Below, one piece after another: positions 1 to 41,119 of a DNA stretch of 41,119 nucleotides. The position numbers and the translations under genes were made by a program. Under the pieces are notes generated by a model that worked only from the letters and a program-made list of their open reading frames with translations, was not told where the DNA came from and made no database searches. Position 1 is the stretch's first letter; each line of letters opens with the position of its first letter. Source of the stretch: a virus (Duplodnaviria > Caudoviricetes); the IMG/VR virus record IMGVR_UViG_3300022719_000136, positions 1-41,119 of that record. One strand, written 5' to 3'.

Positions 1-145
1 AAGACACTCTCTAATGCTGTTGTCGTCATAGAGAGTTTCGTATGATCGCAAGACGCCCTCGGCGTGTTTGACGTCAGCAAGTATCTCTTCTGTCGAGTGT
101 TCATTTTTCATTTTTCATTTTTTCGTCTCCTTATCGGCTGCTAGT
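1..145. repeat. Terminal direct repeat, left copy (circularity overlap or DTR)
   Basis: Identical to 40968-41119 except that it has 3 rather than 4 CATTTTT units. Confidence 0.95.
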
Positions 146-342
146 GCGTCTTCGAGCCGCTGCCACACGCTACGGGTCCAGTCCTCTACGGACCCCGGAA
201 ACATATCCGAGGTCAATACGCGGTAATCCGCGTCGTCCTCAGACAACTGCACGCCGCCGATTGCTCCGTTATAGTTGCTCCACGCAAAAAATGCGGTTTT
301 CCTTGCTGCAGGGAGCTCGGGGTTTAAGTCTATTGTTTTCAT
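115..342 (-). CDS. Hypothetical protein (75 aa, MKTIDL...)
   Basis: AGGAG RBS before ATG at 342; in series with neighbouring minus-strand ORFs. Confidence 0.7.
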   Translation of the reverse strand: MKTIDLNPELPAARKTAFFAWSNYNGAIGGVQLSEDDADYRVLTSDMFPGSVEDWTRSVWQRLEDALAADKETKK

Positions 343-362
343 CGTCTTTTCTCCTATTGTTC

Positions 363-683
363 TCAACTCATCAGCGTGCGCCGAAACTGCGATATCTCAG
401 CGCTGTAAGTCGCGTCGTAGTATTCAGACGCGCAAGGATCTGTCTTCAGTGCGCGCTTTTTTGCTTTACTAAACTCGTCTGCGACAGAGTCAGCTCTATT
501 TCCCACCTGGGCGCTTGTAACAAAAATCAACAGTTCGTCGAGTTCGAGCTTGAGACTGAGATCGTGCTCGTATTCGTGCGCTTGCGTTGCAAGCGCTGTG
601 TCGAGCCAAGATTTGATGCGATCACGATCGAGACCGTTTTCGCTTGTCTCTACTGTCACAAAGATTGCTAGTTGCGTTTCCAT
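363..683 (-). CDS. Hypothetical protein (106 aa)
   Basis: Strong RBS ACAGGAG then A-run and ATG; first gene of the minus-strand unit. Confidence 0.75.
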   Translation of the reverse strand: METQLAIFVTVETSENGLDRDRIKSWLDTALATQAHEYEHDLSLKLELDELLIFVTSAQVGNRADSVADEFSKAKKRALKTDPCASEYYDATYSAEISQFRRTLMS

Positions 684-1400
684 TTTTTTCTCCTGTTGTT
701 TTGCAACAGCTCATGCCGTCAAGCTTTTTTCCCATCTTTTCCCTTTTTTTTATTTTTTTTGCGCAGCGCTCAACTCGCTCCTATTGACAGATGAGCGCAA
801 CCTGTGGTCTAAGGGGGTCTGGGGGTTCTCCCTGTTAGTGCTCATCCCCAGACGCCTTTAAACACACAGTGACTTACTCGGGATTTTGAGCAGCAAAACG
901 GCGCGCGAGAGGGGGTGGACAAACACCTCGAAGCAAGCGCAATCGACAAATCTAGTAGGGTAATGTAGCGTGCCATTACCGCAAGTAATGCTCGGAAATG
1001 TTTCGCCCAGCATACGTACTTGAGTATAATTGTCATGAATACACTATGCATACGCTAGCCATACCGCGCAGCGCGACTGATAAGTGGACTTATCGGGCAA
1101 TGTCCCCCCCCCTGCCCGGAGCGCTGCTCGTGTCGACACACGACGTTGGAGAGTCTGGCCTAGGTTGCTACGGTTCAGCGCGTCGCGCCTGGGATAAGCG
1201 AGTGAGCGAAGCGAACACCATCTATCTCTCCTAATAATCTACAGGCGTAGCCTGTCCTTTTTCTTCTCTTCTCTTCGGTGAAGCCCTTCACCCCCTTCCT
1301 AAATTATATATATAACTCCCCCCACCACCGCTCGATCCAAGTTCTATTTCGATCCTACAGTATCTTCATGTTAGAATTTTGATTACGGAGTGTATTTGCC

Positions 1401-1733
1401 GTGGTTATTGCCTACCGGGAAGGTTGGTGTTGGATGTCGAAGAAGGGTCGAAGAGTTGGTCGTGGTCAGAGGTTTCGTCGGCGGTTGATTGAGATTCATG
1501 GTGGCAAGTGTTTGCACTGTGGCTTTAGTCATGCCCGAGCGTTGGAGTTTCATCACTGGGTTCCTGCGGATAAGGAATTTTCGTTAAATGCGCGGAGTTT
1601 GTCTTGTCGTTCTTGGGAGGAGGTTATTGAGGAGTCGGTTAAGTGTGCTCTTTTGTGTTCGAGGTGTCACACCCTTCAGCATGTGCTGTTGGATCGGATT
1701 GTGGCGTCTATGGAGGAGCGGGAAGGTTTTTAA
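1401..1733 (+). CDS. HNH endonuclease
   Basis: CLHC...LEFHH...KCALLCSRCH zinc/HNH pattern; GGAG upstream; start uncertain (1401 or 1434). Confidence 0.85.
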   Translation: MVIAYREGWCWMSKKGRRVGRGQRFRRRLIEIHGGKCLHCGFSHARALEFHHWVPADKEFSLNARSLSCRSWEEVIEESVKCALLCSRCHTLQHVLLDRIVASMEEREGF

Positions 1734-2243
1734 TGGGAGGTGAGTAACCACGGCTCCCTGTCTTTTGCTCCAAGAAGAGGGTGGCCGGAACCCCTGCTGC
1801 TGAGTAACTCGAATAAAGCACAGAGGCCCCAACCATATAAACTGCTCTGATTTGGTGCGGGAATGGTCCTTACAATTACTTCTTGTACTGGAAGGCTGTG
1901 GGGGTATGGGGACGCCGCTTGGTAACCTGATGTACTTCCAACGTATTAATACTCTACTCGACTTGAGACGGAGGGGGTAGGGACTAGGAATTTAGGGAAT
2001 AGGAATATGTAGCTCCTAAGAGCGAGGCGTGTCAATAGGGCGTGGGCTGACATGTGGGTGTAACTGGGCGGTATTGTTGAGGATAAATATTTTTTGTAAC
2101 AATGTTACGAATGGTCATTCGGGTGGTTTTGCCACATCTGGTTGGCTAACCTCTTGTTATTGTTGGGTCACGGTGGTGGAGTTGAGAAGGAAAAAACTGT
2201 TAGGGCGCTGGTTTTCTTTTCTGGTAGAGCTTATTAGCGAGGC

Positions 2244-2678
2244 TTGATTATGTATGCTGAATATCTAGGTAGAACTCGGGATGGGAAGTGTGCGAGGATT
2301 TTGGTCTGGAAGCGGCAAACGAACGAGATGCGACCCCGACCAGGAGACTTTTACTGGGTGAAGTTTAGGTCTGGGGATGAGCGGCTTTATGAGATTCTGG
2401 AGATTGAGAAAACCTACAAGGGGAAGCTGTTTGGGATGTCTGGCCATCGGCGTTGGACCTGTCGAGCCAGGGCTAACGGGCCCTTTGTGCATCGGGAAGG
2501 ACGGGTTTCATACGGGCCGGAGACAAGTTGGTCCAGAAGGCATTTTATAGAGGGGGTGGAGAATCCGATGGAGGTGCGAGACAAGTGGGAGCGGAAACGG
2601 GACGAGAGGCGCAGAGAACGGCTAGAACGGAAAGAACGGGAAGAACGGGAAGATGCAGCAACAATCGACGATAGGTAA
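2244..2678 (+). CDS. Hypothetical protein
   Basis: 144-aa ORF tiling with downstream genes; start uncertain. Confidence 0.6.
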   Translation: MIMYAEYLGRTRDGKCARILVWKRQTNEMRPRPGDFYWVKFRSGDERLYEILEIEKTYKGKLFGMSGHRRWTCRARANGPFVHREGRVSYGPETSWSRRHFIEGVENPMEVRDKWERKRDERRRERLERKEREEREDAATIDDR

Positions 2679-3006
2679 GAAGTTTAGAGATGTCCAGACA
2701 AGGGAAGTGGCGAAGTGTATTGAGGCTTCTAAGAGGAATATCCGGTCCTGGGAGCCGATGCACCGTGGGGAATTGTTCGAGAGGATGCGGGACTTCATGC
2801 GGAGAGCTGAGACGGACTATACGTTCGGCCCGATGAGGAGGACGTCCGAGACTCACAAGGCGTTTGCCGAGCGAGACAAACACGAACGACAATTAGCAAA
2901 AGAGCGCTTAATGTTTATCCATAAGTGTTTTGGGTCTAGGGATGTTATTATCGAAGAGGAGCGGGTAGAACCAGATGCCAATAAAGAAGAAAGCCACCAC
3001 GAGTAG
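2653..3006 (+). CDS. Hypothetical protein
   Basis: 117-aa ORF overlapping both neighbours in an operon-like series. Confidence 0.6.
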   Translation: MQQQSTIGKKFRDVQTREVAKCIEASKRNIRSWEPMHRGELFERMRDFMRRAETDYTFGPMRRTSETHKAFAERDKHERQLAKERLMFIHKCFGSRDVIIEEERVEPDANKEESHHE

Positions 3007-3415
3007 AAATAAGAAGAAGTCCCCACCAGCCCCGAGGGAGACCCAGGAGGCTCGTCAGGAGCGTCTAAAGGGGCTTAGGAGGCAGATGAAGAAGAGTGAT
3101 GGGGAGATAGAGGCGGAATTATTCGGCGGCACTGGCCCGTCTCAGACAAGCCCAGCTCCTGTTATGAACGCCTCCGGCTCAGGGGGGTTTGGCCTTGGTC
3201 CGATTGGGCAGCCATCGCCACCACATGCAAATACAAACAATCTGGATGGCCCAGGAATGGACTCGGTGCCGGGTCTCAGGGCTTGGTATGAGAACATAAA
3301 CGCGAAGATGAATCTCTGTGAGTTACAAATTGAGGTTCTGGTGAAGCGGATTAAACAACTAGAGGCCGCCTTTAACCGTATGTATGCACATCAATCAACT
3401 GGAGAGTTTGGATAG
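2975..3415 (+). CDS. Hypothetical protein with coiled-coil C-terminus
   Basis: 146-aa ORF with AAGGAG upstream. Confidence 0.65.
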   Translation: MPIKKKATTSRNKKKSPPAPRETQEARQERLKGLRRQMKKSDGEIEAELFGGTGPSQTSPAPVMNASGSGGFGLGPIGQPSPPHANTNNLDGPGMDSVPGLRAWYENINAKMNLCELQIEVLVKRIKQLEAAFNRMYAHQSTGEFG

Positions 3416-3420
3416 GGATC

Positions 3421-3897
3421 ATGATGAACGCTAGAGAAAACGGGAAGATAAAGACTAATTCTGTTAGGCTTGACCAATCTATTGCTTACACATCTGGAGC
3501 TGACTCAGGGAGGTTTAATGAAGAAATCAAATCCTTCCTCTCGACTGATGGGAAGTGCTTCCTGAACAATAATGTGACGCTCAGGCGCTACTCCAACACG
3601 AACAATATTGAAGTCTCATCTGCCGGACCGGGCAACACTTTGGGGGATGTGGTTATCCTGTTGCCAAGCGATATCCGTGATCTCTACGACTTCCTGACTA
3701 GATGGCTAGATGTCCACAAGCAGTTAGCAAAGAAGAAGGCAGAAGTCAGGTTGGCCGAGAGGACCTTGGAGGCCCAGATAGCGGAGGAATCTAATAAGGA
3801 AGAGCAGCAGGTGGCTGAGGTGTTGGGTGAGGAGGAGGTCCAGGTGGCCTCGCTGGATAAGAAGAAGGCCCCCTCTACTAAGAGGAAGAATGGCTAA
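3421..3897 (+). CDS. Hypothetical protein
   Basis: 158-aa ORF tightly packed with neighbours. Confidence 0.7.
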   Translation: MMNARENGKIKTNSVRLDQSIAYTSGADSGRFNEEIKSFLSTDGKCFLNNNVTLRRYSNTNNIEVSSAGPGNTLGDVVILLPSDIRDLYDFLTRWLDVHKQLAKKKAEVRLAERTLEAQIAEESNKEEQQVAEVLGEEEVQVASLDKKKAPSTKRKNG

Positions 3898-4375
3898 GGA
3901 GAACCCTGATAGCGGCAAGATGACCTACGCTGAGGTTCTTAGTGAGGAGGAGGGAAGACTCGCCGAGCTACTTAAGCTTTACCAGGGGCTCTATATGGAC
4001 TTCACGGAAGCCTGTAAGCAGGCGGGGATTCCGATTGAGGAAGGGTATGAGCTAAAGGACAGGTATCAATCCCGCTTTGATATCATCTCGAATAAGCTGT
4101 TCGATAAGCTAGAGGGGCTTCTTTTCCAGGCGAGCCTCGGCGAGATGGACCCGATTAAGCTCAAAGGACTGAACTTACCGCTGATGAAGTGGGTACTAGA
4201 GAAGAGGAGAAGTGGCAAGTGGGGCACTCGGGTGAAGATAGAGACGGAGCACTCAAGGGCTGTAGATCGAGTGAGAATTAAGAACGCGACTGCTTCCCAG
4301 ATTAAGAAAATCAAAGAAAGGACCATACTGATAGACAATGAAACAGGACTACCTATACACAATAAGATTCAGTGA
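3890..4375 (+). CDS. Putative terminase small subunit
   Basis: Near TerL; helical ACKQAGI HTH-like segment and LMKWVLEKRRSGKWG segment typical of TerS; GAGGA RBS before ATG at 3890. Confidence 0.55.
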   Translation: MAKENPDSGKMTYAEVLSEEEGRLAELLKLYQGLYMDFTEACKQAGIPIEEGYELKDRYQSRFDIISNKLFDKLEGLLFQASLGEMDPIKLKGLNLPLMKWVLEKRRSGKWGTRVKIETEHSRAVDRVRIKNATASQIKKIKERTILIDNETGLPIHNKIQ

Positions 4376-4793
4376 CGGCTCCTTCTCCGACTTAATGCCG
4401 CTAACGGCGGTGATGAAGTTTGTCAACGAGAAACAAGTTGGAGGAGAGATTTTTGCCTGTAGGCTATTTCGCGTGGGTGCGGCGAAGCTATCCTTTGAGG
4501 CTACTCCGGCGGAGGAGATTGAAGAAGTCGTCTTTGGGCAGGAAGAGCAGCAGGAAACGCCCCGGCTAAACGGCCACTATGACCATCAACCAGCACCCCT
4601 CGAATTAAAACAGCAGGACTCCCTGGAGGTAACGAAAGATGTCGAGCAGCCTGAAAGCCCCGTGCGAGCAGAGGGTGGAAAGCCATCTCCAAGCGCTGTC
4701 CAGCCTAAACGACGAAAAGGATCTAGTCAGCATAAGTCAACAGGGACAAAGCGAAGAGTGGTGGTTAGCGGCGGGGGAGCTGGCAAAGCATGA
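4338..4793 (+). CDS. Hypothetical protein between TerS and TerL
   Basis: 151-aa ORF; the low-complexity C-terminus overlaps the TerL start. Confidence 0.5.
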   Translation: MKQDYLYTIRFSDGSFSDLMPLTAVMKFVNEKQVGGEIFACRLFRVGAAKLSFEATPAEEIEEVVFGQEEQQETPRLNGHYDHQPAPLELKQQDSLEVTKDVEQPESPVRAEGGKPSPSAVQPKRRKGSSQHKSTGTKRRVVVSGGGAGKA

Positions 4794-6399
4794 TTACTGG
4801 TTTTATCTAAGATATATCCTTCAGTATCAGTGGATGGACCCGTGGTTCCACGGAGAAGTCATCTGCAACTTCCTTGACAAGTATCAAGAAGAATCCGTCC
4901 TGGTCCTGATCCCGCGAGGGCACGGCAAGACCGGGATGATAACCGGACCGAGACCTTCCTGGTATCTAGCAAGAGATCCGTTTACAACCTGCCTGGTGGT
5001 AAATGCTCGGGAGGATAAGGCTGCCAAGTTCGTTAGGACCGCAGCCGCGACTATTGCGAGCAATGCGAGATACCGCCGCGCCTTCCCTGAGACGCAACCT
5101 TCGGTCAAGTGGGGAGAGAACGGCTACTATGTGAACACTAGTGTTCTAGTCGCGGGGGACGCCAGCACGGAGAGAACCGACCCGTCACTTCAGTCGATTG
5201 GCGTTACCGGAAACATAACCGGGAGTCACTACGGCAAGATGATTCTTGATGACCTGATCAACTACGAAATCGCCAAGCACGCTAACCAGCGGGAGGCTAT
5301 CGTTCCGTTCTTCGGCGAAGCTCTCAACTGCCTGGACCCAGGAGAACCCCTGACTATCTGCGGAACCAGGTGGTGGGAAGATGACTTCTACGGGCTACTT
5401 GAAGAGGGTCAGTTGGAAGGGAATCACGGGAAGATTCACGTCTTAAAGATTGGCTACGCGAAGCCGAACGGAGACCTTTACTGGCCAGAGCGAACGTATT
5501 TTGACCTCAAGGGGGTTGAGAGGCGGGCTGGTTGGACCTACGAGAAGATAGAAACCCAGAGGAAAAACTTAGGCTCTTTGTTCTCCGCGCTCTATCTAAA
5601 CAGCCCTGTCCCGGAGGGAGGAGAAATCTTCGAGACTGGGATGGTGAGCCTGTTCAGCAAACACCTGTTCCAAACTGAAGGAGTCTATGCCGTCGGGGTA
5701 GAGGCGGAAGGGCAGGGCCTTGCCTTCATCTCGTACCTCAGGGGGGCGATGCGGGATGAGCACCTCCGGTTTAGATTAAAACAACTCGACTCTCGCATTG
5801 GCGAGGAAGATAACCGAAAGGTCCCGAAAGAGGAGCGAATCCAAGCCGCACTGCAAGACCTGATGGAGTCGGGGAACTTTTGCGTCAGGAGCGACCTGTG
5901 GAACATGGAGCGCGGAGTCGGGTGGGAGTTCAAGAAATTCCCAAAGGCGCACGACGACCTGATTGACGCAATCGCCTACTTAGCGCTGAACGTGAAGGAG
6001 CCACCAGAAGGGATGAGGCCGATGGTCTCGATCATCTGCGACCCGGCTTTTTCTATTGCCAATACCGCCGACTACACGGCGATTGTCGTTGGTTGTAAGT
6101 ATCAGGGAAAGCTCTGGGTGCTGGATGCATATCGCTTTCAGACAAATAGCGTTTCTTCAATCGCTAAGGTTCTGTTTAAACTATACCGCAAATACAACGT
6201 CGAGCGCAGCAGTGAAAAGGGGAATCGCGGCGCTGGGCGATTCGATACTCGGATGACCGGCTTCGGCGTCCCCAGTGGAGGTGGACAAGGCCCCGCCGCC
6301 TATGAGACCGGAAGAGTATATGCGAGCAACAATTTTTCTGTTTTTGATCCAACAAGGGATTTACTAGAGGAGATACTGAACGATGCCAAAAACAAATAG
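4639..6399 (+). CDS. terL: Terminase large subunit
   Basis: Walker A PRGHGKT, Walker B MILDD, GTRW..DD coupling motif, nuclease motifs DPA..DYTA and FP..HDDLID; GGAGGT RBS. Confidence 0.95.
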   Translation: MSSSLKAPCEQRVESHLQALSSLNDEKDLVSISQQGQSEEWWLAAGELAKHDYWFYLRYILQYQWMDPWFHGEVICNFLDKYQEESVLVLIPRGHGKTGMITGPRPSWYLARDPFTTCLVVNAREDKAAKFVRTAAATIASNARYRRAFPETQPSVKWGENGYYVNTSVLVAGDASTERTDPSLQSIGVTGNITGSHYGKMILDDLINYEIAKHANQREAIVPFFGEALNCLDPGEPLTICGTRWWEDDFYGLLEEGQLEGNHGKIHVLKIGYAKPNGDLYWPERTYFDLKGVERRAGWTYEKIETQRKNLGSLFSALYLNSPVPEGGEIFETGMVSLFSKHLFQTEGVYAVGVEAEGQGLAFISYLRGAMRDEHLRFRLKQLDSRIGEEDNRKVPKEERIQAALQDLMESGNFCVRSDLWNMERGVGWEFKKFPKAHDDLIDAIAYLALNVKEPPEGMRPMVSIICDPAFSIANTADYTAIVVGCKYQGKLWVLDAYRFQTNSVSSIAKVLFKLYRKYNVERSSEKGNRGAGRFDTRMTGFGVPSGGGQGPAAYETGRVYASNNFSVFDPTRDLLEEILNDAKNK

Positions 6400-6643
6400 C
6401 CAAAGGAAGACCGTCTCTCAAGCGGCAAACAAGATGGGCACACAGAGCACCGGCACGAAAGATTCTGCCGACATGCCACAGCCGCACTCGGTTAAAGGAG
6501 GCTCTGTTTCTCAAACGAGGATTGACCCAAAGCGCATGGGGGTGACTCCAAAGAAAACAGAGCGGCTAACCAACGACCCGAGCACAAAGAAAGACATTGG
6601 AGGCAAGCTAGCGCCAAGGAAGTCGATTATAATCGGCGGATAA
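6383..6643 (+). CDS. Small basic hypothetical protein
   Basis: GAGGAG RBS; fills the gap between TerL and portal. Confidence 0.65.
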   Translation: MPKTNSQRKTVSQAANKMGTQSTGTKDSADMPQPHSVKGGSVSQTRIDPKRMGVTPKKTERLTNDPSTKKDIGGKLAPRKSIIIGG

Positions 6644-6670
6644 CAGCAACCCCAATAGAGGCTCTTCCTA

Positions 6671-8887
6671 GTGGCGCATAACATGATGGGATTCCGCTCT
6701 CTTGCAGAGCGGGATCAACACATTAAAGACATGATTCTATCCCTGCTGAACACCAGCGAGGTAGAAACCCTCCCGGATAGACGGCGCTGGGAAAAGGCGA
6801 CCCGACTTTTTAATGGCGAGCAGGACTGGGGCCCCGATAGGGAAGAAAACCCCTGGATGAGCCGCGTGTTCCTGCACGAGTTCTCGGTCATCGTAAGGGA
6901 AGCGGCCAGCGCCGCCGTCGAGATAGTACTTCAAAACCCAGATTTCTTTAACGTCCGGGTCGGGGATCAGGATAAAGAGTTCGCCCGGATTATGGAGAAG
7001 ATAATTCTCTACGTGCTGAACAAGGCCGGGTTCTACAAGAAGTTCTATCAGTTCTGCCTGGCCGGGGGTCTTGGTGGAATTGGAGAGTTTAAGTTCACTG
7101 TTCAGGAATGTCTTGAGTATATCCCAGAAGCAATCCTAGAAAAAATTTCCAAGATAGAATCTGACCAGAAGAAGAAGCTGGCCGGGAAAATAGAGAACCT
7201 AAACCCGGAGCCTATCCCGGAGGGCGTTGATGAGTTCTCTGCCGCGATAGAAGAAGCACTAGATGTTATTACTGGCGACGTTGGCTTCAGGCGAGACGTG
7301 CAGCCCAAGAAGAAGCTGGTTATCCGACCCATGCTTGACGTGATCAACTTGCAAAACTTCTTTTGGCACCCGGACGCAGAAGAGATATCTGAGAGTCTGT
7401 TCCTTGCAGATAGAAGCTTCACGACTTTTGCCGAGATAGACCCGCTATTCAAAGCCCATGCGTTCGATACGGGCAGTGGCGGGGCGAATAGAAAGGCGCT
7501 CATTAAGTCGATGAAGGGTGGACGCGCTGACTTCGGTACGTTCTCATCTACAATATCAGGCACGCGGGAAGGGCAGAAGTGGATTCAGCGTCAACAGTTC
7601 ACAGACCAGAACGCCTATCTAAATGAAGTGGAGCTGGTTGACTTCTGGGGCCCTCTTCTCAGTAAAGACGGGGAGCTGTTAAAGGAAAACTGCCATTTCG
7701 TTCTTGCCAACCGGGAAGTCGTCTTAAGGGCCGAGTTTAACAAGTTTTTCCATCAGCAGAAGCCCTACCTGATAGCACCGTTCTCTAGACAGCCGTTCAA
7801 GGCAGTCGGAGCGGGAGTAGCTGATAACGCGATAGTCCAGCAGGAGTTCATCAACGACCTTGCGAGTCTCTTTATCGACATGCTGAAGCTGTCTATTTAC
7901 AATCCCCGCACGGTAAATTCAGCAATCATCGAGGACGAAACGCAACTTCAGAATGGCGTTAAGCCAGGGATGAACATAGAGGTTACGGGCGACCCAACGA
8001 AAGTGTTCGGCGAAATTCCAACGAACGTAGAGAGCGCCTCGCCCCTGTTCCAAATGCTTGAGACACTTCGCCTTAGCGGTCAGAAGGGTTCGACGGTAAA
8101 TACGCAGTCAGCAAACCCATCCTCTCGTGCCAGAATAAGCGCAACCGAAGTTGGAGCGAACCAGGCGCGACAAAACAGGAGTGAAGCAACTCTTGCTCAA
8201 GACCTGGACCACAACCTACTTGAGCCTTTGCTAAACATGGCGAAGAGCCTCGCGCTGCAATACAGCTTTGAAGATCAGGCCCTGGAAGAAATGCGGGTAG
8301 AGGGAATACTGACGCCGGAGGAGATGACACTGATTAAAAATATCCCTCGGGTTGAGCGGGTCATCGAGGCGTCCAGACATTACCGAGTTGAAATCCGAGG
8401 ATTCCGTTCAGTGCTTGAAAGGACTGAGCATGTGCAGCGCGCCCTAGAGTTCCTTGCGGTCGTTAGGCAATCGCCCGAAGTGCTTGCAAGTGTAGACATC
8501 AAATATCTGCTCACGGGGGTTGCTGATGACCTGAATCTCGACGTGAACCGACTGTTCTTTCAGAACTCGCCGTTCGATATCGCAAGAGAAGAGAACGCGA
8601 TGATGTTGGAGGACAGGTTTGTTGAGGTTCTTCCTGACGACGCGCACGCACAGCATCTACAGGTCCACTATACGATTCAGAGCCTCAACGAAAAATCCAT
8701 AGCCCACATTCACGGACACTGGCAGATAATGCTTCAGTCGGGCCAGTTTCCCCCTGAACCGCCTCCAGAAATTCAAGACGTGCTTCAGTGGCAAGCAATC
8801 GCTTCGCAGCAGCCGCCGACCCCCACTGGCGGGAACCAGGATGATCAGTCAGCAGGAGCCGCTGGGCCTGGCGGGACGGTTCAGTAA
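6671..8887 (+). CDS. Portal protein (podovirus/P22-like)
   Basis: 738 aa directly after TerL; G.GV......QQ..IN and SATEV motifs; Pro/Gln-rich tail. Confidence 0.88.
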   Translation: MAHNMMGFRSLAERDQHIKDMILSLLNTSEVETLPDRRRWEKATRLFNGEQDWGPDREENPWMSRVFLHEFSVIVREAASAAVEIVLQNPDFFNVRVGDQDKEFARIMEKIILYVLNKAGFYKKFYQFCLAGGLGGIGEFKFTVQECLEYIPEAILEKISKIESDQKKKLAGKIENLNPEPIPEGVDEFSAAIEEALDVITGDVGFRRDVQPKKKLVIRPMLDVINLQNFFWHPDAEEISESLFLADRSFTTFAEIDPLFKAHAFDTGSGGANRKALIKSMKGGRADFGTFSSTISGTREGQKWIQRQQFTDQNAYLNEVELVDFWGPLLSKDGELLKENCHFVLANREVVLRAEFNKFFHQQKPYLIAPFSRQPFKAVGAGVADNAIVQQEFINDLASLFIDMLKLSIYNPRTVNSAIIEDETQLQNGVKPGMNIEVTGDPTKVFGEIPTNVESASPLFQMLETLRLSGQKGSTVNTQSANPSSRARISATEVGANQARQNRSEATLAQDLDHNLLEPLLNMAKSLALQYSFEDQALEEMRVEGILTPEEMTLIKNIPRVERVIEASRHYRVEIRGFRSVLERTEHVQRALEFLAVVRQSPEVLASVDIKYLLTGVADDLNLDVNRLFFQNSPFDIAREENAMMLEDRFVEVLPDDAHAQHLQVHYTIQSLNEKSIAHIHGHWQIMLQSGQFPPEPPPEIQDVLQWQAIASQQPPTPTGGNQDDQSAGAAGPGGTVQ

Positions 8888-9174
8888 TGACGCCCGAGCA
8901 GAAAGAACAACGAGTAGTTGATGCAAATTACCTCAACCAGCTTCTCAATACCTATGACTTTCAGCGCTTGATAGTCGCTCCGCTTGCCAGATTATCCAAA
9001 GAGCAAGAGCAGATTACTATGAGCTCAGAGTCGAGCGACTCAGAGGTGCGTTTAGCGTTAGGTGTCCTAAAAGCGATTCGTTATCTTGAGGAAGATATAT
9101 TTCAACGGGCGTTTATAAGGCGCGAGAGCGTTTTTAAAGAAATAGAGAAAAACCAAACAGGAATAAGGGAATAG
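8887..9174 (+). CDS. Small helical protein following portal
   Basis: TAATG translational coupling to portal. Confidence 0.7.
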   Translation: MTPEQKEQRVVDANYLNQLLNTYDFQRLIVAPLARLSKEQEQITMSSESSDSEVRLALGVLKAIRYLEEDIFQRAFIRRESVFKEIEKNQTGIRE

Positions 9175-9176
9175 AT

Positions 9177-9929
9177 ATGGACCCAGAAAAGACAGAGCCA
9201 GAAAAGACAGAGCCAGAAAAGACAGAGCCAGAGAAGCAGATGACCGACCCACAGGCCAAGCCCGCTAAAGAACCTGAAGGCACCAAGGCGTCTAGCCAAC
9301 CCGATCAGGATTTCATTAAGCAGATTACCGCTAATCAAGAGGCGTTGGCGAAAGAGGCCAAGGCTCTCTGGGAAGAGAATAAGAAGATTAACGACAGCAC
9401 CAAGAAGCGCGACGAAGCGCTGAGACGAGCGCTGTTTCCCGAAGAACAGAAGTCAATCAACCCGATTCACGAGGCGTTTCTAAACGATCCAGACGGATTG
9501 GTTGAGGCGTTGAGCGAAATCTCGGAAGAGCGGGTTATGAGGAAGCTTCAGGCTTCTAACAAGCAGGTGGACGAAGTGAAGAAAGCCGCTAATAAAGTGC
9601 TGGGTGAGAGGCCGGACATCTCGGGCGACCAGACCGCCCTGGAGGTCTTCACTGGCTATTACCGGCAGGCGAAAGAGGCCGCGCCGGATTCGAGCGATGA
9701 GGAAGCGATGACCGCCGCTCTTAAAAAGTTTGACCAGCTTGCAGACAAGTATGGCTTTGAAGCAAGGCTGAAAGAGCAACGCGCAAGTGTGGGTTCGCCA
9801 AGCCGAGGTGGAGGGCAGCAAAGTTTCTCTTCGCCGGAGCGAGCAAAAGATATGCGGAAAATATTTGCAGAATCTCTAGAGCAGGAAAAGGAGCGTAAGC
9901 TAAAGGCACGCAACCGGATAACTGCTTAG
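9177..9929 (+). CDS. Capsid scaffolding protein
   Basis: Charged helical protein immediately upstream of the capsid gene. Confidence 0.7.
   Translation: MDPEKTEPEKTEPEKTEPEKQMTDPQAKPAKEPEGTKASSQPDQDFIKQITANQEALAKEAKALWEENKKINDSTKKRDEALRRALFPEEQKSINPIHEAFLNDPDGLVEALSEISEERVMRKLQASNKQVDEVKKAANKVLGERPDISGDQTALEVFTGYYRQAKEAAPDSSDEEAMTAALKKFDQLADKYGFEARLKEQRASVGSPSRGGGQQSFSSPERAKDMRKIFAESLEQEKERKLKARNRITA
9183..9232 (+). repeat. 15-bp tandem repeat CCAGAAAAGACAGAG x3.3 (PEKTE)
   Basis: Directly visible; in frame. Confidence 0.95.
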
Positions 9930-9974
9930 GGGGTAATAATTACTCAGAATGATGACAATCTAGGAGGTTAAGAA

Positions 9975-10955
9975 ATGTACACATCGATTGGAGATGTCTC
10001 TACCTGGGGACAGCTCGAAGCAGGTTCAAGTGTTTACACAAACCCCGAGCTTTCGGTGAAGAATAGAGTCGTGGCTGCGAAGATGACTGCTCTGGATGAG
10101 CTGGTCGAACCGGCAGACGACTTTCATATTGGCGCTAAGAGTGGTGACAAGGTTTCTGTCCCGATTACCGGGCGGATCGCCTCGCTATCGACCACGCCGC
10201 TGTCAGAAACTAGCCGCGTGCCGCTCGCTGAGCCTCCTCGTCATGAGTTTCAAGCGCAGGTGTTTGAGCGTGGTCTTGGGATCATGATTACTCAGCGTTA
10301 CGAGTCTCTGGATCGGATCGATAACAACGAAACAAACGTGGTTGTTCTTCGGGACCATATGGCCCGGACGCACAATAAGGTAATCAACGATGCTCTGATA
10401 GCTGCTCGTTCCTTTACCTACGTTCCGCTTTCAGCGAGCACGTTTAACTTTGACACTGACGGCACCCCAACCGGGACCGCTAATGCCGCGTTTAGTTTTG
10501 AACACGCGGTCAATCTTAGCGAACGCCTCGTGAGTTTTAACGTGCCTTACGCAGATGGTGAGAACTACATCATGGGGATTAGCCCACGAGCTTACTATGC
10601 CGTCGTTAAGGACACGCGCTTTCAAGAGATTGCGAAGTATCGAGACTCCGGTGGCCAGGGCGTTCTAAACGGCGAAGTCGGCAAGATGGCGAACCTACGG
10701 TTCGTTATCGATAACGATGCGCTAGCAAACGGAATTGGCACAGGCTCAGCTTTCGGCTCTGGCATTGTGGTTGGCGCTGAAGGCTGTAAGGAAGTTGTTG
10801 GTCCTTGGCCTCCTCACTTCCGAGTCAACACGAATTTCGGTGGCGACTTTGGACGCGCATCGGCTATGGCTTGGTTAAGCTTTCAGGGCTATGCGGTTCC
10901 CTGGAATTTCACCGCGCACGGCGACGGGCGTGTGTGCCATTATACAAGTGCCTAG
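9975..10955 (+). CDS. Major capsid protein
   Basis: 326 aa; NGEVGKMANLRF and DFGR...AW motifs resembling N4-gp56-type MCPs; AGGAGGT RBS; follows the scaffold. Confidence 0.88.
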   Translation: MYTSIGDVSTWGQLEAGSSVYTNPELSVKNRVVAAKMTALDELVEPADDFHIGAKSGDKVSVPITGRIASLSTTPLSETSRVPLAEPPRHEFQAQVFERGLGIMITQRYESLDRIDNNETNVVVLRDHMARTHNKVINDALIAARSFTYVPLSASTFNFDTDGTPTGTANAAFSFEHAVNLSERLVSFNVPYADGENYIMGISPRAYYAVVKDTRFQEIAKYRDSGGQGVLNGEVGKMANLRFVIDNDALANGIGTGSAFGSGIVVGAEGCKEVVGPWPPHFRVNTNFGGDFGRASAMAWLSFQGYAVPWNFTAHGDGRVCHYTSA

Positions 10956-11002
10956 TAGAACGCTTAGTAGTGTGATTTGGATAGTAATTAGGAGAAATTA
11001 AA

Positions 11003-11362
11003 ATGAATTATACTGAGATGACCGTGCCTTTGAGCGGGATCGCAAGTGCGCCGTCCGACAATGACGTGCTGGGGTATATGCCCACAGTTGAAGATATTTT
11101 CGTACAGCGCTTGCAGGTTATCGTGGAGACGGCCAGCACGGAATCGACTGCCGCGATTGTGGTCGAGACGGACGAGGCTACGCCGACAGAGATTATTTCT
11201 CTAACAGTCGGTACATCAGCCGCCAAGACACAGCTCACAGCAGTTCCAGCGACGGACGCACTTAAACGAGTGGCTGCCGGAACAGGGATTCGAGTGCGGG
11301 CAGACAATGCGCATACGAATGGGCTTTCGCACTGGCAGCTATATACGAGTTCTCCCAGCTAG
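11003..11362 (+). CDS. Putative capsid decoration/cement protein
   Basis: Beta-rich 119 aa directly after MCP; strong RBS; followed by a terminator. Confidence 0.55.
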   Translation: MNYTEMTVPLSGIASAPSDNDVLGYMPTVEDIFVQRLQVIVETASTESTAAIVVETDEATPTEIISLTVGTSAAKTQLTAVPATDALKRVAAGTGIRVRADNAHTNGLSHWQLYTSSPS

Positions 11363-11417
11363 ATTTTCCTGTTGGTGGTAAGTGGCTACCTGAGCTTCAC
11401 CCAAGAGTCGGGTAGTC

Positions 11418-11443
11418 GGGGGAAGGAAGCTTCCCCCTTTTTT
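11418..11443 (+). terminator. Rho-independent terminator
   Basis: GGGGGAAG-GAAG-CTTCCCCC followed by T6; a second hairpin lies just upstream at about 11385-11416. Confidence 0.9.
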
Positions 11444-11463
11444 GTTCTTAGCGATGAGGGGTT

Positions 11464-12168
11464 ATGGGGTCTACATGGCTTCAATTAAGGCAAGCAGCGC
11501 TGATGATGCTAGACCAGGACCCGAACCTCACTGGGGACGTTGCCGATCAGGTTGACTACTGGCTAGAAGAAACCCACAAGACTTTAACTAGAAAACGAAG
11601 ACCCCGCGCCTTGATAAGAGAGGCCACGCTGGACGTCACAGAGGCATCTAACAGCCCGTTCAGCATTGCGTCCGACTTCGCCGTTACGGACTTCTCGAAA
11701 GAGATGAGCCTGTCGGTCGATGAGGCGTTTGGTGTCACCGGCTCCGAAGCCAGGGAGTGGCGGTTCCTCCAGTATCAAGCGTGGGTCGGGAACAACTCTT
11801 ATTCTCACGGCAATCTGAACCATCCGAGGTCCTGGACGATAACTCCCGATGAGGAGGTTCTTTTGTCATCTTTACCCACGGGAGACCAAACCTGGAGAAT
11901 TTACCTATATTACCTAGCTCCCCCGGCAGCGTTTGTTGAGGGGAATGAGCCTGAGCTGCACGAAGATTACCAACGACTAATAGCGATTGGGGCCGCGCTG
12001 ATGTTTCCACACTTCTTTCAAGGCAACCGCTCTCTCGTGCTCACATCCCTTCGGGGCGAACTATCAAGAGGGATAGACGAGATGCTTAGAGATAGAGGGA
12101 CCGCCAGTAAAGAGTCCACTCTGCACATTAGAGATAACAGACGAACCTACAGAGGGCCGAGGCTATGA
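11464..12168 (+). CDS. Head-tail adaptor (tail tubular A-like)
   Basis: 234 aa at the first post-capsid position; P..W...LP....YYY..P and EPELHEDYQRLIAIGA pattern. Confidence 0.7.
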   Translation: MGSTWLQLRQAALMMLDQDPNLTGDVADQVDYWLEETHKTLTRKRRPRALIREATLDVTEASNSPFSIASDFAVTDFSKEMSLSVDEAFGVTGSEAREWRFLQYQAWVGNNSYSHGNLNHPRSWTITPDEEVLLSSLPTGDQTWRIYLYYLAPPAAFVEGNEPELHEDYQRLIAIGAALMFPHFFQGNRSLVLTSLRGELSRGIDEMLRDRGTASKESTLHIRDNRRTYRGPRL

Positions 12169-13124
12169 CCGCAACAGCTCCTATTCAGCCAGCCGGTGGG
12201 ATAAACCACACGAAGACTTCTTACTGGTCTCCACTTGGCAGCGATGATTTTTTGAAGTTTTATGACGACGTTCCCGCAACGGGGAACTTATTTTTTGAGG
12301 TTGACGCTGCCAACTTACAGATCAAAGCTGACACGATAGCCGAAGTCACAGCAGCCAACGGGGTCGTTGTCGACGGGGCTACCCTTAAGGATGGCCAGTT
12401 TATCGGCGCGTTCCCGAGTCGGACCGGCCTTGATGCCAATACGGTTGCCGGCCTGACGGATTCTGTCTTTACCTTTGCCAACACAGCCAACAGAACTCTA
12501 ACTCTCCCCGATCCCGCGACCGTAGCGGGTAAGATTTTTTACGTAGCCAAGACAACGGCTAACAATAACGAAGTGGCCATTAGCCCGGACGCCGGTTTGA
12601 TTGTCGGGAACCACAACTCCACGCTCTACATGCAGGGCGACTCAATTATCTTCTTTTCCGATGGGACTAACTATCAGACAATCGGCGACACGCTAATGCC
12701 GCACGTTTGCCAAATAGTCAGTGGTAGCGGTAGCACTGTGTCATACGCACCGGGGAATTCAAACATTCAGTTTGACCAGGTGTCTTCAAGCAATAATGCA
12801 GGGCTAGATGACGTGGCCAACGATAGAATATTAATTAAGCGCCCTGGTGATTATTTTATCTACGGCTACATTGCTCTAGTTAGCGATATTGATGACACTG
12901 AAAATGTGCAGATCCAACTGAAAGACAACGCAGCCGGTATTGCTACTGGCACTGATTTCTCACCTGCAAATAATAAGACTATTGGTGTTCAGGCTTCAAC
13001 GATTAAAAATTTAGCAGTAGGCCGCGCAATTACAGCTTCGGTTAGTCATAATCACGGATCTAACGTGGACGAGGCGACCGGCGAAGAATCGAGGGCTAGG
13101 TTGATAGTCAAGGAAGTCAGATAG
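12165..13124 (+). CDS. Tail fibre/spike-like protein with C1q-like C-terminal domain
   Basis: TLTLP...GKIFYV..SDGTNY fibre module; F......ILIKRPGDYFI C1q/TNF-like pattern. Confidence 0.6.
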   Translation: MTATAPIQPAGGINHTKTSYWSPLGSDDFLKFYDDVPATGNLFFEVDAANLQIKADTIAEVTAANGVVVDGATLKDGQFIGAFPSRTGLDANTVAGLTDSVFTFANTANRTLTLPDPATVAGKIFYVAKTTANNNEVAISPDAGLIVGNHNSTLYMQGDSIIFFSDGTNYQTIGDTLMPHVCQIVSGSGSTVSYAPGNSNIQFDQVSSSNNAGLDDVANDRILIKRPGDYFIYGYIALVSDIDDTENVQIQLKDNAAGIATGTDFSPANNKTIGVQASTIKNLAVGRAITASVSHNHGSNVDEATGEESRARLIVKEVR

Positions 13125-13125
13125 T

Positions 13126-13473
13126 GTGTGGCTAGCGATGAGAGAATCCGAACTCACCACCAGGCTCAACATAGAACTGTGTGTTGATGAGATATCGGCG
13201 GTCACAAAGAGCGAGCCGTTGGATGCGAGACAGCGTATCGTTGACTACGTTATTAAGAAGATCGGCGAGAGAGAGCTTACGGCAAAGGACATTATGGAAC
13301 TTGCACGAGCCCTGAAGAGCATGGTGGTTAGAGACGAGCCGGTCGTCTCGGTTATCGCCCACCACTTAATACACGGCGCTCTACAGGAAGAAATGTATAC
13401 TGCCAAGGAAGCGATTATTGCAGGCCCGGTCCTAGAAATGTTTGAGGAGGCTAAGAAAGATGAACATCAATAA
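13126..13473 (+). CDS. Hypothetical protein
   Basis: ORF tiling in the structural operon. Confidence 0.6.
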   Translation: MWLAMRESELTTRLNIELCVDEISAVTKSEPLDARQRIVDYVIKKIGERELTAKDIMELARALKSMVVRDEPVVSVIAHHLIHGALQEEMYTAKEAIIAGPVLEMFEEAKKDEHQ

Positions 13474-13813
13474 CAAATTCCCCACGCTGGTAACTATCGG
13501 CGCTGACGACCTCAGTGAGTCGAGCTGGACCCTGGTTCACACCTGCGTCGGCTCACTTCAGACGCTAAAGGTATTCAACAAAAGCGATACGACCATCCTG
13601 CTCGGCTGGGGTGTTGGGGAAGCGGACCCAACGGAGGCATCTGATTTCTGCCCGTCCGCTACCGATGGGGTTGGTTTCTTAGAATCGTATGACGACAAGT
13701 TTCTTGGGCACTCGGGCGCGTTCTTCCAGTCCGAGCCAATTAAGCTTTACGCAATGCTAGAAGCAGCAACGGCCAGTGAGGATCTGGTTTATATAAGGGT
13801 GCTTGAGGCGTAA
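13460..13813 (+). CDS. Hypothetical, possibly virion protein
   Basis: GAGGAGG RBS before ATG at 13460; beta-rich. Confidence 0.65.
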   Translation: MNINNKFPTLVTIGADDLSESSWTLVHTCVGSLQTLKVFNKSDTTILLGWGVGEADPTEASDFCPSATDGVGFLESYDDKFLGHSGAFFQSEPIKLYAMLEAATASEDLVYIRVLEA

Positions 13814-13840
13814 AACCAGAGATGAGAGGAGGCAGTTACT

Positions 13841-14395
13841 GTGCAGTTATTTCCACCGCAAACAAGGCAGCCGCCTCTAATAATGCGTCCGTTTATTTCT
13901 GGCCGCTATTACGACACGTCTCTACTTACTCAGCCGCCTACAACAAAAAGCACAAACGCCTCGTTCGCTGAGGCGTATCCCTTCTGGGTAGCTACCCCCG
14001 CAGAAATAGACCTAATTGGCCTTGAGGTGCTCAGCGGGACTGGCGGGGGGGAAGCCCAGCTCGGAGCCTACAACACCCTGACTACCGGCCTCCCTGGGGA
14101 TCGCCTGTTTGCGACAAGTAAGCTTGACTGTAGCGCAACAGGCTTCAAGTCAGAGGCCCTATCCTATACGTTTCTACCGGGGGTTTTATACTGGATAGCC
14201 GTCCACACGAACGCTTCCTTTAGTGTTCGCGCAGTTCTATCGACCGTGAACATCGGTCTGACCAGCGGAAGCGGCTCTGTCTACGGCACGCTCGTATCTG
14301 ACGGAACTTCTCCGACAGAGCTAGAGGACCCGTTCGATGTGAACGGAGGGGTTAGTGGCGGTTCCCATATCGCGGTGCGTATGAGGATTGCCTAA
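13841..14395 (+). CDS. Putative virion protein (beta-sandwich)
   Basis: GAGGAGG RBS; LGAY.....LPG..L and G.LYWIA pattern seen in tail-associated proteins. Confidence 0.6.
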   Translation: MQLFPPQTRQPPLIMRPFISGRYYDTSLLTQPPTTKSTNASFAEAYPFWVATPAEIDLIGLEVLSGTGGGEAQLGAYNTLTTGLPGDRLFATSKLDCSATGFKSEALSYTFLPGVLYWIAVHTNASFSVRAVLSTVNIGLTSGSGSVYGTLVSDGTSPTELEDPFDVNGGVSGGSHIAVRMRIA

Positions 14396-15009
14396 TGAAC
14401 GACTACGTTGACGCGGGAGAGACGCTGCCGATTTTCGTTTCCCAAATGGTAGATGCGGTAGGCGATCCCGTCACTGGACTTACGGTAAGCCTTGCTCTGT
14501 ATCGAGTAGGCGCAGGGCAGTACTGGAACGGCACCATCTGGACCACCTATTCTTCGGTGAACATGATCGAAACCGACTCGACGAACCTTCCGGGGCATTA
14601 TCACTATAATTTTATCCCGGCGGCAGGAACGGAAGATTACGTTCTCGTCTCGGTGGTTGGGGCTACCGGCGGGACTCCCGTAAATACTAGCCAGTCTGGA
14701 GTTGTTGTGGTTGGCGTGACTTGGGATGCCTTCGCTACGGAAGCCGAAGTATTCACCAGGGCAAGCTTTTCTCAACTAACCGGAGCCCTCGGCGAAATTA
14801 AAGGCACTGGGTTTTCTACACCAGGTGATACCCTTGAGGGAATCAGGAACGCGGTGGACGCGGCCAGCGGGCTCGACGTGCTGAAAGTTGAAGTTACTCA
14901 ATCCGCAGAGCTTAGATCAAAGCTTACCTTACTGGAAGACGAACTTCGCAGGGTCCGGCTCTTAGTCGAAATCCTCAGTCGAAACCTTCCTGGGACACGG
15001 AGGTCTTAG
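14395..15009 (+). CDS. Putative virion protein
   Basis: TAATG coupling; Ig-like N-terminus and coiled-coil C-terminus. Confidence 0.6.
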   Translation: MNDYVDAGETLPIFVSQMVDAVGDPVTGLTVSLALYRVGAGQYWNGTIWTTYSSVNMIETDSTNLPGHYHYNFIPAAGTEDYVLVSVVGATGGTPVNTSQSGVVVVGVTWDAFATEAEVFTRASFSQLTGALGEIKGTGFSTPGDTLEGIRNAVDAASGLDVLKVEVTQSAELRSKLTLLEDELRRVRLLVEILSRNLPGTRRS

Positions 15010-15011
15010 CG

Positions 15012-16403
15012 TTGGAAGAAAGGATCTACTCACAGTTCACGGCACAGAACCTAAGCATAGACGAGATTGATGCCGAGCAAGTGTCGTTCCGGCTGCTAAA
15101 CAATCTTGTTTTTAACCGCATCTTTGGAGGCTTTCTTCAGCGAGGCGGGAGCCACGTCTGGGAGATCGAAGGGGACATCTGGGGAATCGACAGCTTCTCC
15201 AAGACGGTCAGTGGACAGCTAAAGATTCCGGTCGTTGCTATCCCCGTTAGGCATCGCTTTTCTTCGTCCACGAGCTTCTTCGAGAAGTTAAACTGGAGCA
15301 CTCTTAACTGGGACTCCATTACGCTAGGGGCCAATACATCTCCGGGCACAGACTCCTTAACCAGCTTCGCGCAAATCGATCAAACAATGGTCGCGGCCTG
15401 CGGCGTGGTGATGAAGATTCAGGATATAGACTCTGGAAGCTTTACCAGGCTGGGAGGACCGGCCCCGACAACTGCGCCAGGCAGCTCGCTATCGGCGGGA
15501 GCCCTTACTGGCGACTTTGTTTATTACTACACGTTTTACGACTCTACGACCGCATGGGAATCGAGCCCTTCTCCCTTTACGGACATTATTTCACCAAGCT
15601 CAGAAGACGTTCAGCTCACGGGATTTGAGACGACCGTAGCCAGGGAGGGGGTTGATAAGAAACGAATCTACAGAACCGTACAGACGGCAGAGAACCCACC
15701 GCTGTTCTTGGCGGAGATTCCACTCGCGCAAACCACATACGATGACGATGCGAGTGACGACAGCCTCGGGCTCCCCGGCCCGGACATCGGAGATCACGAT
15801 CCTCCACCGAATAGCTACCTAATGGAAGCGCATCAAAATCGCTTCTGGATAGCTGACCCTGTGACGAACAAGCTTTACTATTCCCTTTCTTACGATGGGA
15901 ACCCGACGGTCCTGGAGTATTTCTCTGAAAGTAGATTCTTCGCGTTTAACAATCGGATCACTGGCCTTCGTAGCTGGCAAGGGCGCTTGCTTGTTTTTAC
16001 GCCACCAGGCTTTGGGATATTCGAGATAGTTGGGTCGTCTGTAAGTGAGTTTGAGGTTCGAGAGTTCCTACCTGATGAAGGCACGAGCTTTCCTTCGTCG
16101 GTGGCGGTTCAAGACAGGAGCCTGACCTACTGGGGGGCTGCCGGACCCGTGCTGGTTGACCCGGCTGGTGTTAATATTAAGTTCGACCGCGCTATCTCGG
16201 AACAGCTCCGCCCGATCCTTACCGATGACTACAACGCAAACGTCTTCATCAGCGCGGTCTGGCATCCCGGCCTTGAGCAGTTTCTCTTTTTCGTAACGGG
16301 CGCAAAGACCGACGCTGCCCAGTGGGTGTTTACCGGTACCACGCTTGTTGGCCGGTGGATCGACTCCGACACGAGCGCAACGGCCCCGTGGGAGAGTAGT
16401 TGA
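15012..16403 (+). CDS. Tail nozzle (tubular B/stabilisation-like), N-terminal part
   Basis: Beta-propeller-like HQNRFW...LYYS...P and ITGL..W.GRLLVF; ESSPS and KRIYRT motifs; AGGAGGT-like RBS with TTG start. Confidence 0.65.
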   Translation: MEERIYSQFTAQNLSIDEIDAEQVSFRLLNNLVFNRIFGGFLQRGGSHVWEIEGDIWGIDSFSKTVSGQLKIPVVAIPVRHRFSSSTSFFEKLNWSTLNWDSITLGANTSPGTDSLTSFAQIDQTMVAACGVVMKIQDIDSGSFTRLGGPAPTTAPGSSLSAGALTGDFVYYYTFYDSTTAWESSPSPFTDIISPSSEDVQLTGFETTVAREGVDKKRIYRTVQTAENPPLFLAEIPLAQTTYDDDASDDSLGLPGPDIGDHDPPPNSYLMEAHQNRFWIADPVTNKLYYSLSYDGNPTVLEYFSESRFFAFNNRITGLRSWQGRLLVFTPPGFGIFEIVGSSVSEFEVREFLPDEGTSFPSSVAVQDRSLTYWGAAGPVLVDPAGVNIKFDRAISEQLRPILTDDYNANVFISAVWHPGLEQFLFFVTGAKTDAAQWVFTGTTLVGRWIDSDTSATAPWESS

Positions 16404-16990
16404 TGGCCTCGCTTACGAGACAGATAGTTTTCGCAATCGACCCGGAGCAGGGGTTTGCCGGTACGTATAGCTGGGTCGACGTTCCAGACCTTAACGCTGA
16501 CGAGAAGGGCATAACCGCTGTGCATGTCCCTCCGACTAAGACGGCGAACATCAACCCGATGCAGGAAACGGTCTTTATCGGGACGATGGGGGTTGGGAAG
16601 ATGTTCCAATCGTTTAGAGACGATCTCTCTCAGGACGGAGAAGAGGACGTAAACTACGAAGCCATAACCAATCGGCTTGACCCCTCTCTTGTCTCAGACG
16701 GAAGAAGGACTGCTCACACGGGGAGCAAGCGGCTTCTTCAGTTGGAGTTTCCATCGCTCGACTCAGCGGAGGAAGGCGCAACTATTGAGTATGCGCTTGA
16801 TACGTTATCACCCACGGAAGGAGCCACATGGCTTATACTTTTGGGCGGCGCTGGAGAGCGCCGTTCCTTCAGAAGCGCACTGTGTCGCTGGTTTCATCTT
16901 AGGATTTCAGGCAAAAACGCCAATCCTGCTACTCTGCTGCTGAGCGCGTTTAAGGTAATTTATTACGACCTGGAAATACCAGGAGACTAA
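16400..16990 (+). CDS. Probable C-terminal part of nozzle, encoded separately
   Basis: Overlaps the upstream stop; ends with RWFHLRISG..LLLSAFKVIY typical of nozzle C-termini. Confidence 0.5.
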   Translation: MMASLTRQIVFAIDPEQGFAGTYSWVDVPDLNADEKGITAVHVPPTKTANINPMQETVFIGTMGVGKMFQSFRDDLSQDGEEDVNYEAITNRLDPSLVSDGRRTAHTGSKRLLQLEFPSLDSAEEGATIEYALDTLSPTEGATWLILLGGAGERRSFRSALCRWFHLRISGKNANPATLLLSAFKVIYYDLEIPGD

Positions 16991-17002
16991 GAGGAAGAGG
17001 TT

Positions 17003-17596
17003 ATGCCGCCTAATCAACAACCAGTATTTGACCCCGGCTTCTTTACCCAAGCAGGGTCTATCTTCCAGCAAGCCGCTCAGAACGCTCTGCCGTCGCAGGC
17101 ATCTCAGGACAATGCCGCCGCTCGTGTGCGGGCTAGACTTGAAGCGCGAAACAGGGATAGCGCTAGACAAATCCGGGATCAGTTCGGCGGCTTCCGTGCA
17201 AACACCGGAGCTTTTCAGAACGCACTCGCGCAGAACCGAGCAGCCGGACAGGGCGCGATTGCCCAGGGGCTCTCTGACCTGGAGGCTGACTTTGCTCAGC
17301 GTAGACAACAAGGAGCTCAGATTCTTCAGGGCATTGGCTCAGGACTTACCGGCCTCGGTACGGGCGCAAACGAAGCCAGGCAGTCCGGGCAGGAAATAGC
17401 GAACCGCTTTAACCTCGGCCAAGGAGAGATAGACCTAAGAAAGCTACTTGGCGAGAGAGAGCTTGATAACTCTAGGCAGGCAAACTTTATAGATTTCCTC
17501 AATACGATTGGGCAGGTCGGCAACACCACCGGAAGGGTCGGAGGCGACATTCAATCGGTAATTCAGCAGATCATCGCCCAGTTCCAGGGAGGCTAA
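17003..17596 (+). CDS. Internal virion/ejection protein
   Basis: Ala/Gln/Gly-rich helical protein after the nozzle. Confidence 0.6.
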   Translation: MPPNQQPVFDPGFFTQAGSIFQQAAQNALPSQASQDNAAARVRARLEARNRDSARQIRDQFGGFRANTGAFQNALAQNRAAGQGAIAQGLSDLEADFAQRRQQGAQILQGIGSGLTGLGTGANEARQSGQEIANRFNLGQGEIDLRKLLGERELDNSRQANFIDFLNTIGQVGNTTGRVGGDIQSVIQQIIAQFQGG

Positions 17597-17599
17597 CAG

Positions 17600-18031
17600 G
17601 TGAGTCGAATTACTCCACAGAACCTGGCCTTGATTAACCTCGGGCTAGAGCAGGGGCTTCAGCCGCAGGAGGCGCAGCGCTCCGGAACCCCGAAGTCCCT
17701 ACAGACCCTTGCGCCCAACCCAGGGGTGGAGAGCCTGCTGGAGACACTCCTCTCCCAAGAGCGACCAAGCTTTCTAGATTTTCAAGGTATTGGAGGCGGC
17801 TCCTCTAATCTGCCTCGCTTCGGCGGGGGCGGCGGGGGCCTTGGTTCCCGCGACATCATGAGCCTTATCCAAGAAGGCACGGGCGCTGGCCCAGGACTCC
17901 CGCGAAGGAGAGTCGGGGGGCCAAACTTCACCCTTCCAGGTGGTGGGTTCACAGAAGAAAACAGAAGCCTCTTCCCTGAGCTAACAGATGAAGAGTTTGC
18001 GAATCTGATTGGAATAGGAGGCGGAGAGTAG
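17600..18031 (+). CDS. Gly-rich hypothetical protein (ejection module)
   Basis: GGAGG RBS with GTG start; tiling. Confidence 0.6.
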   Translation: MSRITPQNLALINLGLEQGLQPQEAQRSGTPKSLQTLAPNPGVESLLETLLSQERPSFLDFQGIGGGSSNLPRFGGGGGGLGSRDIMSLIQEGTGAGPGLPRRRVGGPNFTLPGGGFTEENRSLFPELTDEEFANLIGIGGGE

Positions 18032-18715
18032 ATGGCATCCAACGAAGAATCCGAAAAGCTCCAGGATCGTCGGCGAAGAGGCTTGTCGGTTGCAGCTCAG
18101 GCGAACGAGCAGGCGCGACTCGACAGAAGGGCAAAGGAGGGGGAAGTAACGATCATACCTCCGCAGTCTGGTAGTTTTGGCCCCGGCAGCACCTTTCTTG
18201 ACCTTATTGAAGACAACCCACTGGCGAAGGCAGCAGCGCTTAAGGCGCTCTCGGATCGCAGGTTCGGAAATCCCATTCCGGGGCAAAGAGAAGCCGCCAT
18301 CTCTATTCTGAACCAGTTTGCTGCGGCGCGTAAGCAAGCCAGGGAAGCTGGCAAGACGCGGAGAGGCCCATCCAGGGTTGGCGGCAGCGTGGCCATATCG
18401 GACGTAGCTGGAGAGGTTCTATCCAGGGCGAAGAAGCAGCGAGAGGCTGCTGAGCGCCGACGGGAGGGCGACAGGGATTTTGACCAACGACTGAACCAGA
18501 GGGCCAGACTAGCCGCGCAGAAGCGCAAAGAGCTACTCGATGCCCTGAGTATCCTCGGGAGACAGGGGGCCTTCTCAGAAACGGAAGTGGTCAACGACGA
18601 ACAAATTTTCGATAGCGCCGGGGCAGCCCAGAAGGTTCCGGTAAGAAGAACGACCGAGCGAAACAACCCTGATGTTTTTGTTGAACTCGTTAGACAATTT
18701 CTAGGAGGATTCTAG
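18032..18715 (+). CDS. Putative ejection-module protein
   Basis: Abuts the previous stop; charged helical. Confidence 0.6.
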   Translation: MASNEESEKLQDRRRRGLSVAAQANEQARLDRRAKEGEVTIIPPQSGSFGPGSTFLDLIEDNPLAKAAALKALSDRRFGNPIPGQREAAISILNQFAAARKQAREAGKTRRGPSRVGGSVAISDVAGEVLSRAKKQREAAERRREGDRDFDQRLNQRARLAAQKRKELLDALSILGRQGAFSETEVVNDEQIFDSAGAAQKVPVRRTTERNNPDVFVELVRQFLGGF

Positions 18716-18718
18716 TCC

Positions 18719-19705
18719 GTGCCAACAGAAGAAGAAAAGGAAGCCATTATAGAGGCCCTGTCGGGGTCGGCGGCGTTTGGCGACTCCTCACTCCCGATTG
18801 AAGACCGTTTCAACAGGCTGGCCAGGTTTCTAAGCCCTACTCTGGTAGCCAACAAGACTCGCGAAGCAATCAGCTCCGCTGGTAGTCAAGCTTCCGAGAT
18901 TCTTTCCGAGCTACTGAATCAGCCGAACCGAGGAGGAAGATTCACCGGAACAGAAATCAGCTCCGCTGGTAGTCAACCGATTAAGGAGGCCCTGGCTCAG
19001 AACATTGATGTTCAAGTAGAGCGTGAAGTAGACGAATTGGCCGCCAGGGACCGAGCAAAGGAAGCCCGAGAGGGGCTCATCACCCTTGATCGCATTAGAG
19101 CCGCGCTGGAGGCCCAGGATACGGGCTCAGCGGAACGAATCCTAAGACTAGGCCCTGACACCGAGCTGGACGAGAACGTGGGACGGGGACGATTCTCGCG
19201 CTTCTCACAAGACCTCATAGATGAGCGGCTCGGCGTGCCAGATAAGGTGAGTGAGCGGGAGCTTTTCGATCTTCAGCGGCAGGAGTTGGCTACGAAGGTG
19301 CTTGACACCGGAACCGCCTCTCTTGACTTCGCAGATGCCCTTGCTGCCCAACTGAGCCAACCGTCAAATAGGCAGGTGCCGGAACAGGGCGAGGACAGCC
19401 TGGAGAGGCTGGCCGACCGTTTCGACGAAAGCCTCGGTATCGAAGACCCCCGCGATAAGCTCAGGCGGCTCTTTGAGACAGTGGCCGACGGGAGCTTCGA
19501 GGAGAGAGATCTCCGGGACTTGATAAAAGCCATCAGGGGAGGAGTGCTAGGGAAAGGACAACAAAACGAAGAAAGGCTTGATGCCCTAGAGGAGCTGTTG
19601 GAGCAGTTTGAGCCGAGCTTCAAAGAGCGGTTCGTTAATATCCTGCGGGCTACTATTCCAGGATTGAACATTATCCCAGGTTTCGAGACTCCTCAGGGAG
19701 GCTAA
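18719..19705 (+). CDS. Putative ejection-module protein
   Basis: AGGAGG RBS; 328-aa helical protein. Confidence 0.6.
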   Translation: MPTEEEKEAIIEALSGSAAFGDSSLPIEDRFNRLARFLSPTLVANKTREAISSAGSQASEILSELLNQPNRGGRFTGTEISSAGSQPIKEALAQNIDVQVEREVDELAARDRAKEAREGLITLDRIRAALEAQDTGSAERILRLGPDTELDENVGRGRFSRFSQDLIDERLGVPDKVSERELFDLQRQELATKVLDTGTASLDFADALAAQLSQPSNRQVPEQGEDSLERLADRFDESLGIEDPRDKLRRLFETVADGSFEERDLRDLIKAIRGGVLGKGQQNEERLDALEELLEQFEPSFKERFVNILRATIPGLNIIPGFETPQGG

Positions 19706-19708
19706 CTT

Positions 19709-22700
19709 ATGCCTACCCCAGAGGCCAATGACATAATTCAGACCTTTCGCAGGCGAGACGCTCAAAAGCAGCTACGTCGAGTTATATCTTCCGTTCGCTC
19801 GAAGGAGCGGCTTATTGAGCAATTCGGAGAGGACCTTCCCCCCGATCAAGAGCCCTCAGCGCTAAGGAAAATCGGAGAGGCGCTCGACTTCGCTGGACGA
19901 CCCACTCGCGGTCTTATTCAATCTATCGTAACCGGAGACTCTGAATTTCAGGACCGAGGACTGACCACGGGAGAGTTCTTGAGAGAGACCGATGCCCTTG
20001 GTGCTGGGCAGACCTTGCGAGATATATTTGGTCTTGACGAAAACGCTACCGCAACTCGGATTACAAGGGGTGTCACGGGGTTTGTTGGTGATGTGCTCCA
20101 AGACCCGCTAACTTTCTTAACATTCGGTACCGCTGGCGTGGCTAAGATAGGTACTGCGGCGGTGTCTGGGGCTGCAACAAAAATTGCAACCGGAGTTGTT
20201 AAGAACCAGACAAAAGCAACCGCACGACAGCTAGCCGCCGGGCTTACCGATGACCTCACCGAAACGATTTTCAAAAAGAACGTAGCCGCCGTTACTGATA
20301 AGCTAGACGACACAGCAAGAAGCATATTTCTTCAAAGAGCAAGGAAAGAGGCCGGAGGCGAGGTAGCCAAGAGGTTCTCGGCAGCAGAAACTTTCCTAAA
20401 GGCCAGGCGAGCACAAAGCGCAGCGCTCAAGGGACTGAAAGAAGTCGGCGTAGATCCAAAGGAGGCGCTGGCCCTAAACGAGAAGCTCATCCAAGCCACT
20501 AAGGATCTGAAGATCGTAGATGCCTCTACCGACCTTACGGCAGACATGGCGGAGAAGCTGCTAGACCCGCTCTTTGCAAAGCCTGCGCTCAGGGTCAGGT
20601 CGCTATTTGCGCCAAACGCAAAACCAAGTTCCTTCTCGTTTCCGCTTCTCAATAGTGCAACGACCAACATTCCGGTTCTTACAAAAGCTACAGAGCTGCT
20701 TAACGGCAAGCTTTACAACGCCAACCTTAAGGTAGGTTCCCAGTTCCGCTCAGCGATCCGTTCGATGGAAGAGGCGGGAGGAACGATGGCCGTGTTTGCC
20801 GAGGCCCTCAAGACGCCCAACAGGATTGTAAAAGGGTTCGGTAGACTTGTTTCGCAGAGAATCAAGGCGGGCGGGACTAAACAGAAGCAGGTTATTGATC
20901 AACAGGCGGTTTCAAAAATAGCCCTGCAAACTGAAGTACTCACCGATGTAGAGAACCTCTTTAAGGGTATGAGTACCGAAGAGATGGGGCAGCTCGGCCA
21001 GATATTCTCCACGTTCATGTCTAATAAGATAAACATCGCAAGGAGGGCGGCAGCCTCCGCTGAAGAACTGTTCAACTTCAGAACAGTCGAGTTCACCCCG
21101 GATGATCTAAGCACATTACAAAACATTGTTCGCACTCAAATGCCGGACAAGGCAGACGAAGCGGTTCGTGCTCTCGATGTAGCGAGGGACGTGTTCTCCA
21201 ACCAACTCGACGAAGCCCTTCAGCACGGGTTTATTGACCAAGACCAGGTTATCAAGGAATACCTACCGCTCGTAACAAGGTCTAAGACCACCGCTGCTGA
21301 TGTCCGCTTGGAGCGCATGTTGTCCCAACAGGGATTGAGAGCGCCGCAGCGACAGCCGTTTACAATGGACCGCGTGTTCGAGTCTTTGGAACAGGCAAAA
21401 GCCGCTGGGTTTGAAGTAGAAACAAACCTGAAGCATCTTGTCGCCGCTCGGATTTATCAGCAAAGACTAGCCGTTCTCGACAAGCAGTTTATGGAGCGGA
21501 TGGCGTATGAGTTTGGCATGACGCCTGATGGCTACGCGGAACTGCGAAGACTTGCGAATAGTAATAATAAAAAAGTTCGGGACGGCGCGATAGAGGTAGC
21601 AAGGAGTCGAGGGTTCGACATCGGACCTGAAGCGGCTATCCAGGACATTAGCTCCTTCGGGCTCGTTAAAACGTCTAAAGGGAATCCGATTACGGAAGAA
21701 ACCTATGATGCAATCAGGGCTGGCTTTGAGGCGGGGGACCCCGTAGCAAGGCGAGAGGCGCTGCAAGCAAGGCTCGATTTCGCCGTAGCGGAAGGGGGGA
21801 TCACTCGCCAGCAAATCACCGATGGCACGAAGCTGTTTGAAGAATCAAACGCAAGGCTTGTTCAGTTCGGACGAGACGCAGAAGACCTCACTAGTAGAGC
21901 AAGCACCCGCACGATTAACCCTCGGTTCATGCAGCAGTTTGCAAAGAACTTCTCACCAGAAGAAAGGAAGTTTTGGAGTGGCGTTATACCGAAGGGTCTG
22001 TCGGATGCGGTCAACGAGTCAATGCAGAGAAGGAATCTGATTCGGGAGACGTTCAAGAGCCTTCGGGCGTCTGGCCAGGACGCATTAGCGGATGTTCTCG
22101 AACACACCTTCAACAACTACACGGGGTTTGTCCGTATGCTGAAGTGGGGAGTGACTATCCCGTGGCCATCCCACCACGCTAGAAACCTTGCGGGAGGTCA
22201 GTTTCAGCAGTTAGATTCTGTAAGCGTGTTGGGTGAAGCCTTTAGCCCTTTAAACTGGAATAGGAACTTTTCTGTGATTCACCGAGGCAAGGACCTCGTA
22301 GGATTTGACGGGACGCTAATACCGAACAAGCAGATCGTAGCAGACTTACGGGAGTTCCTGGGCACCGTCCCGACGGCCGATGAAACTATCGATGTCTACG
22401 GTGCTTATGGGGATATGTTGGCAGGGGCCTTTTTCGCCAAAGCCCCAAGAGACGCAGCCCCCGGCGCCGTGCGACGACTAATGAGCAAGGGCATGAATAC
22501 TCTGGGCGACTTCACCAGAAAGATAGAATCAGCCGGACGTTCGGACTTATATCTTAACCTCCGCAGGCGAGGCTTTGACCACGTAAGCGCTACGCAGCAA
22601 ACATTGCAAACAATGGTTAACTATGCTCGCGGCAAGACAGCCTTCGAGCGAGATGTGCTTAACAATCTGTTCTTTTTCTACTCGTTTATGAGAACAGAGA

Positions 22701-23563
22701 CGAGCAATACAATCAAATCAATGTTTACCTCGCCGGGGAAGCTCACGACACAGCTCCACGCAATCGACGGCGTTAAAGAAATGTTGATGCAAGACTCAAA
22801 CTTCGAGGTCGGGCCTGAGATAGAGGAGTTCCTCTTGACGAACAGGAAGGACGGGGCGTTTGCACGGGTAATTGGGCAAACAGAAGCCGGATTACCGGAG
22901 GTGCTGCTCGGCATAGGCGCTCCGATTGAGGAGACGTTCCAGTTCTTTGACTCAATTCCACCAGTAGAGAAGACGCCTCTCTCTGCTCTGAGGGCAGTGG
23001 GGAAGTCTGGCATCAACACGGCCCAGACGATCATCTCTAGCCTGAATCCACTTCTCAAGGCCCCGATAGAGGCTATTGCAAATAGGAACTTCTTTTTTGA
23101 CAGGCCGCTTGATGACAAGAGCTTGAGAAAGATACGTCTCATATCTGAGGACTGGAGCGATGTTATTTCTCATCCGTTCGACAAGATTCCCGAAGCAGCA
23201 GCCAAAGGATACAACGCGCTAACGAAAGCCCTTCTTAGATTATCTCCAAACGGCGACGGCTCATTCACGGCGGACTCAACGATGCTCGTAGCTCTCAGCA
23301 CGTTCATTCCAACTGCGTCCCGAGTGTTCCCGACCATGAACGCACTTAACCAACCGGATACCGAAGCAAGTAGAAAAGTAGCCAGGCTCCTGAGTGGTAT
23401 CAGAACGTTTGAAGTAGACGCCCAGAAGTCAAAAGCATTCGATCGATTAAGGCAGCTAGACGACTTTATAGACGAGAAGGGAATCCCCTCCACTAAGAAA
23501 GAACAAAGGCGTGTTCGTATTATCGAGCGGCTTAGGAGGAGACAGGAGCAAGGAGAAGAATGA
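19709..23563 (+). CDS. Large internal virion (DNA ejection) protein
   Basis: 1284 aa; DPLTFL, HARNLAG, FFYSFMR and NPLLKAPIE...N.NFF.DRP motifs typical of large podoviral ejection proteins. Confidence 0.75.
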   Translation: MPTPEANDIIQTFRRRDAQKQLRRVISSVRSKERLIEQFGEDLPPDQEPSALRKIGEALDFAGRPTRGLIQSIVTGDSEFQDRGLTTGEFLRETDALGAGQTLRDIFGLDENATATRITRGVTGFVGDVLQDPLTFLTFGTAGVAKIGTAAVSGAATKIATGVVKNQTKATARQLAAGLTDDLTETIFKKNVAAVTDKLDDTARSIFLQRARKEAGGEVAKRFSAAETFLKARRAQSAALKGLKEVGVDPKEALALNEKLIQATKDLKIVDASTDLTADMAEKLLDPLFAKPALRVRSLFAPNAKPSSFSFPLLNSATTNIPVLTKATELLNGKLYNANLKVGSQFRSAIRSMEEAGGTMAVFAEALKTPNRIVKGFGRLVSQRIKAGGTKQKQVIDQQAVSKIALQTEVLTDVENLFKGMSTEEMGQLGQIFSTFMSNKINIARRAAASAEELFNFRTVEFTPDDLSTLQNIVRTQMPDKADEAVRALDVARDVFSNQLDEALQHGFIDQDQVIKEYLPLVTRSKTTAADVRLERMLSQQGLRAPQRQPFTMDRVFESLEQAKAAGFEVETNLKHLVAARIYQQRLAVLDKQFMERMAYEFGMTPDGYAELRRLANSNNKKVRDGAIEVARSRGFDIGPEAAIQDISSFGLVKTSKGNPITEETYDAIRAGFEAGDPVARREALQARLDFAVAEGGITRQQITDGTKLFEESNARLVQFGRDAEDLTSRASTRTINPRFMQQFAKNFSPEERKFWSGVIPKGLSDAVNESMQRRNLIRETFKSLRASGQDALADVLEHTFNNYTGFVRMLKWGVTIPWPSHHARNLAGGQFQQLDSVSVLGEAFSPLNWNRNFSVIHRGKDLVGFDGTLIPNKQIVADLREFLGTVPTADETIDVYGAYGDMLAGAFFAKAPRDAAPGAVRRLMSKGMNTLGDFTRKIESAGRSDLYLNLRRRGFDHVSATQQTLQTMVNYARGKTAFERDVLNNLFFFYSFMRTETSNTIKSMFTSPGKLTTQLHAIDGVKEMLMQDSNFEVGPEIEEFLLTNRKDGAFARVIGQTEAGLPEVLLGIGAPIEETFQFFDSIPPVEKTPLSALRAVGKSGINTAQTIISSLNPLLKAPIEAIANRNFFFDRPLDDKSLRKIRLISEDWSDVISHPFDKIPEAAAKGYNALTKALLRLSPNGDGSFTADSTMLVALSTFIPTASRVFPTMNALNQPDTEASRKVARLLSGIRTFEVDAQKSKAFDRLRQLDDFIDEKGIPSTKKEQRRVRIIERLRRRQEQGEE

Positions 23564-24192
23564 ACATCATAGCCCCAGGAGAAGACCCTCTACTGCCGCT
23601 AGCGCCCCACGCAGAGGACAAGAATCCGATCTGGCACTACCGGACTCCGAACGAGCGGTACGAGCAGGACATGGACTATCTGGCGCTGGTTGATGATTTT
23701 CGTCGAAGCTTCGGTGTCGGAACAAGGAAGTGGCTAGAGGTGCGGGTAACTGGAACTACGAACCAGATACAGGAAGGCGCTAGATGGTGGGACCGGTTTG
23801 GCTTTAGGGACCAGGTATTTTGGGTCTTCCACAAAACCGTCGAACAGGCAGGCTTCGGCAAAAACTACAGGTTCTACGTGCTTGAGCCGCTTGAGGCGCT
23901 TAGAGTTTCTTCGACGGCGTTTAACCGGACAGGAGAGAATCCGTGGGGCCTGATGATTCCTTGTCTCTTAATTCCAGTAGAGTGCTGCTCTCTTGCGTGG
24001 AACGAAACACAGAACGGAATGAGTGAGCATCGAAGAGAAGGGCGGGAGTTGACGGAGCGACAAAAGGAAGCCCTGCTGGAGCAACAGGCCCAGTTAGAAG
24101 AGGCGAAAAAGAACGCCGAAATATTTGAGGTTAACCCAGAGGATTTCGGGATAAAAAGTGACGAGGGCCGACAATGGCAACCAGACGGCTAG
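23560..24192 (+). CDS. Hypothetical protein, possible PD-(D/E)xK-like fold
   Basis: ATGA coupling and AAGGAG RBS; MDYL...WLEVR pattern is only suggestive. Confidence 0.6.
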   Translation: MNIIAPGEDPLLPLAPHAEDKNPIWHYRTPNERYEQDMDYLALVDDFRRSFGVGTRKWLEVRVTGTTNQIQEGARWWDRFGFRDQVFWVFHKTVEQAGFGKNYRFYVLEPLEALRVSSTAFNRTGENPWGLMIPCLLIPVECCSLAWNETQNGMSEHRREGRELTERQKEALLEQQAQLEEAKKNAEIFEVNPEDFGIKSDEGRQWQPDG

Positions 24193-24659
24193 ATCGAGAG
24201 GCGCTAGAGTGTATGCTCGAAGAGGTGTATGCCGAACAAGAGAACCTTACGGTTCCGCCGTCGTTGGTGCTCTCTCTTATACAAGCCGAAAGCAACTACA
24301 GGCCACAAGCGGTGTCTTCCGCTGGGGCTGCTGGCCTTATGCAGATCATGCCTGCCACCGGGAGGGAGCTTGCAGAAAAAGCGGGCTTGGACTGGTCAAT
24401 CCTATCTGACGAGGAGGTTCAACAAGAGCTGTTCGATGCCCCCCTGAATATCCGGCTAGGAACGAGCTATATCGACCAGCTAGTGAAGCAGTTTGGTAAT
24501 GACTACGAGCTAGGGCTGGCCGCATACAACTGGGGGCAGGGGAATGTTCGCCGCGCCCTTAGAAGAGCGGGGGGACGGACCTGGCGTGACATAAGAGAAT
24601 CTGCGCCGGATGAAACCCGCAACTACGTGAAGAAGGTTCTAGAGGGGCATGAGTTATAA
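24174..24659 (+). CDS. Lytic transglycosylase (SLT domain)
   Basis: AES....AVS.AGA.GLMQIMP, AAYNWG.G and ETRNYV motifs. Confidence 0.95.
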   Translation: MATRRLDREALECMLEEVYAEQENLTVPPSLVLSLIQAESNYRPQAVSSAGAAGLMQIMPATGRELAEKAGLDWSILSDEEVQQELFDAPLNIRLGTSYIDQLVKQFGNDYELGLAAYNWGQGNVRRALRRAGGRTWRDIRESAPDETRNYVKKVLEGHEL

Positions 24660-24661
24660 GC

Positions 24662-24988
24662 ATGGAAAATCTAACGACAGACCAGATAGTAAATTTTTGC
24701 ATAGTCCTGGTGGTTGTTTTGAACAGCCCGATAGGACTCTTTCTTGTTAAGAAGTTGACCACAATAAACGAGAGCCTTGCACACATTCCATGGCTCATCG
24801 AAGAGATGGCTGCTGGCAAGAGGGAGATTACGCACGTAAAAGACTCTATCGACCAGGTGAACACAACGATAAACAACCATATTCAGATCACGGAGCTGCG
24901 TCTGAGCCGAGGTGAGGAGATGTTTGTCGACCTGGATCGGCGGCTTGAAGCCGTAGAGACGAAGGTCTCTATAAACGGTGGAAAGTAG
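24662..24988 (+). CDS. Membrane protein with coiled coil (holin- or i-spanin-like)
   Basis: One N-terminal hydrophobic segment plus coiled coil, next to SLT. Confidence 0.5.
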   Translation: MENLTTDQIVNFCIVLVVVLNSPIGLFLVKKLTTINESLAHIPWLIEEMAAGKREITHVKDSIDQVNTTINNHIQITELRLSRGEEMFVDLDRRLEAVETKVSINGGK

Positions 24989-25543
24989 ATGTCACAGCAA
25001 GGACCCAACCTTCCTGGGACGGGACAGGACGCCGGTGGAGGGTCTTCCGTATGGACCTCCCCAAACAACATCACCACAGAGGAGAGCTTTGCTAACCAGG
25101 TTTTCCTTGGAAATCCAAACCCCGTAAAAGATAGCGTTATCCGCATTTACAATGGATCAGCTCGAATTGGAGAAAATAAAGCCGACACGGGCACCGATTG
25201 GCCAGTTTTCGTCTCAGGCTCCCCTGGCCCTTTGGCTATTTACGGAGGCTCGAACGACAAGTGGGGACTGACAACCGAGCTGGATGGCCTGATTGCGACG
25301 AGCAACTTTGGGATTGACCTAGAAACTTCGCACAACACAGGGGCCTTGCGAGGTAGCAACTTCGGCTTCTCTGCCCCTAGCTCCGCAGTGGCGGGGCTTC
25401 AGCTTGAAATCGCCAGATCCTACGCTCTTATCAGCGACGATACAGTCGCAGTGGTGGATTGGTTTAAGGTCACGGTCTTTGAGCAAAATGGCGCTTCTCA
25501 GTCGTTTGTCGGCGGCTCCTTCCTCGGCGGGGGCCTTGGGTGA
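24989..25543 (+). CDS. Putative virion protein, paralog 1
   Basis: Shares WT.PN.IT, NKA..WP, YGG..D.WGL and NF.F..P with the next gene. Confidence 0.65.
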   Translation: MSQQGPNLPGTGQDAGGGSSVWTSPNNITTEESFANQVFLGNPNPVKDSVIRIYNGSARIGENKADTGTDWPVFVSGSPGPLAIYGGSNDKWGLTTELDGLIATSNFGIDLETSHNTGALRGSNFGFSAPSSAVAGLQLEIARSYALISDDTVAVVDWFKVTVFEQNGASQSFVGGSFLGGGLG

Positions 25544-25583
25544 AAACAAGAACTGAACAGAGCCCGACAGGAGGGGTTTACTC

Positions 25584-26186
25584 TTGGCTATTATAACGAC
25601 CGCACTCACACGTCCAAATACTGGCGTTCAGGGTTCTGAAAGTAACCCGCTAACATGGACCAATCCTAATTTTATTACGACAGCTAGTGATGCATCTTTT
25701 GCCGAGGCACCCGTAGAGACGTTTGCATTTGATAGGGAATTTAAAGATCAGACTGTAGTTCTTCTCAATGCTTCGGGCGTACCATTTACGCTTAATAAAG
25801 CAATTGCGACCGCTTGGCCGACTTTCGGCGGATTTGAAACGATACAGTATGGCGGAGCATCAGACCTCTGGGGGTTGGCTAGCCTCTCCGTGAGTACCGT
25901 TAACAGCGTGAATTTTGGCTTAAGTTTAATTGTTTCTTTCACTGACCCAGGCGGAACACAGCTTAGTAAAAGTTTAATTGGCAGAAATTTCGCCTTCGCT
26001 ATTCCTACAGACGCTAATATACTGGGCGTAACGGCAGAGATTAGGCGCACAGCGGCAGACATATTTGTTGGACTAGGGGCGCGAGTATCGTTTTTCAAGT
26101 TAGCCATTACTTATGAAGTGGAGGACAGCGGCAGCTATAGGCGTTTTATTAACGGGGGAGCGTGTGGTAAAGGGGGTTTCATCTAA
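25584..26186 (+). CDS. Putative virion protein, paralog 2
   Basis: Same motifs as the previous gene; GGAGG RBS with TTG start. Confidence 0.65.
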   Translation: MAIITTALTRPNTGVQGSESNPLTWTNPNFITTASDASFAEAPVETFAFDREFKDQTVVLLNASGVPFTLNKAIATAWPTFGGFETIQYGGASDLWGLASLSVSTVNSVNFGLSLIVSFTDPGGTQLSKSLIGRNFAFAIPTDANILGVTAEIRRTAADIFVGLGARVSFFKLAITYEVEDSGSYRRFINGGACGKGGFI

Positions 26187-26474
26187 GTGGTCCGGGTAGC
26201 CGATAAGAAAGACGTCTGTGGCATCAGCAAGATTTGGGCGCTACCGGAGGACCACCCGTTTACCGACGTGTGCATTGCGCACGACAAAGCGTTTGTAAAA
26301 AAGAAGATTACCGGAGAGGGTTCTTTCGTAAAGGAGAATGTAAGGTTCTACAAAGGCATGGCCGCTATCGCCAGGAAAGAGAAGGGCTGGACCAGGGTGT
26401 GGCGCACTATCGAGGCCGTTGTGATGTACAACGTCGCCAACATCTTCGGTTACTACTTCTGGGTAAAGAAATAG
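26187..26474 (+). CDS. Phospholipase A2-like (CxxHD) small protein
   Basis: F..VCIAHD.AF...N.RFY..M...MY..A..FG pattern of prokaryotic PLA2/DUF1353-like proteins. Confidence 0.55.
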   Translation: MVRVADKKDVCGISKIWALPEDHPFTDVCIAHDKAFVKKKITGEGSFVKENVRFYKGMAAIARKEKGWTRVWRTIEAVVMYNVANIFGYYFWVKK

Positions 26475-26645
26475 ATATGAGACACGGCGCAGTGAGGACT
26501 TAAAGAGAGGTTAAGCGTGCGGCGCTAACTCTGCACAGCATCTCCTCCCTCCGGCTGAGATGTGTGCAAGGATGCACGTAACGGCTTTCGACCAAGGTTG
26601 TCGATGTAAGTCCGTGTCTCAGCTTTTAACATAAAAAGGAACCTG

Positions 26646-27905
26646 ATGAAGTTGCGACTACTATTCTGCACTATTCTCGTCCTGGCAGTCACGGGCTGCT
26701 CGCTTATCAAGGACCTCTTCGGAGATGACGACAAACCTTCTCCACCACCCCCAACCGCCGAGCTTCCCGCGATGGGCGCAGTTTGCCATGACTTTATTGG
26801 TTTATTGCATCCGCAGTTTCCCACGCCGCACGTAGCTGAGTTAATGCAAAAGCCGTTTTGCGGCTCTCATCTCGATTGGAGCTTTGGCAACGATACACAA
26901 AATCTAGAATTGCTTCTTAACACTGGCAAGGTCGCTGCTTGGCAAGTCGACCTATACAACGGTCCTTGCATCAATCCGTGGAATCAGAACTGTCAATCTT
27001 ATGAGCCGCATGCTGGACTTTCTCGTGACGCCTTTAATGCAAAGTGGGAGCGTGGAGGAGAAGAGCAAACAGGATGGTTTAGAAATAGAGTTCAAACTTA
27101 TTGCGACTTATTTAAACGTTATCCCGGCGTCGCTTTGCAAATCTCTCCAATCTTAGAGCACACACTTTCTCGCACTGCGTGGAACAACATGGCGGCTAAT
27201 GTCCGCGATGTCTGTCCCATGGCTGAACTAGTAAACAACAACGTGCAGGATCAATATTACCCAGATGTTCTAAACGAAACACACAACCGGCAGCACAATG
27301 CGCCGGTCGGCTCACTGTTTTCTTACGACGGTAACGAAGCAATGGACTCGAACGTCCCAGCCGAATACGCTCGGATGAAAGACCGGGTATCTAAATTCTA
27401 CGTATGGAGCTGGACGTATAACGGAAGATGCACGAATGGGGGCTTTGTTGATCCTCGCAACAGATCTCGATGGCCGAATAAAGCGATGCTTGCTGACTTG
27501 TTTAACGTCGGGAGGGTTGCTAGTGGGCAAGTTCAAGCTGGTCCCGCTCCCGCTACACCCCTTTCACCCCCAAGGCTCTGGAAGCCGTGGGCAGACGACC
27601 ACTGCGACGGAAACCCCAGGAACAACAAGCCGGTATACCTTACCACCTGGCGCGGAGGTCAGGTTGACATTCTCGGAGCCGACAAAGCAACAGTAATCAC
27701 GAGCCTCAAGTACGGCGGTCAGTTTAGTAACAATCAATCAATAGCACTATATCGGTCGGGAATCCCCGGAAGCACGAATCGGCACGGTAGCGAGATTGCT
27801 GATAAAGCAGTTGAGCTACTAGGTTCCCCTTGGGTATATTTACGCGAAGGAGCTACGGTTTTCGGGCCATTTCATCCGTCTATGCGGCAAGGGAGTTTTC
27901 GATAG
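26646..27905 (+). CDS. Large lipoprotein of unknown function
   Basis: Signal peptide with lipobox LAVTG-C, Pro linker, AAGGA RBS. Confidence 0.75.
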   Translation: MKLRLLFCTILVLAVTGCSLIKDLFGDDDKPSPPPPTAELPAMGAVCHDFIGLLHPQFPTPHVAELMQKPFCGSHLDWSFGNDTQNLELLLNTGKVAAWQVDLYNGPCINPWNQNCQSYEPHAGLSRDAFNAKWERGGEEQTGWFRNRVQTYCDLFKRYPGVALQISPILEHTLSRTAWNNMAANVRDVCPMAELVNNNVQDQYYPDVLNETHNRQHNAPVGSLFSYDGNEAMDSNVPAEYARMKDRVSKFYVWSWTYNGRCTNGGFVDPRNRSRWPNKAMLADLFNVGRVASGQVQAGPAPATPLSPPRLWKPWADDHCDGNPRNNKPVYLTTWRGGQVDILGADKATVITSLKYGGQFSNNQSIALYRSGIPGSTNRHGSEIADKAVELLGSPWVYLREGATVFGPFHPSMRQGSFR

Positions 27906-28007
27906 TGGGGCTTCTATCCATCGAGAACGGGCGTTTTAGATGACCCGAAACCCCTTGGCTATGCTAGGCTTCAACTGAGCAAAGAACCCTTTAGAGAGGA
28001 GAAGAAT

Positions 28008-28178
28008 ATGAAGGCTCTATTGATACTACTCTTGGCGGTGAGCTTTTCAGCTTGCAGCATCCTAGAAAGCGACACTCATTCTATCGATGATGTATTCACA
28101 GCTTGCAAGGCTGCAAAGGAGGTTGGCGAGCTAGCCATCGAAACTTGTAGTCAGCTAGGGGAACACCTCGGCCAGTAA
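28008..28178 (+). CDS. Small lipoprotein (56 aa), o-spanin candidate; not in ORF track
   Basis: GAGGAG RBS; MKALLILLLAVSFSA-C lipobox; two further Cys. Confidence 0.75.
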   Translation: MKALLILLLAVSFSACSILESDTHSIDDVFTACKAAKEVGELAIETCSQLGEHLGQ

Positions 28179-28182
28179 CCCA

Positions 28183-28428
28183 GTGACTTATTCGGACTTA
28201 ATGAAGAAGGTCGATATGGCAGATTCAAAACCATTAGTAAAATCCATAACTGTCAGCTCGGGCACCGCGATGTATGTCGGGCTGCTCATGTTGATTTTTC
28301 AACAGGCAGGCGTCCCGATACAGGAGGCGGTTGTTCAGGAAGGCTTTGAGGTCCTCGGGGCTACAGCGGCTTGGCTTATCAATCTGATCGGGCGAGCCAG
28401 GGCTAAAAAGTCTCTCCGACTGTTCTAG
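28183..28428 (+). CDS. Putative holin
   Basis: KPLVKSITV N-terminal motif, two hydrophobic segments, basic GRARAKK tail. Confidence 0.65.
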   Translation: MTYSDLMKKVDMADSKPLVKSITVSSGTAMYVGLLMLIFQQAGVPIQEAVVQEGFEVLGATAAWLINLIGRARAKKSLRLF

Positions 28429-28439
28429 CAGGCACATCC

Positions 28440-28910
28440 ATGCAGAAGGCGGTGGACCTGCTCCAAGAGGCCATGACGGCCCCTATCGTGACAGTAAACC
28501 CCGAGCCCTGCGTGGATGTCTTCCTTGGAGATTATCTCCCTCCAAGGCAGAGCGACGCTAAGAACTACCACACACGCGCACGGGCAAGGGAAGTTCAGTG
28601 GCTTCAACACGCCCTGGCCTACGCCACACCTGACTACAGGAAGATAACCCTGGAGGTGCCTAAGCTGGTCCTGGTGACGACTTGGAAGAATAGGAAGAGA
28701 ATGGACGAGGGAAACTTCGTCCAAGCCTGCAAGGCCCTCATAGACTCCCTGGTGGGCTGGTGCCTTAAGGATGACACAATCAAGTGGATTACCCCACGGT
28801 ATCGCCAGCTATCAGCCAGGGTGGAGAAGCACCAGATCGGGACTCGGGTTACAGTATTCTACGTTGTGTCGAAGCAGGACTGTGTTTCCCTCGTGAGACT
28901 ATCCTCTTAG
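28440..28910 (+). CDS. rusA: RusA-like Holliday junction resolvase
   Basis: RMDEGN....KALIDSL....LKDD catalytic pattern. Confidence 0.8.
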   Translation: MQKAVDLLQEAMTAPIVTVNPEPCVDVFLGDYLPPRQSDAKNYHTRARAREVQWLQHALAYATPDYRKITLEVPKLVLVTTWKNRKRMDEGNFVQACKALIDSLVGWCLKDDTIKWITPRYRQLSARVEKHQIGTRVTVFYVVSKQDCVSLVRLSS

Positions 28911-29226
28911 TTTCCTCATCAACATAGGCAAGAATCGATTTCCTGAAGCTTGAAGGTTCTCGGTCTATCGCGTTGGAGCACAGCTCGAAGCTGAAGGGGT
29001 GGTCCTGGTCCGTCGTGCAGAGCCACCGCTCAGCCAACGCACGGCGCTCAAGACAAACGATCTTATGCTTCTCTCCGCAGTATCGCATGGGCGGAATCAT
29101 GTCTCGCACGGCGCTTCTCAGGAGCGCTACGACCAAGTTCCTTTCTGGTGTGACGGGAGGTCCGTAGGAAACAGCCTCTAGCCCCCCTTCAAATAGCAAC
29201 TGGATGGGTTGTCTTATTATTGCCAT
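28849..29226 (-). CDS. Conserved helical hypothetical protein, possible regulator
   Basis: PERNL..ALL..A..D...AERW.....PFSF..C pattern. Confidence 0.6.
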   Translation of the reverse strand: MAIIRQPIQLLFEGGLEAVSYGPPVTPERNLVVALLRSAVRDMIPPMRYCGEKHKIVCLERRALAERWLCTTDQDHPFSFELCSNAIDREPSSFRKSILAYVDEETKRIVSRGKHSPASTQRRIL

Positions 29227-29329
29227 AGCCGTGCCTTCTTGGTAACTTACTCAGGTCAGACACGACGCTTACCCCCTGGGGCTTTGTTGGTTTCCTCCTG
29301 GGGGGTTTTTCAAATTAAGATACTCCCGA

Positions 29330-29701
29330 CTAGGAGGAAGATTCCCCTCCTCTTTTCTTTTTCCTTCTCACTTTCTTCTTTTTTCTCGGAGCCCTGCGGT
29401 AACGCTTGTTGCGCCTCTCTTCTTTTGCTGTTTCTGGATACATGAAGCCGAAAAGCTCATGCCATGCCTTAATCTCAGCCACAGCCGCGAGCAGTTTGTC
29501 GATGTCGCGCCACGAGACATTAAGATATTCCTCCATCACACCCCGAACGTCGATGGTCCTTCGTCGAATGCGGAACCTGACGCCCGGCCCAGATAGATTA
29601 GGCACCACCTCCATATACCAGCTATCGGTTTTTGAATTGCGCTTATGTTCCCACTGGTAGATACCTTCTCGCCAGTAGGGGTTCTTATCTCCGATGCTCA
29701 T
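29330..29701 (-). CDS. Hypothetical protein with very basic C-terminus
   Basis: Likely start MSIGDK at 29701, just after the RHH gene stop. Confidence 0.6.
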   Translation of the reverse strand: MSIGDKNPYWREGIYQWEHKRNSKTDSWYMEVVPNLSGPGVRFRIRRRTIDVRGVMEEYLNVSWRDIDKLLAAVAEIKAWHELFGFMYPETAKEERRNKRYRRAPRKKKKVRRKKKRGGESSS

Positions 29702-29708
29702 CAGGACT

Positions 29709-29888
29709 TTAAGAGCGCGGAGGAGGCGCGTTCTCTTGCTGATTCTTGTGATTCTTCGCGTAGCGCCAGAACATGCGTTGCCCAATCTCCTGCAACGTCT
29801 CGCCCCTCTCAAAGGCAGCTTTCTTTACGTCAAGCCACAACTCGCTAGAGAGCTTAATCGATATGCTTTTCGTCTCTCTCTCTTTCAC
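29709..29888 (-). CDS. Ribbon-helix-helix DNA-binding protein (59 aa); not in ORF track
   Basis: MKERETKSISIKLSSELWLDVKKAAFERGETLQEI...; GTGA coupling with the upstream gene. Confidence 0.7.
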   Translation of the reverse strand: MKERETKSISIKLSSELWLDVKKAAFERGETLQEIGQRMFWRYAKNHKNQQENAPPPRS

Positions 29889-30175
29889 GCCATCCCCTCC
29901 GAGTCCTTAAAACTCCCTAAAAACTGTCTCCACTGCCAATCCGGCACCGCGATAAACATCTGCTGACGCGGGGACCCCGAGCGACTCATGGGGTCATCGA
30001 GAAAGTAGTCAGCGCCGGAATCAACCAGGTGGTAAGTTTTCTCTTCGGGATGATAATCAAGTAGAACCCAGGTTTGGTCGGAGAACATTATCAGGAGAGT
30101 CTCGTGATGGAAGCCCCCCTCGTAGCTATCCGGCTTCTCCGTAGAAGTATCTAGTGTCTCTTTCTTTGCTCTCAT
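29885..30175 (-). CDS. Hypothetical protein
   Basis: GGAG RBS; 96 aa. Confidence 0.65.
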   Translation of the reverse strand: MRAKKETLDTSTEKPDSYEGGFHHETLLIMFSDQTWVLLDYHPEEKTYHLVDSGADYFLDDPMSRSGSPRQQMFIAVPDWQWRQFLGSFKDSEGMA

Positions 30176-30316
30176 ACCATCTCCAGTCGTCTATTTTTAC
30201 CGTAAGCCTACCTTGCACATCCATGACCTTTATCGAAGGCTTCTTGATGACCTCCAGGACTTCTTCGTGAGGTGCGTCCCGCTCCGTCTCGACGAACTTG
30301 TTAACGTATCGCCAAG

Positions 30317-30715
30317 TCAGCCGGGACGCCTAAAGCTGGTTTGGTTGATTTTTTTCGTCGTCGAATCAACACCGGCTCCTCCTGGTCCTGTGAACACGAA
30401 GTAGACTTCTCGTCCGCGCCGTTCTTTTCTTACGAGCCCCCGCTCAACTAGTTCGCTTGCAAACCTCGATACGCTTGTCCCACCTCTGTCCATGGCCTCA
30501 GCCACCTGCTTGGAGGACATTACTCGGTGTTCTCTAAGCAGCGCCAAGAAAAGCTCACTGGACTGTTTCCTGGTGCGTTGCTTGTAGCTGTTGCGCTTAC
30601 GCCTGCTGCGGCTCGGGGTTTTCGTTCCTGCCCGGATCTGCTCCCTCATCATCAGTCTCCTCACTCTGTCCTCGATTATGGGTATCCCCAGCCATGTCCG
30701 AACTATCTGACGCAT
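30317..30715 (-). CDS. Winged-HTH DNA-binding protein
   Basis: SSKQVAEAM....TSVSR...ELVERGLVRKERRGREVYF; AGGAGG RBS. Confidence 0.8.
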   Translation of the reverse strand: MRQIVRTWLGIPIIEDRVRRLMMREQIRAGTKTPSRSRRKRNSYKQRTRKQSSELFLALLREHRVMSSKQVAEAMDRGGTSVSRFASELVERGLVRKERRGREVYFVFTGPGGAGVDSTTKKINQTSFRRPG

Positions 30716-31049
30716 GTTGTTTTCCTCCTATTTTGTCTAGATAAAGATTAAAAGCTTCTTCGCTACCCTGGTGCCATGCCCTCAGTGCGCTGAAGACGGT
30801 GACTTGTAAAAGCCCGCTAATCACCTCCCCTAGCTCCCCTCGGAACAGAAAAATCTCCTCATCCGCGACGAAGGCCATCGTCGCAGCGGTATAGAGTCCT
30901 GCTAAGTCGTCAGAGAGGGAATTACCGGAGTTCGGCAGTTCCCCGCCCTTCTGTAGGGTGTCCTTAACCGTCAGGGAGATAAGCTTGGTTAGCGCCTCGG
31001 CTGGTTCCGTTGGTATTGTTAATTGAACTGGGTATTGCGTTTCGCTCAT
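30597..31049 (-). CDS. Hypothetical protein
   Basis: 150-aa ORF following recT. Confidence 0.6.
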   Translation of the reverse strand: MSETQYPVQLTIPTEPAEALTKLISLTVKDTLQKGGELPNSGNSLSDDLAGLYTAATMAFVADEEIFLFRGELGEVISGLLQVTVFSALRAWHQGSEEAFNLYLDKIGGKQHASDSSDMAGDTHNRGQSEETDDEGADPGRNENPEPQQA

Positions 31050-31066
31050 GCTGGCTCTTCTGTTGT

Positions 31067-32029
31067 TTAAAACTCTTCGTCGTTGTCGTAAACGCTATCG
31101 TCAAGCGGAGGCGGCCCCTCCATCTTCAGTTCCTCAGCCTGCTTCTTTAGTTCTTCTGCACGCTTCTTTTCTTTGGGCGTTGGCTCCTCTTTCGGGGGTG
31201 CTTTCTTGTCAGCCTCTCGCTCTACGAACTCGGGTATCTGCTCGTTCGGGACATTGATCTCAACGGCCTCGTTCCCTTCGATAAGAGCGTTCTCTCGTTC
31301 GTTTTGCGCGGACGTAAGCGCGTTAAGATCGAGCTTCCTCGTTACGCAGCGGTGAATAACTGTTTTGAGCCCGTATGGAATCCAGTTCTCATGCTCCGGC
31401 CCGGCTTTTTCCATCCCTCCGAACGGCCCGCTCTTTCCTTTAGGGGGAAAACGCTTTGCATGTGTCCAAACTTCATCGTTTGTCATTTGTTCGTGGTAGG
31501 TGTTTCCGAATCTGTCCTTAGCTATCATATAGAACCCGAGTAGACGCCCTCGACCCTGCCCCATTGAAGGAAGCTTATGGGTCACTTGAGGAGTATCACC
31601 TAGCGCAACCTCGTAGTGGTCGTTCTCGTGTATCTCGTGCGCGTTCGCGTAGGTGATCTTCGGGTCACGCCTGATGTTCTTTAACTCACCTTTGTAGCCG
31701 GTCATCAGCGTTGCCGTTGACCCGAACTTTACGACGTGGGCTTCGTTCTTAACGCCGAAGTCTAGCCCTAACTGAGCGGCTTGAATAAAGGCGTTCATTA
31801 ACGAGAGCGGGTCTGTTTTCATCACGGACCAAAGCTCGGGCTTCCCTCTCAGGTAGTAGTAAGCGCTAGTCTTAAACCCATCGACGCTCATGCCGGGAGG
31901 CAGGACAGTCGCCAAGCGAGGAGTCATATCCTCAAGCCCCTTGTTCGCGGTTGCGAGCAGGGACGCCGGAGTTGCTACACCGGAACTGTTCGCCACTTTC
32001 ATTGCTAACTCCTGGGTGTTCTTCGCCAT
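31067..32029 (-). CDS. recT: RecT-family single-strand annealing recombinase
   Basis: SLMNA..QAAQLGL, GYKG, and W...GLKTVIHR motifs; acidic tail; adjacent to YqaJ. Confidence 0.92.
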   Translation of the reverse strand: MAKNTQELAMKVANSSGVATPASLLATANKGLEDMTPRLATVLPPGMSVDGFKTSAYYYLRGKPELWSVMKTDPLSLMNAFIQAAQLGLDFGVKNEAHVVKFGSTATLMTGYKGELKNIRRDPKITYANAHEIHENDHYEVALGDTPQVTHKLPSMGQGRGRLLGFYMIAKDRFGNTYHEQMTNDEVWTHAKRFPPKGKSGPFGGMEKAGPEHENWIPYGLKTVIHRCVTRKLDLNALTSAQNERENALIEGNEAVEINVPNEQIPEFVEREADKKAPPKEEPTPKEKKRAEELKKQAEELKMEGPPPLDDSVYDNDEEF

Positions 32030-32031
32030 GA

Positions 32032-32940
32032 TTATTCCTCGCCTTTTGGAAACGTTACTCTGAACGGCCTGGTTAAAGTGGTTTTCTTCACTGTCTCGTA
32101 AATCTCGGGAAGCTCTTCCTTAAGCTGTTTGGCATCTACCGAGGTGCGGTTATACGCCTTCCAGGAAGCTCGGTAATCGTTACAGACGAGGTGCTCCGCG
32201 TCCTTCATTATCGCCTGAAGCTCAGCCCGAGCCTTCGCCTGCTTCTTACTCCAGTTATCAATCGCGTTTTTGGACTCTTCGAGAATTTCAAAGAGTTGGA
32301 GAATTTCAGGATCGCTCGTTACTACCTCCCACCCGTCCTGATGTGCCGGGTAGATCCTTTTTATGACGTTCACGTCGTTGGCGCTGATGTCGGGAGGCGT
32401 GTTGGTTTCGACTAGCTTCCAGAAGTCTTTAAGCTGCTCCGTAATCCCGTCTGCCAGCAGCTCGGAGAACTCAACTTCACGAAGCACAAACGAGTTGCCT
32501 CCAATAAGCCCTGCTACGTGTGCAGAATGAATCCCCGTCACGTTCATCTGATGGGTTGTCTGTATGTGCGCGTAGTCGGGAATAGCGCCATCTTCCCATT
32601 CCTTCTTCTTGAACCAGCTTGTGTTTTTGCACTCTAGGATAGAAGGCTTGTAGCTGAGGTAGTCGGGCGTGGCGGAAATGTATTCGGGTAGTTTGGGGTT
32701 TCTATATGACTCGTTGTTCTTCGTGTAGGGAACCCCGAGGTCCTGCATGGCTCGCTCGGCTATCACCGGCTCCAGTGCGTTCCCCCAGTAGGTAAACTCA
32801 TTCCCTTCAAACGGGGGCAGTAGTCCAACAAGCCTTGCCCACACCGCGTAGGGGGTGGAGTCATTGCCGAGCCCCATGCCTAAGATTGCAGGCACATCAC
32901 TTGAGCCTATCGTCCGTTGCCTGCCTCGTTCTTCGCTCAT
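32032..32940 (-). CDS. YqaJ-like exonuclease (RecE analogue)
   Basis: IGSSD...ILG, WG..LEP, ATPD, LECK and Q..HQM motifs; AGGAG RBS before ATG at 32940. Confidence 0.92.
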   Translation of the reverse strand: MSEERGRQRTIGSSDVPAILGMGLGNDSTPYAVWARLVGLLPPFEGNEFTYWGNALEPVIAERAMQDLGVPYTKNNESYRNPKLPEYISATPDYLSYKPSILECKNTSWFKKKEWEDGAIPDYAHIQTTHQMNVTGIHSAHVAGLIGGNSFVLREVEFSELLADGITEQLKDFWKLVETNTPPDISANDVNVIKRIYPAHQDGWEVVTSDPEILQLFEILEESKNAIDNWSKKQAKARAELQAIMKDAEHLVCNDYRASWKAYNRTSVDAKQLKEELPEIYETVKKTTLTRPFRVTFPKGEE

Positions 32941-32949
32941 TTCATCTCC

Positions 32950-33030
32950 TGTGGTCATGAAGTCATGCAATGCTAATGTCGTGACTACATGACTCCATGG
33001 CATCATGTCAATAAATTTATTTTTATTTCC
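32950..33030 (-). promoter_or_regulatory. Leftward promoter region for the recombination operon
   Basis: Perfect TTGACA at 33006-33011 on the minus strand with an AT-rich UP-like element; -10 unclear; clustered CATG motifs. Confidence 0.5.
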
Positions 33031-33099
33031 GTGCCTGCACACCGGGTTTCGGGATTCGGAAGAGCAACAAATACGGGTTAGCCCTTATAGGGTTTAGGA

Positions 33100-33128
33100 T
33101 TGCAAGGCTGCCTCTTCTGATTTATTCT
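33100..33128 (+). promoter_or_regulatory. Sigma70-like promoter for the replication operon
   Basis: TTGCAA-17 bp-TATTCT upstream of 33155. Confidence 0.6.
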
Positions 33129-33154
33129 AGTGCCTTAGAATTACCAGGGGGCAC

Positions 33155-33361
33155 ATGGGCAAACAATTATATTTAAGCAGGGATGAGTTAGCATCTACCC
33201 TATTAGTGAGTACTAGAAAGGTCGATGAGTGGGTTGCTAAGGGCCTGCCGCATATTCGGGACAACCGGATCGTGCGTTTCGACGCCGAGATGGTTGATAG
33301 GTGGCTCGTTGATACGTTTGGCGTGAACTACTCCAAGGCTGACCACGATGCCAGCCAGTAA
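33155..33361 (+). CDS. Excisionase/MerR-like HTH protein
   Basis: YLSRDELA..L.VS.RKV..W...GLP.IR....VRFD...V.RWL. Confidence 0.85.
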   Translation: MGKQLYLSRDELASTLLVSTRKVDEWVAKGLPHIRDNRIVRFDAEMVDRWLVDTFGVNYSKADHDASQ

Positions 33362-34241
33362 CGGCGGGTGGGTGAAAATTCACCGCTCAATGCTCAACTG
33401 GGAGTGGGTAAGCGAGCCGGATACCCTCTGTCTTTTCGTGCATCTTCTCCTGTTGGCTAACCACAAAAAGAGCCGCTGGAGGGGGGTTGAGGTCGAGCGG
33501 GGGCAATGCATAATCGGGCGAAAAAAACTCAGTAAGGCCACCGGCTTATCAGAGAGGAAAATTCGCACTTCGTTAAAGAGGCTAAAATCGACCAGCGAAA
33601 TAACCAGCAGATCGACCAACAGATTTACGCTGATAACTATTTGTAATTACGACAAATACCAGGTAACAGAAGACCAAGGCGACCAGCAGATCGACCAGCA
33701 GATCGACCAGCGATCGACCAGCGATCGACCACAAACAAGAAGGAAAGAAGATCAAGAAGATCATTTCGTAAGTACATCTAGTACCAACAGCGTACATAGA
33801 AAGGGGGGTACGGGGGGGGGACAACTCCCGAAGAAGAAGCCCCTTAATCCCCCCAACGGGAAAATAACTGATATTACTAATATGGAATTGCCTGGGGTCT
33901 TCAATGCCCCTCGTGCAAGGCAGGCGCTTCAGGAGTGGCTAGACTACAAGCGCGAGAAGCGGCAAACCTACACCCCTCGGGGCTTCAAAAAGCTCCTCAC
34001 CGAGAGGAAGGACTGGACGATCCAGGAGCTAGTCGACGGCGTGAACCATTCAATGGGATCGAACTACAGCGGGTTGTTTAAGAAGCGACCAGACGCAGGG
34101 CAGGGGGTCTACGTTAACGAGAGCGCCTACGAGCGCCAAATGCGCCAGGCTAAAGAGAGGTTTGTTAAACAACGACAGAAGGAGATCGAGGATGAGAACA
34201 AGAGGAGAGATACAGGGAATCTTATTGGGCCTGAAGGCTAG
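33348..34241 (+). CDS. Replication initiator (lambda O-like)
   Basis: GWVKIHRS...WEW, HLLL.ANH, RGQ, ITICNYDKYQ; C-terminal W.DYK.EK...NYSGLF; internal iterons. Confidence 0.88.
   Translation: MPASNGGWVKIHRSMLNWEWVSEPDTLCLFVHLLLLANHKKSRWRGVEVERGQCIIGRKKLSKATGLSERKIRTSLKRLKSTSEITSRSTNRFTLITICNYDKYQVTEDQGDQQIDQQIDQRSTSDRPQTRRKEDQEDHFVSTSSTNSVHRKGGTGGGQLPKKKPLNPPNGKITDITNMELPGVFNAPRARQALQEWLDYKREKRQTYTPRGFKKLLTERKDWTIQELVDGVNHSMGSNYSGLFKKRPDAGQGVYVNESAYERQMRQAKERFVKQRQKEIEDENKRRDTGNLIGPEG
33586..33731. repeat. Iteron array / probable replication origin
   Basis: Five tandem 11-12 bp (GAT)CGACCAGC-type units at 33680-33731 and degenerate copies at 33586-33624, followed by an A-rich stretch. Confidence 0.8.
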
Positions 34242-34851
34242 GTTTCAATACTTCCAGATTGACGACGCCACAGAACTTGTCTGGTGGCAGGACTTCAGGC
34301 ACGAATCCCTGAAGGACCTACAAGCCGCAGCGCATCACCTAACCGAGATGGAGATTACCGGAGCCCCTAATGCTGCCCTCTTCTCCCAAGCGCTAGACGC
34401 TATCCGGGCACGCCGTATGCTCACGGCCCCCACAGACAGCCGACCTCCTGCCACCAGGCAACAATACCCCGGCATGGAAACCTATGAGGTTAAGCGGTTT
34501 GTAGAAAAAAACAAGGGAGGCCGCATAGTTAAGGAGGAGGAGACTCGTCGCTACCTACGGGCGAACCACCCCCTTTTCGCAGAGATAGCAAAGCAGCGCA
34601 TTGCGGAGGGCTATTGTGTTGTAGCCGATGAGCCAGACGCCCAGGGAAGAATTTGCTGGGCCTGGAGAAAAAAAGAGGACTGCGTCAGGGTCGCTGGTTT
34701 CGTAACGCTCAAGGGCGTGAGACTCCCCCGATACCAACTAAAGGAATACACAGCGGTAGAACCGGGAAGTGGGGAGGCATCGGCCATGGTGGACTCTAGG
34801 CTCCCAGGCTCCCGTCAGACAGAGAAAAGAAGGGTTTGGGTGAAGGAGTAG
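34192..34851 (+). CDS. Putative helicase loader/inhibitor (G39P-like N-terminus)
   Basis: Follows the initiator; VWWQDF.......AA........PN pattern; AAGGAG RBS. Confidence 0.55.
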   Translation: MRTRGEIQGILLGLKARFQYFQIDDATELVWWQDFRHESLKDLQAAAHHLTEMEITGAPNAALFSQALDAIRARRMLTAPTDSRPPATRQQYPGMETYEVKRFVEKNKGGRIVKEEETRRYLRANHPLFAEIAKQRIAEGYCVVADEPDAQGRICWAWRKKEDCVRVAGFVTLKGVRLPRYQLKEYTAVEPGSGEASAMVDSRLPGSRQTEKRRVWVKE

Positions 34852-34900
34852 TCCCATGAGACAAACGTGCCGCTAAGAGGCACGCAGAGCCTCGTATAGC

Positions 34901-35230
34901 CTATCTACTATCCAGTTCCTCCGGCCAGCGCTCTTGAAACTTTTGGAGCATATGTGCCGCAAAGCCAAGCGCACACGGCTCTGCTAGTTCTACGCTGTGC
35001 TTTTTATCTATCTTCTGTATCTCCGCGCTAATCATTGCAATCACTTCCCGCAGCACCTTCCCGCGCTCGTCGGCGCGGATATCATCTGCATCATATTCGT
35101 AGCAATCTAGTTGTTCTTGCAGCTCCTTAATTTCTTTACTCGCAATGTCTCCCCATTCAATGCCGCAACTCACACAGTAACGATCATTTCCCGATCCGTT
35201 CCATCTATGATTGATCCCATCACATCCCAT
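34901..35230 (-). CDS. Hypothetical protein
   Basis: TAATG coupling; N-terminal C..H..CVSC. Confidence 0.65.
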   Translation of the reverse strand: MGCDGINHRWNGSGNDRYCVSCGIEWGDIASKEIKELQEQLDCYEYDADDIRADERGKVLREVIAMISAEIQKIDKKHSVELAEPCALGFAAHMLQKFQERWPEELDSR

Positions 35231-35436
35231 TACTCATCCCCGATCTCCTGTTCTCTCGTGCCCCACGGTTTTTGCTTTAAAATGTTTCGAGCTTGTTCCT
35301 CAGTATAATAATCCCCTTTAAACCAAACCCAGTCATTACCGGCACACGGACCCATCGACCAGCGCTCTTGCCATTCCCGCCAGTTGTTCATCACGGGGGC
35401 ATAATAACCATCTAGCCATTCTTCTTGCTCACTCAT
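35230..35436 (-). CDS. Hypothetical protein (Trp-rich)
   Basis: Tiling with AGGAG RBS. Confidence 0.65.
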   Translation of the reverse strand: MSEQEEWLDGYYAPVMNNWREWQERWSMGPCAGNDWVWFKGDYYTEEQARNILKQKPWGTREQEIGDE

Positions 35437-35641
35437 CCCCGATCTCCTTCGCGAACACTTTATTGAGCCACTGTGATAATTCTCTTATTTTTTCTACAGA
35501 GAGTAACGCTTCCATCTCATCATCTTCCTCAGGTCCTATCATCAGCACGACAGAAACAAGGCCGTCCCCACGAAACGTTATCGAGAGCCTTTCCCCCTCG
35601 TCGAAAAACTCGCTAAAGTTTCCTTCCTCCCACTCAATCAT
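35429..35641 (-). CDS. Hypothetical protein
   Basis: AAGGAG RBS; tiling. Confidence 0.7.
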   Translation of the reverse strand: MIEWEEGNFSEFFDEGERLSITFRGDGLVSVVLMIGPEEDDEMEALLSVEKIRELSQWLNKVFAKEIGDE

Positions 35642-35813
35642 TGTCGATCTCCTTCGCTTTGGCTAAGACTTCTGACAAAGTCCATTCTTTCCCGTCGCTG
35701 AATCCACTTCCGAATGAGTTGTAAAACTGCTTACGGTCTTCTCGCGCTTGCCGCTTTGCATCTTCATGCATCTCCTCCAACCACGTCACAAGTTCTTGCA
35801 AATCAGGGCTCAT
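35634..35813 (-). CDS. Hypothetical protein (59 aa, MSPDLQEL...); not in ORF track
   Basis: ATGA coupling; fills the gap exactly. Confidence 0.65.
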   Translation of the reverse strand: MSPDLQELVTWLEEMHEDAKRQAREDRKQFYNSFGSGFSDGKEWTLSEVLAKAKEIDND

Positions 35814-36334
35814 GCGTCACCACCGCTCAAATAATACATCAACCGTTCTTGTTGCCATTTGCGTTCCGCATCCCAAGTCGCATCCCAAGCCGCAGCCCAA
35901 GCCGCAGCCCAAGCCGTAGCTAATTCGTGTTCAGTTATTTCCCCGCGAGCGAACTTTCTCGTAGCGTCAATGTAGTCACGAATACTCCTGTCGTTCGGAT
36001 ATTTTGCCTCGTAAAAATGTAACACCCGCTCGGCACAATCAGCAGCAAATAGACGAGCGGTTTTATCATTCCAGATTTCAACGTGCCTAACTAGCCGCAT
36101 CTCTTGCGCGCAGTTTTTATTATCCCCGTGCAGTACGTCACCTCGCACCTCTACTTCGTAGAGCTCATCGCTTAGCCAGTCCAGCAATTGAGATTCGGTC
36201 ACATAATGGTAGCCAGCACTGCACAGCTCCAGCTTCTCGATTTTCGGCATCCACTCACCAAGCGGATAAATGAAGTCACGCACGCAGACAGACTGACAGT
36301 TTGTTCGTGTGAATTTATAAAGCGTTTTACTCAT
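35810..36334 (-). CDS. Imm5-like helical protein with AAAW repeats
   Basis: LC.AG.H N-domain; FAADCAERVL..YE..YPND..IR...FARGEIT; 12-bp repeats at about 35866-35917. Confidence 0.7.
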   Translation of the reverse strand: MSKTLYKFTRTNCQSVCVRDFIYPLGEWMPKIEKLELCSAGYHYVTESQLLDWLSDELYEVEVRGDVLHGDNKNCAQEMRLVRHVEIWNDKTARLFAADCAERVLHFYEAKYPNDRSIRDYIDATRKFARGEITEHELATAWAAAWAAAWDATWDAERKWQQERLMYYLSGGDA

Positions 36335-36521
36335 CAGTCGTTCCTCGTTCCTCACCCGACACCTGAAACACAGCGACAATCGTAGAGAGGATTAGGATTA
36401 GCCCTTGGGTCAGGATCGGCACCCAGATGGGAGCCAGTACCCAGAACCAAGAGATGTGAATAACGTTTTCATCCTTAGCGATAGCCAGAACGATTGTTAA
36501 CAGAACCAGTGAGGTTGCCAT
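36327..36521 (-). CDS. Small membrane protein
   Basis: Two hydrophobic segments; I.ISWFWVLAPIW.P motif; GGAGG RBS. Confidence 0.75.
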   Translation of the reverse strand: MATSLVLLTIVLAIAKDENVIHISWFWVLAPIWVPILTQGLILILSTIVAVFQVSGEERGTTDE

Positions 36522-36544
36522 GTTGTTTCCTCCGTCTTCTAGGC

Positions 36545-36907
36545 TTAGCCAATCGCCTCGCCCACCTCTTTGTAATTGCCCTCATGCATCGTCTTGCCGC
36601 GACTCAGGTAGATGCTCCAGCCTTCAGCCGGGTCCGTCTGGTGAAACAGCTCAAGGCCATTGAGAGACGCCACCTCCCCCGCCTCGTCCTGAAGCCTGGC
36701 AATCTTGATGGCTGTCAACTCCTGGACCTTGGCACAATACCCCTGGTATGCCCCCCAGGACTCCGTTCGGAACTTCTTTCTGTCAGTCCCGTTACATTGA
36801 GTCTCGTAAAGTTGGTTCAGCTCTCTCGACATTTTTATGAATTTGTTCAGGAGGCCAGGGGAAATCCCCAGCTCCTCCCTCACCCTTCGCTTCTCTTGCA
36901 TCATCAT
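36545..36907 (-). CDS. Hypothetical protein
   Basis: GGAGG RBS; ...E.QCNG and HQTDP..GW..Y segments. Confidence 0.7.
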   Translation of the reverse strand: MMMQEKRRVREELGISPGLLNKFIKMSRELNQLYETQCNGTDRKKFRTESWGAYQGYCAKVQELTAIKIARLQDEAGEVASLNGLELFHQTDPAEGWSIYLSRGKTMHEGNYKEVGEAIG

Positions 36908-37009
36908 GTTGCTAAGTTCCTCCCGGCCCTTCTGTGTTGCTAAGTTGCTAAATTACCCCTTGCGGGGGGAGCCAGGGAAGTTGCTAAGTTCAACCCCATC
37001 CCTGGCTCC
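36908..37009 (-). promoter_or_regulatory. Structured leader with AACTTAGCAAC repeats
   Basis: Three exact 11-mers plus one variant; 11-bp inverted repeat at 36968-36978/36999-37009; GCAA tetraloop hairpin. Confidence 0.6.
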
Positions 37010-37025
37010 AGCCAATTTAGGAGAT

Positions 37026-37058
37026 AAAAAGGGGGACGGTCCCGAAGGACCGCACCCG
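37026..37058 (-). terminator. Rho-independent terminator downstream of the Ubl gene
   Basis: CGGTCC-TTCG-GGACCG stem with cUUCGg loop and extension, followed by T5 on the minus strand. Confidence 0.8.
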
Positions 37059-37154
37059 TGTAAGCTCCTCTAAATACTAAATAAAACCGCTACCCAAAAC
37101 CAGGTGACTGCTAGTATCACAACGCTAGCTAGCAGCGCCTTTATCGTCTCCACG

Positions 37155-37361
37155 TTAAACCGCCGATCCGGTGGCTTTAGCGAGGATAATAGTGTCGTTT
37201 TCCTCGATGCTATCACCGGGCTCCGCCGATCGGTTATTCAACCTGATCGCATGTCCCGACACGCTGTAGCCAGCAGATTCGACCGCTTCTTTGACCGTAG
37301 ATCCATCAGTTTCCACGGTAATTGTCTTGTCATTTGGGATAATCACCAAATATACACGCAT
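37155..37361 (-). CDS. Ubiquitin-like beta-grasp protein (ThiS/MoaD-like, 68 aa)
   Basis: AAGGAG RBS; beta-beta-STVKEAVESAG helix-IRLNN...IEENDTIIL-AKATGSAV; adjacent to E2/JAB/E1 genes. Confidence 0.8.
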   Translation of the reverse strand: MRVYLVIIPNDKTITVETDGSTVKEAVESAGYSVSGHAIRLNNRSAEPGDSIEENDTIILAKATGSAV

Positions 37362-37409
37362 GATGTTACTCCTTTTCCTTGGCTTATGATCAGCACCATT
37401 GCCGACCAC

Positions 37410-37534
37410 CTAAAGCCACAATACACGAAAAAAAATAAAAAGAAAAGAAAAAGATAACTTTTATAAAAAATAAAATAAGTGTAGACTATAGATATGGTGC
37501 GGTAGACCGCGTTTAGCAAAACAGGAGAAAAACA
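37410..37534. promoter_or_regulatory. A-tract-rich divergent promoter region
   Basis: Long A-tracts; GTAGAC twice; small palindrome GCGGT-AG-ACCGC; ACAGGAG RBS. Confidence 0.55.
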
Positions 37535-38893
37535 ATGGAATCAGCACAACAAGTATCGAGAGAGACAGGGACAAAATATTGGTTGAATCGGTGCGATTTA
37601 GAGGAGAAAGGAATTGCTTTGCCGCAACGCTATATGAATTTTGATCTCTGTGACACAGCGGGCGTCATTGTCGAGTCGATCGACTGGTTACCGGCTGGCG
37701 GACGCTTGCAAGATAAGCGACAAGAGTCGATCGGCGAGATCGCTATATATCAAGCAAGCATGCCGCTTCGCGAGCTTAGCTTGTACAGCGAGGCCCGAGC
37801 GTTGCTTGTTAAAGCGGGGTACGCAAAGATCGACTCTTTATGCTCGCACACAAGCGACAGGGCCGAGAACAGAACGCGTTTGTTTGCCCGTGTTGCGTAT
37901 CTGTATCCGCTGCTCGATGATGAAAACACGCTAACAGTCCCAGTGATGCTACAAAATGAGGTAGTCACAGAGGTGCCCAAGGAGTCACTCAAGGGTGACG
38001 GGCTGCCGCGAATAAAGCTTTGCTTAGCGCAAGATAATGACATCGCGAACAGTGCTATTTGTCTAGCTTTTCTGCGAGATCACGCACTGAGCGACGAGAT
38101 AAGAAAGGAGGCTAGCGATCTGCTCAGCGAACTAGCGTTAGAATATCGCACAAATCAGATTGAGCAGTTTCGACGCTTATCCGACTATCGTCGTCGCTCG
38201 GATCTCGAAAAAGCACGATCTAACTATAGATCGTATTGTGAGCAGCTGCAGGATATAACGTCGCAGCTTAGAGATGTTCACATCGCAAAACTCAGAGAGG
38301 CGGATAATATTATTAGCCTGGAAAAAGCGATTGAACAGCGAGCTAAGGACGAAGAGCCAGCAAAAGCGCTTGCAAAGCTTGAAAGCCTTGAGGGGATTAA
38401 GCGAGTCGACGTTCTGCGAGACACGATTTTATTGACGACTGAGCATATACGGATCCGAGAGCATCGAAGCGGGAGGCTGTATGATGTTGGAGTTTTTGAG
38501 ATTTCAGTCGCTCAGCATCGGCGCGGCGCCGATGCGATTCTGTTCGCCAATAAGACGCGCAAGGTTTGCGGACACGGTCCTGACATGCACCATCCACATA
38601 TTTTTGATCGCGGCGATGCGTGCTTTGGCGATGAGCTTGGGGAGATGATTGCAAAAGTGCACGCTCGGTCCGATTATTTTCAGCTCGCCGTTTTACTTCT
38701 GCAATTTCTGCAATCGGTTAACGTGTTAGACATTGCGGGGCGAAAGATCTACGCATGGCCGCGAATCGACGAAGAGAGCGGCAAGCTTGTCAAGTCAGAC
38801 GGAGTAGATCCGTTGGACGATAGAGAGGAAGAGGAAGAGGAAGAGGAAGAGGATTTTGAAGATTGCGACGAGCCCGAATTTGACGACGATTAG
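37535..38893 (+). CDS. Coiled-coil plus E2 (UBC-like) conjugating protein with acidic tail
   Basis: HPHIFDRGDACFG (Cys363) matches the E2 HP(N/H)I...G..C active-site pattern; G.F.I.V strands precede it and an LLLQFL..VN helix follows; operon context. Confidence 0.75.
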   Translation: MESAQQVSRETGTKYWLNRCDLEEKGIALPQRYMNFDLCDTAGVIVESIDWLPAGGRLQDKRQESIGEIAIYQASMPLRELSLYSEARALLVKAGYAKIDSLCSHTSDRAENRTRLFARVAYLYPLLDDENTLTVPVMLQNEVVTEVPKESLKGDGLPRIKLCLAQDNDIANSAICLAFLRDHALSDEIRKEASDLLSELALEYRTNQIEQFRRLSDYRRRSDLEKARSNYRSYCEQLQDITSQLRDVHIAKLREADNIISLEKAIEQRAKDEEPAKALAKLESLEGIKRVDVLRDTILLTTEHIRIREHRSGRLYDVGVFEISVAQHRRGADAILFANKTRKVCGHGPDMHHPHIFDRGDACFGDELGEMIAKVHARSDYFQLAVLLLQFLQSVNVLDIAGRKIYAWPRIDEESGKLVKSDGVDPLDDREEEEEEEEEDFEDCDEPEFDDD

Positions 38894-38925
38894 TTTCGAA
38901 AACAACAAAAACAGGAGAAAATAAC

Positions 38926-39684
38926 ATGAGCAAGACAGTTAGATTTACGCGTGATTACGAGGTATTGATTGAGCCAATAGCGATGCTTAAGCAGCGTTAT
39001 ATCGTGGCGCAATCGAGCGCCGAAGTGGCTTGGCTAGGTGAAGTTGAGCGACATGGTGACACGTTTATCATCACCGATATTCACATCCCGGTTCAGTCTG
39101 TGAGCAGCACAACGGTCAATCTAACAAGTGAAGAGACGATGCAAGCTTACACAGAGTTGATGGCCCAGGGCATCGGCTTAGAGCGTTTGAGATATCACGG
39201 ACATTCCCACGTAAATATGAGAGTCAATCCGAGCGCGGTGGATCAGGATTATTTAAGGGAGGTTGAAGAGTCCGGCGTCGATTGGTTTGTACGTGCGATA
39301 CTCAACAAAAAAGATGAGCTTCGTGTCGATCTGTGTCTTTTTGCCGAGGGGATCGTGATTGAGGATATCGGATGTGCTGTTAATGAGGGGCTTGAGGAGT
39401 CAGTTGCTAATGAGCTTAGTCAACAGCTTAAAGAGCGTGTCACAGTCGAGACGATCCCGCTGTATAGCTATGGGCTCAATGGTCGGGGAAAAGCAGGCTC
39501 GCACTACTTGAGCGAGCATCGCGCTAATCAAGAAATGCAGCCGAAGAAAAAGCGTAAAGATCAAAAGGCACCCGCAAGCGCTCAGGAAGTTGCAGCGCTC
39601 CGGTTTGCTCCTGATCTTTGGGACGACGATGAGGAGTATTTAGCTGAGCATTGGCCGCTAGTGTCAGATCCGCAAGGAGATTAG
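38926..39684 (+). CDS. JAB/MPN+ metallopeptidase (Ubl-processing/deconjugating)
   Basis: Exact JAMM motif E33...H93-S-H95-x7-S103-x2-D106. Confidence 0.92.
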   Translation: MSKTVRFTRDYEVLIEPIAMLKQRYIVAQSSAEVAWLGEVERHGDTFIITDIHIPVQSVSSTTVNLTSEETMQAYTELMAQGIGLERLRYHGHSHVNMRVNPSAVDQDYLREVEESGVDWFVRAILNKKDELRVDLCLFAEGIVIEDIGCAVNEGLEESVANELSQQLKERVTVETIPLYSYGLNGRGKAGSHYLSEHRANQEMQPKKKRKDQKAPASAQEVAALRFAPDLWDDDEEYLAEHWPLVSDPQGD

Positions 39685-39686
39685 TC

Positions 39687-40388
39687 ATGGATTTATCAAA
39701 GCACTTACGCATCTTTAACCCCGCGGATCGCGATCTTATGTATCACGTTGTGGGTTGTGGTTCGGTCGGGTCAAAAGTCGCCATAGCGTTAGCGCGGCTC
39801 GGTTGTAAACGCCTCACGTTATGGGATTTCGATCAAGTTGAGGAACGGAACATTCCGAATCAGGCGTTTTTTCCGCCACAAACCGGCGAACCTAAAGTTG
39901 AGGCGCTAAGGAAGTTGCTAGAGGGGATAAATCCTCAGATATCGACGACGCTCGAAGCAAAAGGGTTTTTGTCGACTCAGCACGATCTTAGCTCGTCGGG
40001 TAACTATGTTGTGTTCGCTTGTGTCGATTCGATGCGGGTCCGCAAGGAGATATTCGAGCAAGCTCGCAAGCACTTAGCATGTCGGGTGCTCGTCGAGGGC
40101 AGGCAAGGGATTTCCGATGGCAGAGTTTACACGCTCAAGCCGATCGATGCGGATCAAGCCGAGCTGTACGCGGAAACGCTATATTCCGACGAGCTTGTTA
40201 AGCAGACCGGTGAGCAGGATGCGTGCGGTTTTATGCCAAGCGTCGGTGTGACGTCTGATTTTACATCGTCTTTGATGGTGTCGCAGTTTATCAACTGGCA
40301 CAGAGGCAAACAGCCAGCACACGAGGTTATCTATAATCTGACGCCGCTCGGGTTGTATCATCGCACCTGGGGTGAGGATTACGAGTAG
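39687..40388 (+). CDS. ThiF/MoeB/E1-family Ubl-activating enzyme
   Basis: GCGSVGS, DFDQVEERNIPNQ, KVEAL, CVDS..R; candidate catalytic Cys180 in DACG; AAGGAG RBS before ATG at 39687. Confidence 0.93.
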   Translation: MDLSKHLRIFNPADRDLMYHVVGCGSVGSKVAIALARLGCKRLTLWDFDQVEERNIPNQAFFPPQTGEPKVEALRKLLEGINPQISTTLEAKGFLSTQHDLSSSGNYVVFACVDSMRVRKEIFEQARKHLACRVLVEGRQGISDGRVYTLKPIDADQAELYAETLYSDELVKQTGEQDACGFMPSVGVTSDFTSSLMVSQFINWHRGKQPAHEVIYNLTPLGLYHRTWGEDYE

Positions 40389-40474
40389 TGAGCGATGGGA
40401 CCGGGTTAAACCATAGAGCGTATCAACTGCGAGGAAAAACGGATCAACGCGGCTATTCCCCGGCTCCGGGGTTG

Positions 40475-40663
40475 TTACGTTCCCTTCTCCTTCGAGTCGA
40501 TAATTTTTTTAACAGCCCGCTCCCAAAACTCCTGAATTGAGACTTCTCCTAGCGCGGCTGCTAAGTCCAGATAAGTCTCTTCCCCCAAACGCACCGTGAT
40601 CTTTCTGTGCTCATTGGGGATCCAGCGCGGATCCCCTTTTTTGCCTCGCCTGCTAGTTTTCAT
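40475..40663 (-). CDS. Ribbon-helix-helix DNA-binding protein
   Basis: RKITVRL.EE.Y.DL......SIQEF.ERAV pattern. Confidence 0.65.
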   Translation of the reverse strand: MKTSRRGKKGDPRWIPNEHRKITVRLGEETYLDLAAALGEVSIQEFWERAVKKIIDSKEKGT

Positions 40664-41078
40664 TTGTTTTCATCGTCTTTTTATTTTTTAACTCAATTTT
40701 CTGCGCTTCTTTTTCCAAATGCAGCGCATACGCCGCGGCGTCTTGTGGCGTATGTGCCCACTCCCAGCGCAGCGGATTGACTGCACGCAATGCGGCGCAC
40801 GCGGCGCTCCAGACTGCTTGTTGCGCCGCATGAGATTTACTATACTTTTCCGCACCCGCCGCATTGCGCACAGTCTGGATGCTCTTCCACCTTTGCCTCG
40901 CAGCTTCCGCGATATCGCTTAATTCGGCTCGCGTGATATGACCCCCCGCAAACTGTTTTACTGCGTCAAGACACTCTCTAATGCTGTTGTCGTCATAGAG
41001 AGTTTCGTATGATCGCAAGACGCCCTCGGCGTGTTTGACGTCAGCAAGTATCTCTTCTGTCGAGTGTTCATTTTTCAT
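40653..41078 (-). CDS. Imm5-like helical protein (paralog of 35810-36334 C-terminal half)
   Basis: HAEGVL.SYE.LY.D.SIR.C.DA...FA.G.IT..EL aligns with the other copy. Confidence 0.7.
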   Translation of the reverse strand: MKNEHSTEEILADVKHAEGVLRSYETLYDDNSIRECLDAVKQFAGGHITRAELSDIAEAARQRWKSIQTVRNAAGAEKYSKSHAAQQAVWSAACAALRAVNPLRWEWAHTPQDAAAYALHLEKEAQKIELKNKKTMKTNEN

Positions 41079-41119
41079 TTTTCATTTTTCATTTTTTCGT
41101 CTCCTTATCGGCTGCTAGT
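40968..41119. repeat. Terminal direct repeat, right copy
   Basis: Matches 1-145 with one extra CATTTTT unit. Confidence 0.95.

Follow-up and report, generated by a model that had tools for sequence, protein, structure and literature searches.

A phage-encoded gene set predicted to form a ubiquitin-like conjugation system

Introduction

In the literature surveyed here, bacterial conjugation of ubiquitin-like proteins (Ubls) has been shown for host-encoded systems only (Bil, PMC10557695; Bub, PMC11601596). Bil is host-encoded and anti-phage, and a thioester relay to protein targets has been demonstrated for it; BilD is an IAD-AAD-CYS protein that binds zinc, and BilA ends in an essential, fully conserved glycine (10.1101/2023.09.04.556158; PMC10557695). 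The Bub systems (6E/DUF6527) work through Tyr and Ser oxyesters and feature fused proteins, a DUF6527 protease, and E1 and E2 proteins that lack a catalytic cysteine (PMC11601596). The Ubls of operon class 6d have a conserved C-terminal glycine and are accompanied by a gene for an alpha-helical partner (Iyer, Burroughs and Aravind 2006, PMC1779556). In type II CBASS, as described in two sources, Cap2 is an E2-E1 fusion that acts on a CD-NTase (PMC10557695, PMC11601603).

Our literature search, outside which lay subscription journals and supplements, and a term look-up in PMC7824862, PMC7886860 and PMC10028833 turned up no account of a phage that encodes Ubl, E1, E2 and JAB together. Here, we analyze such a set in a 41-kb uncultured bacteriophage.

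Results

The 41,119-nucleotide stretch of DNA analyzed here (the window) is a single-contig record whose gene content resembles that of a podovirus and which carries an end repeat of 122 nt. Because of the end repeat, we doubt its IMG/VR label of "linear, 44% complete". A preliminary description had placed a Ubl/E2/JAB/E1 gene set at 37155-40388. All four ORFs are present there with open frames and intact catalytic residues, their folds and motifs are supported, and the residue numbers given (C180, C363, E33 and H93) are correct. The genes are adjacent, as proposed, but they do not make up one operon, since the Ubl gene lies on the minus strand and is served by a separate ribosome site and terminator-like hairpin. 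Neither this divergent orientation nor the lack of a glycine at the end of the Ubl had been mentioned.

The Ubl (37155-37361, minus strand) is a 68-aa protein of the ThiS/SAMP-type beta-grasp, counted from an ATG with an AGGAG ribosome site upstream; an 84-aa GTG form starting at 37409 is less likely. Its Atlas model reaches a TM of 0.84 to a ThiS-family viral cluster, and its Pfam matches are weak. The protein, which was aligned with 12 relatives, ends in K62-A-T-G65-S66-A67-V68, with no terminal glycine. The tag probably lacks this usual residue, although trimming may reach back to Gly65. About 100 nt downstream of the gene, a terminator-like hairpin is followed by a T run (37036-37053, minus strand); because seven such sites occur in the region and 5.2 are expected by chance, support for the hairpin is positional only. 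The A-rich divergent region between the Ubl and E2 genes (37362-37534) contains no sigma-70 consensus, and no sigma-70 promoter above chance was found. Its A-rich tract and AACAGGAG leader resemble those that precede the leftward gene starting at 683.

The E2-like protein (37535-38893, plus strand; 452 aa) has a lineage-specific N-terminal region (approximately aa 1-186), an 85-residue helix (aa 188-272), a domain with the UBC fold (approximately aa 275-415) that contains H353-P354-H355...C363, and an acidic tail. Its P-x...C spacing is the same as in the HPN...C motif of classical E2s. Among relatives selected with phmmer, P354 and C363 are present in 149 of 149 sequences and H355 in 148. The UBC fold that had been in question for this protein is present, as judged by structure and motif conservation. 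An AlphaFold model of aa 187-420 (pLDDT 95.5), used after a single-sequence fold with a pLDDT of 50 was discarded, predicts a four-strand meander, flanking helices and an active-site cysteine. It matches human and yeast E2s with Z of 6.7-7.4 and an rmsd of 3.2-4.4 Å over approximately 110-120 residues, a moderate match given that a Z of ~7 lies below the caution line of 8. E2s make up 49 of the 50 structural matches listed; the other is the RWD domain of Knl1. Foldseek, which had been suggested as a check, also places E2s in its top rows, but none reaches E ≤ 0.001 (best 0.012). Coiled-coil matches filled the wide structural search, leaving the E2 domain unprobed, and were all that a PDB profile search with the E2 alignment returned; BFVD gave two uncharacterised phage proteins at E ≤ 0.001. 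The protein has no Pfam, PHROG or PADLOC match and no meaningful NCBIfam match. Against the E2 profile of the window family, the E2-like proteins of the crAss and FpV4 phages score no better than E 0.08-0.09; this weak match and the moderate structural one were both counted against a conjugation cascade.

The remaining two genes are also on the plus strand. The JAB/JAMM metalloprotease (38926-39684; 252 aa) carries, in its sequence, the JAMM protease motif E...H-x-H...S-x-x-D as E33...H93-x-H95...S103-x-x-D106, each residue being conserved in 90% or more of the 21 sequences aligned, and its family profile matches Rpn11 (E 1.4e-7). The E1 (39687-40388; 233 aa) is a minimal, ThiF-sized protein (Pfam ThiF, E 3.4e-22) with a glycine-rich ATP loop, the residues D47/D49/N55/Q59/K70/D114 and a single, invariant Cys180 (28/28). 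It has no CxxC zinc site, and Asn58 replaces the arginine of the MoeB NLxRQ motif, a loss that also counted against a cascade. Its best scores are to ThiF/MoeB models, far below the curated cut-offs (e.g. 83.7 vs 159 bits). PADLOC recognized only a generic E1 and a weak JAB in the cassette, its E1-E2 models matching just the generic ATP-binding part of the E1. In single-protein searches, no close relatives were found for the Ubl, the E2-like protein, the terminase or the capsid, nor did the E1 by itself yield any in viral contigs; it sits on a long branch (1.37) in the E1 tree.

In Pfam and PHROG scans of the window, the initiator gene lies approximately 3 kb away from the cassette and RecE/RecT approximately 4 kb. 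The same scans, covering 55 ORFs against PHROGs and 55 against Pfam, bear out the earlier statements that an integrase is not visible and that genes for thiamine, molybdopterin or tRNA thiolation are absent; the nearest match is a weak excisionase-like HTH one at 33155-33361. Base composition changes in a step at ~37.5 kb, and the E2-JAB-E1 stretch is foreign in composition (CpG o/e 1.34 vs 0.97; GATC 2.42 vs 0.72). We looked for chimeric host DNA in contigs from X1, the probable source run, which may be the source sample, and rejected this explanation, as they show no sign of it. The contigs overlap across the junctions and span the one between cassette and replication genes at an even depth of 6.5-9.4, and replication genes, Ubl and the start of E2 are linked on a single contig of 5,183 nt.

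Sequence comparison shows that the kit is not peculiar to this phage but belongs to a large unnamed family. The four genes are found together at 90 of 96 viral loci and 44 of 59 genome loci, and E2 accompanies E1 in both wherever the contig is long enough; the viral loci are redundant, the 80 found by E1 falling into ~11 groups at 80% identity. That the four genes co-occur is directly observed, as are the folds and the intact, invariant catalytic residues. The proposed survey for the same gene order found Ubl-E2-JAB-E1 at 75 of the 96 viral loci. The full set is present in the gut phage record MT835544, Flavobacterium phage FpV4 and the crAss-like phage Bcn22, and Xanthomonas phage PhiXhv-12 has Ubl, E2 and E1. 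A divergent Ubl was seen at none of the 155 other loci; because the window Ubl is divergent and has no close relative, its pairing with the window E1 is drawn from position and the pattern of the family, and this too was counted against a cascade. Most Ubls of the family end in Asn or Ala and not in Gly-Gly: in 70 readable ends, the last in-register position is Gly once and another residue 69 times, and in 42 of the 70 neither of the last two positions is Gly.

The cassette occurs in unrelated phage groups with differing replication sets, frequently beside primase, helicase, SbcCD-like, SSB or RNR genes. Among 101 neighbouring ORFs at 17 loci, genes for replication, recombination or housekeeping predominate where there is a match, and none is a sulfur-relay gene. 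No recognised host-defence Pfam match was found in the 101, bar generic AAA models and reverse transcriptases of undefined type; one ORF encodes an anti-Pycsar homologue. The cassette genes of crAss-like and FpV4 phages lie within the replication block. Copies also occur on Patescibacteria contigs among housekeeping genes, which shows that carriage of the module does not depend on a lytic lifestyle and was a further point counted against a cascade. In the E1 tree, these and other bacterial copies nest among viral sequences.

Comparison with described systems

The likeness to Bil noted in the preliminary description holds for gene content and fails for the structure of the E1 and the end of the Ubl. 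Like Bil types I and II, the window set has Ubl, E2, JAB and E1 and no E3; most relatives have the Bil gene order, and catalytic cysteines are found in the E1 and E2 of both. However, BilD has three domains and zinc, whereas the window E1 is one 233-aa adenylation domain without IAD, CYS or CxxC; BilA ends in Gly and the window Ubl in ...G-S-A-V; and Bil is host-encoded, while the window copy is phage-encoded with its Ubl on the opposite strand. We rejected membership in Bil on the missing IAD and CYS and the 69 of 70 readable Ubl ends without glycine.

Judged by sequence, the active-site layout of E1 and E2 is closest to that of class 6d, a putative class that is presumably the PRTRC cassette (NCBIfam TIGR03736). 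Both sets combine a stand-alone Ubl, a JAB, an E2-like protein and a minimal E1 on a mobile replicon; the E1s have a single cysteine following an acidic loop; and PRTRC protein B has the same E2 active-site spacing, P-x-hydrophobic...G-x-x-C-x-G, although only the active-site loop aligns. Against this, the window E1 scores 35.4 bits to TIGR03736, which has a cut-off of 144.75, and its relative L104 scores 24.3. Searches with the window E2, JAB and Ubl profiles miss PRTRC B, A and C (E 0.06 or worse), and profile comparison with hhalign gives a probability of 7.5% over 16 columns. As to the PRTRC-B/Prok-E2_D family, the window E2 gives no Pfam or NCBIfam match, and the TM to an Atlas Prok-E2_D cluster is 0.36. 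The window set also lacks the alpha-helical partner gene and ParB, and its E2 has a long helix. Membership was therefore rejected on the sub-cut-off E1, the missing fifth gene and a Ubl with neither a Gly end nor similarity to PRTRC C.

Three other systems were rejected. Bub shares the Ubl, E1, E2 and JAB functions and a Ubl precursor processed by JAB, but the window proteins are separate, both the E1 and E2 cysteines are invariant, and no DUF6527 match appeared in the window scans. Type II CBASS, as those two sources describe it, resembles the window set in its homodimeric ThiF-like E1 with E2 and JAB and in a substrate other than canonical ubiquitin; the window E1 and E2 are separate, and no window ORF matches CD-NTase. 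The ThiS-ThiF and MoaD-MoeB pairs are alike in Ubl fold and E1 size, whereas the window set has E2 and JAB and sub-cut-off scores; a role in thiamine biosynthesis or a ThiS-ThiF sulfur relay was rejected because the set has no Gly-Gly Ubl and no linked sulfur-transfer or biosynthesis genes in the window or among the 101 neighbours.

Discussion

We propose that the phage has its own four-part Ubl system, which likely attaches the tag covalently to proteins of the infected cell, with early host modification as the likeliest purpose; we give this reading a probability of roughly 0.6. A conjugation cascade is favored because E1 Cys180 and E2 Cys363 are invariant, the E2 has a UBC fold and the JAMM motif is intact and Rpn11-like, and because the four genes co-occur without sulfur-relay neighbours and Bil performs a relay with the same components.

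What we infer is the chemistry of each step, together with cut site, target and purpose. The JAMM protease would trim 1-3 residues off the Ubl before activation, leaving Ser66 as the end by alignment, or possibly Ala67 or Gly65. The E1, probably a homodimer like ThiF/MoeB, would adenylate this new end and then hold it as a thioester on Cys180, from which the tag would move on to Cys363 of the E2. With no E3 present, the E2 itself would pick the target, using the variable N-terminal stretch and the long helix, and transfer the tag to an amine, and JAB could reverse the tagging. The likeliest purpose would be modification of host proteins early in the lytic phase, for takeover or the disarming of defence. 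A broader version is more tentative: that E1-E2 cascades acting on host proteins extend from 41-kb podoviruses to crAss-like and jumbo phages, activate non-glycine ends (Ser, Ala, Asn), use a coiled-coil E2 as target selector and constitute a widespread class of viral protein modifiers apart from Bil, Bub and PRTRC.

If true, a phage-owned cascade places Ubl conjugation chemistry on the attacker's side and calls for re-annotation of the genes that now go under "thiamine biosynthesis protein" in cultured crAss-like phages. Non-glycine tag ends would challenge the published view of an obligatory terminal glycine, and the window copy shows that a genome of 41 kb has room for the kit and that its genes can be divided between two divergent units.

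The same chemistry could instead be aimed at other phages, as a Bil-like weapon against competitors or superinfection that phages carry and hosts sometimes keep. The Bil component list and gene order, the bacterial copies nested among viral ones and the foreign composition of the E2-JAB-E1 stretch, as in accessory cargo, all agree with this idea, which we nevertheless regard as unlikely given the lack of an integrase in the window scans, the crAss-like and FpV4 copies inside the replication block, neighbours without a recognised defence match apart from the generic ones and an anti-Pycsar homologue, and the sparse PADLOC result. Alternatively, the phage might regulate itself, with the tag as a reversible switch on its replication or assembly proteins. 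Replication genes often adjoin the family and lie near the window cassette, and PRTRC cassettes on plasmids adjoin ParB, SSB or replication genes; however, an early or replication position is equally expected of host-takeover genes, and the carriers are unrelated phages with different replication sets, so we hold self-regulation to be rather improbable. It is very improbable that the Ubl is a sulfur carrier, thiocarboxylated like ThiS/MoaD for thiolation with no protein tagged. The ThiF-sized E1, its best scores, the ThiS-shaped Ubl and the GenBank label "thiamine biosynthesis protein" on relatives point that way, against which stand the scores far under cut-off, the absence of sulfur-relay genes in the window and the 101 neighbours, an E2 with an invariant cysteine beside the E1, and Ubl ends that are mostly not Gly-Gly. 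Least probable of all is that the window copy is a remnant, whether rearranged, mis-assembled or without function, whose Ubl is not the cognate one, an idea drawn from the unique divergent Ubl, the composition step, the long E1 branch and the single-contig record, and opposed by four open frames with intact catalytic residues, a Ubl gene with a ribosome site and terminator-like hairpin, and X1 contigs that overlap the junctions at even depth.

A phage-borne ubiquitin-like cassette

IMG/VR labels the 41,119-nt window record linear and 44% complete. However, nucleotides 1-122 exactly repeat 40968-41089, and after each copy comes a short TTTTCA-type repeat with one unit more at one end than at the other; this 122-nt end repeat suggests that the record is complete and corresponds to a circle of about 40,967 nt. 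Family profile scans identified a T7-type terminase, an SU10-like portal and adaptor, an N4-gp56-type capsid and an internal virion protein, as well as an SLT lysin, RecE/RecT and a DnaD-like initiator, and by gene content we class the phage as podovirus-like. No integrase was found among the window ORFs (55 scanned against PHROGs and 55 against Pfam), and neither terminase nor capsid searches returned a close relative in the viral collection. Near the lysis genes, the + strand (26646-27905) encodes a protein of 419 aa that has no family match; its signal peptide looks like that of a lipoprotein.

The cassette consists of a Ubl gene (37155-37361, - strand) divergent from genes for E2 (37535-38893, 452 aa), JAB (38926-39684) and E1 (39687-40388), all on the + strand. 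The Ubl has its own AGGAG site and a downstream terminator-like hairpin, although such hairpins are not above chance in this region. To the left lies a gene with Imm5-like and DUF7666 domains (35810-36379, - strand), which the 141-aa gene to the right (40653-41078, - strand; no Pfam match) resembles by eye. Three copies of the nonamer GTTGCTAAG, at 36908, 36936 and 36980, fall within an 80-nt stretch upstream of the gene that runs leftward at 36907. A fourth, at 33233, lies inside an HTH gene (33155-33361), and the nonamer is possibly an operator.

Compared with the rest of the window, the E2-JAB-E1 stretch has a CpG o/e of 1.34 (versus 0.97) and a GATC value of 2.42 (versus 0.72), an odd composition that points to a probable origin in another replicon. 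Contigs from sequencing run X1, which may be the window's source sample and hence not independent, tile positions 26000-41096 with overlaps at a depth of 6.5-9.4, and one of 5,183 nt spans replication genes, the Ubl and the start of E2. A second run, X2, contains short fragments from either side of the junction between the cassette and the replication genes. The leader AACAGGAG is common to E2, JAB and the gene that runs leftward at 683. It is unlikely that the cassette is chimeric host DNA, a case which the preliminary description had considered.

Folds and catalytic residues

In its Atlas model, the window Ubl resembles a ThiS-family viral cluster (TM 0.84). The window E1 matches Pfam ThiF (3.4e-22) yet scores far under every curated ThiF, MoeB and PRTRC cut-off. 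In an alignment of 28 family members, Cys180 and the residues of the ATP site never vary and a CxxC zinc site is absent; where MoeB has the Arg of its NLxRQ, all 28 have Asn58. The JAMM residues of JAB (E33, H93, H95, S103 and D106) are conserved at 90% or more across 21 sequences; Prok-JAB matches seven of these 21 at E<=0.05, and a search with the family profile reaches Rpn11 at 1.4e-7.

The 452-aa E2 has no meaningful match in Pfam, PHROG, NCBIfam or PADLOC. Searching 1.84 billion representatives with phmmer recovered 1,142 proteins at E<=0.001, query included; in the best 149 of these, chosen by likeness to the query, P354, C363, D399 and G402 are universal and H355 is present in 148. Modeled from 125 sequences, residues 187-420 (pLDDT 95.5) form an 85-residue helix that leads into a compact domain. 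Foldseek returned nothing at E<=0.001, with E2 enzymes as the top rows (best E 0.012). Upon realignment, candidates reached Z 6.7-7.4 over about 110-120 residues, and among the realigned matches listed, 49 of 50 were E2s and one was an RWD domain. A wide, unbiased structure search was swamped by long-helix matches, and we assign the UBC fold with moderate but consistent support. Residues 1-186 lie almost wholly outside the relatives' best-scoring stretches, from which we infer a lineage-specific region, possibly one that binds targets. The four components proposed in the preliminary description hold up as real ORFs with assignable folds and intact catalytic residues.

Relation to known systems and proposed mechanism

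The preliminary description had also drawn a parallel with Bil, and the cassette does resemble Bil in its component set and way of working. However, the Bil E1 (BilD) has IAD and CYS domains (PMC11601596; PMC10557695) and the Bil Ubl a conserved terminal Gly (10.1101/2023.09.04.556158), whereas the window E1 lacks both domains and its Ubl ends G-S-A-V, which rules out membership. Bub is likewise ruled out: according to PMC11601596 it lacks both the E1 and E2 catalytic cysteines. The window family has both. The nearest layout is that of class 6d, which we take to be PRTRC. As described in PMC1779556, it has a minimal E1 with one cysteine after an acidic loop. By our alignment, its E2 active-site spacing is also that of the window E2. 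In a comparison that included plasmid examples, however, only 16 E2 columns align, PRTRC A and C are missed by the window-family JAB and Ubl profiles, and the window E1 fails the PRTRC E1 cut-off. No description of the phage family was found in literature searches, including term look-ups in PMC7824862, PMC7886860 and PMC10028833; supplementary operon tables (e.g. of PMC11601596, PMC11601603 and PMC10557695) could list phage members. Judged by sequence, the ubiquitin-like kit in the window is real, intact and carried by a phage, and it belongs to a large family. The small genome, divergent Ubl and G-S-A-V end are peculiar to this copy.

Folds, intact catalytic residues and gene linkage are shown here, and we model the chemical steps on Bil (PMC10557695 and 10.1101/2023.09.04.556158) and on general E1/E2 chemistry. 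JAB would trim the Ubl end, and E1 would adenylate the trimmed protein and hold it as a thioester on Cys180. From there it would move to Cys363 of E2 and be transferred, E3-free, to a target amine, with JAB able to reverse the tagging. We favor host proteins as targets, since the genes sit among small accessory or replication genes of phages and no integrase was found in the window phage. Attack on competing phages and self-regulation of phage replication are both less probable uses of the tag. A Ubl acting as a sulfur carrier is unlikely; no sulfur-relay genes occur among 101 neighboring ORFs from 17 loci.

The tag end

Ends were readable in 70 of 75 distinct Ubl-domain matches (61 by pattern and nine by eye; five were truncated or spurious). 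The last two residues are Asn-Ala in 39, Gly-Asn in 23, Gly-Ala in four, Ser-Ala in two, and Ser-Asn and Gly-Gly in one each, with a stop codon directly following in 28 of the 61 pattern-read ends. In 42 of the 70, neither position is Gly, so at least this branch, should it be activated, cannot rely on glycine at that end. In the alignment, Ser66 of the window Ubl falls in the terminal column, leaving Ala-Val for removal; a last-strand count favors a cut at Ala67, and trimming to Gly65 is possible. Tandem precursors of two or three Ubl copies, joined at K-G-N or K-G-A (L007 6734-7402, L088 8387-8800 and L099 2037-2462), resemble polyubiquitin.

Spread and gene order

An E1 search matched 76 of 50,697 phage records, four of which were examined for cassette content. 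Gut phage record MT835544 has Ubl-E2-JAB-E1. Flavobacterium phage FpV4 and crAss-like phage Bcn22 have this set too, inside their replication blocks and with E2 called in both from motif and position (profile E 0.08-0.09). In Xanthomonas phage PhiXhv-12, Ubl, E2 and E1 are present, and the 10 kb examined showed no JAB. We also assembled 96 viral loci, comprising 80 kept of 224 found by E1 and 16 found by E2. All four genes are present in 90 of these and the order Ubl-E2-JAB-E1 in 75, in a redundant set whose 80 E1-found loci form about 11 groups at 80% identity and in which L007 and L097 are one contig. All four genes also occur in 44 of 59 genome loci, and among these 44, gut Bacillota bins carrying the gut-phage type predominate. 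An opposite-strand Ubl is found in none of these 155 other loci. A tree of 47 representative E1s has Patescibacteria copies nested among viral ones, and in it the window E1 is a long, poorly placed branch with at most 39% identity to any other.

The rest of the 44, from Patescibacteria and a few other contigs, carry the cassette amid housekeeping genes; complete examples are L104, L105, L107, L129, L151 and L160 from Patescibacteria, together with L106 and L110. Two of these bacterial-contig cassettes have a divergent TrmB-type regulator in front, and several of their Ubls carry fused C-terminal extensions. A Bub-type operon on Rhizobium plasmid NZ_CP032687 (L162 2784-5181), with a multiubiquitin Ubl, an E2-like gene, a JAB-E1 fusion and a downstream small protein, served only as an outgroup.

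In many large-phage cassettes (L086, L089-L096), a second, diverged E2 paralogue adjoins the first. The L092 copy keeps P-H-V and has no cysteine, and six others inspected are without the motif; the paralogue is possibly an inactive UEV-like partner. L092 also encodes an anti-Pycsar Apyc1 homologue and an RlaP nucleotidyltransferase (1981-2823) about 2-3 kb upstream of its cassette. In L088, the JAB gene consists of two ORFs (6537-7683) with about 250 nt between them, possibly split by an insertion or intron. In the gut-phage branch (L002, L006, L008, L014 and related loci), a reverse transcriptase gene lies just downstream of E1, with an RVT_1 match in all three tested.
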